IMG/VR virus record: IMGVR_UViG_3300011113_000476 | Location: 1 to 57,569 of that record | From: a virus | Lineage: Duplodnaviria > Caudoviricetes | Direction: 5' to 3' (one strand) | DNA length: 57,569 bases | Part shown: positions 1-57,569 of the stretch, piece after piece | How positions within the stretch are numbered: position 1 is the first letter of the stretch | How the letters are laid out: every line of letters starts with the position of its first letter | Notes under the pieces: generated by a model | Databases searched by the model: none | Told to the model about the DNA's origin: nothing | What the model saw: only the letters and a program-made list of their open reading frames with translations | Made by a program: the position numbers and the translations under genes

Positions 1-726
1 GGTAGTGTATTTAACATTAATTTTAATGGTACGGATGGATCGCCTATAAAACCTGAAGATGATTGGCGAGTACGAATTAGTATGGCAAGACCCACTGCCG
101 ACTTATTCTATAATAGAATAGACAACAATATTCTTGGACCATTGCGAGAAACCAGCGGGGTAATTTTTCCATATACTCCAACAGTAGCTGTAACACACAG
201 CGCGAGATATGGGTCTACGCCATTAACTCACAGTAATTATTCTAGTTATTTCTATGAAGGCAGCGAAGTTGCTGGTATTAGTATATCCGGAGAGTTCACG
301 GTACAGAACGTCAAAGAAGGCCAGTATTTGATGGCAGTCATACAATTTTTTAGAACTGTTACCAAGATGTTTTTTGGAGCAGATCAAAATGCAGGCAGTC
401 CGCCGCCAATGGTATTTTTAGATGGATTCGGTGCAGCATATCTTCCTCATGTACCGTGTGTTGTAACGTCATTCAGTCATACCATGCCAGGAGAAGTTGA
501 TTATGTGTCAATACCAGTGGGAGCCACGTTAAATAATGCAGGGTTGCAATTGCCAACAAATGTCAATTTTGGCGGGCCAGTTCGGTTACCAACGGCTAGT
601 ACAGTGAGCATTTCATTACAACCCGTATACAGCAGACAAAATATTGCCAGAAACTTTACACTAGATAGATTCTCTAGAGGTGTGTTAATACAAAATGGCA
701 ACTCGACTATCGGAGGTTTCTTATAA
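1..726 (+). CDS. Baseplate/tail-tube-initiator-like structural protein, 5'-truncated
   Basis: Frame 1 is open from base 1 (GSVFNINF...DDWRVRISMARP), so the gene starts before the window. FPYTP and 'HVPCVVTSFSHTMP' segments are typical of tube-fold baseplate proteins, and the gene lies directly upstream of a gp53-like gene. Confidence 0.6.
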   Translation, partial: GSVFNINFNGTDGSPIKPEDDWRVRISMARPTADLFYNRIDNNILGPLRETSGVIFPYTPTVAVTHSARYGSTPLTHSNYSSYFYEGSEVAGISISGEFTVQNVKEGQYLMAVIQFFRTVTKMFFGADQNAGSPPPMVFLDGFGAAYLPHVPCVVTSFSHTMPGEVDYVSIPVGATLNNAGLQLPTNVNFGGPVRLPTASTVSISLQPVYSRQNIARNFTLDRFSRGVLIQNGNSTIGGFL

Positions 727-1028
727 TGGCTGAAATTCAATATGCTCAAAATAGTTTATATTCTAAAACACCTTTTTATGGAGACTTCTTAGATCTTGCT
801 AATTTTCCAGCGATACCTAAGAATCCCGATGATGTACTTTTTGCTATAAACAAAACTTATCAATATAGGCCTGATTTATTAGCATACGATTTATATGAAG
901 ACACTGGTCTTTGGTGGGTATTTGCGCTGCGTAACCCCAATACTATTAAGGATCCTATTTTTGATATGAAAATAGGCAATAGGATATTTTTGCCTAAAAA
1001 AGCTGCAATAACCAGCGCAATAGGATAA
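726..1028 (+). CDS. gp53: Baseplate wedge subunit, T4 gp53-like (LysM-like)
   Basis: Motif YQYRPDLLAYDLYEDTGLWWVFALRN, 100 aa, in baseplate context. Confidence 0.8.
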   Translation: MAEIQYAQNSLYSKTPFYGDFLDLANFPAIPKNPDDVLFAINKTYQYRPDLLAYDLYEDTGLWWVFALRNPNTIKDPIFDMKIGNRIFLPKKAAITSAIG

Positions 1029-1032
1029 TAAG

Positions 1033-3810
1033 ATGATAAATCCCTTAGATTCTACGGTCATCAATGCATCGGCTGTTGCTATTTCTCTTAATGAGAGACA
1101 AAACGTAACAGAAAATTTAGCAACACCATTAGTGAATACAGTATCTGAAGTAGAATTAGCAGATGCATTTTTATTAAATTCTAATTATCGATCAACCAGT
1201 GCAGCAGCACAATTTACAAGCACCACTAGACAGGGAGTAGTAGATAACCCGTTGTTGGAGTATGATTCTTATACCTATTGTCTAAGTCTGCATTTAATGG
1301 GAATTCAAACTTACAATAATTTAGTGAGTAAAAACAGTACTTTACAAAAACAGTATGTACCACAAAATGTTTTAATCAGCAGTGCAGGAAGATACGGAGA
1401 AACTTTTAAACGAGATCCTGCATTTCAAGAAGATTTTTATTTTGAAGATTTAAAAATAAAAACTGTGGTTAACACTACTGCTAGAAACAGAAACAGTAAC
1501 TTAATTGAATGCAGTTTTACGATAATCGAGCCATTAGGGTTTACTTTAATTAATAGAATGTTAGAGGCTGCAAACAGAGTTAATGCAGGATTGGGAAGTT
1601 ATTTGCAAATGCCATATATGTTACAAATTGACTTCTTTGGTAGTATAAATGGCGAGCCACCAGGACCTCTCAAAGAACATTCAAAATTTATTCCTATTAG
1701 GTTGACCAATGTTAAATCTAGATTGACTTCGAAGGGCACAGAATATCAAATTGATGCAGTTCCTTTTAATCATCAAGCATTTAATCAAATAAATGTAAGC
1801 TTACCTGTTAGCACAACAGTTACTGCTACCACAGTCAGTCAAATATTTGGCGGCCCCGCACAAGTTTCGGCCACCGACGGCGAATTTTCTGTAAAACTCG
1901 TTAATAAAGCCAATATTGAAAGACAAATCACAGAACTAAGACCATTTGCAGCATCTGCATCGGGGGGATTTGATGCTCGATTTGCGTCTCAGGCCAGATC
2001 AAAAATCAGCGACTTAACAGAGCAATTGAATAATGAATATGCAAATTTTGGAATAACTGGATTCTGTGCCGCCATCAATAGCTATTTTAGTTCATTGAAA
2101 CTACAAAATCAAATATCTAGAATCAACACAGTCAGGGTTGTATTCGATGAAAAAATAGGTAATAGTAACTTATATACAGCAGCAGGTCCTGTGAATGCAG
2201 CAGGTACTCCGGCTAGTGGAACATCCACCGCTGCACAAAGAGCACAAATACAGTCAGCATCAGGTGCTGCCAAAGGCAGTCTTCGATTCGACGGTGCAAC
2301 CGTAAATATTCCCGCAGGCACAACTATTGATAGAATGATTGATTGGGCTGTTAGAAATAGTGATTATATAGGCAAACAATTAGCAGATCCAACTGTTACC
2401 CCAGAACAAAGAACCAGTATTATCTCGGGCGGAAATCCTAATACCATCACATGGCTACGATGGTTTAAGATCATTCCTAATATCACTATCAAGGAGTATG
2501 ATCCAACACAAAACAGATATAGCATGGACGTTGTATTTTATGTAAAGCCATATAATTTATCTGCTAAACACCCATTTTATCCTAAAGGGCGTGTACCTGG
2601 ATTTGTAAAAAAATATGATTATATTTTTACAGGAAAAAACAAAGATGTCATTGATTTACAAATAGATTTCAATACACTATTTTTGGTTGAAATGACTACT
2701 AATCGTACAAAAAGTAGGCAACCACAAACAGGTACTCCAGGCGACGGCTCCAAAACTGCAAATCCCGATGCAACTTCCCCTGCAGCTCCCAATCCTAATC
2801 TACAATCACCAAATCAGAATATTGCGCCTGTTCCACTGGCACTAGTCAGTGACAATGTCGCAACTACTATGAGAGCTGGTGGTCTGCCCCAAGCGTCTGT
2901 GGACGCAGGAGATCTACAAAGATCTCTGATGCTAGGTGCTAAAGGAGATATGATAACGTTAAATTTAAAAATCGTAGGTGATCCGCAGTTTATTAAACAA
3001 GATGATTTGTTCATGGCGCAAGGATTAGAGACTCCGTCGGGTCAATTTTTAAACAACAATTCTGGCAGTAGTTTGTACATGGACGGTGGAGAGTTATATA
3101 TATTTGTAAACTTTCAAAGTCCGGTAGACTACGACGAAACTAAAGGTATAGCCGATGTAACAGCTAGTAGATATAGGTACAGTGAATTTAGCGGAGTTTA
3201 TAAAATAATCAATATCGACAATTCTTTTAGTAAAGGCAAATTCGAACAAAACTTAACTTTGGCAAAATTATTGTACGATCAAGAAGGAAAACCTGTTCCG
3301 TCAAATTCAGCACAGGAAAGAATAGAAACTGGATTAACTAATGCGCTAACTCCAACAGTGAATACAGCAATCAGATTTTCAGGACCGAGAACTAATATAT
3401 CTAGTTTACTTCCGTCTACTAATTCTTCAGCGGCAGTTAATCTTGCAGTAGCAGGCGCGGCTGCATTTGCCAATGGCCAAGGCGGCAGCTTCCTAGAAGC
3501 CATTGGAGCGCAAGTAGCAGGATCTTTAGTTAATAACATTGTTGGTCGAGGATTAAATATTGCAGTAGATAAAATAACAACTGGAATTAATGATGCACTT
3601 AAAGGTACAACTGCATTAAGTGTGGATTACAGTAATAGTTTTGATTCTGTTGGCGATTTTAAATATGCAGGAGCCTTAGACTATGCGTCTGGATTCGACT
3701 CAATCGGTAACTTTGATTTGGATGTTGGAGTAACAGACATTGATGTGACCGCAGCATTCGAAAGGTTAACTGATTTAGAATTTGACGTAGGTTTTTCTAA
3801 CTTCATTTAA
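1033..3810 (+). CDS. Baseplate hub protein (gp27-like, large)
   Basis: 925 aa between the gp53- and gp5-like genes. The hub-type C-terminal motifs 'LKIVGDP' and 'FSGVYKIINIDNSFSKGKFEQNLTL' are present. Confidence 0.65.
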   Translation: MINPLDSTVINASAVAISLNERQNVTENLATPLVNTVSEVELADAFLLNSNYRSTSAAAQFTSTTRQGVVDNPLLEYDSYTYCLSLHLMGIQTYNNLVSKNSTLQKQYVPQNVLISSAGRYGETFKRDPAFQEDFYFEDLKIKTVVNTTARNRNSNLIECSFTIIEPLGFTLINRMLEAANRVNAGLGSYLQMPYMLQIDFFGSINGEPPGPLKEHSKFIPIRLTNVKSRLTSKGTEYQIDAVPFNHQAFNQINVSLPVSTTVTATTVSQIFGGPAQVSATDGEFSVKLVNKANIERQITELRPFAASASGGFDARFASQARSKISDLTEQLNNEYANFGITGFCAAINSYFSSLKLQNQISRINTVRVVFDEKIGNSNLYTAAGPVNAAGTPASGTSTAAQRAQIQSASGAAKGSLRFDGATVNIPAGTTIDRMIDWAVRNSDYIGKQLADPTVTPEQRTSIISGGNPNTITWLRWFKIIPNITIKEYDPTQNRYSMDVVFYVKPYNLSAKHPFYPKGRVPGFVKKYDYIFTGKNKDVIDLQIDFNTLFLVEMTTNRTKSRQPQTGTPGDGSKTANPDATSPAAPNPNLQSPNQNIAPVPLALVSDNVATTMRAGGLPQASVDAGDLQRSLMLGAKGDMITLNLKIVGDPQFIKQDDLFMAQGLETPSGQFLNNNSGSSLYMDGGELYIFVNFQSPVDYDETKGIADVTASRYRYSEFSGVYKIINIDNSFSKGKFEQNLTLAKLLYDQEGKPVPSNSAQERIETGLTNALTPTVNTAIRFSGPRTNISSLLPSTNSSAAVNLAVAGAAAFANGQGGSFLEAIGAQVAGSLVNNIVGRGLNIAVDKITTGINDALKGTTALSVDYSNSFDSVGDFKYAGALDYASGFDSIGNFDLDVGVTDIDVTAAFERLTDLEFDVGFSNFI

Positions 3811-3813
3811 ATT

Positions 3814-5973
3814 ATGTCATACAATCAACCATATTTGGGTACAAAACACCCCACATTCATCGACTCTACAAAAACAGATATACCTCAACCCAGTGGAATT
3901 TATATTGGAAAAGTAAAAGCCATTGATACTAATACACGATCTGGTAGACTGCAAGTTTTTATTCCACAGTTTGGTGGCGCAAATCCTGAAAGTCCAACAA
4001 CATGGAAACTAGTATCTTATGCCAGTCCCTTTATGGGCAGTACTTCCAGTGCATTAGGGGAATACACACAGCCTGTTCCTGGTCAAAATACTTTTTCTTT
4101 ATCAACGCAGAGCTATGGATTCTATATGACACCGCCCGATATTGGCACAGAAGTGTTGTGTTGTTTTGTTCCTGGAAGTCAGGAAGGATACTGGTTTGCT
4201 TGCGTGAATTCTTCTGTAACAAGAAATATGACTCCAGCAATTGGGTCAGTAGAACTTAGTTATATTTCGCAAGAAAGTATTTCTGAATCAGGTCTAGCAC
4301 CGTATTTGTTGCCAGGAAAATTTTATCCTGTGGCAGAAACAGTGGAAAGTAAAGACATATACAGCAAAGCTGGATTTTTACCTAATTTACAAAAACCACT
4401 GCATATTCCTCAGACCATTAGATTAGTGGTACAAGGATTAGACAGCGATAATGTGCGAGGAGCAATTAGCAGCAGTAGTCAACGAGATCCAGTGAGTGCA
4501 GTATTTGGATTTAGTACCCCAGGCCGTCCATTCGGTAGTCAAGATCCCGCTACTGACCCTAATATTGCACAAAAATTAGTGTCAGGCGAATTCAATCCTG
4601 CAACGTATAATGTTACAACAAGGGTAGGCGGTCATAGTTTTGTCATGGACGACGGAGATCTATTTGGCAAAGATAATTTGATTAGATTAAAAACATCAAT
4701 GGGCCATCAGATAATGTTAAATGACACTGAAGGTTTTATATATGTTGCAAATTCTAACGGCACTGCATGGATAGAACTTACTAAAGAAGGAGACATTTTA
4801 GTCTATGGCGCAAAAGATTTTGCTTTACGGACTCAAGGCAATATTATGATGCACAGTGATAACAATATTAGCTTCTTTGCAGGTCGTAATATTAATATGC
4901 AAGCAGTGGGCAGTGTTAAAATGGCGGGACAACTAGTTCAAGCCAGTGCAGAAACTGCACTAAATCTTTATGGTAAACAAGCACAACTGAGAAGCGGCTC
5001 GGGGCTGTCTTTGGTTGCCCAACAATCTATGGGTATAAGAGCAGGTGGGTCTATCGCAGTTAATGGTGCTGCTATTGCGTTAAATGGCGGTGGCGGTGGT
5101 GGCGCAGAAATAAATCCCCCTAGTAGGATAAATTTATATCAATTACCTGATGCCAAAGTTGCTAGTCCTGGCATTTGGTTTGCTCAACAAAACTCGTTAA
5201 TTTCTACAAATTATAAAGTACCAACTCACGAACCTTATATTAGAGGAAATGCATCAGCAATATTTCAAAGTCAAAGAGAAACTGTGGCTAGCTTGCCAAA
5301 AGATGTTTTAGGCGACCCTATTAATCCTCCCACCGATATCACTGAGGTAGGGCCAACTCAAGCAGCAACAGAGAACTTAACAGGAGCAGCTCCGGCTGGA
5401 GTTTTTATCGCCCAACCCGAGCCCATTGATAGTCTTGGAAATTTAGATAAAAATCAACTTAGAGCCGTTATGGCACAAATTGGACACAGCGAAAGTGGTG
5501 GGTCGTATCAAGCACAAAACGACGCAGGATATCAGGGCAAGTATCAATTGGGGTCTCTTGCACTGCAAGATTTAGGATACATTAAGGCAGGAACACCGCA
5601 GACAGCAGAAGCATTGAATAATCCCAACAATTGGACTGGAAAAGATGGTATTTCGAGCTCAGACGCATTTAGAGAAAATGGAACTATTCAAGAAAAGGCA
5701 ATGTATAACTATACTAAAGAGAACTATGCAAGGTTACAAAAAAATGGTATTATTACAGCAGACAGTTCTGCAGAAGATGTTGCAGGCATAGTCAGTGCTG
5801 CCCATTTAGTTGGATCTGCCGCTGCAACCAATTGGTATAAAACGGGGCAACCTACCACCGATGATAATGGCAGAACTGCTTCTGCTTTTTACAATCAAGG
5901 AAAATATAGTCAAACACAGGTTCCTGTTATACAAGCCAGTGTTGAAAGCTCTAATATAACTAGCACAGGGTAA
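3814..5973 (+). CDS. gp5: Baseplate central spike gp5-like with C-terminal lysozyme-like domain
   Basis: N-terminal OB-fold motifs (GRLQVFIP, PPDIGTEVLCCF), 'GGHSFVMDD...IRLKTSMGHQIMLND' beta-helix region, and C-terminal 'HSESGGSY...GYQGKYQLG' lysozyme/transglycosylase-like motif. Confidence 0.8.
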   Translation: MSYNQPYLGTKHPTFIDSTKTDIPQPSGIYIGKVKAIDTNTRSGRLQVFIPQFGGANPESPTTWKLVSYASPFMGSTSSALGEYTQPVPGQNTFSLSTQSYGFYMTPPDIGTEVLCCFVPGSQEGYWFACVNSSVTRNMTPAIGSVELSYISQESISESGLAPYLLPGKFYPVAETVESKDIYSKAGFLPNLQKPLHIPQTIRLVVQGLDSDNVRGAISSSSQRDPVSAVFGFSTPGRPFGSQDPATDPNIAQKLVSGEFNPATYNVTTRVGGHSFVMDDGDLFGKDNLIRLKTSMGHQIMLNDTEGFIYVANSNGTAWIELTKEGDILVYGAKDFALRTQGNIMMHSDNNISFFAGRNINMQAVGSVKMAGQLVQASAETALNLYGKQAQLRSGSGLSLVAQQSMGIRAGGSIAVNGAAIALNGGGGGGAEINPPSRINLYQLPDAKVASPGIWFAQQNSLISTNYKVPTHEPYIRGNASAIFQSQRETVASLPKDVLGDPINPPTDITEVGPTQAATENLTGAAPAGVFIAQPEPIDSLGNLDKNQLRAVMAQIGHSESGGSYQAQNDAGYQGKYQLGSLALQDLGYIKAGTPQTAEALNNPNNWTGKDGISSSDAFRENGTIQEKAMYNYTKENYARLQKNGIITADSSAEDVAGIVSAAHLVGSAAATNWYKTGQPTTDDNGRTASAFYNQGKYSQTQVPVIQASVESSNITSTG

Positions 5974-5976
5974 ATA
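5971..5976 (+). promoter_or_regulatory. T4-like late promoter core (TAAATA), 5 nt before the gp25 ATG
   Basis: TAAATA-tagat-ATG with no Shine-Dalgarno. Confidence 0.5.
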
Positions 5977-5981
5977 TAGAT

Positions 5982-6359
5982 ATGGCACTGTATAACGGAT
6001 TCAGCACATTAGAAAGTAGCAAAAGATTTCGATTAACCGATTTTGAATTGGTGAAACGAGATCTACAAAATCATTTTAACATTCGCAAAGGCGAAAAGTT
6101 AATGAATCCTGAATTTGGCACCATAATATGGGATATGCTGTTCGAACCTCTGAATGAAGAAAGTAAAACTACAATAATACAGGACATAAAACGTATTGTT
6201 GCAAATGATCCAAGAATTGCGGCACAGAATGTAATTGTAACTCAGTATGACAGAGGATTACAAATAGAATTAGATTTAATCTACATTCAAACAAATCAGA
6301 CTGATAAATTGGCTATGAAGTTTGATCAGCAAATAATTCAAAATAATTCAATGCTTTAA
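5982..6359 (+). CDS. gp25: Baseplate wedge subunit gp25-like
   Basis: 'LQNHFNIRKGEKLMNPEFGTIIWDMLFEP...DPRI' is the GPW/gp25 signature. Confidence 0.9.
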   Translation: MALYNGFSTLESSKRFRLTDFELVKRDLQNHFNIRKGEKLMNPEFGTIIWDMLFEPLNEESKTTIIQDIKRIVANDPRIAAQNVIVTQYDRGLQIELDLIYIQTNQTDKLAMKFDQQIIQNNSML

Positions 6360-6369
6360 AATACCATAT

Positions 6370-6403
6370 TTTGTTCTCAATAAATACATAAAACGAGGAC
6401 AGG
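6370..6403 (+). promoter_or_regulatory. Hairpin sequestering the gp6 RBS, with a late-promoter box in the loop
   Basis: TGTTCTC (6372-6378) can pair with GAGGACA (6395-6401; one G-U pair). TAAATA at 6381-6386 lies in the loop. Confidence 0.5.
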
Positions 6404-6404
6404 C

Positions 6405-9400
6405 ATGGCACTTACAACCAGACAAAGTAGTCTTTTAGTCAATCAAGACTGGACTATTCTTTACGAAACTTTCAGAAACGCGGACTTCCAAAGTTATGAT
6501 TTTCAAACTTTGCGTAAAACAATGCTGGATTATTTACGTATATACTATCCAGAAAATTTTAACGATTTCATCGAATCCAGCGAATATATAGCACTAATTG
6601 ACCTTATAGCATTTTTAGGGCAAAGTCTTGCATTTCGTACAGATTTAAACGCTCGTGAAAATTTTATCGATACAGCAGAACGCAGGGACAGTGTTTTAAA
6701 ATTAGCTAAATTAATTAGCTACGTGCCTAAACGTAATCAAACGGCCAATGGTTTTATAAAATTTGACAGTGTGCAAACCACTGAAAGATTACAAGACAGC
6801 AACGGTATCGACCTTACTAATCTTATTATAAATTGGAATGATAACGGAAACGTTAACTGGTACGAACAATTTATTACAATAATTAATGCAGCCCTGCCAA
6901 CCAACCAGCAAGTTGGAAAACCCAGTAACAGCAAGACTATTGCCGGAGTACTAAATGCAGAGTACAATATAAACTTACCACCCGGAACATTGCCAGTTTT
7001 TGGATATAACACACAAATTGAAAATGCAGTTTTAAATTTTGAAGTAGTTAGTGGTACTAGTGTAGACCAGAGTTACATTTACGAAGCAGCACCGGCTCCG
7101 GGTCGCCCTCTTAATGTAATTTACAAAAATGATAATTTGGGTAATGCCAGCAATAATACAGGATTTTTCTTTTATTTTAAACAGGGAAACTTGCAAACAC
7201 AGACTTTTAAGTTTCCCGAAAGCTTGCCCAATAATTTAGCCAGCATCAATTTTGATAATATTAATAATTCAGACGTATGGTTATATGAAATTGGCAGTTT
7301 AGGTAACATAGGGCAAGCTTGGAATCAAATCCCCAGTGTTAACGGAGTTAACATTATCTATAATAATAATGCAGCACAAAAAAGTTATCAAGTTAATACC
7401 AGAGCAGGAGATCAAATTGATCTAGTGTTTGGCGATGGTACTTTTGCTGCTATTCCTGTGGGAAGCTTTATAACTTATTTTAGAACTAGCACTGGATTAA
7501 GTTATAAAATTACACCCGACGAAATGACAAGTATTCGTCTGACTGTGCCTTATATTAGTCGCGCAGGCAGACTAGAAACACTAACGATTGTGGCCAGTCT
7601 AAAATATACGGTGGCTAATGCTATTCCAAGAGAAAGCATCACTGAAATAAAAACTAAAGCACCACAACTATACTATACACAAAATCGTATGGTCACTGGG
7701 GAAGATTATAATACATTTCCTTATGCAAATTATAGTACAATCAGTAAAGTAAAAGCTGTTAATCGCACTAGCAGCGGGATCAGTAGATATTTAGATATAT
7801 TTGATACCAGCGGCAGATACAGCAGCACTAATATTTTTTCAGAAGATGGAATACTATATAAAGAAGATGCCGATTCTAGTTTTAGTTTTACATTTGGAAC
7901 AACAGCAGACATTAACAGAATCATTGAAAATCAAATATTGCCTAGCGTAAGAAGTAAATCTCTTCAACATTTTTATTATGAATATTTTAATAGATTTTCT
8001 CTGACCAACTTATATTGGAATAGAAGTACCGCAGGATCTGGCAGTAGCACTGGATATTTTTTAGATTTTCCGTCTTCGGGAAATAAAGTTGCTGTGGGCA
8101 CAGGTGTTGTAGGAAATAATAGATACCTGACAGAAGGCTGTATTATTGTGTTTAGTCCCGGGCCTGGCAAATATTTTAATTCTGCCAACGAAATAGTAGC
8201 ATTGCCTTCTAATGGCCAAGTACCGCAAAATGGGCAACCTTTATTGTATGTTTCTATTACCAATTTAGTGGGCAACGGTAATCAGGGCAATTTAAGCAAC
8301 GGTGAAGGTCCTGTTAAATTAAGTTTAAATTTACCGTCAGCAGCTCAAGCTATCACAGTGATACCTACATTTAGTAATACTTTCACTACTGAGTTTATTT
8401 CTAAACTTATAGGGTTAATCAGTAATTACAGCGAATTTGGTATTAGGTATGATCAAAATACTCAAACTTGGCAAACTATTAGTGCTCAAGATTTAAATCA
8501 GACTGATCCGTTTAGTCAAATTTATCAAGGATCAACTAGCGGTCAAAACTTGGATGCAAGTTGGTTATTAAGCTTTACTGTTTCAAATTCTACGTATACA
8601 GTGCAAATTAGAGGATTAAGTTATATTTTTGAAAGTACACAAGAAACAAAATTTTATTTTGATAACAGAATAAAGATTTTTGATCCAATAACTGGGTATA
8701 CAGTTAATGACAGTGTGAATATTTTAAAAGTTAATGGAGATCCAGATACTGGACAACCACTGACAGAAAATGTACTTTGGTATATATACGATCAGATTGC
8801 AGAATCGGATGGATATGTAGATGCTAGTAAAGTTTTAGTTACATACAGTGATATAAACAATGACGGAGTTCCTGACGACCCGGACATTTTCAATACAGTG
8901 GTGCAACCAGATGTAAACAATAATCCTCCTACCAAGTTTGTTTTCTTTGAAAAAACTTATGGATATAATAGCTTTGTAACATTTACACCCATTCCTTCAT
9001 CTGCAGTTGTGATTGTCGGAAATCAACTTGAAGTCATTCCAAATATTAACAATTATATTGAAGGACAGATTTTTTATGCATACGAAGAAGAAACTTTTTA
9101 TGTTTTAAATATCGAACTTACTACACGATCATTAACTGAAAGCAATGATTATATTGCAAGAGTTGGTCGATCATCTTTGTATTTCCAATATAAACATAAT
9201 GCGCCTGGTAGTAGAAGAATAGATCCAAGTCCAAGCAATCTAATAGATTTATATGTGCTAACTAAAGAATACGAAACAGAATATCGAGCATGGGTATTGG
9301 ATACTACTGGAACAGTGCGGGAACCTGAAAAAGAAACAGGAGAAAGCTTAAAATTAGCATTTGGTGATTTAGAGAATTATAAATCAGTTAGCGATGCTAT

Positions 9401-9818
9401 CATTTATAATGCAGCGGTGTTTAAACCTTTGTTCGGTAATAAAGCCAGACCTGAACTTCAAGCCACTTTTAAGATTATTAAAAATTCAAATATTAATTTG
9501 ACTGACAGTGAAATACGAAGTCAAGTACTTGCATATATTAATGCATTTTTTGCAGTGGGTAACTGGGATTTTGGGGAAACATTTTATTTCACTGAATTGG
9601 CAACTTATATCCAACAAGGATTAGCTCCAAACATTAGCAGTATTATTATTGTGCCTAACAGTACCAGTCAAACATATGGATCATTGCAACAGATTAACAG
9701 CGAACCCAACGAAATTTTAATAAGCTGTGCTACAGTAGAAAATATTGAAATTATCAGTGCTATTACTGCGGCACAATTAAACATACAAAATTTAACGGTA
9801 AATACTATAATTAATTAA
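6405..9818 (+). CDS. gp6: Baseplate wedge subunit gp6-like
   Basis: 'ENFIDTAERRDSVLKLAKLISYVPKR', 'LVFGDGTFAAIP' and 'YYTQNRMVTGEDY' are gp6/baseplate-J motifs. It follows gp25. Confidence 0.85.
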   Translation: MALTTRQSSLLVNQDWTILYETFRNADFQSYDFQTLRKTMLDYLRIYYPENFNDFIESSEYIALIDLIAFLGQSLAFRTDLNARENFIDTAERRDSVLKLAKLISYVPKRNQTANGFIKFDSVQTTERLQDSNGIDLTNLIINWNDNGNVNWYEQFITIINAALPTNQQVGKPSNSKTIAGVLNAEYNINLPPGTLPVFGYNTQIENAVLNFEVVSGTSVDQSYIYEAAPAPGRPLNVIYKNDNLGNASNNTGFFFYFKQGNLQTQTFKFPESLPNNLASINFDNINNSDVWLYEIGSLGNIGQAWNQIPSVNGVNIIYNNNAAQKSYQVNTRAGDQIDLVFGDGTFAAIPVGSFITYFRTSTGLSYKITPDEMTSIRLTVPYISRAGRLETLTIVASLKYTVANAIPRESITEIKTKAPQLYYTQNRMVTGEDYNTFPYANYSTISKVKAVNRTSSGISRYLDIFDTSGRYSSTNIFSEDGILYKEDADSSFSFTFGTTADINRIIENQILPSVRSKSLQHFYYEYFNRFSLTNLYWNRSTAGSGSSTGYFLDFPSSGNKVAVGTGVVGNNRYLTEGCIIVFSPGPGKYFNSANEIVALPSNGQVPQNGQPLLYVSITNLVGNGNQGNLSNGEGPVKLSLNLPSAAQAITVIPTFSNTFTTEFISKLIGLISNYSEFGIRYDQNTQTWQTISAQDLNQTDPFSQIYQGSTSGQNLDASWLLSFTVSNSTYTVQIRGLSYIFESTQETKFYFDNRIKIFDPITGYTVNDSVNILKVNGDPDTGQPLTENVLWYIYDQIAESDGYVDASKVLVTYSDINNDGVPDDPDIFNTVVQPDVNNNPPTKFVFFEKTYGYNSFVTFTPIPSSAVVIVGNQLEVIPNINNYIEGQIFYAYEEETFYVLNIELTTRSLTESNDYIARVGRSSLYFQYKHNAPGSRRIDPSPSNLIDLYVLTKEYETEYRAWVLDTTGTVREPEKETGESLKLAFGDLENYKSVSDAIIYNAAVFKPLFGNKARPELQATFKIIKNSNINLTDSEIRSQVLAYINAFFAVGNWDFGETFYFTELATYIQQGLAPNISSIIIVPNSTSQTYGSLQQINSEPNEILISCATVENIEIISAITAAQLNIQNLTVNTIIN

Positions 9819-9826
9819 TCCAAAAG

Positions 9827-12800
9827 ATGCCAATTACTAAAACAATAAATTTTCTACCAGCAGTATTTCAGTCTGACACTAACAAGCGATTTTTAAACGC
9901 TACTCTTGATCAGTTAATGACTGAACCAAATTTGGTTCCTATTAATGGTTATGTCGGAAGAAAATTTGCCCCCGGATTTAAAGGAATCAATACCTACATT
10001 AAAGAGCCCACTGAGCTTCGTGCAGATTACCAATTGGAGCCTAGTGTAGTCGTAAAAAATAAAGACACTGGGGAAGTAGATTTTCACACTACATACCCTG
10101 AAGTTTTACAAAAAATAGATTTCTACGGCGGAAAGATTGATAATCAAGACAATCTGTGGGAAAGTAATTTTTACAGTTATAATCCAAGAATAAACGCTGA
10201 TGCATTCATTAACTTTGGTCAATATTATTGGCTACCTAACGGCCCAGAGTCTGTTGATGTATTTGCAGGCCAAGCAGATCTGTCACGTACATTTAATATC
10301 TATGCCGAAAATGGTTTGCAAGTTTATAATATAAGTGGATATAATACTGCTCCTAATCCTGATATTGTTTTGGCTCGCGGCGGAAATTATACATTTAATG
10401 TTAATCAACCTGGCAAGCCTTTTTGGATCCAAACAAGTCCGGGATTAAGTGGGCTAAGTCCTCAGACTAATTTAAGTACAAGGCAAGTGTTGGGTGTGCA
10501 AAATAACGGAACTGACGTTGGTACTGTAACTTTCTTTGTTCCGGATCCGACTGCACAGGATTTCTATATTACTATGCCAACAGTGCAAACAGTAGATTTA
10601 GTAAGCACAATAAGCTATGCTAATTTACAAGGCAAAATGTTGTCTGACATTAAAAATAATTACAGCGGCATCGACGGACAAGTTGCAAATTTAAACGGAA
10701 AATATATAATTTTTCCAAACTACAATTCAGATTCTAACTGGACTGCTAATTCTGTTACTGTGCCCGAAAATCAAAGATATGGAATTTGGACAATTGTTTT
10801 GACTCCAGTTGGTGCAGATTATATTATTAACCTAGCTTACTATTTGCCTATACCCAGCGAAAATAAAGTATTAATCTTATCGGGTGTTAGTTACGGTAAC
10901 ACTGAATGGTACACAAATTCTGAAAATTTTCTAGAACAGATACCAGTAATTACTGCTCCGTTGAATACATTATATTATCAAGATGGATCTGATGCAAATC
11001 AAGTTGGTACTATCAGACTTATAGATTCTAATAATAATATTATCAACATAGATGAGGAAGTAATCGGAAAAACAAATTATATTAGTCCCAATGGTGTTGT
11101 TTTTACCAACGGGCTAAAAATTAATTTTGACACCAGTGTTATACCTGCATCTTATCAAAATAAAGAATATTATGTTGACGGAGTAGGAACTGGAATTCGA
11201 TTAATCCCAGTAGCAGACTTAGTGGTCAATCAAGCACAGGCAAAATCGAATTATGATCCTGGTAACAACTTTGTATTGTATGCAACTGCTAATCTTAATT
11301 TAGCAGAAGATCAACTTACTATAACTACAACTGATTTTCCTGATGGAGTGAATGTAAAAGTTGGTACTTTTCCTAACAGTATTAACACAAATTATATTGT
11401 TGCTCAAGATCTCAAATTAAAATATCCGTATAGGCCTGGACTAAATGATCCAGGAGAACACGATAATCTTACATATTCGTCAGACATAATTGGAATCACT
11501 TTGCCAGGAATTCTTATTAACGGCGTGAGCAATGGGGCTTCGGTTCCTGGATTAGACGGTAGTAAATGGAACTACGATACTACTCAGGTACTAATAAATG
11601 GGCAAGACAGTTACGGCGGTTATCCATTGGAAAACGGTCGTTATGTCTATACAAATTCTAATTTCATTACAGCCAATGCATGGGGAAATGTATCAGGATT
11701 TACCAATGGATATTTAGATCCTGCAACAAATCATAGTAAACTTATAGGGTTTGCAGCAGACGGATATCCTATTTACGGACCGTTCGGGTATTCAAATCCA
11801 GTAAACGCTGGCAGCCCTATTATTCGCATGGTCAGTTCATATGAATCCACTAATGACGGACTATTCCGACCTGTGTCACAAACTGTGACTATCACGTCAG
11901 ATGTAATCAATAATAGTTTAATTACCGTATCTAGTACAAATGGATTGAATCCTGGCATGAGGATAACAATTAATTCTGGCGGTCTTGAGTCTGGCAGCGT
12001 ATGGATAATCAACAATGGTTTAAAAACAGCAACAGGATTACCGCCGTTCTTAGGCACAGCAAGTCAGATACAATTAAACAGGAATGTTACATTAACAGCT
12101 GGTACAACTTTAACGTTTGAATTTTTAGCAGGAGCCTTTATTGAGGATTATTCTTACGTACAAGGCAGTGGCACATTGGATCAATATAACGGCCGCTTTT
12201 GTGTAACACCAGAATTTCCAAACGGAACATATGCCTATTTTACAACACAGGCCAGTGATGGAACTCCAATTTATCCTTACATCATTGGAAGAGCTTTTTA
12301 CGGAAGTACAAGTATAGACACTAATACTAGTTTGTCTGAACCTGACTATATTGTGATTAGTAGAGCCAGTAGGGATCTTAATCCGTGGACTAGAAGAAAT
12401 CGATGGTTTCATAAAGATATTATCGAACTAACTAGTTTATACAATAATACTCCGCAAGTTTTTGATTCAGAACAACGAGCAAAACGGCCTATCATTGAAT
12501 TTGATGCAGATTTACAATTAATTAATTTCGGAAAAACAGCCAAACCTCCAGTTGATATATTTGATACAGTGTATACAAATGCATTTTTATCAATTGAAGG
12601 TAAGACTTCTGTTTTCGCAGACGGCATTAATCTGGTGCAAGGAATGCGTATAGTTTTTGCTGCCGACCAAGATCCATTTGTAAGAAATAAAATTTGGGAA
12701 GTGACACTGGAAAACGTATCTGGCAATCCGTTAGGATCTGCCATAATTCATCTAATTCAAGTTGATGTAATAGAAGAATTTAATACTGTCAGTGTTTTTA

Positions 12801-15800
12801 ACGGTATAGTTAATAACGGTAAAAGTTTTTACTTTCAGAACAGTGGTTGGATCGAAGGTCAAAGTAAGACTAGTATAAATCAACCACCATTATTTGATGT
12901 ATTCGATAATGAAGGAATTAGTTTTTCTGATCAAATAAAATATCCAGTTATTAACTCAGCAACTCAATTTTTGGGTACAAAGATTTTTAGTTACAGACTT
13001 GGTACTGGTACACCTGACCCTGTGCTTGGTTTTTCTTTAAGTTATAAAAATTTTAATAACATCGGTGATATACAGTTCGATAATAATTTTGATGTTGAAA
13101 CGTTTAGTTACGGGATTGATAAAGTTGTATATACCAAAAAAATAGATTCGGGTCTATTGTATAAAAACAATGCAGATTCTAGTGTCACTAAACTTAACGT
13201 ATGGACTAATGTTAATACTAACACCAGACAAATGCAAGATATACCATTTACATATGATGGTATAGATAATACATTCAAAATCGACATTACTCCAGAGGTA
13301 GCAACGGTCAAACCTAACTTGTTAGTTTATGTTAATTTTAAAGAAATATCAATCAACGATTATTTGGCATATAATGTGCCAGACGGAATTTTAATTGTCA
13401 TAAAAAGAAATAAGTTACAAGTCAATGACAGAATCGATATTCTTGTTTACAGTAAAAAAATAAGTAAGCTTGGATTTTATCAAGTACCTGACAATTTAAA
13501 TTTAAATGCACAGAACAGAACGTTAGCAAGCCCGACATTAGGAGAGCTACGTAATCATATAGGTTCATTGAGCAGAAATAGTTTGTATTTTATTGGAAAT
13601 TATCCTGGAGTAAGTAATCTCAGAGATTTGTATATCGAAAATCAGTCTGGTACTATGTTGCAGCAAAGTGCGCCAGTCAGTTTTGCTGCTATGTTCCTAA
13701 GCGATGAAAAATATAATTTTGCATCTGGATTAATTAATGCTCAACAAGAATATACAAGATTTAAAAATAAGTTTATTAACATTGCCAGTAATAGCAGTCA
13801 AATCAATCCCAGCGATCCTGTTGGAGCAGTAGACTATATTATTAAACAAATAAATTCAGTTAAAGATAAGACTTTTCCTTGGTACTATAGCGACATGGTA
13901 CCTTATGGGGATAATAAAAATGTAATTACATACAATATTTTTAATCCGCAGCAACGTAATTATGAAATTACAACTATCTTTTCAAATGAAACATTAAGCA
14001 ACAAATCTATTTTAATTTATCTAAACGGTAGTCAATTATTGTACGGACGTGATTATGAATTTTTAATAACAGGCCCTGGTGTCAGTATTAAAAATAATGT
14101 AACATTGGCAGTTGGCAATATTCTTACGATTGTTGAATATCAAGACACAGACGGTAACTGGATCCCCGAAACACCTTCAAAATTGGGTCTTTATCCAAAA
14201 TTTACACCGGCAATTTACACTGACATAACATATACCCAACCTCAACTTATGATCAGAGGTCACGATGGTAGTTTGACACCTAGTTTTGGTGATTTCAGAG
14301 ACAACATAGTTTTAGAATTAGAAAAACGCATATACAATAACATTAAGGTTCAATACAGCGATAAATTGGTATCTCCCTACGATTCTATTCCAGGCAAATT
14401 TAGAGATACTGGGTTTACGATCTCTCAATATAATAATTTATTATCTCGCTTTTATTTGCAATGGGCCAGTGTTAATAATTTAAATTATGTAGAAAATACC
14501 ACGTATCAAAATGATGCACCTTTTAGTTATAATTACAGCACTGCATTAGATATTGTCAATGGTCAGAATCTACCTGGTTCTTGGCGTGCGTGCTTTCAAT
14601 ATTTTTATGATACTCAACGACCTAATACTGCTCCGTGGGAAATGTTAGGATTCAGTGAAGAACCAGACTGGTGGAGATCTACTTACGGACCTGCACCTTA
14701 TACATCTGGCAATAAAATTTTATGGGACGATTTAGAAGCTGGTTTTATTGCAGCTGGGCCCCGAGCAGGAGTTGACGCCAGATTTGCAAGACCCGGACTA
14801 AACGAATTTATTCCAGTAAATGAAAACGGACAATTATTGCCACCTATCGGTCTTTTAACTAACAAGTATGATTCTACCCAATTCAATGATAATTGGAATA
14901 TGGGGCAGTATAGTCCGATTGAAACTGCTTGGAGGAATAGCAGCGAATATCCGTTTGCAGTACAATACACTTCTGCCATAATTAATCCTGGAAAATATTT
15001 TGCGTATGGGATTACAACAAACAAATACCGATACAATCCTGATTTAGATCAATATTTGATAACAGGTACAAATAATAGAATTACGCAGGAAGACATCGAC
15101 GTCAATGGATATGTAAATTCGTCGGGGGATATATCCAGATCTTCGGGATATTTAAATTGGATCAGTGATTATCAAGTAGCTCGCGGAGCAACAGACAAAA
15201 CTCCATTACTAAATTTTGTCAGAGACTATTCTATTCAATTGTCTTATAGAATGGCAGGATTTAGCGGTAAAAATTATTTAAAGATATTAGCTGAACAAAA
15301 CAGTCCAAACAGCAGCAATGAAACTATTATTATTCCAGACGATAATTATGCTTTAACATTAAATAAGTCCACTCCTGTTTTTAATTCTAGATATAGTGCT
15401 GTGATAATAGAAAAAACCGGCAACGGCTTTACTATTTCTGGCTATGATAATGCAAAGCCGTATTTTACAATTGTTCCGCCTTCTCAGACTGGCAATTATC
15501 TACTAGTTACATCGGAAGGTCAAAGTGTAAATTACTATAATGAATTTACAAATTTTAAAATTAATATACCGTACGGCACTGAACTAACTACCTTACAACA
15601 AGTTGCAAACTTTATAAGCGGATACGAAAGATATTTGCAACTGCAAGGTTTTAAATTTGAATACTATGACGAAACACTGGCCCAAATTAAAGATTGGCAA
15701 CTAAGTGTAAAAGAATTTTTATTCTGGGTACAACAAGGGTGGACAAATAACAGTGTCATAGTATTAAGTCCCGCTTCTAATAATTTAAAATTATTCAATA

Positions 15801-18800
15801 ATAATGCAGTAGTGGATGGAATCAATAATACATTCTATGGCACAAAAGTATTAAACCAAAACTATAAAGTTTTGAATACAGATAACTATACTGTAACTAG
15901 AGATAATAACACATTTGCCTTATCGTTAACTAGCACCACTGATCTAATAGGATATGTGGATCTTAATTTAGTACAATATGAACATGTTTTGATTTTTGAT
16001 AACAGAACACAGTTCAATGATATTATATACGATCCTATAATGGGACAACGTCAGTACCGTTTAAAACTTATTGGTTCTAAAACAGGAGAGTGGACCGGAA
16101 CACTGTCTGCACCAGGATTTATTTATAACCAACCAGGTGTGGCTGCGTGGAGACAAAATAAAGATTATTTACAAGGCGACTTGGTTGAATATAAGAGTTT
16201 TTATTACACTGCCAGCAAAAACTTACCAGGAGTGTCTGAGTTTAAATTTAGTGATTGGTTACCTGTAGACAAGAATAAAATTAGAACAGGATTATTAAAC
16301 AATTTTGCTCGTAATTCAGGAATTGGGGAAACATTTTATAATGTCGATAAAGTTAACTTAGAAAGCGAATTTGATCAATACGCATTAGGGTTAATTGGCT
16401 ATAGAAATAGAAATTATTTAAATGATTTAGGCCTAGATGATACTAGCCAGGTTAAATTCTATCAAGGTTTCATTAAAGAAAAGGGTACACTAAATGCTAT
16501 TAACGCTTTAGGTAAAGTTAGCTTTAGTGGTCGCCCAAGTGATGTAACTATCAGTGAAGATTGGGCATTTAGAGTTGGATCTTACGGTAGTACCGGAACA
16601 AATCGATCTGTAGAACTAGTTCTCGACGAGAGATACGTATTAAGTAATCCTACTAGCTTAGAAGTTCGATCAAATAATTCTGTATTGTTTAGCTCTCTTT
16701 ATAATGATAGTCAAGGATTGTATAAAACTAGTTTAGTACCATGGTCACCACCATTTTTAATAAACAGAACAACCGACAGTGATTACAGTGATGATATTCA
16801 AACGGCTGGATATGTTAGTGTAGACGATATCGATTTTACACTTTTTGATTTAACTAATATTTCTACATTAAATGCAGATATAGCCGACATAACTGCCGGG
16901 TCGACAATTTGGATAGCAAAAGATTATGAACAAAATTGGAACGTATACAGAGTATCTGATTCAGAATCTAATGTTATAAGTTTAAGTAATGCTTTGAATA
17001 CAAGGGTTCAAGTAACTACAAATAAATCACATGGCCTAGTAAAAAATGACACTATTCTATTAACCGGGTTAGATAAATTTACTGGATTTTATAAAGTTCA
17101 AAGTATTATTGGATTAACCAGTTTTGTAATTGAGTTTACTGGTGATCTGAGAGGATTTAGCACATTCAATCAAACTGGTCAATTGTTTAAATTAATCAGT
17201 ATGAAAACTGAAAATCCTCTTGGCATTATGGAATTAACTCCGAGATTAGGGTGGAGTGTTAATAATAAAGTATGGGTAAATTCTTATAATTCTGCAGGTG
17301 ATTGGGCCGTTTATAATAAGACAAATCCGTGGGAATTAACCACCGCATTGCAAAAAGGAACATTGGAAAATAATTTTCAATTTGGTGCAGCAGTAAATCT
17401 TGCAAGCGACGATAATTTTGCAGTAATTGGACAACCTGGATATAACGGCAATGTTGGTGCTATTACCAATTATGTTATTAATTTCAATGGAATTCTAGTA
17501 GAAGATGTGACTCTTACTTCCAGCGCAAATGCCACAGTTGGTTTGGGATCTGTTATCGAAAGTGGAAATACCAAAGTAATAACGGGCGCTCCAGACAGTG
17601 GCAACGGTGTCGGATATGTGTTTGTTTATGAAAGAGAAAACATCGGAACATTGTCTGATATTCAGATATTATCACCAGTCAGCGCCAACATCGGACGATT
17701 TGGAACTAGTATTGCTATTAGCGCAGATGATAACTGGTTATATATCGGTGCACCGGACGATGACATTGTTTACATATATGGGTTTGATAACACTGTACCT
17801 GAACAGGCAGTAGTAACATTGACTCCCAACGGATCAGTTAGTTCATTTACTCTACCGTACGAGCCAGTGAGTGCAGAAACTATCTATGTTCAGGGATCGT
17901 CAGCAACGTATGTTCCCCATAGGGACTATACTGTAAGTTCTTCGACTATTACTTTTACATCTCCTCCCCCTGCAGGAACAATAATCATTTCCCAAGGTCC
18001 AGGCTACAACCTAATAGGAACAATCTCAGGTAATGCAGGTAGTCAATTTGGTTACAGTTTGAGTGCTACTGTTGACGGGTCACAGATTATGATTGGCGCT
18101 CCTTTAGAAGATGTAACAGCTAATATCAGCGGTAATATTACAACATATACAGATTCTGGTGCAATACATTTATGGAATAGATCAATTAATAATTTTATTG
18201 TTCAAGATAATTTTACTGTTACATTCGCCGCTATTGCACCCGTTACCAACTATACAAGAGTATACGTTGATAACATAGAAAAATTTGTTGGAGAAGATTG
18301 GTATGTTAGTAATAGTACACTGAATTTAATAACATTTTACAGCCCACCTGGACAAAGTAAAATATTAACTATAGAAACAAATGTATTTCATCTAATTCAA
18401 ACTATAGTGCCAGCACAGCCATACACTGATCAACAATTTGGTTATAGTGTTGATATATGCACAAACAGTTGTAGTTTATATGCCGGAGCCCCTTATCAGT
18501 CTCAGGTCAACTTATATAATGGGGCAGTTTATCGCTTTTTGAATCAGGGAAAAGTGTACGGCGAGATACTAGGAACTAAAGCTAATGCTACAGTAAACAG
18601 TGGGGATTCTATTAGAATTAATAACTATGCAGTGCAATTCACTGACACATCGTTGTCGAGTGTAGTTAATGCAATCAACAATGTAAATGCACTGGGTGAA
18701 CCTATTGGTCCTAAGATTCCTGGGGTTACTGCAAGCATTGAAAACAATAAACTAAAATTAGTCAGTGATTCAGAAGTTACATTTAACAAATTAAATGTGT

Positions 18801-21800
18801 TACCTGGTATAGGAACAGCGATTGCAGATTTAGGTTTAGATATTTTTCCTGAAGTTGATATCATTTATAATAATTCAACTAAATCCTATGATTATTTTGG
18901 AAAACTTGTTAAGGTAAACAACAACAGTGATATACTAGTGGTAGCCAGCGATATTGCAGCAACACTGCAATCTACCGTTTTTGATAATTCTAAAATATAT
19001 ACACCAAGTCCAACAACGTTTGACGGAGAATTAACAATTTTCAGTGAACCTGTAGATGATAGCGGTGCAGTTTGGATTTATTCATATCTGCCAAATGATA
19101 TATCTACTATAGAATCTCCTGGTACGTTTACTTTCATTCAGCAGTTAACTCCTACCACTACAAATGACGGATTAAAGACAAATGATAGATTTGGTAGCGC
19201 TGTATCTATCAGTAAATATGAATTGATTGTTGGATCTAAGAATAATAAACAGTTAGCATTTAATGGAGGAAGAGTTTATAAGTTTGCTAACCCAACAAAT
19301 CTTCTAGGATGGGATGTATTCAGAAGTCAAGAACCCACTGTTGATATTAATGGTATTATTAAATCATATACCTATAATGCACTAAAGCAAACAGTTCAAT
19401 ACAACTTAGATTATATAGATCCAGCAAAAGGTAAAATTCTTGGCCTAGCCGAGCAGGAACTTACTTATAAGATTGATTATGATCCGGCTATCTATAATAA
19501 TGCTAGCGTTGATAATGTAAGTGTTAATAATAATCTTTATTGGACTGACCAACAAGTAGGACAATTGTGGTGGGATTTAAGCACTGTTAGATATATCGAT
19601 TATGAGCAAGGTAGTATCAAATATAGAACCACAAATTGGGGACGAGTATTCCCAGGCAGTAGCATAGACGTCTACGAATGGGTAGAAAGTTTATATCCTC
19701 CTAACCAATATGTTGCAAACGGCGGTGATGGAGAACCCAAATACAATGGAAATGGTGCATATGTAACATTAAACTATGTAGATCCTGCTACAAATTTTGC
19801 CACAGTAAAATATTATTTCTGGGTAAAAAATAAAACAACCGTATCTACTAATCAATTTGGAAGAACTATTCCCACAACAACAGTGGCCAGCTATATTGAA
19901 TCTCCTAAAAATAGTGGAGTGAAATATTTTGCCGCAGTGAGAAATGATTCAATTGCTCTTTACAATATGGTCAACGAAACAGTGGGCAGGGATGTTATAT
20001 TTCATTTAGATTATGCAACATTGTTAAACAGTAATATCATCCATAATGAATATGCATTGTTATCGGCCACCAATAACAAGTCTGAAAATATACCAAATAA
20101 TATATACAATAAATTATTAGATAGTGCCAGCGGAATTGATAGATTTGGTAATCCTGTTCCGGATCCGACGCTTGCAGTGCAAAATAGATATGGCATTGAT
20201 ATCAGGCCTCGACAAAGTATGTTCATTGATAGAAATGAAGCAATTCGAGAAATGGTTCTATATGTTAATTCTATTTTTGACTTAAACGTTATTAGTCAGG
20301 GCTATGATTTAACCAGATTAAGCCAAGGCGAACCCGAACCTGCTCCTAATTCTGGAGCTTATAATTTAATAGTATCTAATCTTGAAGAATTAAGTTATGT
20401 AAATATTGCAATTCTTCCAATGGGATATAAAGTATTAGTCCAGAGCGATAGTTCAGTGGATAATTTATGGACCATCTATATTAAAGATGGAGTAGTTGAG
20501 AATTGGCAACCAAACACTCGATATTTAACAAACACAGTTATTGACTATAACAGTATCACGTATACTGTAAATCAGACTATTACAACTGGTGCAACGTTTG
20601 ATGTAAACGATTACACTTACTATCAAGTACAAAACGAATGGAATTTGATTAGGGTACAAAGTTACGCAACCAGTGAATACTGGCAATATAAAGATTGGTA
20701 CGCTCCTGGATTTGATAGAACAGTAAAACCAACTTATACTATCGAAACTAGTGCTCAATTGAACGATTTAACTTTGCGGTCAAAAGATCTTGTTAAAATT
20801 AATAACAACGGCCAAGGCAAATGGTTCCTGATTCAGGTATATCCTAACACGGTGACCACAGTGGGGATTCAAGATGGCACTATCGAACTTAAGAAAAATC
20901 TTTACGCATTAGAAGAATTTGGACTTGGTTTTGATTCAGCTAATTTTGACACCACAAGATTCGATCAAAATCCTGGAATTGAAACGCGACAGATTATTCA
21001 AACTCTTAAAGATGATATTTTTATCGATCAACTTGATTCTGATTTCTTAAATTTATTCTTTGTATTCATTAACTATATACTAGATGAACAAAAGTATGTG
21101 GATTGGTTATTTAAAACTAGTTTCATTAATGTATTGCAAAAGATACAAGGATTAAATCAGCCTGCAATTTACATCAAAGAAAATCAAGAATTCTATAAAC
21201 AATACATAGAAGAAGTTAAACCTTACAAAACTACTCTACGAGAGTATGTAGTAGATTATCAGGGCTACGATAATTATAACAGTTATGTTTCAGATTTTGA
21301 TGTTCCACCAACTTACGATAGTGTATTAAAAACTACAAGAAGTCCCAGCGGCGAATTTATTCAGGATGCGAGATTGTTGCAGCAGCCCGAATATGCCAAC
21401 TGGTTATCTAATTATGCTTATAGCATTGCGTCTATAGATATTATAGATGGGGGATCGGGATATACACTACCTCCAATTATTACTATTACAGGTAGCAGAA
21501 ATGGAAATAATGCAGTAGCCCGGGCACTAATAACCAGCGGAGTACTAACAAGAATAATATTATTATATCCTGGAAGTGATTATGTTACAACCCCAGTAGT
21601 TACTATAACAGGCGGCAACGGTTCGGGCGCTATAGCTCGCGCTAATTTAATCAATAACTTAGTCAGAAATATTAAAACTACTTTGGTGTATGACAGATAT
21701 ACATATTCTACTACCATTGTGGATTGGAAACCAGACACTACATTTACTCAAGGTACAATAATTGATTACAACGGTGTTGCTTATATTGTAAATCAAACAT

Positions 21801-23848
21801 TTACGTCACCTCCGACATTCGATTCGAACGTTATTACTAATCTGACTGTGTACCCAGTTGATAACATCAATAATGCAAACGATAGAATTCAAGCATATTA
21901 TCAACCTGAATTAGGCCAGCCTGGAAAAGATCTGTCATTGCTGCAATCGGGTATTGATTATCCTGGGGTAAAAATAGAAGGCCCAACTTTCAGTGATAAC
22001 GGAGGTTTTGGCGGGTCAGGTCCTGAGCCCCCACTACCTGGAATCAGTGCTGCTGATGGCTTTGATGCCACTCTATTTGATCCATTGGAATTTGACGAAA
22101 ACGGAATTCCTATTTTAAGTGATGCTATCTTAGATTCTAAAGTAACCAGTACTTTCAATGATATCACTTTAGGGACAAAACCAGAAGACATTATTGTTGA
22201 CGGGGGCCCTTTTGTTTATAGTTACTTTACCGAGTGGAAAGCTAATAGATATTATGACAAAGGGGATTTAATTTCTTACAACGATAAAGTGTGGTATGTG
22301 GTCACACCAACTACTACAGGAAATGTATTTTCTACAGCTAACTTGACCATTTATAATGTGGGGCCATATGCAAGTCATGCTCCTGAAGAAATGATTCCCG
22401 GAAGAGTGTATGATACACTAGATATGACAGTTACCACTATAGCAACAGATCCCACTGCTACTTATTATACTGACTGGTCGACGGCCGGCGGAATTCAACT
22501 TGATTATATACAAATTATCGATCCAGGCAGCGGATATTCCCCAGCAGATATTGGTGTAACTATAGTAGGCGGTTCGTATTTTACACAAGCTCAAGCTCAG
22601 GTAATATTGAACTCAAACGGATCTGCAACATCATTCCAAGTAGTTAATAATGGTGGGGGGTATGATACTACTCCCGAAGTAGTAGTAACAGGAGCTAATA
22701 CATCACCGATAATTGCCACAGCGGTGATGAAATTAAGTGTTTCTCCGAATGGAAACGCATGGCCAATGATGTCTTATCGAATCTTTAAAGATATGAATGA
22801 TAACTTTACATATCTCAGAGAGGACGGTGCAAGTACCACCACATTAGCCGCAAATTTAAGTCTAACAGATACTACTATTCGAGTAACAGATGCAAGTAAA
22901 TTAGCTACCCCATCTTCGAATGGGGGCCAACCTGGAGTTGTATACATTAACGGCGAACGGATTACCTATTATTCTAAGGACAACGCAACTAATACTTTAG
23001 GAAGAATTCGCAGAGGGACCAGCGGCACCGGAGCTAAAAATCATTTTGCAGGAAATACAGTAATTGACGGAAGTCAAAATCAAATTATACCAAAGTCTGG
23101 AAATTATGTTTGGTATGCAAGATCGCAAGGCACTGGCACAATAAATGTAAATGTCTATAGTAGTACATTAGAAGGAGTAGGCACTACATTTACAACATTG
23201 ACTCCAGGAACACAAATATTTGCAGGGGTGAATGACGAAAATGTAGTAGAATCGACTTTGGGAAATTCTAGTATAAAGTCCACGACTACTGGACAACAAT
23301 TAATAGGTACTATTAGTAGTGTAATAAGTGATACAGTTGCAGTACTGGCAGTTACAAAGAGAAATCCAGATGTGCCAGAAGGAAATCCTGTTGAATGGGC
23401 ATATATTTCTGCAAATAATGCACCGTACTATGTAGCTGCAAATATATCTAATGTTACTGTTCGGTATACAGGAAATATTACAGCAACTACCAGCAGCAAC
23501 ATTATTACTGGAAATGGTACAATATTTTTAGCTGAGCTAAATGTGGGCAATGATTTATACGATAATGGTGGTAATATAATAGGAACTATCAGTAATGTAA
23601 TCAGCAATACCTCTGCGTATATTAGTAGTAATTCTTCAGTGACCTTGGCAGATGAAAGGTTTACCACATATTATACATTCGAATCCAATGTTGCTTATGT
23701 ACAAACTAATATTTGGTATAGTTTGGGCAATTCAGCTCAAGCAAATGCCACTGGAGTGTTAGGAAATACAACAGCTACAAATGCAAAAGGATTGTTTAAT
23801 GCCAATACTTTACCGGTAAGCTTCTTAAAACAAGGATTACAAGGGTAA
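9827..23848 (+). CDS. Giant modular baseplate/virion protein (4673 aa; gp7-position) with YHYH-like, FG-GAP propeller and CBM5/12-like modules
   Basis: Uninterrupted 14-kb ORF after gp6. Contains 'HSKLIGFAADGYPIYGPFG...LDQYNGRFCVTPEFPNGTYAYF', seven FG...GAP-type repeats, four W-x5-Y/F-x5-6-Y modules and GGSGY-type repeats. Confidence 0.8.
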   Translation: MPITKTINFLPAVFQSDTNKRFLNATLDQLMTEPNLVPINGYVGRKFAPGFKGINTYIKEPTELRADYQLEPSVVVKNKDTGEVDFHTTYPEVLQKIDFYGGKIDNQDNLWESNFYSYNPRINADAFINFGQYYWLPNGPESVDVFAGQADLSRTFNIYAENGLQVYNISGYNTAPNPDIVLARGGNYTFNVNQPGKPFWIQTSPGLSGLSPQTNLSTRQVLGVQNNGTDVGTVTFFVPDPTAQDFYITMPTVQTVDLVSTISYANLQGKMLSDIKNNYSGIDGQVANLNGKYIIFPNYNSDSNWTANSVTVPENQRYGIWTIVLTPVGADYIINLAYYLPIPSENKVLILSGVSYGNTEWYTNSENFLEQIPVITAPLNTLYYQDGSDANQVGTIRLIDSNNNIINIDEEVIGKTNYISPNGVVFTNGLKINFDTSVIPASYQNKEYYVDGVGTGIRLIPVADLVVNQAQAKSNYDPGNNFVLYATANLNLAEDQLTITTTDFPDGVNVKVGTFPNSINTNYIVAQDLKLKYPYRPGLNDPGEHDNLTYSSDIIGITLPGILINGVSNGASVPGLDGSKWNYDTTQVLINGQDSYGGYPLENGRYVYTNSNFITANAWGNVSGFTNGYLDPATNHSKLIGFAADGYPIYGPFGYSNPVNAGSPIIRMVSSYESTNDGLFRPVSQTVTITSDVINNSLITVSSTNGLNPGMRITINSGGLESGSVWIINNGLKTATGLPPFLGTASQIQLNRNVTLTAGTTLTFEFLAGAFIEDYSYVQGSGTLDQYNGRFCVTPEFPNGTYAYFTTQASDGTPIYPYIIGRAFYGSTSIDTNTSLSEPDYIVISRASRDLNPWTRRNRWFHKDIIELTSLYNNTPQVFDSEQRAKRPIIEFDADLQLINFGKTAKPPVDIFDTVYTNAFLSIEGKTSVFADGINLVQGMRIVFAADQDPFVRNKIWEVTLENVSGNPLGSAIIHLIQVDVIEEFNTVSVFNGIVNNGKSFYFQNSGWIEGQSKTSINQPPLFDVFDNEGISFSDQIKYPVINSATQFLGTKIFSYRLGTGTPDPVLGFSLSYKNFNNIGDIQFDNNFDVETFSYGIDKVVYTKKIDSGLLYKNNADSSVTKLNVWTNVNTNTRQMQDIPFTYDGIDNTFKIDITPEVATVKPNLLVYVNFKEISINDYLAYNVPDGILIVIKRNKLQVNDRIDILVYSKKISKLGFYQVPDNLNLNAQNRTLASPTLGELRNHIGSLSRNSLYFIGNYPGVSNLRDLYIENQSGTMLQQSAPVSFAAMFLSDEKYNFASGLINAQQEYTRFKNKFINIASNSSQINPSDPVGAVDYIIKQINSVKDKTFPWYYSDMVPYGDNKNVITYNIFNPQQRNYEITTIFSNETLSNKSILIYLNGSQLLYGRDYEFLITGPGVSIKNNVTLAVGNILTIVEYQDTDGNWIPETPSKLGLYPKFTPAIYTDITYTQPQLMIRGHDGSLTPSFGDFRDNIVLELEKRIYNNIKVQYSDKLVSPYDSIPGKFRDTGFTISQYNNLLSRFYLQWASVNNLNYVENTTYQNDAPFSYNYSTALDIVNGQNLPGSWRACFQYFYDTQRPNTAPWEMLGFSEEPDWWRSTYGPAPYTSGNKILWDDLEAGFIAAGPRAGVDARFARPGLNEFIPVNENGQLLPPIGLLTNKYDSTQFNDNWNMGQYSPIETAWRNSSEYPFAVQYTSAIINPGKYFAYGITTNKYRYNPDLDQYLITGTNNRITQEDIDVNGYVNSSGDISRSSGYLNWISDYQVARGATDKTPLLNFVRDYSIQLSYRMAGFSGKNYLKILAEQNSPNSSNETIIIPDDNYALTLNKSTPVFNSRYSAVIIEKTGNGFTISGYDNAKPYFTIVPPSQTGNYLLVTSEGQSVNYYNEFTNFKINIPYGTELTTLQQVANFISGYERYLQLQGFKFEYYDETLAQIKDWQLSVKEFLFWVQQGWTNNSVIVLSPASNNLKLFNNNAVVDGINNTFYGTKVLNQNYKVLNTDNYTVTRDNNTFALSLTSTTDLIGYVDLNLVQYEHVLIFDNRTQFNDIIYDPIMGQRQYRLKLIGSKTGEWTGTLSAPGFIYNQPGVAAWRQNKDYLQGDLVEYKSFYYTASKNLPGVSEFKFSDWLPVDKNKIRTGLLNNFARNSGIGETFYNVDKVNLESEFDQYALGLIGYRNRNYLNDLGLDDTSQVKFYQGFIKEKGTLNAINALGKVSFSGRPSDVTISEDWAFRVGSYGSTGTNRSVELVLDERYVLSNPTSLEVRSNNSVLFSSLYNDSQGLYKTSLVPWSPPFLINRTTDSDYSDDIQTAGYVSVDDIDFTLFDLTNISTLNADIADITAGSTIWIAKDYEQNWNVYRVSDSESNVISLSNALNTRVQVTTNKSHGLVKNDTILLTGLDKFTGFYKVQSIIGLTSFVIEFTGDLRGFSTFNQTGQLFKLISMKTENPLGIMELTPRLGWSVNNKVWVNSYNSAGDWAVYNKTNPWELTTALQKGTLENNFQFGAAVNLASDDNFAVIGQPGYNGNVGAITNYVINFNGILVEDVTLTSSANATVGLGSVIESGNTKVITGAPDSGNGVGYVFVYERENIGTLSDIQILSPVSANIGRFGTSIAISADDNWLYIGAPDDDIVYIYGFDNTVPEQAVVTLTPNGSVSSFTLPYEPVSAETIYVQGSSATYVPHRDYTVSSSTITFTSPPPAGTIIISQGPGYNLIGTISGNAGSQFGYSLSATVDGSQIMIGAPLEDVTANISGNITTYTDSGAIHLWNRSINNFIVQDNFTVTFAAIAPVTNYTRVYVDNIEKFVGEDWYVSNSTLNLITFYSPPGQSKILTIETNVFHLIQTIVPAQPYTDQQFGYSVDICTNSCSLYAGAPYQSQVNLYNGAVYRFLNQGKVYGEILGTKANATVNSGDSIRINNYAVQFTDTSLSSVVNAINNVNALGEPIGPKIPGVTASIENNKLKLVSDSEVTFNKLNVLPGIGTAIADLGLDIFPEVDIIYNNSTKSYDYFGKLVKVNNNSDILVVASDIAATLQSTVFDNSKIYTPSPTTFDGELTIFSEPVDDSGAVWIYSYLPNDISTIESPGTFTFIQQLTPTTTNDGLKTNDRFGSAVSISKYELIVGSKNNKQLAFNGGRVYKFANPTNLLGWDVFRSQEPTVDINGIIKSYTYNALKQTVQYNLDYIDPAKGKILGLAEQELTYKIDYDPAIYNNASVDNVSVNNNLYWTDQQVGQLWWDLSTVRYIDYEQGSIKYRTTNWGRVFPGSSIDVYEWVESLYPPNQYVANGGDGEPKYNGNGAYVTLNYVDPATNFATVKYYFWVKNKTTVSTNQFGRTIPTTTVASYIESPKNSGVKYFAAVRNDSIALYNMVNETVGRDVIFHLDYATLLNSNIIHNEYALLSATNNKSENIPNNIYNKLLDSASGIDRFGNPVPDPTLAVQNRYGIDIRPRQSMFIDRNEAIREMVLYVNSIFDLNVISQGYDLTRLSQGEPEPAPNSGAYNLIVSNLEELSYVNIAILPMGYKVLVQSDSSVDNLWTIYIKDGVVENWQPNTRYLTNTVIDYNSITYTVNQTITTGATFDVNDYTYYQVQNEWNLIRVQSYATSEYWQYKDWYAPGFDRTVKPTYTIETSAQLNDLTLRSKDLVKINNNGQGKWFLIQVYPNTVTTVGIQDGTIELKKNLYALEEFGLGFDSANFDTTRFDQNPGIETRQIIQTLKDDIFIDQLDSDFLNLFFVFINYILDEQKYVDWLFKTSFINVLQKIQGLNQPAIYIKENQEFYKQYIEEVKPYKTTLREYVVDYQGYDNYNSYVSDFDVPPTYDSVLKTTRSPSGEFIQDARLLQQPEYANWLSNYAYSIASIDIIDGGSGYTLPPIITITGSRNGNNAVARALITSGVLTRIILLYPGSDYVTTPVVTITGGNGSGAIARANLINNLVRNIKTTLVYDRYTYSTTIVDWKPDTTFTQGTIIDYNGVAYIVNQTFTSPPTFDSNVITNLTVYPVDNINNANDRIQAYYQPELGQPGKDLSLLQSGIDYPGVKIEGPTFSDNGGFGGSGPEPPLPGISAADGFDATLFDPLEFDENGIPILSDAILDSKVTSTFNDITLGTKPEDIIVDGGPFVYSYFTEWKANRYYDKGDLISYNDKVWYVVTPTTTGNVFSTANLTIYNVGPYASHAPEEMIPGRVYDTLDMTVTTIATDPTATYYTDWSTAGGIQLDYIQIIDPGSGYSPADIGVTIVGGSYFTQAQAQVILNSNGSATSFQVVNNGGGYDTTPEVVVTGANTSPIIATAVMKLSVSPNGNAWPMMSYRIFKDMNDNFTYLREDGASTTTLAANLSLTDTTIRVTDASKLATPSSNGGQPGVVYINGERITYYSKDNATNTLGRIRRGTSGTGAKNHFAGNTVIDGSQNQIIPKSGNYVWYARSQGTGTINVNVYSSTLEGVGTTFTTLTPGTQIFAGVNDENVVESTLGNSSIKSTTTGQQLIGTISSVISDTVAVLAVTKRNPDVPEGNPVEWAYISANNAPYYVAANISNVTVRYTGNITATTSSNIITGNGTIFLAELNVGNDLYDNGGNIIGTISNVISNTSAYISSNSSVTLADERFTTYYTFESNVAYVQTNIWYSLGNSAQANATGVLGNTTATNAKGLFNANTLPVSFLKQGLQG

Positions 23849-23885
23849 AAACAAATAAATATTAACAACGAGCACATAGAATACC

Positions 23886-24038
23886 ATGATAAATAACCAT
23901 ACAAACACTGATTTGGAACAAAAACTTGAAAATGTTGTTCCAGAAAAACCAAACGAATCTACAGGAATTTATATGCGTGGTTTTGTAAAAATTACAGATC
24001 CAGAATCTGGTGATGTAATAGTAGAAACCGGAAATTAA
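23886..24038 (+). CDS. Small 50-aa protein not in the ORF track
   Basis: ATG 23886 to TAA 24038 gives MINNHTNTDLEQKLENVVPEKPNESTGIYMRGFVKITDPESGDVIVETGN. It fills the gap and resembles the N-terminus of the next gene. Confidence 0.65.
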   Translation: MINNHTNTDLEQKLENVVPEKPNESTGIYMRGFVKITDPESGDVIVETGN

Positions 24039-24048
24039 TGGATCACTT

Positions 24049-24642
24049 ATGCTAGATAAAACAAATACAATGATACAAGGACACATTAAAATTTGGGATC
24101 CTGTGACCGGAGAAATTTTCAGAGATAAACCCAATGCTATTCATTATGAAAATATGAGTGAAGCATTAGCACAAAGCATTGCGAACAAAGGTATTGGGTA
24201 CATACAAAATATGGCGTTTGGAAACGGTGCAACCGCGGTAGACAGTACTGGTGTTATTACGTATCTGCCAACTAACACTTTTGGACAAAATGCCAGTTTG
24301 TACAACCAAACATACAGTAAAATCGTTGATAATACCAGCGCATTAAACACAGATCCAGCAAGAAATTATATCGAAGTAAGACATACTCCAGGTCTGATTT
24401 ATACTGATATTTTTGTAAGTTGTTTACTAGATTACACCGAACCCGCAGGGCAGCAAGCATTTGATAATAGTGCAACAATGAGCGGAACCTACGTATTTGA
24501 CGAATTGGGGTTAATCAGTGAAAGCGGAAAATTACTAACTCATGTAATTTTTCACCCGGTGCAAAAAGCACTTAATAGACTTATTCAAATTGATTATACA
24601 ATTCGAATTCAGACTTTGACTAATTTGAGTACGAATTTGTAA
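24049..24642 (+). CDS. Baseplate/tail-fibre attachment structural protein
   Basis: 197 aa. 'MAFGNG', 'YVFDELGL' and 'LLTHVIFHPVQK...IQIDYTIRI' resemble tail-collar/baseplate folds. Confidence 0.6.
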   Translation: MLDKTNTMIQGHIKIWDPVTGEIFRDKPNAIHYENMSEALAQSIANKGIGYIQNMAFGNGATAVDSTGVITYLPTNTFGQNASLYNQTYSKIVDNTSALNTDPARNYIEVRHTPGLIYTDIFVSCLLDYTEPAGQQAFDNSATMSGTYVFDELGLISESGKLLTHVIFHPVQKALNRLIQIDYTIRIQTLTNLSTNL

Positions 24643-24653
24643 TTAAAAAGAAA

Positions 24654-24661
24654 TATAAATA
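24654..24661 (+). promoter_or_regulatory. T4-type late promoter TATAAATA
   Basis: Exact T4 gp55 consensus in the intergenic gap, 21 nt upstream of the fibre-like gene. Confidence 0.7.
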
Positions 24662-24682
24662 CACTAAACGGATACACGAACG

Positions 24683-26335
24683 ATGGCCTATACAATAACT
24701 TTAAGTAACGGTACACTTTTAACTACAATTCAAGATGGTACTGTTAATCAAACTAGTACCAGTTTAGCTCTAATAGGTAAAAACTATGCAGGCTACGGAA
24801 CATTTTTGAATTCTGACTTAGTACACATGTTGGAAAATTTTGCCAGTGTGGCTACTGGCGGAGGAGATAGTTCGGCCATCCCCAATCCATTGACTGGTCA
24901 GTTATGGTGGGATCTTGCTGGAAACTTAAAAGTTTATACAGGGTCTACTTGGCGTACAATGGGAACGATGACGTCCAGCAATACACAGCCCACTGGATCT
25001 AAAACAGGAAATGCATGGTGGGATACAAATTCCCAACAATTGAACATCTATAATGGATCGAGTTGGGTGTTGATTGGACCAGCATTCACAAGTAACGTCG
25101 GTCAGTCTGGTGTCAGCGTGGGACAAATTGCAGACAGTAATCCATTAGTAGCAGATCACGTTGCAGTTAACGTATTTGTTGGCACAACCTTAGTGGGTAT
25201 CATTAGTAGAGACCAAGAGTATACACCCGCAGACAGTCCAACTGGATTTACGACCATTAAACCTGGATTTAATCTAGCATCAACATCGGTGGTTGGAAAT
25301 ATTGCATTCGTAGGCAATGCAACCAACGCTAATAATTTAGGTAGCCAACCTGCTAGTAGTTATGCTAGAACAGATATTGCTACCACTTTTGCCAATACAA
25401 TTAATATAAACAATAACAGCGGATTAACCGTTGGCACAGGTAATAATTTTACAGTTTCTATTACAGGTAACACAACTCAACTTGTAAACAATGTGAATGG
25501 TGGAAACTTACAAGTTGTAGCTAATGTATTAGGTACTCTTACTCCGGCACTAACTGTAAACGGCCAAAACGGCGTTACTAGCATTGCAAATTTAAATACA
25601 ACTGGCGCATTCGTTACTTCAGGTTTTATACAGACTACACAGGGCGACAACGCCACCAGCAATGTCACTGGAGCTATTAGGGTTACAGGTGGAATTGGTT
25701 TAACTGGAAATCTGTTTACATCAAACAGTGTTATAACTTCTGGAAATGTAGTAGCCAGTGGTAGAGTACAAGCCACTGGGAATGTATCAACAGCCGCTTA
25801 CTTACTAGTAACTGGCGGCGAAAATGCTACTAGTAACGTAACAGGTGCTGTGCGTATAACCGGCGGAATGGGATTAAGCGGGTCAATATTTGCACAAGGA
25901 AATGTGAATGGAGCATATTTTAATGGTGTTGCAATTAATGCACTGTATGCTGACTTAGCAGAACGATTCGAAGCAGACGCATACTATCAGCCTGGTACAG
26001 TATTAACCATGGGCGGCGAAAAAGAAGTTACGTTAGCTGATGAAGAACTCAGTGATGAAGTATTTGGCGTGGTAAGTACGCGAGCAGCTTACTTGATGAA
26101 TAGTCAGGCGGGCTCAAATGAAACTCATCCACCTATTGCAGTTAGTGGTCGTGTTCCTGTTCTAGTTACAGGAAAAATTAAAAAAGGTGATAGATTGGTA
26201 AGTGCTGGCCGGGGAATGGCTCGTGCTGCTAGCAAAACTGAAGTTACGCCATTTAATGTAATTGGTAGAGCATTAGAAAATAAATTAGACGATGGTGAAG
26301 GCACTATATACGCTATTGTATCTTTAAATAGTTAA
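24683..26335 (+). CDS. Tail fibre / short-fibre-like protein with probable C-terminal intramolecular chaperone domain
   Basis: The N-terminus 'LIGKNYAGYG...LENFA...P...GQLWWD' is a baseplate-binding type. G/N/T-rich body with a duplicated NATSNVTGA(I/V)R(V/I)TGG repeat. C-terminal 'YADLAERF...GTVL...IAVSGRVPV...KGDRLVS...IGRALE'. Confidence 0.7.
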   Translation: MAYTITLSNGTLLTTIQDGTVNQTSTSLALIGKNYAGYGTFLNSDLVHMLENFASVATGGGDSSAIPNPLTGQLWWDLAGNLKVYTGSTWRTMGTMTSSNTQPTGSKTGNAWWDTNSQQLNIYNGSSWVLIGPAFTSNVGQSGVSVGQIADSNPLVADHVAVNVFVGTTLVGIISRDQEYTPADSPTGFTTIKPGFNLASTSVVGNIAFVGNATNANNLGSQPASSYARTDIATTFANTININNNSGLTVGTGNNFTVSITGNTTQLVNNVNGGNLQVVANVLGTLTPALTVNGQNGVTSIANLNTTGAFVTSGFIQTTQGDNATSNVTGAIRVTGGIGLTGNLFTSNSVITSGNVVASGRVQATGNVSTAAYLLVTGGENATSNVTGAVRITGGMGLSGSIFAQGNVNGAYFNGVAINALYADLAERFEADAYYQPGTVLTMGGEKEVTLADEELSDEVFGVVSTRAAYLMNSQAGSNETHPPIAVSGRVPVLVTGKIKKGDRLVSAGRGMARAASKTEVTPFNVIGRALENKLDDGEGTIYAIVSLNS

Positions 26336-26347
26336 ACAGGAACAAAT

Positions 26348-27280
26348 ATGACATACGCATCCGGCGGATTAATCGAAGCTAGTGATTTCAATAATATAGT
26401 GGGCGGAAGTGTGGCCAACGTGAGCACTCAGCTTAATACAGTATGGGCTACTGGAAGACAAACTCGGGGATATGGTCAAACGGCCGTTTCCAATGTGTCA
26501 GTATCAGGGTCAGTGGCAGCCACTGATTGGGCCACTCTTATTAATAGATTAAACTCTGCAAGAATTCATCAAAGCGGATCTGGATCAGGACTTAGTGCTC
26601 CAACAGCAGGTACCACTGTTACATTTCTTGGAACTTTAACAACCGCAGTCAGTTCTGCTTATAACAATGCATTATCTGCGGCATCGTTTGGTCCGGTATC
26701 GACTTTTGCCACGGTTACTAAATCAATGATTGCCGCGGCCGCTGTGTCAAATACCCAAACATGGACCACAACTTTTACTTTTGCCAGTGCAGATCAAGCA
26801 AGATATTTTTTTAATGCAGGCGGATATGTTGCTGTACAAGATCAGACTTATACCAATGTTAATGGACAAAGAAGAAGTCAAAGTATAGGTAATATTGTAA
26901 CTGGAACTACATTTGGCACAATCCAGGCCGTAAGTAGTAGTGCAATGTCCACAAACGTCACCGTGGGTATCAATTCAACAACATTGGGTTATTATCAACT
27001 GTCTGTAAGTCCTACAACATATAATTCAGTAACAGCAACAGGATATTATACTGGTGACACTGCAACAATGACGGCGAGAACAAATGCATCAAACGTTGCA
27101 GGTAATCAAGATAATGGAACCGTAGTTACTATTGTTTCAACTCTTTTTAGTGCAACCACAGGTAGTACTCAACCATCAGATGCATTAAATTGTACAGTGG
27201 GACTTGCACCAGTTGTAAGATTCCCAGAAACAACAAATCTGGCAAATACCTGGGGTGCTGTAACAGTCAGCATGGTCTAA
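26348..27280 (+). CDS. Virion structural protein (Ser/Thr-rich)
   Basis: 310 aa with 'GYGQT' and 'ARYFFNAGG' motifs. It is the last gene of the tail block. Confidence 0.6.
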   Translation: MTYASGGLIEASDFNNIVGGSVANVSTQLNTVWATGRQTRGYGQTAVSNVSVSGSVAATDWATLINRLNSARIHQSGSGSGLSAPTAGTTVTFLGTLTTAVSSAYNNALSAASFGPVSTFATVTKSMIAAAAVSNTQTWTTTFTFASADQARYFFNAGGYVAVQDQTYTNVNGQRRSQSIGNIVTGTTFGTIQAVSSSAMSTNVTVGINSTTLGYYQLSVSPTTYNSVTATGYYTGDTATMTARTNASNVAGNQDNGTVVTIVSTLFSATTGSTQPSDALNCTVGLAPVVRFPETTNLANTWGAVTVSMV

Positions 27281-27290
27281 GAAATTTTAG

Positions 27291-27320
27291 TTGACAAAGA
27301 GTACAGGTATATAGTAATAT
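27291..27320 (+). promoter_or_regulatory. Sigma70-like promoter for the biosynthetic island
   Basis: TTGACA (27291-27296), 18-nt spacer, TAATAT (27315-27320). It overlaps the hairpin. Confidence 0.45.
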
Positions 27321-27335
27321 ATACCTGTACTCTTT
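27296..27335 (+). terminator. Perfect 18-bp hairpin with GTAA loop (terminator-like or operator)
   Basis: AAAGAGTACAGGTATATA-GTAA-TATATACCTGTACTCTTT, ending in a T-run, at the structural/biosynthetic boundary. Confidence 0.7.
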
Positions 27336-27342
27336 TATACAT

Positions 27343-27657
27343 ATGACTCAAATCGAAGAAATTGCAATTCAAGTTAAACAAGCCACTGATTTTCAATCAA
27401 ATAAACGCACACTTAGAGAACGAATTTTAACCGATCTACACTTGCCTTACAATAACGGTCTGTTTAAAATTACACCAGAGTTGTTGGCATTTGCAGCCAC
27501 TTGGCCCAATGATAAATTTTATCTTGAAGATGTATATCAAAATCCAATTGAAATCGACCGGCAGACATTTTTGGTAAAAGCTCAACAACATTATCACAGT
27601 GTAATGAATGAATGGCATCAACAACATGACGAACTTAAAAAAATCCGCAAAGTCTAA
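27343..27657 (+). CDS. Hypothetical protein
   Basis: 104-aa ORF, first gene after the hairpin, overlapping the next gene. Confidence 0.7.
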   Translation: MTQIEEIAIQVKQATDFQSNKRTLRERILTDLHLPYNNGLFKITPELLAFAATWPNDKFYLEDVYQNPIEIDRQTFLVKAQQHYHSVMNEWHQQHDELKKIRKV

Positions 27658-28447
27658 CGGTGTCGTATTATTTGCATTTAATACTAAAAATGTTGACTAT
27701 GTAAAATTAGCAGATAGATCTAGTCGATTAATTGAAAAATATCTAAATCTACCAATTACTTTAGTCACGGATGAAGATTCTAATCCAAAATTTAATTACG
27801 ATAAAATTATAAGATATAACGCTCAAACAGGAAATGTCCGTTACGATTTAAATTTTCAATTACAGGAATGGAAAAACTTCGATAGATATTCTGTATATCA
27901 ATTAAGTCCCTATGATACAACATTGCTGATAGATGTTGATTATTTTATTTTCGATCGAAATCTACTAAAACTGTTCGATCAAAATTTCGATTTTCGGTTA
28001 ATGTATCAAATGCAAACGCCTGAACGTATTGATGGCGGGGACATGGCGCCAGCCAGTTTGCCAATGGTATGGGCCACTGTTATGTTGTTCAAAAAAACAA
28101 AACGCAGTGAAATGTTTTTTAATTTAATCGGCAGAATTCAACGTAACTATAATTATTATAGACTATTATTTGGTATCAGAGATACCAATTTTAGAAATGA
28201 TTTTGCGTTTAGTATGGCTAATATTATAATAAATGGATATAGCTTAGTACCTGAAACCAGCATACCTTGGAAGTTAATGACCATCGAACATCGATTAAAA
28301 GAAATTTACAGCAAAGATAATTTTTTTGTTGTACGTACAGAAAATCGCTGCGATGTAGTATCTCGGCAAAGTTTACATATCATGGATAAGAATTACATTC
28401 TGTCAGATGAGTTCGGTCAATTAATTGATAAGGTATGTCATGAATAA
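27608..28447 (+). CDS. Glycosyltransferase-like protein (GT-A/GT8-like)
   Basis: 'SPYDTTLLIDVDY' DxD motif, N-terminal 'YVKLA...SRLIE' and 'RNDFAF'. The start may be ATG 27626. Confidence 0.65.
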   Translation: MNGINNMTNLKKSAKSNGVVLFAFNTKNVDYVKLADRSSRLIEKYLNLPITLVTDEDSNPKFNYDKIIRYNAQTGNVRYDLNFQLQEWKNFDRYSVYQLSPYDTTLLIDVDYFIFDRNLLKLFDQNFDFRLMYQMQTPERIDGGDMAPASLPMVWATVMLFKKTKRSEMFFNLIGRIQRNYNYYRLLFGIRDTNFRNDFAFSMANIIINGYSLVPETSIPWKLMTIEHRLKEIYSKDNFFVVRTENRCDVVSRQSLHIMDKNYILSDEFGQLIDKVCHE

Positions 28448-29282
28448 ATCGGGTATCGGGTTTTTAACATTTGCACAAAATACTGACAATGTAGACTATC
28501 TTAAATTGGCATATGTTCAGGCATTGAATGTAAAATCTCTACATCCAACTTTTGGATATGCAGTAGTAGTTGATTCTAAGACTGCAAAATCAGTCACAGA
28601 ACAACATAAAAAAGTATTCGATTATGTTGTTGAATTAAGTGAGGAGCAAAGTGCAGCACCTGTGTTTGCCAACGAATACCGTGCATTTCGATTAAGTCCG
28701 TTCAAGGAAACAATTAAACTAGAAAGTGATTTATTGTTTACTCGAAATATTGAGCATTGGTTACCAGCATTCAGACTAAAAAATATTGTGTTAAGCCATG
28801 GCTGCAAAAACTATAAACAATATCCTGGTACATCGAGGCTGCATAGAAAATTTTTCGACGACAATTTACTGCCCGATGTATATAACGGATTGATGTACTT
28901 TAGGCATAGTGTAGAAGCACAACAATTCTTTCACCTGGCAGAAAATATTTTAACCAACTGGGAATATTTAAAAAATAATGTTCTTAAAAATTGTAGAGAA
29001 GACAGTCCTAGCACAGATGTATTGTATGCAATAACTGCTCAAGTTTATGGCATAGAAAACTGCACTATACCTACCATGGATTTTATAAATTTTGTTCATA
29101 TGAAATCGCATATGCAAAATTGGTCAGACCATAGACTATGGACTGACATTGTAAACAATAATTTTGACGAAGGTATGATAAGAATTAATAATTTGAATCA
29201 GTATCACCCCGTTCATTACTATGATAAAAAATTTATTACAGATGAGGTAGTTGATTATTATGAGCAAACATATAGATCCTGA
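28440..29282 (+). CDS. Glycosyltransferase-like protein, paralogue of the previous gene
   Basis: Shares 'FA(Q/F)NT.NVDY.KLA', 'LSP(F/Y)..T...(E/D).D' and 'TDVLYA'. ATG at 28440. Confidence 0.6.
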   Translation: MNKSGIGFLTFAQNTDNVDYLKLAYVQALNVKSLHPTFGYAVVVDSKTAKSVTEQHKKVFDYVVELSEEQSAAPVFANEYRAFRLSPFKETIKLESDLLFTRNIEHWLPAFRLKNIVLSHGCKNYKQYPGTSRLHRKFFDDNLLPDVYNGLMYFRHSVEAQQFFHLAENILTNWEYLKNNVLKNCREDSPSTDVLYAITAQVYGIENCTIPTMDFINFVHMKSHMQNWSDHRLWTDIVNNNFDEGMIRINNLNQYHPVHYYDKKFITDEVVDYYEQTYRS

Positions 29283-29631
29283 ATTATTAAAAGCGTTTCA
29301 AGAATTAATTAAACCTGTTCCTAACATTGAAGTTGAATACAGGGCATACCATAATGACAAAGGCGAAATCATCAGTGTATGTTCTGAACCCAAAGACAAT
29401 CCAATGGCAGAAAACAGCATTGTTATAAATGCAGAAGTTTATGAAAAATCTCATAAGTTTCTCGTCATTAACAAAGAAATTGTGGCCAAATTTTCAGAAG
29501 ATTTGGGAGTAAGACCAGATTTGATTAAAAGTAAAACAGGATTTAAAGTAGTAAAAAATAATCCTGCTTTGTTAGTTGAAAACGAAGAAAATTACACAAA
29601 TATAGAATACTATGAGTACAGAAATAATTGA
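29260..29631 (+). CDS. Hypothetical protein
   Basis: ORF overlapping both neighbours; likely ATG at 29260. Confidence 0.65.
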   Translation: MSKHIDPELLKAFQELIKPVPNIEVEYRAYHNDKGEIISVCSEPKDNPMAENSIVINAEVYEKSHKFLVINKEIVAKFSEDLGVRPDLIKSKTGFKVVKNNPALLVENEENYTNIEYYEYRNN

Positions 29632-30538
29632 TATTGCAGATCTCGATTGTATATTTTTAACCTACGACGAACCGAAAAAAGAAGAATTTTGGATTAAGAT
29701 TCAAAATTTAATTCCATGGGTGAAACGTGTAGATGGTGTTAAAGGCAGCGATGCTGCACATAAAGCCGCCGCCGCGGCCAGCGATACTGATAGGTTTGTA
29801 CTTATAGACGGAGATAACATACCAGACGCTGAATTTTTCAATCTTCAGCTTAAACTTGACCACCATAATCATGACTGTGTATTCAGATGGAAAGCTCGTA
29901 ATCATATCAATGGTTTGATGTACGGCAACGGTGGGATAAGTTGTTGGACTAAAGAATTCGTTAACAATATGCGAACACATGAGGCCACCGACGGCAGAGA
30001 TGAAACTGTAATAGAGTTTTGTTTTGACCCCAAGTATATCCCCATGCATGATTGTTATAGTACTACTTTTCCTAATGCAACACCTTTCCAAGCTTGGCGA
30101 GCTGGGTTCCGAGAAGGTGTTAAGATGTGTTTAGATCGCGGAAAGAAACCCAGCTTACAAGAATTCGAACAAAAAGTTCATGCTCGTAATTACGATCATC
30201 TATGTATTTGGCAAAGTGTTGGTCGAGATGTAGAAAATGGTCGATGGGCTATATACGGCGCTCGATTGGGTACGTATATGACTATGTTGAGAGAATGGGA
30301 CTATAAACAAGTACAAGATTTTGATCACCTTGCATACCTTTGGAACAGTTTTGGCAAAGACGACGAATCTGCCTGTGAAAATATTGGACAAACATTGCGT
30401 ACACGATTGGGATTGTCAATCATTGACATGGACGCAGATCAAAGTGCATTTTTTAAGCATCATTATAAAGCAGTGCATCGCAATATGGGAACAACAATGA
30501 CTGAATTAGATGTTATTCGACGAGTAGAAGGTTGGTAA
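29612..30538 (+). CDS. Glycosyltransferase-like protein (GT-A fold)
   Basis: 'CIFLTYDEP', 'RVDGVKG...AHKAAA', DxD in 'FVLIDGDN' and 'AWRAGFREGVK'. Confidence 0.65.
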   Translation: MSTEIIDIADLDCIFLTYDEPKKEEFWIKIQNLIPWVKRVDGVKGSDAAHKAAAAASDTDRFVLIDGDNIPDAEFFNLQLKLDHHNHDCVFRWKARNHINGLMYGNGGISCWTKEFVNNMRTHEATDGRDETVIEFCFDPKYIPMHDCYSTTFPNATPFQAWRAGFREGVKMCLDRGKKPSLQEFEQKVHARNYDHLCIWQSVGRDVENGRWAIYGARLGTYMTMLREWDYKQVQDFDHLAYLWNSFGKDDESACENIGQTLRTRLGLSIIDMDADQSAFFKHHYKAVHRNMGTTMTELDVIRRVEGW

Positions 30539-30539
30539 T

Positions 30540-31100
30540 ATGAAACTATATGTAGATGGGTGTAGTTTTTTTTATGGTCATTGTTTAGATAGAAACTATG
30601 CATTAGGTTCATTGTTATCTGCAACGGTTGATAAGTCTGGGCCGGGGAAAAGTAACATTTCGATGCTAGAAGATTTATATAAAAATATTAACGATTACGA
30701 TACATTTATAATTGGGTTTACATTTTCCCTTAGGTACTCATTTAACTACTTAGGTAAAAGGCTTTGCATACATCCTAATAAAAAAATTCCTAATTTAGGC
30801 GATCACTCGGGGGCGTCCATTGATGAAGATCTTTTTAAAAAACTAGTAGACTTATATTACTATTTTTCTGACTTAACAGTATTAGACTTGCGATCGGACA
30901 TATATATAGATTCTGCTATAAGATTACTAGAACAACATAATAAAAAATTTATAATTGCAAGTTGGGAACCTCGCAATATAAAACATAAAAATTTATTTTA
31001 TCCTAGAAAAATGTTGTCTGCAGATATGCTACTGCCGGATGCACATTTAAATGAAAAAGGTATGACATGGTTAGCAAATAAAATCAAGGAAATGATGTGA
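30540..31100 (+). CDS. SGNH/GDSL-fold protein (esterase or O-acyltransferase-like)
   Basis: Block I 'VDGCSF', block II 'GPGKSN' and block V 'DAHLN'. Confidence 0.6.
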   Translation: MKLYVDGCSFFYGHCLDRNYALGSLLSATVDKSGPGKSNISMLEDLYKNINDYDTFIIGFTFSLRYSFNYLGKRLCIHPNKKIPNLGDHSGASIDEDLFKKLVDLYYYFSDLTVLDLRSDIYIDSAIRLLEQHNKKFIIASWEPRNIKHKNLFYPRKMLSADMLLPDAHLNEKGMTWLANKIKEMM

Positions 31101-32485
31101 AAAGTGTATTTTTAACTAGTGCAGAAGATGCAAAAGAAAAATTAGGGCCGGCGATGTGCTTGGCTAAATGGAAACAAGTCAGTCTGCATTTGCCCACAGG
31201 TCTTAATAACAGTTGTTATCATCCGCCCTTACACAAAATTGACTCAACGCTATTAAAAGATAATCCCAGCGCATTGCATAATACTCTTTATAAAAAAGAA
31301 CAGCGCAAAATTATGTTACGTAACGAACGTCCACAGGAATGTAGCTATTGTTGGACACAAGAAGATTTGGGAAATTTAAGCGATAGACATTACCGCAGTG
31401 GCGAACCCTGGGCAGCAAAAGATTTTGAAACAATATCTAATTCGACCGGAGATGAAGATGCAGTGCCTTCTTATGTAGAAGTTAATTTTAATAATGCTTG
31501 CAACCTAGCTTGTAGTTATTGTAGTCCTCAATATTCCAGCAGTTGGGCCAGTGACATAGAACGTAATGGCGCCTTCCCTACTAATCCGCCGCACAATGAT
31601 CCCAATCATTTTATGGGAGATAGAAAAGTTATACCTGCAAGGGAAGATAATCCTTATGTTGATGCTTTTTGGTCTTGGTGGCCGAAATTATACTCCGAGT
31701 TAGAACATTTTAGAATGACAGGTGGCGAACCGTTAATGGATAAAAATACATATCGTGTGTTCGATTATGTATTAGAAAATCCTAGCCCCAAATTACATTT
31801 AAACGTAACTTCTAATTTCAGCGTTGAGTCTGCATTGTTTGACAAGTATTTGGATTATGTAAAAAGACTTTGTGACAATGAAAATAAAAAAATCGAGCAT
31901 TTCATGCAGTATGTCAGTATAGATGCCACTTTCATGCAGGCTGAATATATCAGACATGGATTAAACTTTGAAAGATTTTGGAACAATATCAACAGATTTT
32001 TATATGAAGTTCCTAATCGTAGTAGTTTGACGTTCATAATTACTATGAATAACTTAAATGTGATGGGACTTCAAAATTTATTAGGCTGTATACTTGGACT
32101 TAGGCAAATACACAGTAAAACATATCAACGTGTTTGGTTTGATACTCCGATTCTTCGCAAACCAGAATGGCAAAGTTTGCAACTATTACCTGAAAGCTAT
32201 GTCGATCAGCTGGAGACATCTTGGAGTTTCATGATTACAAAAATGGAACAGCCCGAAACTCCATTTCACGGATTCAAAGACTACGAAGTTCAGCGGTTAC
32301 AACGAGTAATCGATTGGATGAGAGAAGGTAGCAAGTTGGATCCTGAATATGTTAAAATGCAAAAAGCAAATTTTTATAAATTTTTTAATGAACATGATCG
32401 ACGTCGGGGGACTAATTTTATTTTGGCATTTCCTGAAATGGTAGAATTTTGGAAGGAATGCAAATTCTATGCAAAAACTGCCTGA
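31097..32485 (+). CDS. Radical SAM protein with N-terminal twitch-like domain (#1)
   Basis: CNLACSYC and TGGEP motifs. N-terminal C-x-AKW...SCYH...CSYCW. Confidence 0.9.
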   Translation: MKSVFLTSAEDAKEKLGPAMCLAKWKQVSLHLPTGLNNSCYHPPLHKIDSTLLKDNPSALHNTLYKKEQRKIMLRNERPQECSYCWTQEDLGNLSDRHYRSGEPWAAKDFETISNSTGDEDAVPSYVEVNFNNACNLACSYCSPQYSSSWASDIERNGAFPTNPPHNDPNHFMGDRKVIPAREDNPYVDAFWSWWPKLYSELEHFRMTGGEPLMDKNTYRVFDYVLENPSPKLHLNVTSNFSVESALFDKYLDYVKRLCDNENKKIEHFMQYVSIDATFMQAEYIRHGLNFERFWNNINRFLYEVPNRSSLTFIITMNNLNVMGLQNLLGCILGLRQIHSKTYQRVWFDTPILRKPEWQSLQLLPESYVDQLETSWSFMITKMEQPETPFHGFKDYEVQRLQRVIDWMREGSKLDPEYVKMQKANFYKFFNEHDRRRGTNFILAFPEMVEFWKECKFYAKTA

Positions 32486-33614
32486 TACCTTCTGTCCAGC
32501 TAAATGGGACGAGCTAATCATTAATACTAGTTATAATTATGTGTATGGTTGCTGTAAAGCAAGACCGGAAAAATTTATCAACGACTATAATGAAATAATC
32601 GATTATCAAAAACAAAATTTATTAAACAACGTACAAGATCCCAGTTGTTCGTACTGTTGGAATTCTGAGAAAACAAACGGTACCAGTCTTAGAACTCAAT
32701 TATTAAAGAAATTCGAAGTATCGAAATTCGATGAATATAAAAATAATAAATCGCCTAAAGTAATTGAAATTAATGTTGGCAATGCTTGCAATATGCAATG
32801 CATGTATTGTAATCCAAAGTTTAGCAGTCAATGGGAAAAAGATATACAAAATCAAAAATATCAATTGTTTACAGATAGACATGTCTACAGTGTAGATATT
32901 AAAAATAAGCAATTAGTAGATGAAAATTTAGAATTGTTAACCACTCTGAAATTTGAAACTCTGAGAATAATAGGCGGCGAACCATTAATAAATAAAAATT
33001 TTTTTAGTATCTTAGATACAATAGAACATAAAGGAATTTTAGATGTAACTTCAAATTTAATGGTCGATAAAAAATCAATAGATAAACTACTATCTAATAA
33101 AAATAAATTCAAATATATTATAATAAATGTCAGTTTAGATGCTTGCAAGGAAATATCAGAATTTGTTAGGTATGGTCTCGATTATGATTTATTTTTGAAA
33201 AATTTAGACTATCTATTAGAACGCAGTGAAGAAAATATCAAAATTAATATATTGAGTTTGATGACTAATTTAACTCTCTGCGATATTGAACACTTTTCAT
33301 CTAGTGTAATACTGCCCAGAATAGAAAAATATAAAGATAAATTTCATTGGGCATTGTCGTATGGTCAAAATCCCAGAATTCAAAGCATTGAAGCAACTCC
33401 GGATAACATTAAAAAACAAGCAGAGACTGTGTTATTAACTTTGTTAGATAATAAAAATATAAAGAATGTTGACATTGTGTTAAGTATATTGTCTTCAACC
33501 AAATTTAATAAAACTTTATTTTCAGAATTTTTACACTTTTTAAAACAATGGGAAGATAGAAAAAACATAACTCTTCCTAACAAAGTCAAGGATCTTTTAA
33601 ATGCAAAAGATTAA
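32469..33614 (+). CDS. Radical SAM protein with N-terminal twitch-like domain (#2)
   Basis: CNMQCMYC and IGGEP motifs. N-terminal CPAKW...GCC...CSYCW. Confidence 0.9.
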   Translation: MQKLPDTFCPAKWDELIINTSYNYVYGCCKARPEKFINDYNEIIDYQKQNLLNNVQDPSCSYCWNSEKTNGTSLRTQLLKKFEVSKFDEYKNNKSPKVIEINVGNACNMQCMYCNPKFSSQWEKDIQNQKYQLFTDRHVYSVDIKNKQLVDENLELLTTLKFETLRIIGGEPLINKNFFSILDTIEHKGILDVTSNLMVDKKSIDKLLSNKNKFKYIIINVSLDACKEISEFVRYGLDYDLFLKNLDYLLERSEENIKINILSLMTNLTLCDIEHFSSSVILPRIEKYKDKFHWALSYGQNPRIQSIEATPDNIKKQAETVLLTLLDNKNIKNVDIVLSILSSTKFNKTLFSEFLHFLKQWEDRKNITLPNKVKDLLNAKD

Positions 33615-34638
33615 AATTAATTCGTTACAAGGAGAAGATGTAAATTTTTTTAGCTGGTATCCTAATAATTTTAATATCATCGAACACGAATCGATTGATG
33701 CCTTACTATCCTCAAATGATATAATCATTTTAACTAAAAATATTTTAAAAAAATACGGCATACCTGATTGTAATAAAATTTTTATATTAAACATATTACA
33801 AGAAGGAACAAATACAGTAATAGATACATTACACCGGTGTAATTGGATAGATCAAAAAACATGGCCGTTTATATTATCTTCGGGGGATTTACCTGATACT
33901 GTGAATCATTTCAATTTGGATATATTTAAATTTATATTAGGAAATACTACCGATATTTTGCATAAACGCGATTCAGAAATTTGTGAAAAAATTTTTGAAA
34001 AAAGAAATAAACCTTTTTTATTTAATTTTTTAAATGGAGTTAGTAGGCCGCACAGATCTTCATTAATTGAAAAATTAAATAAAAAAGATCTATTAGAAAA
34101 AAGCTTGTGGTCAGCTTTATACGATAACAAATTTTTGCCTGATGATTACTGCTTTCAATTTAAAAAAGACACAGTGGTTAACGGAAATTACATTTTTGAT
34201 GACTGGCCTGCAGGGCAACTTTTTTCAAATATATTTGAAGACAGTTACTTCAGTCTTGTCACAGAAACGAACTTTTATCTGCCTTATAGTTTTAGGACAG
34301 AAAAAATTTACAAGCCTATTAAAGTAGGACATCCGTTTATTGCAGTTGCAAATTATGGATTCTATAGAGATTTACACAATCTTGGATTTAAAACTTTTAA
34401 TCATTTAATCGATGAATCCTTTGATCTAATAGATAATAATGATGATAGATTAACTCGAATTTCGGACATAGTTGAAGATTTATGTAAATCTAATTTAGAG
34501 GATTTTTTATCCGCAGCCGAACAAAACTGTCGACACAATAGAGAACTTTTGATGTCGACTAATACTCCCAATGAAGACATTGATGTAGTAAATAAATTTT
34601 TAATAAAATTTGAACAATATGCCAAGAATAAACAATGA
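33601..34638 (+). CDS. Glycosyltransferase-like protein (GT-B; GT10/exostosin-like C-terminal domain)
   Basis: 'FNFLNG..RPHR' and 'SYFSLVTET...RTEKIYKPI..GHPFI...LGFKTF...DESFD'. Confidence 0.55.
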   Translation: MQKIKINSLQGEDVNFFSWYPNNFNIIEHESIDALLSSNDIIILTKNILKKYGIPDCNKIFILNILQEGTNTVIDTLHRCNWIDQKTWPFILSSGDLPDTVNHFNLDIFKFILGNTTDILHKRDSEICEKIFEKRNKPFLFNFLNGVSRPHRSSLIEKLNKKDLLEKSLWSALYDNKFLPDDYCFQFKKDTVVNGNYIFDDWPAGQLFSNIFEDSYFSLVTETNFYLPYSFRTEKIYKPIKVGHPFIAVANYGFYRDLHNLGFKTFNHLIDESFDLIDNNDDRLTRISDIVEDLCKSNLEDFLSAAEQNCRHNRELLMSTNTPNEDIDVVNKFLIKFEQYAKNKQ

Positions 34639-35968
34639 AACAGACTTAGATTACAAACGCAGAGTAATCGACATTAAATCAAATTCTTTTTGCGGAGCTA
34701 AGTGGTATAATGCTACTATATGGTTGGGCAGCGGTATGACCACAAGTTGTCACCATCCGTTGCCGCACAAAGTAGAAATTGACGACGTTGAACGAAATCC
34801 CAAGGCATTGCATAATACACAAAAAAAGAAAATGGAGCGCGAACAGATGCAAAAAGGGGAGCGCCCATCTGGTTGCGAATACTGCTGGAAGATTGAGGAC
34901 ATGGGCCGAGATGCAGTCAGCGATCGTGTATACAAAACTGTAATTTACACTGATGAAGACTTGGCATATGCATATAGAACACCTGCCCGAGAAGATTTCA
35001 ATCTTAAAACTCTTGAAATTGCTTTTGACAGAACTTGTCAGTTTGCTTGTAGTTATTGTAACCCTGCTTTTAGTAGCACATGGGTCAACGATATTAAACG
35101 CAACGGACCTTATACTAATCTGGTCAGTGATGGTAGAAATCATTTTACACACACCCATGATAGTTCACAACTTTACAAATTCGGCGAAGCCAATCCATAT
35201 GTCGAAGCATTTCATAAATGGTGGGAAAGTGATCTTCATAAAACACTGGGCGAATTACGCATTACCGGTGGAGAGCCGTTAATGAGTGCAGAAACTTGGA
35301 AATTATTAGATTGGTTTAAAGCAAATAAAGGTCGTAGCAAAACTCGACTTGCCATCAATAGTAATTTAGGATATCAAGTTGATATAGATAGACTAATTGA
35401 CAGTGTGGATGGACTTGAAATAGATTTGTACACTAGCAATGAAAGCGAATATGATCAAGCAGAATATATACGCGATGGGTTGAATTACAATCTATGGTTG
35501 GAAAATGTTATAAAACTTGCAGAAAGTAAAAAGTTTTATAGACTGCATGTGATGTGTACGATCAATGCATTATGTTTAGATACATTGCCTGATTTCTTAG
35601 ATTCGATGGTTAATTTAAAAAAAGATTTTGGCCGAGACTTTCCTAATTTTACATTAAACATTTTACGTTTCCCAAGTTTTCAAAGTCCATTAATATTGCC
35701 AGACGAAATTAAAACAAAATATCGTAATCGATTAATTGATTTTATTGTCCGACACAAAGGGCATAACTATTTACATGAGCATGAAATAAATCATGTATCG
35801 CGTTTAATAGATTATTTGGATGTTGTTAAGACACCCCACAGTGATTCTTTTGAATTACCAAAATTAACAAACGATTTTAAACAATTTTACACACAATACG
35901 ATCAACGCAGAGGCAAAGATTTCTGTAAGACGTTTCCTGCACTAGCAGATTGGTACAATACATTATGA
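34619..35968 (+). CDS. Radical SAM protein with N-terminal twitch-like domain (#3)
   Basis: CQFACSYC and TGGEP motifs. N-terminal CGAKW...SCHH...CEYCW. Closest to #1. Confidence 0.9.
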   Translation: MPRINNETDLDYKRRVIDIKSNSFCGAKWYNATIWLGSGMTTSCHHPLPHKVEIDDVERNPKALHNTQKKKMEREQMQKGERPSGCEYCWKIEDMGRDAVSDRVYKTVIYTDEDLAYAYRTPAREDFNLKTLEIAFDRTCQFACSYCNPAFSSTWVNDIKRNGPYTNLVSDGRNHFTHTHDSSQLYKFGEANPYVEAFHKWWESDLHKTLGELRITGGEPLMSAETWKLLDWFKANKGRSKTRLAINSNLGYQVDIDRLIDSVDGLEIDLYTSNESEYDQAEYIRDGLNYNLWLENVIKLAESKKFYRLHVMCTINALCLDTLPDFLDSMVNLKKDFGRDFPNFTLNILRFPSFQSPLILPDEIKTKYRNRLIDFIVRHKGHNYLHEHEINHVSRLIDYLDVVKTPHSDSFELPKLTNDFKQFYTQYDQRRGKDFCKTFPALADWYNTL

Positions 35969-37302
35969 GTGAAGACAAAAAAACTGATAGATTTTATAAA
36001 CGCGGCTACGACTACAATAGTCGAAAACCACTGTTTATAGATTCAGATTCTCTCACAGAAACACAGATTAATAGACTGACAAATAGTAAGTCTTTCTGTA
36101 TGTTACCGTGGGTACATCAACATGCTTATCCAGATGGCAGAGTGTATCCTTGTTGTTTTGCAGAATACTTTCATCCCATTGGTAATCTTAAAAACAACAC
36201 TATGCGAGAAGTTTGGAATCAAGAAGGTTACAAAGAGATTCGACGGTCGATGCTTGAAGACAAACCTGTAAAACAATGTACTAAATGCTATGAACAGGAA
36301 GCCAATGGCTTTTTTAGTATGCGTTACGATGCTAATAGAAGCTACGGACATAATATTGCAGAAGTCGACAAAACTCTGCCAGACGGCACACATCCTGAAT
36401 TTAAAATTAGATATTGGGACGTTAGATTTAGCAATCTCTGCAATTTTCGTTGCAGAACTTGCGGCCCAGTTTTTAGCAGTAACTGGTATAATGATCATGT
36501 TAAATTATTCAACAGAGTGCCAGATGTAAATGGCAAAGATCTGGCCAGAATTGAATATGCTGCTGGCGACGAAGAACATATGATTCGTCAAATGGAAGAA
36601 CATATTCCTTATCTAGAACAAGTTTATTTTGCTGGTGGCGAACCTTTAATTATGAAGGAACACTACTATCTATTAGAAAAACTTATCGAAGCAGGTCGTA
36701 CTGACGTTTGTATTCAATACAATACAAATTTTAGTGAACTAGCGTTTAAAGACAAACATGTATTCGAATACTGGAAACATTTCAGAACTGTGGGAGTAGG
36801 AGCCAGTTTAGATGCCAGTGGGGCCAGAGCAGAATTAATGAGAAAAGGCACAGACTGGAAACAAACAGTTCGCAATCGTGAACGTATGTTAGAAGAGGTA
36901 CCGCATGTAGATTTTTATATTGCATCTACTATTAGTGCTATGAATGTGTTACATATTTTAGATTTTCATAAAGAATGGGTTGATATGGGATTTATTAAGC
37001 CCAAAGATTTTAATGTGAATATTTGTCAAAGTCCCGAATGGTATAGGATTGATTTATTTCCACAAGAATTTAAAGAGCGAGTTATTAAACCCGCGTATGA
37101 ACAACACATTGAATGGTTAGAACCTCGGGACTCATTGAAACGAGCAACGACTGGGTTTAAGAGTGCTATTAATTTTTTAATGGCCACCGATGGTACGCAG
37201 CATTGGAATAAATTTAGACAAGAAATCGAGTTACTAGACAATCTCAGAGGGGAGAATTTTTGGAGTACTTTCCCCGAATTAAATGAATTAAAAAATAAAT
37301 GA
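35965..37302 (+). CDS. Radical SAM protein with N-terminal twitch-like domain (#4)
   Basis: CNFRCRTC and AGGEP motifs. N-terminal CMLPW...PDGRVYPCC...IGNL...CTKC is a SPASM/twitch pattern. ATGA overlap at 35965. Confidence 0.92.
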   Translation: MSEDKKTDRFYKRGYDYNSRKPLFIDSDSLTETQINRLTNSKSFCMLPWVHQHAYPDGRVYPCCFAEYFHPIGNLKNNTMREVWNQEGYKEIRRSMLEDKPVKQCTKCYEQEANGFFSMRYDANRSYGHNIAEVDKTLPDGTHPEFKIRYWDVRFSNLCNFRCRTCGPVFSSNWYNDHVKLFNRVPDVNGKDLARIEYAAGDEEHMIRQMEEHIPYLEQVYFAGGEPLIMKEHYYLLEKLIEAGRTDVCIQYNTNFSELAFKDKHVFEYWKHFRTVGVGASLDASGARAELMRKGTDWKQTVRNRERMLEEVPHVDFYIASTISAMNVLHILDFHKEWVDMGFIKPKDFNVNICQSPEWYRIDLFPQEFKERVIKPAYEQHIEWLEPRDSLKRATTGFKSAINFLMATDGTQHWNKFRQEIELLDNLRGENFWSTFPELNELKNK

Positions 37303-38504
37303 CATTACCTAATACTATTTGTATGCTACCTTGGATTAGTATAGAGTCTAGTCCAACAGGAACTTCTAGGCCGTGTTGTTTGGCTAGAGAAGAAATTACA
37401 GGCATCGATTTGCGAATGCATACATTAGAAGATGCATATAAAAGTGACTATATGCAGAATCTACGTAGGCAATTTCGTGCAGGAGAAAAACCTGCAACCT
37501 GTAAACTGTGTTGGGATGAAGAAGCAGCAGGCCGGGACAGTAAACGTATACACAGTCAAGTTAGACTCAAAGAACTGTACCCATTGGTCGATTGGCAAAA
37601 TGATTTACCAGATCAATTATGGTTTATTGATTTAAAACTAGGTAATATTTGCAATTTGAAATGTAGAATATGCGGAAGCTGGAGTAGTAGCAAGTGGGCA
37701 GCAGAAGAATTAGATTATCTCCCACAAGGGTACGATAGAAAAAAACATATTGCATACACTTGGCTTAAGCAAGGCCGATGGCCAGAGGAAAGTCCCGATT
37801 TCTGGAAGAACTTAAAATCATTGCTGCCTAATATTAAGTATTTTGAATTTACTGGGGGTGAACCTTGGTTAATCGAAGAACATTGGGATTTACTACGATA
37901 TGCCGTGACTACAGGCGACAGCAAACACATCGATATTCATTATAATACCAATGCAACTGTGGATGGGTTAGGTATACAAAAATCAGCTTTATGGAATCAT
38001 TTTGGTCGTGTAGACATTGCATTTAGCATCGACAATGTTGGTGCAAGATTTGAATATGAACGATATGGCGCAGATTGGGACAAGGCCAACGAAATAATCG
38101 ATGGCGTTCATTTTGCACGAGCCGTCGACACACCTAATATTACTACTCAACTTTGTTTTACAATTAATATTCAAAACGTCTACTACATAGATGAACTACT
38201 AGCCTGGGCAAGTACTAAAACTTTCGACAGCATTTATTTTAATATGTTACACAGCCCTGATCATATGAGTATTCAACGATTAACTCCTACAGCCAAAGAA
38301 TTAGTTTTGAATAAACTTAAAACAACTTTTTGGAATACAAAGGAACATCACCAAGAAATTGAGAATGTAATTAAATTTATCGAAAACGGTATAGGCAGTG
38401 ACGGACAAGAATTTTTAAACAACATGAAACGGACAGATCAATATCGTAAACAAAATTTTATGGATACGCACCCAGAAATAGCCAAGGCCATGGGTTATGA
38501 TTAA
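37299..38504 (+). CDS. Radical SAM protein with N-terminal twitch-like domain (#5)
   Basis: CNLKCRIC and TGGEP motifs. N-terminal CMLPW...PCC...CKLCW. Confidence 0.92.
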   Translation: MTLPNTICMLPWISIESSPTGTSRPCCLAREEITGIDLRMHTLEDAYKSDYMQNLRRQFRAGEKPATCKLCWDEEAAGRDSKRIHSQVRLKELYPLVDWQNDLPDQLWFIDLKLGNICNLKCRICGSWSSSKWAAEELDYLPQGYDRKKHIAYTWLKQGRWPEESPDFWKNLKSLLPNIKYFEFTGGEPWLIEEHWDLLRYAVTTGDSKHIDIHYNTNATVDGLGIQKSALWNHFGRVDIAFSIDNVGARFEYERYGADWDKANEIIDGVHFARAVDTPNITTQLCFTINIQNVYYIDELLAWASTKTFDSIYFNMLHSPDHMSIQRLTPTAKELVLNKLKTTFWNTKEHHQEIENVIKFIENGIGSDGQEFLNNMKRTDQYRKQNFMDTHPEIAKAMGYD

Positions 38505-39795
38505 ACCTGATACGCTTTGTATGGCTCCGTGGACGCACACATACTTAAGTCCACAAACGGAAAGACGTATGTGCTGTGCAAGTCGAGAACCAGCACAAAA
38601 TTTTCAACAATACATAGACACAAAATCTGGTACAGGAAAATATATACCGATCACGCTGGATGATCATTGGAACGGGGAGCACATGCGGTCCGTGCGCTTA
38701 CGTATGATGCGTGGAGAAACTCTGCCAGAGTGCGAAGTATGTAATGACAAATTGCTGAACACCAGCGTTTACCGTAGTTATTTTAATCAATTATTTGGTC
38801 ATAAGTACAATGAAGCGATGGAGAAAACTCGCTATGATGGTTCAACGGATATGAAGCCTGTGAGCTGGGATTACAGATTTAGTAATCTTTGCAATTTCAA
38901 ATGTCGCATGTGCGGAGACATGTTAAGCAGTGCGTGGGAAAGTGAGCAACGACAACACAACATGATCAATTGGTCGGATTCAAAAAATAATTGGATGCGA
39001 CTCGAAGTCAAAAAACAAATTGAACAGTTTCAAGACACACAAATTGAGGCAGAGTTTAATCAAGCCGTCGAAGAGCACAGAGTTGAAGAAGTGTATTGGG
39101 TGGGCGGAGAGCCTCTCATGTATGAGCAACATTGGAGATACATGCAGAGGATAATAGAATTAGGAGACGGCCCAAATGTTTATGCTAGATATAATACAAA
39201 CTTATCAAGAATTAATTATAAAGGTATCAATCTTTATAATGATATTCTCAGCAGGCTTCGTGATTGGCAGATTTGTGCAAGTATCGACGGAACAGGCCCG
39301 ATTGGCGAATATATTAGAACAGGCCTTGACTACAATGCATGGCTTGAAAACTTCCGTCAAGGAGTTGCAATTACTAGTCACAGACGTCAAATGCGAATTG
39401 ACTTTACGCTCACTCTGCCCGGCATGTTCGAAATTATTAATATCCAGCGACTTGCAGAAGAAGAAAAAGTCGATATTCTCGCGAAAGTAATTTTTAGTTT
39501 TAGTCCAGACATAGTTATGTCACCTTTAGCACTACCTAGATTTATCTTAGATCCTTGGGTAGATGAAACAATAGGCCGTTTGCCGAGTGGTAGCAACCCG
39601 TTAAAGGATATCTTAGTCCAGCTAAAAACTAGACCCACTTTCGAAGAACAATGGCCCACCGACTATCGAGTTGGTTTGCGTAAAGGAAAAGCAAGAATCG
39701 AAAGACTTGAACAAATTCGAAATGATAGTTATACTATGAGAAATATACTGTCGGCAAAACCCAAAGTATTAGAATGGTGGGATTCAATTGAATAA
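38497..39795 (+). CDS. Radical SAM protein with N-terminal twitch-like domain (#6)
   Basis: CNFKCRMC and VGGEP motifs. N-terminal CMAPW...MCC...CEVC. Confidence 0.92.
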   Translation: MIKPDTLCMAPWTHTYLSPQTERRMCCASREPAQNFQQYIDTKSGTGKYIPITLDDHWNGEHMRSVRLRMMRGETLPECEVCNDKLLNTSVYRSYFNQLFGHKYNEAMEKTRYDGSTDMKPVSWDYRFSNLCNFKCRMCGDMLSSAWESEQRQHNMINWSDSKNNWMRLEVKKQIEQFQDTQIEAEFNQAVEEHRVEEVYWVGGEPLMYEQHWRYMQRIIELGDGPNVYARYNTNLSRINYKGINLYNDILSRLRDWQICASIDGTGPIGEYIRTGLDYNAWLENFRQGVAITSHRRQMRIDFTLTLPGMFEIINIQRLAEEEKVDILAKVIFSFSPDIVMSPLALPRFILDPWVDETIGRLPSGSNPLKDILVQLKTRPTFEEQWPTDYRVGLRKGKARIERLEQIRNDSYTMRNILSAKPKVLEWWDSIE

Positions 39796-40888
39796 AGTAA
39801 TTGTAACATTGCGTAATCCGTTAGAAAAAACAAAAACATTAGATTATATTATTGATGTTTACGATCACCCAATGGCACAACGATGGTTTGATGCTCTTAA
39901 AGAGATACTGAATCAAAATAGATACTTAGAAAAAAATTTTTGTTTTTTAGGCTTTCCTGACAGTCAACGCGATTTAAACTATATTTGCCAAGAATTGTGT
40001 TGGGCTAAAAACGAAATTAATAATTTTTTTCGTGGTGAGTACGAGATAGAAGAAGATTACTTCCCCGATACTCTACGTGATCTTAAAACATTAAATCCTA
40101 ATCAAGATTTAATGAACAAATTGCATAATCATTTCGAGATTTTGCAAGGAACTGTGTGGGGACTCAGTGATTATTATAAACGAGCAAATTATATAACTAA
40201 ATTTGCTATCAGACAATTGAATAATTTATGTCACGAAGCAGAGAGTTTAATGCTGAGTCAACGTAAACAGGCAACATTGCCTGAGTGGGTTAGGCCTAGT
40301 CAAATCACTACATTTCTAAATGCCTCGCGATACGAATTTCCGTCAACATATAAAACTAATTTTAAAGAATCCAGGTATGATAGAAAATTCGGGGAAGTCT
40401 ACTTACATTGGACACAGATTGGCAAAACACTGTTTGAAGTTTATAGAGATGAAAAAGGAGTCGACATCGACAAGGTAACCTGCGATGCTATTACACATCT
40501 ACGTTACTACAGCGGCGAGTTTGATATCGAATGGGCACAGGACGTATGTTATAATGGGCCTCACCCTTGGTACACCAAAGAAATGTCTGGGTTTAAATCA
40601 TGGCTTGAACGAAATGGATTCGATCCCGAAGATACTCAATATAATTTCGGCTATCATTCAGTGGGTCAAGTTGATCTGCGTAGAAGTTTTGGAACAAGCA
40701 AATACAGTGAAGTTTGGCCTATGCTGTCAAGACACTTAGACATATATTCAATCCAATGTGATGACGGGTCAGGAAATATTTTACGCTCTGTCTATTCTTA
40801 TACTTGGTCGGACAAAGACTACTATGATCAACAAATCGAAAGATTAAAACCTGGTTACGATTACAGCAGTAGTTTACTCAATAAATAA
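39788..40888 (+). CDS. Hypothetical protein within the biosynthetic island
   Basis: 366-aa ORF with a TTG start overlapping rSAM #6. His/Glu motifs (LHNHFE, LCHEAE), but no family recognised. Confidence 0.75.
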   Translation: MNKVIVTLRNPLEKTKTLDYIIDVYDHPMAQRWFDALKEILNQNRYLEKNFCFLGFPDSQRDLNYICQELCWAKNEINNFFRGEYEIEEDYFPDTLRDLKTLNPNQDLMNKLHNHFEILQGTVWGLSDYYKRANYITKFAIRQLNNLCHEAESLMLSQRKQATLPEWVRPSQITTFLNASRYEFPSTYKTNFKESRYDRKFGEVYLHWTQIGKTLFEVYRDEKGVDIDKVTCDAITHLRYYSGEFDIEWAQDVCYNGPHPWYTKEMSGFKSWLERNGFDPEDTQYNFGYHSVGQVDLRRSFGTSKYSEVWPMLSRHLDIYSIQCDDGSGNILRSVYSYTWSDKDYYDQQIERLKPGYDYSSSLLNK

Positions 40889-40892
40889 TATC

Positions 40893-40994
40893 ATGAAATG
40901 GCTTAAAAATTTATACTACAGAATTAAATTAGAAATCACTTATCGTCGCAAACTCAAAGAATTGCGAAAGCGAGATCCTTTTATCTATAAATGA
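40893..40994 (+). CDS. 33-aa basic peptide not in the ORF track
   Basis: MKWLKNLYYRIKLEITYRRKLKELRKRDPFIYK. TAAATA lies 5 nt upstream, and its stop overlaps the carbamoyltransferase start (ATGA). Confidence 0.7.
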   Translation: MKWLKNLYYRIKLEITYRRKLKELRKRDPFIYK

Positions 40995-42472
40995 ATATTC
41001 TGGGAATATCTGCAGGATTTCATGATGCTGCATTAAGTGTCATTGACTATCATGGAAATATATTATATGCGGGTCACAGTGAACGCTATAGTAAAATTAA
41101 AAATGATCCAAATTTAAGTCCTGGTATAATTAAAGAAATAGTTAATTATAGAATTGACCATGTTGCTTACTATGAACGACCATGGAATAAACAGTTAAGA
41201 CAACTATACAGCGGCCAAGGCATCGAATGGAATAAACTTACAGCTCGACAAATTCTTACCAAGCAAATAGGCAAAGAATTTTCTAAATTCCCAGGTCTAA
41301 TTTCAACGCACAACCATCATCTATGCCACGCGGCTGCAGGGTTTCAGACAAGCCCATTTGACAAAGCCACGGTGGTTGTAATCGACGCCATTGGGGAATG
41401 GGACACAATAAGTATTTGGGCAGCAGAATACGTTCAAGGAAAAGCCGTTTATAAAAGATTATGGCGCCAAAAATATCCGCATAGTATAGGATTGTTTTAC
41501 AGTGCAATGACAGAACGGGTTGGACTTAAACCCAATGAAGAAGAATATATTCTTATGGGTATGGCAGCATATGGTGCACCTGCGTTCACTGATTTATTTA
41601 AATCCAAATTTTTACACAATGAGTGGGACATTAAATTTAAAGAAAATCTTCACGCCGGCATAGAACAAACGTATTTGTCCTATGTTGGGGATATGGATAT
41701 TGCGGCCAGCGCACAAGACTTAACAGAAGAATTGGTATTAAATATAATGCGTCGCGCAAAAGATTTTAATTGGAGCAACAATTTAGTCTATATGGGCGGT
41801 GTTGCTCTTAATTGTAGTATTAATCGTAGATTAGGGGAATACTTTGAAGATATTTGGATTATGCCTAATCCTGGTGATGCTGGGTCTAGTCTTGGCGCCG
41901 CTGCACTTGCTTATCGCGACAGGATTAATTGGCGCAATGCTTATTTGGGTCACAATATCCCTGGTGCTTACCCTGTTAATGCTGCCCTGGATGCTCTTTT
42001 GCATGGTGGTATTGTTGGTGTGGCTAGTGGCCGAGCCGAGTTCGGACCGAGGGCACTAGGCAATAGAAGCTTATTAGCAGATCCCCGGGGCCCTGATATA
42101 AAGAATCGAGTAAATGAAATCAAACGTAGACAAAAATTCAGACCCTTTGCGCCAGTTATTTTGGAGGAATTGGCTGATAATTATTTCGATATCCCTCGCA
42201 ACTGGAATAACAGTAGGTATATGCAAGTCGTCGGTCAGTGCAGGAATCCTGACTTATTTCCTGCTATTGTGCATCATGACGGAACTAGTCGTATTCAGAC
42301 TGTGCCCAAGGACGGATCGGGAATCAGAGAACTCTTAGAAAAATGGTTTATTGTCACAGGCTGCCCTATGCTATTAAATACTAGTCTAAACATTCGAGGT
42401 GAGCCCATGGTCAATGACCGCAGGGACGCTGATAGATTCGAACAATTATATGGGGTAAAAGTATTGTCGTGA
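40991..42472 (+). CDS. Carbamoyltransferase, NodU/CmcH/TobZ family
   Basis: 'GISAGFHDAA', 'SERYSKIKND', 'HHLCHAA', 'MGMAAYG', 'GGVALNC', 'EFGPRALGNRSLL', 'RPFAP' and 'LLNTSLN'. Confidence 0.95.
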   Translation: MNILGISAGFHDAALSVIDYHGNILYAGHSERYSKIKNDPNLSPGIIKEIVNYRIDHVAYYERPWNKQLRQLYSGQGIEWNKLTARQILTKQIGKEFSKFPGLISTHNHHLCHAAAGFQTSPFDKATVVVIDAIGEWDTISIWAAEYVQGKAVYKRLWRQKYPHSIGLFYSAMTERVGLKPNEEEYILMGMAAYGAPAFTDLFKSKFLHNEWDIKFKENLHAGIEQTYLSYVGDMDIAASAQDLTEELVLNIMRRAKDFNWSNNLVYMGGVALNCSINRRLGEYFEDIWIMPNPGDAGSSLGAAALAYRDRINWRNAYLGHNIPGAYPVNAALDALLHGGIVGVASGRAEFGPRALGNRSLLADPRGPDIKNRVNEIKRRQKFRPFAPVILEELADNYFDIPRNWNNSRYMQVVGQCRNPDLFPAIVHHDGTSRIQTVPKDGSGIRELLEKWFIVTGCPMLLNTSLNIRGEPMVNDRRDADRFEQLYGVKVLS

Positions 42473-43089
42473 CCTTTAATGCTGAAATAGTTGTAACAAA
42501 TCCAAATTTGGGGCAGGCTTGCACTACTGCTCATTTAATTTATTTACGGAACTATCGATGTGTTTCTTCTTTATTTTATAACAATTTTATAAATGGTATG
42601 AAATGGGAGCCAATGGAATATAAAGATATAGATTGGGGAAATAAATTAATTTTTAGCCACTTAGCCGATCCGATTGAACGTAGGCATAAAGGAATTGCTC
42701 ATTGGTTGATTCGTAACAATTTACACACAGAATTCAGAGTAAATGAAGAATTCCAAGATTATATTATAAATCTTCCGTATATTGACAATCATAGCGCAAG
42801 TTATCATGAAATGTTAGGTGAAAAGATTACAAAAATTCGATGGATTATCTGTGATTATGACAATTATGATAAAACTATAGAAAACACAGACAAATTTCTT
42901 CAATCACAAAAAATACTTGGATGGACAAATTTTGATTGGCGATTTAAAAATATAGCAGGGGTTGATCAACGATCTTTAACAAGAGAAATAAAACAAAGAT
43001 TCACAGAGAATAAAAACAACACACATATCTTAGACTATTTTAGAAAAGATATAGAATTATTTGAAAACTTAAGAAAGGAAACACAATGA
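42469..43089 (+). CDS. Sulfotransferase-like protein
   Basis: Degenerate 5'-PSB 'RNYRCVSS', 3'-PB-like 'DPIERRHKG' and C-terminal 'YFRKDIELF'. GTG start. Adjacent to the APS kinase. Confidence 0.5.
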   Translation: MTFNAEIVVTNPNLGQACTTAHLIYLRNYRCVSSLFYNNFINGMKWEPMEYKDIDWGNKLIFSHLADPIERRHKGIAHWLIRNNLHTEFRVNEEFQDYIINLPYIDNHSASYHEMLGEKITKIRWIICDYDNYDKTIENTDKFLQSQKILGWTNFDWRFKNIAGVDQRSLTREIKQRFTENKNNTHILDYFRKDIELFENLRKETQ

Positions 43090-43880
43090 ACACATCAAAG
43101 ATTTTAATAATGGGCCTTCCCGGCGCAGGGAAAACTTACTTGGCAACAGAATTAAAAAAGTTGCTGGAAGCCAATGGCAAAACAGTAACATGGTTCAATG
43201 CTGACGAGATTCGAAAGAAATTTGATGACTGGGATTTCAGCGAAGCAGGGCGCATTAGACAAAGTAAACGTATGTTCGATTTGTCGATGTCATGCAACAC
43301 AGATTATGCATTGTGTGACTTTGTTGCGCCGCTAGTAGAAATGCGTAACAATTTTAAAGCAGACTGGACAGTATGGATGGACACTATACGCGAAGGTCGC
43401 TACGCTGATACTAATAAAATGTTTGTAGAACCTGATGTTTATGATTTTCGGGTCACTGAACAAAACGCTGCTAAGTGGGCAGATTTTATTGCTGAACATA
43501 TAGTCGACAATAGACGCCGTCCTGCATTTGATTGGCGTAAAGAAACTGTGCAAATGTTGGGCCGCTGGCAACCATGGCATGATGGCCACCGGGCACTGTT
43601 CGAAAGATTATTACAACGTACTGGCCAAGTTATAATTCAAGTTAGAGACGTACAGGGGTGGCAAGGATCAAATCCGTTTGAAGTAGAAAAAGTCAAATCA
43701 TTTATCCGTCGAGACTTAGATCCACTATACCAAGGACAGTACGACATACAAGTAGTTCCAAATATTGTACATATAGGATGGGGTCGTGGCGTGGGATATT
43801 CGGCAGGAGAAGAAACTTTTGACGAATCAATCACTGAAATTTCTGCAACTAAAATACGAAAAGAATTGGGACTAAAGTGA
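43086..43880 (+). CDS. Adenylylsulfate (APS) kinase-like domain fused to an HxGH nucleotidyltransferase domain
   Basis: P-loop GLPGAGKT, 'NADEIRK...DFSEAGRIRQ' and 'DFVAP'. C-terminal 'MLGRWQPWHDGH...ISATKIR'. Confidence 0.8.
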   Translation: MNTSKILIMGLPGAGKTYLATELKKLLEANGKTVTWFNADEIRKKFDDWDFSEAGRIRQSKRMFDLSMSCNTDYALCDFVAPLVEMRNNFKADWTVWMDTIREGRYADTNKMFVEPDVYDFRVTEQNAAKWADFIAEHIVDNRRRPAFDWRKETVQMLGRWQPWHDGHRALFERLLQRTGQVIIQVRDVQGWQGSNPFEVEKVKSFIRRDLDPLYQGQYDIQVVPNIVHIGWGRGVGYSAGEETFDESITEISATKIRKELGLK

Positions 43881-44092
43881 CCGACAGTGTCCAGCGAAGT
43901 TTATTTAAAACGATTAGTTGGAGATTGACTGGGAGCGGTTCTACGTTTATAATATCATATATTATTACCGGTAATTTTTCAATCGCAAGTAGTATTGCTT
44001 TTTTACAAATAACTGTGAATACCCTGTTATATTTTTTACACGAAAGAGTTTGGAACTTAATTAGATGGGGTAAACGAATATCTATAGATTAA
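43877..44092 (+). CDS. DUF2061-like small membrane protein
   Basis: 'RSLFKTISWR...LYFLHERVW...WG' pattern with a hydrophobic core. Confidence 0.8.
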   Translation: MTDSVQRSLFKTISWRLTGSGSTFIISYIITGNFSIASSIAFLQITVNTLLYFLHERVWNLIRWGKRISID

Positions 44093-44093
44093 C

Positions 44094-44789
44094 ATGGACA
44101 TAACTCCTTATATTTTAGAAGTTGAAGAATTTAATAAATTTGAAAGAAGTCCTGGAGCCACAGCAGCAGTATATACCTGCGAAGTATTAACATGCATTGC
44201 AACTTTAAAATGCGGTTCCAGTTTTTTGACTGCTACTTTTAATCAAAACTGTCGATGGAGGCAGATACCGTTTTCAGAAATTAATTGGGACAACAGTCAT
44301 GTTTTTACTTTGATGACAGATCCATTGACCAGACGGTATAAAGCAATAGCAGAATGGTTATTTCAAAAGAATCTGATAACTGAATATTATAAAAATATTG
44401 ATTTGCAAAATTTTGTTTTGAGTACTCCTATATTAGATATACACTCATATGGGTATGTTTATAACTATTACGAAAATTTCTGTGATCGGATAGATTGGAT
44501 TCCGTTAGAATCTGTAAAAAATCATGATGGGGTAAAATGGGCAATTGCAAAACTCTTAGAAAAATATAAAATTTACATATCTTATTATTGGGCAAATGAT
44601 CGAGAGTCAAATATTTCATCTAAGGTAAAAAAGAATCTTGAAGCAGATATAAAAGAAAAATTTAAGTCTTCTCCCAATGAAAAAATAATGGAATATTTAT
44701 TACCTGATATTGATTTATATAATAGAGTTTCTAATAAATTTAATCCTAATGGTGATATTTGGGATGAAATAAGTTGGTTAAGAAAATGA
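44094..44789 (+). CDS. Sulfotransferase-like protein (paralogue of 42469)
   Basis: 'TLKCGSSF' 5'-PSB-like, 'TDPLTRRYKAIAEWL' and 'YLLPDIDLY'. Confidence 0.55.
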   Translation: MDITPYILEVEEFNKFERSPGATAAVYTCEVLTCIATLKCGSSFLTATFNQNCRWRQIPFSEINWDNSHVFTLMTDPLTRRYKAIAEWLFQKNLITEYYKNIDLQNFVLSTPILDIHSYGYVYNYYENFCDRIDWIPLESVKNHDGVKWAIAKLLEKYKIYISYYWANDRESNISSKVKKNLEADIKEKFKSSPNEKIMEYLLPDIDLYNRVSNKFNPNGDIWDEISWLRK

Positions 44790-45250
44790 AGGAAAAATTA
44801 ATTCAAGCATACATGCAAACTGCAAAAATATTTGCTGAACTCAGTCATGCTCGGCGTCTGCATGTGGGTGCAATAGTGGTTAAAGATGATAGAATTATCA
44901 GTATTGGTTACAACGGCATGCCTGCTGGATGGGATAATAACTGTGAACACGAAGATATGGGATTCTCAGATGCTGTATTCGGAGAACCACAAACTGTAAT
45001 TAATAGAGGATTAAAAACACGACCTGAAGTTCTCCACGCAGAATCGAATGCCATTAGTAAACTAGCACGAAGTAGTGAAAGCGGAGACGGGGCAACGATG
45101 TTTATTACTCATGCTCCTTGTATGGAGTGTTCTAAACTGATTTATCAAAGCGGAATAAAAAAAGTTTATTTTGGGCAAGCTTATCGTGATACTTCCGGTG
45201 TTGAATTTTTAAACAAGTGTAAAATTACAGTAGAACAAATCGATGTTTGA
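44786..45250 (+). CDS. dCMP deaminase
   Basis: 'IISIGYNGMP', 'HAESNAI' and 'PCMEC' zinc motifs. ATGA overlap at 44786. Confidence 0.92.
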   Translation: MKEKLIQAYMQTAKIFAELSHARRLHVGAIVVKDDRIISIGYNGMPAGWDNNCEHEDMGFSDAVFGEPQTVINRGLKTRPEVLHAESNAISKLARSSESGDGATMFITHAPCMECSKLIYQSGIKKVYFGQAYRDTSGVEFLNKCKITVEQIDV

Positions 45251-46913
45251 TGTATTTTACAAAGGACCCAAGCCTGGTTTGTTTGCGTTTGAACGACCAG
45301 CAGCCTCACTCGACGAGGCTGATGCACTGTGTCGGACCGAATATTTTTGGTATATAGACGGTCACAATGACTATAGAGAATTCGACTTTTATTGGAGACC
45401 CATCAGTTACGAAGCAACACATACACATGTTTGGTCCAGTCAATGGCAACAAAATGGAGGCACTTGCTTGGTGCTCAAAGGCACCAAGGAACATCAATGG
45501 AATTGGCATGATCGTGAAAAAGAAGGACATATCGGCAGAGTTAAGTCCACCGACATCTTTTACATGGATTTTATGAATCCCGATAGTCAAGAACAACTTT
45601 TAGTCCTTAAACTTCGCTGTCCCAATATCAAATCTACTAGATATGTATCAGATCATTTAAACGTGCTAAAACGTATAGTAAATTTGGCTACTACAGAATA
45701 TGTGTGGGTGATCAGCAGCATCTGTGATTATCGAGATTTCGACTTTACTTGGCATCCTGCTCAATGGCAAGAAGAAATGATTCACTGTTTTCCCAGTAAT
45801 AATCAAAAACGCGGAGATACATTTTATATTCACGTGGAATCATTTAAACGACAAATGGTTGATTTGGAATTACTAGATTGGTTTAATGTTATCAATTATT
45901 GTGAAGATCAAAAAGTCTATCGATATACATGCCCAAAAGTATATTATAACCACGACGATCTAGTGGGGGAAATTCGTAGATATGATTTTAAATTTCCTTA
46001 TGCAGCATTTTCAAATCAGCCCAGTATTTTGTTTAACAGTGAGATTTGCTTATGGACTGAAAAAGATAGGGCTGTAGAAAGTTTTACAGAAAGTAATGCG
46101 GTCTGTATAGTACCACGGGACGTTAAGACACATTTACGCACACAAATCTACGATTATCCTTATGTAAACGTCAGAAAAAAGGGTGAATCTATACATACAG
46201 AAGACGATTTAGATATAGTCTATATTAGCAACAATGAGCCAGAAGCAGAACATTGGTACGATCATTTGTGCGACATCATAGGACAGGAAACTACAGGTTT
46301 TCCGATGCTAAAATTTGCCAATATTATTAAACGGGTTAAAAATGTAAACGGACGAATGGCAGCATATAAAGCAGCCGCAGAGAAAAGCGAAACACCTTGG
46401 TTTTTTGCAGTATTTGCTAAATTAGAAGTTGATCCTAAATTTGATTGGGGATGGAAACCTGACTATTTTCAAGAACCAAAACACTATATTTTTCATGCCC
46501 GAAACCCAGTAAACGGGTTAGTCTACGGCCATCAAGCAATGATTGCTTATAATAAACGTTTAGTACTGGAAACAATAGAAAGTGGATTGGATTTTACTCT
46601 AAGTAAAGCTCACGAAGTTGTGCCTATCTTAAGTGGTATAGCACATTATGATCAAGATGCTTGGACTACTTGGAGAACAGCATTTCGAGAAGTTGTTAAG
46701 TTAAAACATTTTAGTATTACGCAACCTAGTGTTGAAACTGAATTTAGGCTTAAAAAATGGCTTACAGTAGGCAACGGTAAATTCGGTGAATGGAGTATTT
46801 GTGGCGCACAGGACGCAATAGAATATTACACTACAGTTAACGGGGATTACAACAAACTAATGCTCAGCTACGAGTGGGATTGGCTTAAACAGTATTATGC
46901 TACTAAATACTGA
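45243..46913 (+). CDS. Multi-repeat glycosyltransferase-like protein
   Basis: Three internal repeats of T(E/P)(Y/W)(F/V)...FD(F/W).W.P. The C-terminal third is homologous to 29612-30538 (ARNPVNGLVYG, WRTAFREVVK). Confidence 0.6.
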   Translation: MFDVFYKGPKPGLFAFERPAASLDEADALCRTEYFWYIDGHNDYREFDFYWRPISYEATHTHVWSSQWQQNGGTCLVLKGTKEHQWNWHDREKEGHIGRVKSTDIFYMDFMNPDSQEQLLVLKLRCPNIKSTRYVSDHLNVLKRIVNLATTEYVWVISSICDYRDFDFTWHPAQWQEEMIHCFPSNNQKRGDTFYIHVESFKRQMVDLELLDWFNVINYCEDQKVYRYTCPKVYYNHDDLVGEIRRYDFKFPYAAFSNQPSILFNSEICLWTEKDRAVESFTESNAVCIVPRDVKTHLRTQIYDYPYVNVRKKGESIHTEDDLDIVYISNNEPEAEHWYDHLCDIIGQETTGFPMLKFANIIKRVKNVNGRMAAYKAAAEKSETPWFFAVFAKLEVDPKFDWGWKPDYFQEPKHYIFHARNPVNGLVYGHQAMIAYNKRLVLETIESGLDFTLSKAHEVVPILSGIAHYDQDAWTTWRTAFREVVKLKHFSITQPSVETEFRLKKWLTVGNGKFGEWSICGAQDAIEYYTTVNGDYNKLMLSYEWDWLKQYYATKY

Positions 46914-47774
46914 ATGCGTATCAATGAGATATTAACTGAAAGCCTAAGTCGTATAGCGTTTCATTACACCAGTAATAAAACAGCGTTATCCATTTTAACC
47001 TCTGGAGTCTTTCAATTAAGTAGCACCTTAGGTAGTGTAGAGCAACAGTATGCCCCCAAAGGACATCCTTATTTCTTAAGTACTACTAGAACTCGCCGCG
47101 GCGGATATCATAGAATAATAGGTCAACAAGCTACACTGTTTGTATTAGACGGTAATTGGTTTAATAATCATTATATTTCTAAACCCATGGATTACTGGGA
47201 AAATAGAAATCCATCACTACCTCATCACAGAGAACATGAAGCAGAAGATCGAGTATTCAGTAAAGAACCTGCGATATCAATCGAAGGTATATCTGCTGTA
47301 CATATGTATTGCGACCCCGAAGCAGACCCAGAAGTTAAAGCATGGACTCGACAAGCTTTAATCGTTGCTAAACGTAGAAATATTCCTGCCTATTTTTACA
47401 CAGACAAAGAAGCATGGAGAAACTTTGATACTCGTAAACAAGGTGATGTTTCTGTGCTGTCGGGGCAGGAAAAAACTGGCGGGCATATAAGTCGTCACAG
47501 AGGGTTTTTGATACCTTGGATGGAATTATTGCAAGCTAACGATAAATCACAATTAAGCAAACGTGCAGATCAATTACGCTATAATTTACAATACGGATAT
47601 GATAAAGAAAATGCTGTTCAAAGTTTAAACACGGATTTAAGCAATGCTCGCAAACCTAATGCTGGTGCAGATCGTAACAATGCGATTAGAATAATTAAAT
47701 TTATGCAACAAAATAATTTACCAACTATTAAAGATTTTGTTGAAGCACTAGCAAATAAATGGAAATCTAATTAA
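46914..47774 (+). CDS. Probable head-packaged protein; possible ADP-ribosyltransferase-like fold
   Basis: N-terminal MRINEILTE leader, 'FHYT', 'LSTTR' and 'HEAEDR' motifs, with TAAATA just upstream. Confidence 0.5.
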   Translation: MRINEILTESLSRIAFHYTSNKTALSILTSGVFQLSSTLGSVEQQYAPKGHPYFLSTTRTRRGGYHRIIGQQATLFVLDGNWFNNHYISKPMDYWENRNPSLPHHREHEAEDRVFSKEPAISIEGISAVHMYCDPEADPEVKAWTRQALIVAKRRNIPAYFYTDKEAWRNFDTRKQGDVSVLSGQEKTGGHISRHRGFLIPWMELLQANDKSQLSKRADQLRYNLQYGYDKENAVQSLNTDLSNARKPNAGADRNNAIRIIKFMQQNNLPTIKDFVEALANKWKSN

Positions 47775-48876
47775 AAAATTCTTTAACTTTATCAACAATA
47801 TATTCAGCTTCTGAATCTGTTACTTCTGGATAAATTGGCAAACTTAAACATTCTTGGCAAAAAGCACTGGCTTCTCTGTATAACTCTGCTGCATAGTTAA
47901 TATAGGGATAACCCACCGGATGTTCATACAACGGGGATTCATAATGTATTTTAGTTTCTACACCGTTAATTGCTAAATGATGTTTTAATCCATTTCTGTC
48001 ATTTAGTTTTATTACATATTTGTGCCATGCGTGAACAGTGCCTTCTGTGGTCTTTGGTATGTCGACATAATTGCATAATTCTGCGTTGTAGTATTCTGCA
48101 AGTTGTCGTCGACGACTTTGCCAAGAATCAAAATATTTAAGTTTAACTAACATCTGAGCGCAATCTGCCTCGCTCATTTTACTGTTAGTACCTGGGATTT
48201 CATGCCCGCTGGTTTTACCGTTGTCGCGCAGATCTCTGAGAGAATTGGCTATTTGTAAATCATCCGTCAATACCATGCCACCAGAACCATAGTTGGGCAA
48301 ATTTTTAGTAGGATCAAAACTCAGCACACTGATATCACCTAGTGCTCCGCTGGGTATTCCTTTATAAATAGCTCCGAAACTTTGTGCAGCATCTTCGATA
48401 ATTTTTAGATTCTGATTAAAGAAATCTGTGGTCATCCTAAATCTGTCCCAGTCGACTGTGTTGCCAAACAAGTTAACATACATGATACTTTGTACTCCAG
48501 TGCCCTTGAGAGCGTAGTCTAAACTTTCTAAATTTATTAATGCTTGATCATCCGTGTCGCACAATACTGGTTCGTTGCCGTTCAGTAATACACTGTTGAT
48601 AGTAGATACAAAGCTAATAGTGGGAATGAGAATTTTCGTATTCTCTAAGAATAAAACTTGTTGAGCAAATATCAAACCTTGACTACAACTGTTGACAGCA
48701 ACAGCATATCTACGATGACATCTTTTTGCAATCTGTCTTTCAAATTCTTTAGTATAGTTTCCATCCAGCACTTGACCTGTACTGTATACCTTGTCTGTTG
48801 TGTCTAGTATTTCTTTTCGTAAATTGGCGTATTGCCGTTTTACTCCAAAAAATGGAATTATAATTTTGACTTCCAA
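47767..48876 (-). CDS. DegT/DnrJ/EryC1/StrS PLP-dependent sugar aminotransferase
   Basis: 'IIEDAAQSFGA', 'SFDPTKNL..YGSGGMV', 'GTNSKM' and 'LSLPIYP'. Confidence 0.93.
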   Translation of the reverse strand: MEVKIIIPFFGVKRQYANLRKEILDTTDKVYSTGQVLDGNYTKEFERQIAKRCHRRYAVAVNSCSQGLIFAQQVLFLENTKILIPTISFVSTINSVLLNGNEPVLCDTDDQALINLESLDYALKGTGVQSIMYVNLFGNTVDWDRFRMTTDFFNQNLKIIEDAAQSFGAIYKGIPSGALGDISVLSFDPTKNLPNYGSGGMVLTDDLQIANSLRDLRDNGKTSGHEIPGTNSKMSEADCAQMLVKLKYFDSWQSRRRQLAEYYNAELCNYVDIPKTTEGTVHAWHKYVIKLNDRNGLKHHLAINGVETKIHYESPLYEHPVGYPYINYAAELYREASAFCQECLSLPIYPEVTDSEAEYIVDKVKEFFN

Positions 48877-49826
48877 AATTTACTTTCAGAAAACCAGTCA
48901 TGATATCGTTGAAAACCTTCTTCGACATCTACTGTAGGATTAAAACCAAAGTCGCTGCGAGCTGCATCTATGTTTAATGCACCCCTTGAAGGAAAATCTG
49001 CATCTTTGTCTCTGCATTCAATTGATCCCCGGCCTGCAATTTTTACTGCTAAATTTGCAGCATCTAGTAGACTATGACTGTGGCTTTTTGTGATGTTATA
49101 CGTTTTGTTAATAGCATTATTGCTTAACGTAGCCTGAACTATGCCTCTGGCTGCATCTTCAACGTAAGTAAAATCCAATGTTTCATTGGCTCCGTTGACT
49201 TTAAGAGTTTGTCCTCGCATTGCAGATAACATAAATTTAGATATTACCCGATCTTCAACATCATATTCACCATAAACAGCACTGGGTCGAATAATAACAT
49301 GATTAAAACATTTTCTTCGCGAATAATCAGAAACTAACCATTCACCCATTAATTTCATAATACCATATTGACCTTGTGGTTTACAGATAAAATCTTCTTT
49401 TACTTGATCGGTAAAATCTCCATATACCATACTGCTGCTAATATAAACAAATTTAGGAATTCGGCTAATTTTTGTTAGTTCTAATAGATTTACTAAAGCA
49501 GTGCTCATTACTTCACTGCCCCAAATTGGATTTTGATTAACTACTTTTTGTCTAGGAAAACTTGCCAAATGAATAACAGCATCACAGGTATACCCAAAAG
49601 TTTTAAAAACTGTTTCTAACTTCGAATAATCTCTGATATCTAAATGATGAACTGTACTGCGAATTCTATTTTGTCGAGCCTTAAACAAATACGCCAGTTC
49701 ATCTTTTTGTACGAACCCATAATCAGTGACACTGTCAATCACAAAACATTCATGACCCAACTGTTCTAATTGTCTTACAACATTGTGTCCTATGAACCCT
49801 GCACCACCCGTTATTAAAAATTTCAT
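48858..49826 (-). CDS. NAD-dependent nucleotide-sugar epimerase/dehydratase (extended SDR)
   Basis: 'ITGGAGFIG', 'SSSMVYG', YxxxK 'YGIMK' and 'DFTYVED'. Confidence 0.93.
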   Translation of the reverse strand: MKFLITGGAGFIGHNVVRQLEQLGHECFVIDSVTDYGFVQKDELAYLFKARQNRIRSTVHHLDIRDYSKLETVFKTFGYTCDAVIHLASFPRQKVVNQNPIWGSEVMSTALVNLLELTKISRIPKFVYISSSMVYGDFTDQVKEDFICKPQGQYGIMKLMGEWLVSDYSRRKCFNHVIIRPSAVYGEYDVEDRVISKFMLSAMRGQTLKVNGANETLDFTYVEDAARGIVQATLSNNAINKTYNITKSHSHSLLDAANLAVKIAGRGSIECRDKDADFPSRGALNIDAARSDFGFNPTVDVEEGFQRYHDWFSESKFWKSKL

Positions 49827-50065
49827 TTAACTCCCCATTTAAGATTAAAATATGTTAGATCTTTTTCTGTTAAATCCGCTACAATAACCACGCGAGTCGA
49901 AAAAGTATTATGATCCCATCCTGAATGCCACGAAGGGGTATTTACAGCATTGGCCATGACCCACTGTCCTTGTTCGCTCTTTTCCCATTTATACAAAGGA
50001 TCAGCAACATAAATTTCAAAGTCATCTACATCGCTCATTAAAAATTCATGTACTTTTATCTTCAT
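49823..50065 (-). CDS. Small hypothetical protein (F-x-LKW C-terminal family)
   Basis: 80 aa ending YFNLKWGVK, overlapping both neighbours. Confidence 0.7.
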   Translation of the reverse strand: MKIKVHEFLMSDVDDFEIYVADPLYKWEKSEQGQWVMANAVNTPSWHSGWDHNTFSTRVVIVADLTEKDLTYFNLKWGVK

Positions 50066-50693
50066 TTATTGCTTTTAAAATTTTTTGAGCATAAATCTGA
50101 TGTTGCTTTGGACCTGGATGCTGTTGATCATGTCCAACATCAATAAATGAATAGTTATGAATATCATATAACATAATGGCGTAATCTAAATTAGAAACAT
50201 AGTTATAAATTTTTAAATCGTACGACGGCGTATTACAGGGCATCGCGGCCAGAATAAATTTCGACGATATTTTTTTTAAAAAATTAAAAACTTGTTCTGT
50301 GCTAGAAATAGCATCATACATTAAATGATTGCTAACTAGTATTTGTTCTTGAAAATAATTTTTTATGTTTTTTGTGGAATTAAAATTATTTGTGTTTACA
50401 TGATGTAATATGTTAGATTCATCTAAGTATGGAAACCTTGAAACTCCTGTTAGTCCCCAAACTACTATATCATCTTTTCTTATATCAGATCTTAAAATCT
50501 GATCAGCAGCCCATCGAATTGATGATCCTGGTTGTGTTAAAAACGTCACAGGCAAATTCAATTTATCACTTAGCAGTTGCCCATATCTTTCATTACTATT
50601 TACACCACTTCCGTGGCTAAAACTGCATCCCACAATCCATAATTGAGCAGAGTCGGACTTACGTGATTCAGTTAAGTATAGAAAATTATTCAT
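50046..50693 (-). CDS. SGNH/GDSL-fold protein
   Basis: 'IVGCSFSHG', 'PGSS' and 'DQQHPG'. Confidence 0.65.
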   Translation of the reverse strand: MNNFLYLTESRKSDSAQLWIVGCSFSHGSGVNSNERYGQLLSDKLNLPVTFLTQPGSSIRWAADQILRSDIRKDDIVVWGLTGVSRFPYLDESNILHHVNTNNFNSTKNIKNYFQEQILVSNHLMYDAISSTEQVFNFLKKISSKFILAAMPCNTPSYDLKIYNYVSNLDYAIMLYDIHNYSFIDVGHDQQHPGPKQHQIYAQKILKAINEDKST

Positions 50694-51595
50694 ACTGCCA
50701 TATCTGCCTTGATGGCACCGTGACTTTGATAGTTGTGTAGCACAATATCACCCATGGTAAAGTCAGTGATTTTGTCTATGCCCGGACTTAGCAAAAGAGT
50801 AGGGGCAGGCAAGGGTTCACGTGATAATTGCTCTTTTACCTGGTCTACATGATTTAAGTATATGTGTGCATCTCCCAGTACATGAACAAACTCTCCGACT
50901 TGAAGACCACACACTTGCGCCACAAGATGTGTTAATAGGCTGTAACTTGCAATATTGAAAGGTACACCTAAAAACATGTCGCAACTTCTTTGATACATTT
51001 GGCAAGACAACTTCCCATCGGCAACATAAAACTGAGCAAAGCAGTGGCACGGTGGCAGGGCCATGGCTTCTAATTCGCCTGGATTCCATGCAGTTAGTAT
51101 ATGTCGTCTTCCGTGCGGGTCTGCTTTTATTCCATTAATTAATTCAGTGAGTTGATCGACTTCAACATTGATTAGATCATTATTTTCTGAGTTTAGTGTT
51201 CGCTCACTGGTGCGCCAGTGTCGCCATTGCACACCATAAACACGACCTAAGTCGCCTTCGTATTGCGGTCCTCGTGGGGGGAACTTTTTATATCTATTAG
51301 TCCAATAAGGTGCTGTGGCATTGGCAGACCAGATGGTTGTTTTTTCTGTGTGTTTGCTACCATGTAGAATCTCTCGCAAACGAGTTTCGTCCCCCGACCC
51401 TTCAATGAACCACAGCAATTCTGATACAACAGATTTCCATGCTAGTTTCTTAGTTGTTACAGCTGGAAATCCATGTTGTAAGTTGTAGCGTTGTTGCATA
51501 CCAAACACGCTAATAGTGCCAGTACCGGTCCGGTCGGATTTGTTAGTGCCGTTTTCGAGCACATATTTTAATGCATCTAAGTATTGTTGTTCCAT
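50690..51595 (-). CDS. thyA: Thymidylate synthase
   Basis: 'DRTGTGT', 'LPPCH', 'YQRSCDMFLGVPFNIASY' and 'GDAHIYLNH'. Confidence 0.97.
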   Translation of the reverse strand: MEQQYLDALKYVLENGTNKSDRTGTGTISVFGMQQRYNLQHGFPAVTTKKLAWKSVVSELLWFIEGSGDETRLREILHGSKHTEKTTIWSANATAPYWTNRYKKFPPRGPQYEGDLGRVYGVQWRHWRTSERTLNSENNDLINVEVDQLTELINGIKADPHGRRHILTAWNPGELEAMALPPCHCFAQFYVADGKLSCQMYQRSCDMFLGVPFNIASYSLLTHLVAQVCGLQVGEFVHVLGDAHIYLNHVDQVKEQLSREPLPAPTLLLSPGIDKITDFTMGDIVLHNYQSHGAIKADMAV

Positions 51596-51601
51596 GCATT
51601 A

Positions 51602-51630
51602 AGTATAATTTTATTGACGAAATATGTCAA
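51602..51630 (-). promoter_or_regulatory. Sigma70 promoter TTGACA-N17-TATACT directly upstream of thyA
   Basis: -35 at 51630-51625 and -10 at 51607-51602. The thyA ATG starts 7 nt after the -10. Confidence 0.75.
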
Positions 51631-52117
51631 TATTTTTATAAGTCATCCAACTACATTTTTTATCTAAACTGGTAGCAGCACTAGTAGCTCTGAATAAACT
51701 TAAATATTTTCGTAAGTCAATTTGTCGATCAGTTCTGAACTGACCTTTGAAATGAGTGATATGAACTTGATCTACTAGATCTCGAGTTTCCATTAAAATG
51801 TCGGGTCCGCCGATAATCCAAATTGTTTTTGTTGGATATGCATGTTGAATTTTACGAATATTTTCCTGCAGATCTCCACGGATAGTAGTAATGCCATAAC
51901 CAAAAATAGGTTTGTTTGTTGCTACATAATTTATTCTACCGGGCAAAGGCTTAGGCATCTTGGGATCGTCCCAAGTTTTTCTTCCCATGACGACAATGTC
52001 TCCCATGGTCTGTTCTTTGAAATATTGTAAATCTTCAGGATGGTGGGGCCACGGCAACGAACCGTTTAACCCCATTCCTCCCCAGTGATCTACAGCAAAA
52101 ATTGATTTAATTGTCAT
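51611..52117 (-). CDS. folA: Dihydrofolate reductase
   Basis: 'GMGLNGSLPW..PEDLQYFK..T', 'VMGRKTW', 'PLPGRINYV' and 'IIGG'. Confidence 0.95.
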   Translation of the reverse strand: MTIKSIFAVDHWGGMGLNGSLPWPHHPEDLQYFKEQTMGDIVVMGRKTWDDPKMPKPLPGRINYVATNKPIFGYGITTIRGDLQENIRKIQHAYPTKTIWIIGGPDILMETRDLVDQVHITHFKGQFRTDRQIDLRKYLSLFRATSAATSLDKKCSWMTYKNIDIFRQ

Positions 52118-52694
52118 ATTGTTTACAATTATTAAAATGATATCTTTGCATATTTACTCTACTACTTTTGCCACAATGTGGACAAGTTAGTATTGGGCGT
52201 TTTAAATTTGCTTCGGACATCTTTTTCTTAGTTTCTTCACTGCGAAGAACTCCTCGCATCGAATTACTCATTTTTATTTTTGTTTCTTCGGATGCTTTGT
52301 GACGTACTACCTTCTTCTGTGCAATACTCATTCTTTTACGCTGCTCGTCGGAATATTTTTTGCCTTTATGAGACTCTGACATTTTCTTACGTATAGATTC
52401 TGGTTGCGATCCGCCCATAAGCCCGTCTTCTTCTTTAAGGTTCGCCCACTCATTGGATTCTATTATGTTGTTAGTTTTAGAAAATTCTTTCGCAAATTCT
52501 ACTAGGCTTTCTTTAGTTTCGAATTTCTTGGCCCACGTAGTAGTAACATTATTGCCGTGTTTCTTGACATGACGAGTCCAATAAACACCGGAACCAATAT
52601 AAGTAAACGGATCCCTTATTGTTTTTCCGAAATATTTTAATCCTGTGATATTATGTTGTTTAATATATAGCCACGTAGGCTTATAAATACTCAT
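52107..52694 (-). mobile_element. Free-standing homing endonuclease-like gene (GIY-YIG/Seg-like with NUMOD3 repeats)
   Basis: N-terminal 'LYIKQHNITGLKYFGKT...YIGSG', four '(S/P)(E/D)...K.MS' NUMOD3-like repeats and a C-terminal CPHC zinc knuckle. Confidence 0.75.
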
Positions 52695-52710
52695 GCTGTT
52701 GTTTCTCCAA

Positions 52711-52769
52711 TAAACGATAGAGCAGTTGGGAACGCCAATTCCGCGAACTGCACTTTTATTTATCGTTTA
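52711..52769 (-). promoter_or_regulatory. Structured leader of the endonuclease gene with late-promoter box
   Basis: Outer stem TAAACGATA (52711-19)/TATCGTTTA (52761-69), inner stem GCAGTT (52722-27)/AACTGC (52746-51) with a GGAA/TTCC core. ATAAATA on the - strand at 52763-52757. GGAG SD just downstream. Confidence 0.55.
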
Positions 52770-52778
52770 AGTGACTTT

Positions 52779-53117
52779 TTACAGCTTACTCAATAACCTG
52801 TCTGTTTCTGGTTGTACTGTTTTTTCTACTAGATCGATGTCTACAAAAAAATCTACATTGTCTATGTATAGATCTAATTCTTCTAGTCTGCTAGAAACAT
52901 GTTTTTCTATTTCGTCGGGATCGGCGCCTTCGGCTATCAGTCTTTTAATATCCACTGTGACCATAGTGCCATCTTTAAGATATACCATAAGTTTTTCTAA
53001 AACATGTATAGGTACTTCTTTTTTCTCGACTTCTTTAAGTATGTTTCTCCAAGCAGTTTTTGTATTTAAATTAAGCTTCTTTGGCTTTGACTGTTTTTTT
53101 GGATTTTGTTGTGCCAT
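52779..53117 (-). CDS. Hypothetical protein
   Basis: 112-aa ORF collinear with the - strand block. Confidence 0.7.
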   Translation of the reverse strand: MAQQNPKKQSKPKKLNLNTKTAWRNILKEVEKKEVPIHVLEKLMVYLKDGTMVTVDIKRLIAEGADPDEIEKHVSSRLEELDLYIDNVDFFVDIDLVEKTVQPETDRLLSKL

Positions 53118-53757
53118 TTTTTGCTGCGGGACCGTTAAGTTTTAATGCTTCTTCTTGCAAACGAGCTGCTTCTGCTAACAATGCTTTGGCGTCCGATTGC
53201 AGCTTCTGTGCTTGAGCTAGACGTTGTGTGGCAAGGTCTTCGTCTGACAGCACATCATTAATACTTATGTTATTTGTAATCTGAGCAGGAGTACTGCGAG
53301 ATTCGCGCGGTGCTCGCACTTCGCCAGGTTCCAAGCCTTCGCGTACACGACGTTTGTTTATCATACCAGAATTTTTATCTAAATCAGCCAGGGCCTTGAC
53401 AGCTTCTTCGCCTTGTGACAACTTTGATAAAATTGAATTAAGTTCATCTAATCTTACAGTGCTTTTAGCATTTGGTGTAACGATAACTTGATTAGTCGGT
53501 ACTTTTTTAATCATGCCTTCTTTGTGTAAAGTTTCTAATGCATTGTTGCCATCTTGTAGTGTGTATCTAAATAGATAATCACTGAACTCTTTGGCCTGTT
53601 GTCCAGAATCGCTTTCCAGCGCAGTCATTACATCGTCATGGATATGACGGGGCAATGTATCAGGATATATGACCAAACACATATGCTCTTCTCCTGGTAC
53701 TGTTTTAAATAAAATAACACATTTTTTATTACTGTGTTTACCTACATGTTTAATCAT
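53071..53757 (-). CDS. Hypothetical protein with C-terminal coiled coil
   Basis: 228 aa with an AGGA SD upstream and an Ala/Gln/Glu-rich helical C-terminus. Confidence 0.75.
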   Translation of the reverse strand: MIKHVGKHSNKKCVILFKTVPGEEHMCLVIYPDTLPRHIHDDVMTALESDSGQQAKEFSDYLFRYTLQDGNNALETLHKEGMIKKVPTNQVIVTPNAKSTVRLDELNSILSKLSQGEEAVKALADLDKNSGMINKRRVREGLEPGEVRAPRESRSTPAQITNNISINDVLSDEDLATQRLAQAQKLQSDAKALLAEAARLQEEALKLNGPAAKNGTTKSKKTVKAKEA

Positions 53758-53766
53758 AATAAATCC

Positions 53767-53973
53767 TTATTGATTGGGGGTTTCTGTAGCGGCTGGCGCT
53801 GGTGCAATAACATTCAGATCGACTAAAAAGGCATATAGTGCCTGATATGCTGATCCGATTTCCGTAAATTCTTCAGGCCTGAATGCACCACGACTGCTGG
53901 CCAACTGCATACTAGATAAAATTGTAAGAAGTTCTTTAGAAGGAACTTGGACTTGTTTAGACTCAGTGCTCAT
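53767..53973 (-). CDS. Small hypothetical protein, probably late-expressed
   Basis: 68 aa with a GGAG SD and a 'SRGAFRPEE' motif. Confidence 0.7.
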   Translation of the reverse strand: MSTESKQVQVPSKELLTILSSMQLASSRGAFRPEEFTEIGSAYQALYAFLVDLNVIAPAPAATETPNQ

Positions 53974-53978
53974 TACTA

Positions 53979-54020
53979 CTCCGATGATATACAGTTATTT
54001 AACCTAGTATATCATCGAAG
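53979..54020 (-). promoter_or_regulatory. RBS-sequestering hairpin with TAAATA in the loop
   Basis: On the - strand: CTT-CGATGATATAC-TAGGTTAAATAACT-GTATATCATCG-GAG. An 11-bp perfect stem extends over the GGAG SD. Confidence 0.7.
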
Positions 54021-54049
54021 AAATTTTTTAGATTTAACCAGAGATATGG

Positions 54050-54322
54050 TTATTGTTGATAAACATTAAAGGAGTCTATCATCAGCATAAAATAACTGGC
54101 TTCGCTTTTGATTTCAAAAGCAGCACATTTACACAAAGTATTTTTATCGTCGTAAAAATCACCAAACCAAAATCTGCCGATTAGATTTTCGTAGATCCAA
54201 TCGGTGATATTTTTTTCACTGGTACGTAAATCGAAATGTACTTTTTCAAAATGCGGAGGACAATGGTCCGTCCTTCGCAGCCCGAACACATTCAAAGGAT
54301 TGATTTCACCGTACTTTAGCAT
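54050..54322 (-). CDS. Hypothetical protein
   Basis: Likely start ATG 54322 (MLKYGEINPLNV...), which shortens the overlap with the upstream gene. Confidence 0.65.
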   Translation of the reverse strand: MLKYGEINPLNVFGLRRTDHCPPHFEKVHFDLRTSEKNITDWIYENLIGRFWFGDFYDDKNTLCKCAAFEIKSEASYFMLMIDSFNVYQQ

Positions 54323-54776
54323 CAGTTTGATCCGCACATAGTTTACACACCAATTGAAACTGTTCGTAGGCTGCTCGCACACTTGCATGTTTCATCAATT
54401 TGTCGGCTTCTTCTTGTAGTGCCTTTAGTCCTGCTTCGGCAATATCGCGAGCACTATCGATATGTAAGGTAGCCAAATCATCGCCGAACTCTTTGGCAAG
54501 TTTATTCCATGCCTTGCGCTGTCCTTCTGTAACTAGTGTTCGTTGTGGGCGTAACTCGCTGGCTTTACGAACAGCTTGACTCATTGCATCTTCAGCAACA
54601 CGGGCCGCAGCAATTAGGGCCGCATAGTTAGGGTCAATATTATATCGCCGGCTTTGTCCGCCTGGGTAACACATAACAATATGATTACCTTTTGGAAAGC
54701 CATCCAACAACATCTGATCGTATTCGTACACAGGTTTATACCTGCGTCCAACTTTTTCGTAGAAAATCTTTTTCAT
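54306..54776 (-). CDS. Hypothetical protein
   Basis: 156 aa with ATGA coupling to the upstream gene. Confidence 0.7.
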   Translation of the reverse strand: MKKIFYEKVGRRYKPVYEYDQMLLDGFPKGNHIVMCYPGGQSRRYNIDPNYAALIAAARVAEDAMSQAVRKASELRPQRTLVTEGQRKAWNKLAKEFGDDLATLHIDSARDIAEAGLKALQEEADKLMKHASVRAAYEQFQLVCKLCADQTDAKVR

Positions 54777-55000
54777 TCAAATTGCTTAATTACTGTAGTC
54801 AATGCTTCAATTACACGAATGTTGATAGCAACATCTTCGGGGTGTAACCACTGACCGCCAGGGTTGGTGTCTGTTCGGGGATTCTTTTTCCACTCACTGA
54901 GTTCTTTTTTAAGAAAGCTACGATACTCTTTTAAGTTTAACAAAGTAATACGATCCGCAGCATCACCGTCTAGTGTAATAGGTCCAACTCTTTTGCTCAT
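54773..55000 (-). CDS. Hypothetical protein
   Basis: 75-aa ORF in the - strand block. Confidence 0.65.
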   Translation of the reverse strand: MSKRVGPITLDGDAADRITLLNLKEYRSFLKKELSEWKKNPRTDTNPGGQWLHPEDVAINIRVIEALTTVIKQFE

Positions 55001-55020
55001 AGTTTACTCGCTAAATTATT

Positions 55021-55191
55021 TTACAGAAACTCTTTGTCGTCTTCGTCTCGATAACGAGGAAGGCGATTCTTGTTTGATTTTTTATTGTTTAAATTTTTAT
55101 TCGACTTTTTATAAAAGTCATCTTCTGTCGCTCGATGTTTTTTGTTATAAAATTCATCTTCATCCATCGCATCGCGAAGATCAATTTTCAT
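55021..55191 (-). CDS. Small charged hypothetical protein not in the ORF track
   Basis: 56 aa, MKIDLRDAMDEDEFYNKK...DDKEFL. It fills the gap and overlaps the upstream gene's end. Confidence 0.55.
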   Translation of the reverse strand: MKIDLRDAMDEDEFYNKKHRATEDDFYKKSNKNLNNKKSNKNRLPRYRDEDDKEFL

Positions 55192-55492
55192 TCTTTTCAT
55201 TTGGTGGAATTCCGTTACTATGCTTGTCGGTGACTTTGTCGGTGTCTTGATAAAACCTTTTCTCTTGAATTGTCAATTTATCTTTATGTGTTTTTCGAGG
55301 ATTGCCGCAAAGATAACATTCTGGGTTACCACAATCCATGGCATGTTTTTTATGCAATCGATGTGGTTCTGTGACTGGAGCACCGTGTTCTTTAGCAATC
55401 TTGGTCTGTTTTTTTACAGCATTTTCATCTTCGAATCTACGTTTACTGTTTTTGAGTTTGTCTTGTTCGTGACTCATATATACCTTCGACAC
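55181..55492 (-). CDS. Hypothetical basic protein with Cys/His cluster
   Basis: 'HAMDCGNPECYLCGNPRK' is a probable zinc site. Confidence 0.7.
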   Translation of the reverse strand: MSKVYMSHEQDKLKNSKRRFEDENAVKKQTKIAKEHGAPVTEPHRLHKKHAMDCGNPECYLCGNPRKTHKDKLTIQEKRFYQDTDKVTDKHSNGIPPNEKNEN

Positions 55493-55521
55493 ACTAACAA
55501 TATTTACGTCTTAGTAAGATA

Positions 55522-55821
55522 TTACAACCATTTCAACGCAAATAATGTAGCATCCCTTTTATCTTCAAAAATATAGCGACCACCAAAATTTCCAAAATGT
55601 TCGAATTCTCCCTGGCAGTGTTGATACGCCCAGTCTACAATGTCTGACGATTTATATCGACTATCAAATGGCGGAAGATCCACAATAGACCAACCGCAAT
55701 TAGACAACTGCTCTACTAGAATATCAAAGTCGATTTCTTTGTCTATATCTTCTGCTATTTTATTCATAATATCGCCTACAATATCTTTTGGAACTGTAGT
55801 AACGTTTTTATGCGTGAGCAT
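55522..55821 (-). CDS. Small hypothetical protein (F-x-LKW family)
   Basis: Likely start ATG 55821 (MLTHK...). Ends 'FEDKRDATLFALKWL'. Confidence 0.65.
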   Translation of the reverse strand: MLTHKNVTTVPKDIVGDIMNKIAEDIDKEIDFDILVEQLSNCGWSIVDLPPFDSRYKSSDIVDWAYQHCQGEFEHFGNFGGRYIFEDKRDATLFALKWL

Positions 55822-57100
55822 GTTTCTTTGCCTCTTCGTAATGAGCCCAAACACCAAACTCAGGTTCTGCATCAGGGTTGCCTTTAATAACCCAAACAGT
55901 ATCACAGTAATCTTGCACACTGGCAGGATCCCAACCAAAGAAGCAAAAGTCAGTAAACATAATCAGCTTCTTAGGTTCAATGTCATTGTCTTTGAGCCAT
56001 TCCCATACACAATGAGGATCAGTACCACCACCGCCTCCGGGGGTATAACTAGTAATATCCGACATGTTATCACTGGTAAATTCTTCAGGATTGTATACTG
56101 CGGTATCCCAAGTAATAACACGAATCTTATATTCGTCATAAGATTCCATGATACCTTTAACTTCGCTCAGAAAGTCTTTAAGATCCTTTTCGCTGATAGA
56201 GCCTGATGTATCAATGGCAACACAGACATCAATTTGAGTGCCTGGCTTCATGCCTGGCATGACTGCATCCATGTGCCAGCCACGACGGTTAGGGCGCATC
56301 CAGCTAAAGTCATCTTTTACAGTGCTTTGGATTTGTTGTTGCAACAGTTCACGCCAGTTCACAACGGGCTTGGTCAGATCCTTAATAAGACGTTTGACAC
56401 CACCCGGCAAGTTTCCTGTGCCTACAGCCTGTGCAGCCTGCAACAGTGCTTCACGAATCTCGTCCTTGATCTGTCGCTTTTCTTCTTCACTGAGACGAGG
56501 ACGACCTTTGCCTTTTTTATCACCGTCTTCGCCATCTCCGTCGGATTGCTCGTCGCCGTCCATGTGCTCGTCCAACACTTGCTGAACTAGATCACTGATG
56601 TCGATCTTTTCTGCTTTGTCATAAAGGTCGTCGTAGACTTCTTCAGCACTCCAGCCTTTGTATTTTGGATCGTAGAGGCAAGGGGTAATCTTGTCACCAA
56701 TCTTTTGTTCGATAAGATCACTGTTTACGCAAAAGTCTGCGGCGCAGTTAAACAGTCGGCGGTCACGAAAATCTCCAGTGCGGCCGATATGATCATAGAC
56801 ATTGTGCAAAACTTCATGCCCAAAAAGAAACTCAACTTCTTTAGGCTTGAGTTTGTTTACGAATTCAGTATTGTAATAGAAATTGCGACCATCTGTAGCC
56901 GCAGTGCCCAGCCAGCTATCAGCATTAACTAGTTTCAAACGAGTTGCAAGATTGCCAAAAAATGGAGCACGAAGGAGCAGACCAATCCGAGCCGTAACAA
57001 GTTTTTCACGCACTGCGGCGTCCAGCCGGGGGTCTGTATGCTCGGTCAAACGACCTGCAAGTTTATGTTCTGATTTCTTTTCGCTAGAAGTAGTAGCCAT
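55808..57100 (-). CDS. Metallopeptidase-like + VWA domain protein (DUF2201-type)
   Basis: 'TAATDG', HExxH 'HEVLH', acidic linker, MIDAS 'DTSGS', 'GGGGT' and 'FTD'. Confidence 0.88.
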   Translation of the reverse strand: MATTSSEKKSEHKLAGRLTEHTDPRLDAAVREKLVTARIGLLLRAPFFGNLATRLKLVNADSWLGTAATDGRNFYYNTEFVNKLKPKEVEFLFGHEVLHNVYDHIGRTGDFRDRRLFNCAADFCVNSDLIEQKIGDKITPCLYDPKYKGWSAEEVYDDLYDKAEKIDISDLVQQVLDEHMDGDEQSDGDGEDGDKKGKGRPRLSEEEKRQIKDEIREALLQAAQAVGTGNLPGGVKRLIKDLTKPVVNWRELLQQQIQSTVKDDFSWMRPNRRGWHMDAVMPGMKPGTQIDVCVAIDTSGSISEKDLKDFLSEVKGIMESYDEYKIRVITWDTAVYNPEEFTSDNMSDITSYTPGGGGGTDPHCVWEWLKDNDIEPKKLIMFTDFCFFGWDPASVQDYCDTVWVIKGNPDAEPEFGVWAHYEEAKKHAHA

Positions 57101-57124
57101 TTAGTGCTCCTTGTTTATGTGTAT

Positions 57125-57153
57125 ATTATAATTGAAAATGGATTTATTGTCAA
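57125..57153 (-). promoter_or_regulatory. Consensus sigma70 (early) promoter TTGACA-N17-TATAAT
   Basis: -35 at 57153-57148 and -10 at 57130-57125, followed by an AAGGAG SD (57112-57107) for the VWA gene. Confidence 0.9.
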
Positions 57154-57162
57154 AAGTAATTT

Positions 57163-57456
57163 TTATAACCATTTTAATGTAAACAATTCTAACTGCTTTG
57201 GTCCTGCCAGATAAATGTAGCAGTAATTAAACTTTTCATCGTAATGCCATGCCCACTCTACGGACCCTACGTTATCCTGTCCAAGTGATAAAAAGATTTC
57301 TCGCTCACAGCTCGGGCCCCATGTTTCCCAACACCATTGTCGCACTTGACAGAAATCTTGGAATTTAGTTGGTTTAGCACCGTTTACCAAAACTCTATAT
57401 TTTAAACGGTTGAGCCCTTTATGTCTACCGTCTAATTTTTCTAATGAAAGTTTCAT
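57163..57456 (-). CDS. Small hypothetical protein (F-x-LKW family)
   Basis: 97 aa with 'RQWCWETWGPS', ending LFTLKWL. Confidence 0.7.
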   Translation of the reverse strand: MKLSLEKLDGRHKGLNRLKYRVLVNGAKPTKFQDFCQVRQWCWETWGPSCEREIFLSLGQDNVGSVEWAWHYDEKFNYCYIYLAGPKQLELFTLKWL

Positions 57457-57463
57457 AATAAAT

Positions 57464-57504
57464 AGGGAGGACTTACGGTGAAAGGAGTAAAGCCCTGCCT
57501 CCCT
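57464..57504. other. GC-rich intergenic stem-loop
   Basis: AGGGAGG (57464-70) pairs with CCTCCCT (57498-504), with further inner pairing possible. Confidence 0.5.
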
Positions 57505-57510
57505 TGAATT

Positions 57511-57569
57511 TTACTTTTGGCTAGCAGCCACAATATACTTGCCGAAACGCTTATGGAATTCGTCAAAGT
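57511..57569 (-). CDS. C-terminal fragment of an upstream gene, probably a MoxR-like AAA+ ATPase
   Basis: Reads ...FDEFHKRFGKYIVAASQK*. The identity is inferred only from its position upstream of a DUF2201/VWA gene. Confidence 0.45.
   Translation of the reverse strand, partial: FDEFHKRFGKYIVAASQK

What the first reader, a model, noticed from the sequence alone, without database searches (positions are those of the whole stretch)
42469..44789. Self-contained sulfation module: APS-kinase/nucleotidyltransferase fusion between two sulfotransferase-like genes
Seen: a 264-aa protein joins a CysC-like P-loop kinase to an HxGH domain ending ISATKIR. It is followed by a DUF2061-like membrane protein and flanked by two paralogues with PAPS-binding-like motifs. 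Known: Sat-type ATP sulfurylases belong to the same HxGH nucleotidyltransferase superfamily, and PAPS synthases fuse the two activities in much larger proteins. Inference: this may be a miniature PAPS synthase feeding phage sulfotransferases. Alternatively it activates another small anion or a sugar phosphate.
Basis: partly seen in the sequence, partly recalled or inferred. Interest (0 to 1): 0.7.

Follow-up and report, generated by a model that had tools for sequence, protein, structure and literature searches.

The report
Phage sulfate-activation and sulfotransferase gene cassette
A freshwater jumbo phage carries a tightly packed set of genes that most likely makes the activated sulfate donor PAPS and uses it to sulfate an unknown target; the kinase gene is a known viral gene, but its fused second domain and its small membrane partner have not been explained before.

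Summary
The four ORFs exist as described. Contigs from runs of three other studies confirm the par1/fusion, fusion/DUF2061 and DUF2061/par2 junctions.

**The 264-aa protein.** It joins a compact APS-kinase-like P-loop domain (Pfam PF01583 above its cut-off, lid missing) to a ~110-aa HxGH nucleotidyltransferase domain.

**New evidence for a sulfate reading:**
- The downstream DUF2061 gene lies next to this fusion in 38 of 80 related viral loci.
- In bacteria, DUF2061 sits in cysH/cysD/cysN operons and is fused to true CysC or CysN.
- The two flanking paralogues are divergent Sulfotransfer_2 relatives (hhalign 95.5%, E 1.6e-8).
- Other sulfotransferase genes lie beside the fusion in three more viral loci.
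- In cultured or huge phages, sulfotransferases co-occur with APS-kinase(-like) genes.

**Weak points:**
- The HxGH domain is not a Sat-family ATP sulfurylase. Its nearest relatives are NMN adenylyltransferases.
- The sulfurylase step is therefore inferred only.
- The flanking paralogues accompany the fusion in only 2 of 80 loci, so the four-gene module is specific to this lineage.

**Verdict:** This is a new variant of a known kind (viral cysC, PAPS synthase).

The parts
42469..43089 (+). par1: divergent Sulfotransfer_2-like protein (206 aa), paralogue of par2
   Evidence: ORF. It is 29% identical to par2, E 1e-25. It is a member of the par profile (178 bits). The family profile matches true Sulfotransfer_2 by hhalign at Prob 95.5%, E 1.6e-8.
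43086..43535 (+). Fusion protein, residues 1-150: compact APS-kinase-like P-loop domain (Walker A GLPGAGKT at 43113-43136)
   Evidence: PF01583 38.2 bits against a cut-off of 21.1, covering profile positions 4-94 of 152. TIGR00455 30 bits against a cut-off of 138.7. PDB 2yvu APS kinase E 6.6e-6. The alignment with true CysC shows the kept motifs and a missing lid of about 25 aa.
43545..43880 (+). Fusion protein, residues 154-264: small HxGH nucleotidyltransferase domain (HDGH at 43578-43589, ISATKIR at 43839-43859), then the stop codon
   Evidence: CTP_transf_like E 0.016. NMNAT-type NCBIfam models E about 2e-5, far below their cut-offs. In the ESM Atlas, 28 of 30 named hits are 115-131-aa CTP_transf_like clusters. 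No PF01747 match. hhalign against Sat gives Prob 72% over 36 columns.
43877..44092 (+). DUF2061 small membrane protein (71 aa), conserved partner of the fusion
   Evidence: PF09834 76 bits. It is adjacent to the fusion in 38 of 80 viral loci. Bacterial relatives lie in cysH/cysD/cysN operons and are fused to CysC or CysN.
44094..44789 (+). par2: divergent Sulfotransfer_2-like protein (231 aa); putative 5'-phosphosulfate-binding loop LKCGSS, with Lys39 at 44208-44210
   Evidence: ORF. The family holds 23 close relatives and 404 representative clusters. hhalign to Sulfotransfer_2. Column counts. ESM Atlas lead.
40991..42472 (+). Context: NodU/NolO-type carbamoyltransferase whose stop overlaps the par1 start
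   Evidence: Carbam_trans_C E 4e-47 and Carbam_trans_N E 4.8e-41. phrog_1601 E 4.3e-92. It lies within 6 kb of the fusion in 14 of 80 viral loci.

Best explanation
This is a phage sulfation cassette.

The 264-aa protein is a miniature PAPS synthase. Its C-terminal HxGH domain adenylylates sulfate (ATP + sulfate -> APS + PPi). This step is inferred. Its N-terminal compact APS-kinase-like domain phosphorylates the 3'-OH of APS to give PAPS. This step is well supported by homology and context, but not assayed.

The translationally coupled DUF2061 protein is a small membrane partner of the sulfate-activating enzymes. It may act as an anchor at the membrane or as a route of sulfate entry. Its role is inferred from gene order and fusions.

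The two flanking paralogues are divergent Sulfotransfer_2-type enzymes. They would pass the sulfate to an unknown acceptor, most likely a sugar or glycan. The reason is that the same gene string holds a NodU-type carbamoyltransferase and, nearby, a sugar aminotransferase and an epimerase/dehydratase.

The conserved core across phages is the fusion plus DUF2061. The sulfotransferases are lineage-specific additions.
For: (1) Kinase half.
- PF01583 is above its gathering score.
- The best PDB sequence match is an APS kinase, 2yvu, E 6.6e-6.
- The alignment with true CysC keeps the P-loop, the (N/D)(A/G)D..R, F(S/T)..(G/D)R and FV(A/C)P...R motifs, and an aromatic residue where CysC has NFTGID.

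(2) DUF2061 link to the fusion.
- It is next to the fusion in 38 of 80 viral loci.
- It is present in 4 of 5 large fusion-bearing phage records.
- P0145 is this family's kinase half fused directly to DUF2061.

(3) DUF2061 link to sulfate activation in bacteria.
- In 72 bacterial loci where I could call the DUF2061 ORF (of 80 fetched), PAPS_reduct genes lie at +1/+2 in 57 and a CysN-type GTPase at +3/+4 in 59.
- DUF2061 is fused to true CysC (P0146-P0148, L155; TIGR00455 164-217 bits, cut-off 138.7).
- DUF2061 is fused to true CysN (L092; TIGR02034 553 bits). L169 has the same architecture by sequence and was not scanned.
- A preprint passage places DUF2061 in a Mesorhizobium nod locus with nodH, nodP and nodQ.

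(4) Sulfotransferases.
- The par profile against 29 true Bacteroidota Sulfotransfer_2 proteins gives hhalign Prob 95.5%, E 1.6e-8 over 171 columns.
- Controls were weak: four printed column-shuffle lines P 0.69-0.91 (five were run), reversed 0.3, unrelated family 0.21.
- The PSB-loop Lys is kept in 136 of 143 sequences.
- A bridging ORF (L084) matches both the par HMM (E 6e-11) and PF03567 (22.1 bits, cut-off 22).
- Unrelated Sulfotransfer_2 genes lie directly beside the fusion/DUF2061 pair in L010 and L013 (31-36 bits), and an ST2-like ORF in L070.

(5) Co-occurrence in the 50,697 phage records.
- Two sulfotransferase queries found 4 distinct phages.
- Three of them (DLP_6, LR756500.1, phiRSL1) also hold an APS-kinase(-like) gene.
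- Three kinase queries found such a gene in only about 16 distinct phages or records.

(6) No other sulfurylase candidate. No PAPS_reduct-family gene (PF01507: CysD, CysH) is found in the five large fusion-bearing phage records, and no PF01747 (Sat) match in the window. PF01747 was not searched in those five records.

(7) From established knowledge (recalled): Sat-type ATP sulfurylases are HxxH nucleotidyltransferases. Metazoan PAPS synthases also have the kinase at the N-terminus and the sulfurylase at the C-terminus. Fused bifunctional enzymes usually catalyse consecutive steps.
Against: Against the HxGH domain being a sulfurylase:
- It has no PF01747 match at E<=10.
- It aligns with a Sat profile over only 36 columns.
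- Its best matches are NMN adenylyltransferases: NF003786 and TIGR01527 at E about 2e-5, and PDB 2qjt and 1f9a at E about 0.05.

Against the kinase half being a standard APS kinase:
- It fails NCBIfam's CysC cut-off (30 against 138.7 bits).
- It lacks the ~25-residue lid of CysC.

Against the par proteins being standard sulfotransferases:
- They have no Pfam sulfotransferase match: 0 of 143 at E<=0.01, and 2 of 143 at E<=5, no better than noise families.
- They have no PDB sequence match.
- The canonical 3'-phosphate-binding Arg is present in only 17 of 143 sequences.
- A Lys stands where Sulfotransfer_2 has the 3'-PB Ser.

Against a conserved module:
- Sulfotransferase-type genes flank the fusion in only 5 of 80 viral loci.
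- 42 of 80 loci show no DUF2061 within 6 kb.

Other contrary contexts:
- In Sanovirus/Salvovirus phages the fusion follows a NADAR gene with no DUF2061 in the fetched loci. PF03567 found nothing in Bhz60 and only 13.6 bits in Bacata.
- Kinase-only forms exist (RsoM2USA_248, P0145), so the HxGH domain is dispensable.
- In Caulobacter and Shewanella, DUF2061 genes appear in tables of iron/Fur-related regulated genes, not sulfur-regulated ones.
- No fold could be predicted.
Confidence: 0.5

Rival explanations
1. APS kinase only. The N-terminal domain makes PAPS from APS supplied by the host's CysDN or Sat. The HxGH domain does something else, such as adenylylating NMN/NaMN or another phosphate ester, or a regulatory or nucleotide-binding role. 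It does not activate sulfate.
For: - The HxGH domain's nearest sequence relatives are NMN adenylyltransferases, and it shares their GRxQPxHxGH, NPF and ISxTxIR motifs.
- There is no Sat-family signal.
- Kinase-only relatives exist. phiRSL1 ORF238 has a C-terminal tail without an intact HxGH motif.
- Bacterial DUF2061 operons already supply CysDN.
Against: - Both domains are strictly conserved together: the HxGH and ISAT.IR columns are invariant in 39 sequences, and both motifs are kept in Sano-type proteins at 35-39% identity.
- Compared with the 167-position NMNAT model, only profile positions 4-73 match, and only about 40 residues remain for the rest. The usual NMN-binding part therefore seems to be missing.
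- An NAD enzyme fused to an APS kinase would join unrelated pathways, which is unusual for such fusions (established knowledge, recalled).
Confidence: 0.25
2. An inverted NadR-like NAD+ salvage enzyme (nicotinamide riboside kinase plus NMN adenylyltransferase). The small membrane protein would be the importer, by analogy with the phage NARP3 pair (PnuC-like transporter plus NadR-like enzyme) that counters NAD-depleting defences.
For: - NMNAT-type matches of the C-terminal domain.
- The same layout of a bifunctional kinase/adenylyltransferase next to a membrane protein as NARP3 (abstract and passages).
- A NADAR gene lies directly upstream of the fusion in Sanovirus/Salvovirus phages.
- One source names a relative 'nicotinamide riboside kinase'.
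Against: - The kinase half matches APS kinases, not the NadR kinase family: there is no AAA_28 hit at E<=0.1.
- It keeps a set of invariant Arg residues suited to an anionic substrate.
- DUF2061 is tied to cysH/cysD/cysN, CysC, CysN and nodHPQ, not to NAD genes.
- No NAD-salvage family appears among the ten top neighbour clusters scanned in the 80 viral loci.
- NADAR also sits two genes from a true CysC in LR756500.1, so NADAR does not argue against an APS kinase.
- The domain order is the reverse of NadR.
Confidence: 0.07
3. An adenylyl-X synthase coupled to a 3'-kinase, for a substrate other than sulfate. Candidates are selenate, a phosphonate, phosphopantetheine (CoA-synthase-like) or a sugar/polyol phosphate. 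The flanking enzymes would then use a product that is not PAPS.
For: - The par family lacks the canonical 3'-phosphate-binding Arg and Ser of PAPS-dependent sulfotransferases.
- The kinase lacks the CysC lid.
- The HxGH domain is of TagD/NMNAT size, and such enzymes act on phosphate esters.
- The chemistry 'adenylylate, then phosphorylate the 3'-OH' is shared by PAPS and CoA synthesis (established knowledge, recalled).
Against: - Every independent context points to sulfate: cys operons, CysC and CysN fusions, the nodHPQ locus, and true Sulfotransfer_2 neighbours.
- No CoA or sugar-kinase family matches.
Confidence: 0.1

Closest known systems
Viral 'cysC' auxiliary metabolic genes of freshwater and marine phages (Kieft et al. 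preprint 10.1101/2021.01.05.425418; Chen and Banfield, PMC10914622; passages read)
   Same: - An APS-kinase-like gene in large freshwater phage genomes.
- Relatives of the window's protein carry the source name 'adenylylsulfate kinase'.
- The papers report such genes as transcribed in lakes, under purifying selection, and in clades apart from bacterial CysC.
   Different: - In the passages I read, those papers treat the gene as a one-step assimilatory sulfate-reduction gene.
- The words 'sulfotransferase' and 'adenylyltransferase' occur 0 times in the preprint's main text.
- The fused HxGH domain, the DUF2061 partner and the sulfotransferase neighbours are not mentioned there.
- Whether their gene sets include this exact family I could not check, because supplements were closed.
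Bifunctional PAPS synthases (metazoan PAPSS1/2; Sat-APS kinase fusions such as PDB 2gks)
   Same: - Two-domain logic: sulfate adenylylation by an HxxH-type nucleotidyltransferase fused to an APS kinase.
- The kinase is N-terminal, as in metazoan PAPSS (recalled).
- PAPSS1 and 2gks kinase domains appear among the PDB matches.
   Different: - 264 aa instead of about 550-630.
- The nucleotidyltransferase domain is about 110 aa, is not a PF01747 member, and has no PUA-like domain.
- The kinase lacks the lid.
Rhizobial Nod-factor decoration genes: nodPQ (PAPS synthesis), nodH (sulfotransferase), nodU/nolO (carbamoyltransferase)
   Same: - The same combination: a PAPS-making enzyme, a sulfotransferase and a NodU-type carbamoyltransferase in one gene string.
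- A DUF2061 gene lies in such a nod locus in Mesorhizobium (passage).
   Different: - NodPQ is CysD plus CysN-CysC, not an HxGH fusion.
- I did not compare the par proteins with NodH.
- The acceptor here is unknown.
Ralstonia phage phiRSL1, ORF230-ORF238 cluster
   Same: An APS-kinase-like gene of the same compact family (ORF238, PF01583 57 bits) lies in one co-directional cluster with a true Sulfotransfer_2 gene (ORF232, 76.8 bits).
   Different: - ORF238's tail has no intact HxGH motif.
- No DUF2061 was found in the fetched locus.
- The cluster is a DNA-hypermodification locus: dUMP hydroxymethylase, HMUDK_hel, three TAGT glycosyltransferases and two nucleotidyltransferases.
- TAGT and HMUDK_hel are not found in the window or, for TAGT, in five related large phages.
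NARP3 (phage PnuC-like transporter plus NadR-like NMNAT-RNK enzyme; PMC13464706, abstract and passages)
   Same: A two-gene unit of a membrane protein plus a bifunctional P-loop kinase/HxGH adenylyltransferase.
   Different: - Reverse domain order.
- The kinase is APS-kinase-like, not RNK.
- The partner is DUF2061, not PnuC.
- The context is sulfate, not NAD.

Membership tests
APS kinase (CysC; PF01583 / TIGR00455) | Walker A P-loop and a match to the family model above the curated cut-off | tested here: inconclusive
   PF01583 scores 38.2 bits against a cut-off of 21.1, but covers only profile positions 4-94 of 152. TIGR00455 scores 30 bits against a cut-off of 138.7, and the other CysC models are also far below their cut-offs.
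APS kinase (CysC; PF01583 / TIGR00455) | Substrate-site motifs DGD..R, GFS..DR..N.RR and FISP...R (their roles are recalled, not tested) | tested here: met
   The alignment with true CysC (P0146, P0147, P0150) shows NADEIR, DWDFSEAGRIRQSKR and DFVAPLVEMR in register. They are conserved in Sano-type, DLP_6, phiRSL1 and RsoM2USA relatives and invariant in 39 close relatives.
APS kinase (CysC; PF01583 / TIGR00455) | Mobile lid segment (RD.KGLY.KAR.GE in the CysC sequences aligned) | tested here: not met
   About 25 residues present in P0146, P0147 and P0150 are absent from all members of the phage family.
APS kinase (CysC; PF01583 / TIGR00455) | APS + ATP -> PAPS + ADP activity | not testable with these tools
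   An enzyme assay or cysC complementation is needed.
Sat-type ATP sulfurylase (PF01747) | Match to the catalytic-domain model | tested here: not met
   There is no PF01747 hit at E<=0.1 on the protein and none at E<=10 in the whole window, while the control rang in 10 of 14 known genomes. hhalign against 25 Sat proteins gives Prob 72%, E 3.3e-5, over 36 columns only.
Sat-type ATP sulfurylase (PF01747) | HxxH nucleotidyltransferase motif | tested here: met
   HDGH at residues 165-168 is aligned with the Sat HRAH motif and invariant in the family.
Archaeal/NadM-type NMN adenylyltransferase (TIGR01527, NF003786) | Full-length match above the cut-off, including the NMN-binding middle part | tested here: not met
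   TIGR01527 scores 23.8 bits against a cut-off of 181.2 and covers profile positions 4-73 of 167. NF003786 scores 23.9 against 397. PDB 2qjt and 1f9a match at E about 0.05 over the first 50-57 residues.
NadR-like bifunctional enzyme (NARP3 type) | NMNAT-RNK domain order, RNK (AAA_28) kinase, PnuC partner | tested here: not met
   The order here is kinase then nucleotidyltransferase. There is no AAA_28 hit at E<=0.1. The partner is DUF2061. The NARP3 features come from passages.
Sulfotransfer_2 (PF03567), for par1 and par2 | Match to the Pfam model above the cut-off | tested here: not met
   There is no hit for par1 or par2 and none in the window at E<=10. Of 143 family members, 0 match at E<=0.01 and 2 at E<=5.
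Sulfotransfer_2 (PF03567), for par1 and par2 | Homology by profile-profile comparison | tested here: met
   hhalign gives Prob 95.5%, E 1.6e-8, over 171 columns against 29 proteins that pass PF03567. Shuffled, reversed and unrelated controls gave P 0.21-0.91. A bridging ORF, L084, also links the two.
Sulfotransfer_2 (PF03567), for par1 and par2 | 5'-phosphosulfate-binding loop with catalytic Lys (role recalled) | tested here: met
   The K-C/x-A/G-S-T/S loop aligns with the Sulfotransfer_2 'ipK.a.tS' loop. Lys is present in 136 of 143 sequences.
Sulfotransfer_2 (PF03567), for par1 and par2 | 3'-phosphate-binding Arg and Ser of the RxPxxRxxS motif (role recalled) | tested here: not met
   Arg is at the aligned position in 17 of 143 sequences. 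The Ser position holds Lys in 123 of 143. Only the P..R core is kept (P 143 of 143, R 127 of 143).
DUF2061 (PF09834) | Match above the cut-off | tested here: met
   76 bits against a cut-off of 23.1, covering the full 52-position profile.

The most novel reading that the evidence does not exclude
The ~110-aa NMNAT-like HxGH domain is a third, unrecognised kind of ATP sulfurylase. That would make this 264-aa protein the smallest known PAPS synthase. It would work at the membrane with DUF2061, which would then be a long-orphan sulfate-entry or anchoring subunit of sulfate activation in bacteria as well. Phages would use the PAPS not for cysteine synthesis but to sulfate their own products. These could be virion or cell-surface glycans here. 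In phiRSL1, where the kinase and a sulfotransferase sit among 5-hmdU and DNA-glycosyltransferase genes, the target could be sugars on hypermodified DNA.
Probability: 0.3. Interest if true: 0.85.

Novelty: new variant of a known kind. Interest (0 to 1): 0.6.

Why it matters
- **A widely counted gene may be misread.** Viral 'cysC' is counted in virome surveys as a sulfur-assimilation auxiliary gene. If it is really a complete, minimal PAPS synthase feeding phage sulfotransferases, its ecological reading changes: sulfation of phage or host surface molecules, or of DNA, rather than cysteine supply.
- **A possible new enzyme type.** A new, very small ATP sulfurylase type would be defined.
- **A testable function for DUF2061.** The DUF2061 link gives a widespread orphan membrane family a function in sulfate activation that can be tested. 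The link rests on cys operons and on CysC and CysN fusions.
- **Scale.** The fusion family is very large: 7814 relatives at E<=0.001 among the 8000 candidates scored.

Tried and rejected

**Sequence-only tests of the par family that found nothing useful.**
- Pfam, PHROGs and NCBIfam on par1 and par2.
- PDB profile searches with A1 and A2: best E 0.28 and 0.46, kinases and Cas2, which is noise.
- tblastn of par2 against phages: no match.
- Pfam over 143 members.

**Identity of the phage.** Megablast of 10 kb and tblastn of a 925-aa ORF found nothing in cultured phages. The record is a 16%-complete IMG/VR fragment.

**DNA-hypermodification reading for this window.** It was considered because of phiRSL1. 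TAGT and HMUDK_hel are not found in the window, and TAGT is not found in G001-G005. ThyA sits beside DHFR and a dCMP deaminase, as in ordinary dTMP synthesis. I therefore kept it only as part of the novel case.

**Expression.** No RNA holder was listed for the stretch. This says nothing about expression.

**Literature.**
- Searches for DUF2061.
- Searches for phage sulfotransferases with jumbo phages, adenylylsulfate kinase, PAPS synthase, APS kinase plus nucleotidyltransferase, TAGT, RSL1 or hypermodification.
- None gave a paper describing this fusion, judged by listings only.
- A paper I recalled on DNA-modification systems was not held under the two ids I tried.
- Supplements were closed. 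The gene lists of the two cysC papers, which may show whether this family was included, could not be seen.

**Sulfotransferase Pfam models on five large fusion-bearing phages.**
- PF00685: none.
- PF03567: one hit, seen as sub-threshold in the genome scan.
- PF13469: two sub-threshold hits.
- After proper ORF extraction, two of these three ORFs passed a cut-off: L084 for PF03567 and L086 for Stf0 (PF09037). L085 stayed below the cut-off.

Full report
**What is there.** The window is a 57.6-kb fragment of an uncultured virus record, estimated 16% complete, so it comes from a jumbo phage. G+C is about 36%. It has no DNA or large-protein match among cultured phages. Runs that hold half or more of the stretch's words are labelled lake-water, viral or unspecified metagenomes.

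At 42469-44789 there are four co-directional ORFs with overlapping or abutting stops and starts. They are par1 (206 aa), a 264-aa protein, a 71-aa protein and par2 (231 aa). Contigs from four other runs of three other studies lie on them with no differences. They bridge the par1/fusion, fusion/71-aa and 71-aa/par2 junctions, so the arrangement is not an assembly artefact.

**The 264-aa protein.**
- Residues 1-150 are a P-loop kinase whose best family is APS kinase. PF01583 scores 38.2 bits, above its cut-off of 21.1, but covers only the first 94 of 152 profile positions. The best solved relative by sequence is an APS kinase (2yvu, E 6.6e-6).
- NCBIfam's CysC models are far below their cut-offs.
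- An alignment with true CysC sequences found here shows why. The P-loop and the three substrate-site motifs are kept in register, but about 25 residues of the CysC lid are missing.
- Residues 154-264 are a very small HxGH nucleotidyltransferase with five conserved elements: GRWQPWHDGH, NPF, PN, GWGRGVGY and ISATKIR. All are conserved down to 35-39%-identical proteins of Sanovirus/Salvovirus phages and Stenotrophomonas phage DLP_6.
- The nearest models for this domain are NMN adenylyltransferases, but only for the first 55-70 residues.
- In the ESM Atlas, 28 of 30 named hits are stand-alone 115-131-aa 'cytidyltransferase-like' clusters.
- It is not a member of the Sat ATP-sulfurylase family.
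- The whole protein matches phrog_10255 'kinase' end to end. It has 7814 relatives at E<=0.001 among 8000 scored candidates, on contigs of up to 328 kb.

**The conserved partner is DUF2061, not the flanking paralogues.** I examined 80 viral loci with 69-94%-identical fusions.
- DUF2061 lies directly downstream in 36 loci and directly upstream in 2 (38 of 80).
- The par family is present in only 2 (L004, L005).
- The carbamoyltransferase is present in 14.
- Other neighbours vary: radical SAM, PhoH, clamp loader and GDSL-like.
- PF09834 is found in 4 of 5 large fusion-bearing phage records. In one of these (G001) it lies away from the fusion.

**What DUF2061 says.**
- A search for longer DUF2061 proteins returned 7. 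Four are DUF2061 fused to an APS kinase with the full CysC motifs (P0146-P0148, P0150). One (P0145) is this phage family's kinase half fused directly to DUF2061, without the HxGH domain.
- I fetched 80 bacterial loci, mostly Bacteroidota, and could call the DUF2061 ORF in 72.
  - PAPS_reduct genes follow at +1/+2 in 57. The one scanned is a CysH-type reductase.
  - A CysN-type GTPase follows at +3/+4 in 59.
  - An Rrf2 regulator precedes at -1 in 41.
  - Siroheme, sulfite-reductase flavoprotein, cysteine-synthase and sulfhydrylase genes lie around.
- Two alphaproteobacterial loci encode a CysN with a C-terminal DUF2061 (L092 confirmed by TIGR02034, 553 bits; L169 by sequence only). Three others encode tandem DUF2061 repeats.
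- A preprint passage reports DUF2061 inside a Mesorhizobium nod locus with nodH, nodP and nodQ.
- Against a purely sulfur role: DUF2061 genes appear in tables of iron/Fur-related regulated genes in Caulobacter and Shewanella.
- Taken together, DUF2061 is a membrane component of sulfate activation. Whether it anchors the enzymes or admits sulfate is inference.

**The flanking paralogues.**
- Single-sequence and HMM searches give nothing.
- The family is real: 404 representative clusters.
- The ESM Atlas gave a lead to viral clusters in which 20% of members carry Sulfotransfer_2.
- I then took 29 proteins that pass PF03567, from 36 positive genomes among 401 Bacteroidota, and compared profiles. 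hhalign gave Prob 95.5%, E 1.6e-8, over 171 columns. Column-shuffled, reversed and unrelated controls gave P 0.21-0.91.
- The alignment puts the family's K-C-A-S-T loop on the sulfotransferase phosphosulfate-binding loop, and its xxPxxRxxKG on the RxPxxRxxS motif.
- The Lys of the loop is kept (136 of 143). The canonical Arg is mostly lost (17 of 143), and a Lys replaces the Ser.
- One phage ORF (L084) matches both the par HMM (E 6e-11) and PF03567 (22.1 bits).
- So par1 and par2 are divergent Sulfotransfer_2-like proteins. Whether the donor is PAPS is not shown.

**Independent links between this kinase and sulfotransferases.**
- True Sulfotransfer_2 genes unrelated to par lie right beside the fusion/DUF2061 pair in L010 and L013 (31-36 bits). 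An ST2-like ORF lies directly upstream of the fusion in L070.
- G001 encodes a Stf0-type sulfotransferase. G003 encodes a sub-threshold Sulfotransfer_3-like ORF about 2.3 kb from the fusion.
- Among 50,697 phage records, two sulfotransferase queries found four phages. Three of them also carry an APS-kinase(-like) gene:
  - DLP_6 carries the full fusion.
  - phiRSL1 carries the compact kinase, ORF238.
  - LR756500.1 carries a true CysC.
- The three kinase queries together found only about 16 distinct phages or records.
- The five large fusion-bearing phages have no PAPS_reduct-family gene, so neither CysH nor CysD.

**Mechanism.**
- Shown by homology and context: an APS-kinase-like enzyme coupled to DUF2061 and recurrently to sulfotransferases.
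- Inferred: the HxGH domain makes APS from ATP and sulfate. Three arguments support this. It is the only reaction that precedes APS kinase. It is the chemistry of HxxH nucleotidyltransferases. No CysD (PF01507) gene is found in the five large fusion-bearing phage records, and no Sat (PF01747) match in the window.
- The counter-arguments are its NMNAT-like sequence, the lack of any Sat signal beyond the motif, and kinase-only relatives. I put the full 'mini PAPS synthase feeding sulfotransferases' reading at 0.5 and 'APS kinase with an unrelated HxGH domain' at 0.25.
- The NAD-salvage rival has the published NARP3 pair as a model. It is weakened because NADAR, its main contextual support, also sits beside a true CysC.
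- The acceptor is unknown. The gene string also holds a NodU-type carbamoyltransferase. Nearby there is a PseC/DegT-type aminotransferase and an epimerase/dehydratase on the other strand, and six radical SAM paralogues and a 4673-aa ORF upstream. I therefore favour a glycan.

**Comparison and novelty.**
- The kinase is the viral 'cysC' of the virome literature. The pairing of an APS kinase and a sulfotransferase is already annotated in phiRSL1.
- As far as my searches of the held library show (listings only), three things are new: the fused HxGH domain as a candidate sulfurylase, the DUF2061 link to sulfate activation, and the par family as a sulfotransferase branch.
- I rate it a new variant of a known kind, with interest 0.6.

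Noticed in passing
window 9827-23848 (+): A single 4673-aa ORF lies upstream of the modification genes. It was not analysed. It may be a giant structural or fibre protein, and a possible target of the neighbouring modifying enzymes.
   Followed up: no
window 31097-39795 (+): Six consecutive radical SAM paralogues, three of them with a SPASM-like Cys-rich match at the N-terminus (35950-37302, 37299-38504, 38497-39795). They sit directly upstream of orf366 and the carbamoyltransferase. Similar radical SAM genes recur near the fusion in other viral loci.
   Followed up: partly
L232 (phiRSL1 record 160000-172500): phiRSL1 ORF230-ORF238 reads as a DNA-hypermodification cluster. It holds dUMP hydroxymethylase, a 5-hmdU DNA kinase domain, three TAGT DNA glycosyltransferases and two nucleotidyltransferases. 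It also contains a true Sulfotransfer_2 and the compact APS-kinase-like gene. This raises the possibility of sulfated sugars on phage DNA.
   Followed up: partly
L001 5556-5999, L089 3556-3999, L233 1580-2056: A NADAR-domain gene lies directly upstream of the fusion in Sanovirus/Salvovirus phages, and two genes upstream of a true CysC in the 462-kb phage LR756500.1. Bhz60 and LR756500.1 were confirmed by Pfam; Bacata carries a COG3236 annotation. This is an unexplained recurrent NADAR-APS kinase neighbourhood.
   Followed up: partly
L092 4612-6198, L169 4615-6201, L115, L132, P0144: Two alphaproteobacterial ORFs encode a CysN-type protein with a C-terminal DUF2061 (L092 confirmed by NCBIfam, L169 by sequence). 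Several proteins hold two DUF2061 repeats in tandem, a pattern known from small dual-topology membrane transporters.
   Followed up: partly
L004 6786-7007, L005 6768-7007, L069 6855-7079: In the window's closest relatives (93-94% identical fusions), DUF2061 is replaced by an unrelated 74-aa soluble ORF. This ORF also follows the fusion in about 10 of 80 loci. It has no Pfam match.
   Followed up: partly
window 44774-45250 (+), 50690-52117 (-), 47767-49826 (-): A dCMP deaminase overlaps the end of par2. Thymidylate synthase and DHFR lie on the opposite strand, together with a PseC/DegT-type sugar aminotransferase and an NAD-dependent epimerase/dehydratase.
   Followed up: no
window 55808-57100 (-): A DUF2201 putative metallopeptidase with a VWA-like domain. 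Not examined further.
   Followed up: no
L109 6158-6925: The CysH next to a flavobacterial DUF2061 passes both the PAPS-reductase model (NF002537) and the thioredoxin-dependent APS-reductase model (TIGR02055). If such hosts reduce APS directly and make no PAPS, a phage that needs PAPS would have to bring its own APS kinase.
   Followed up: no
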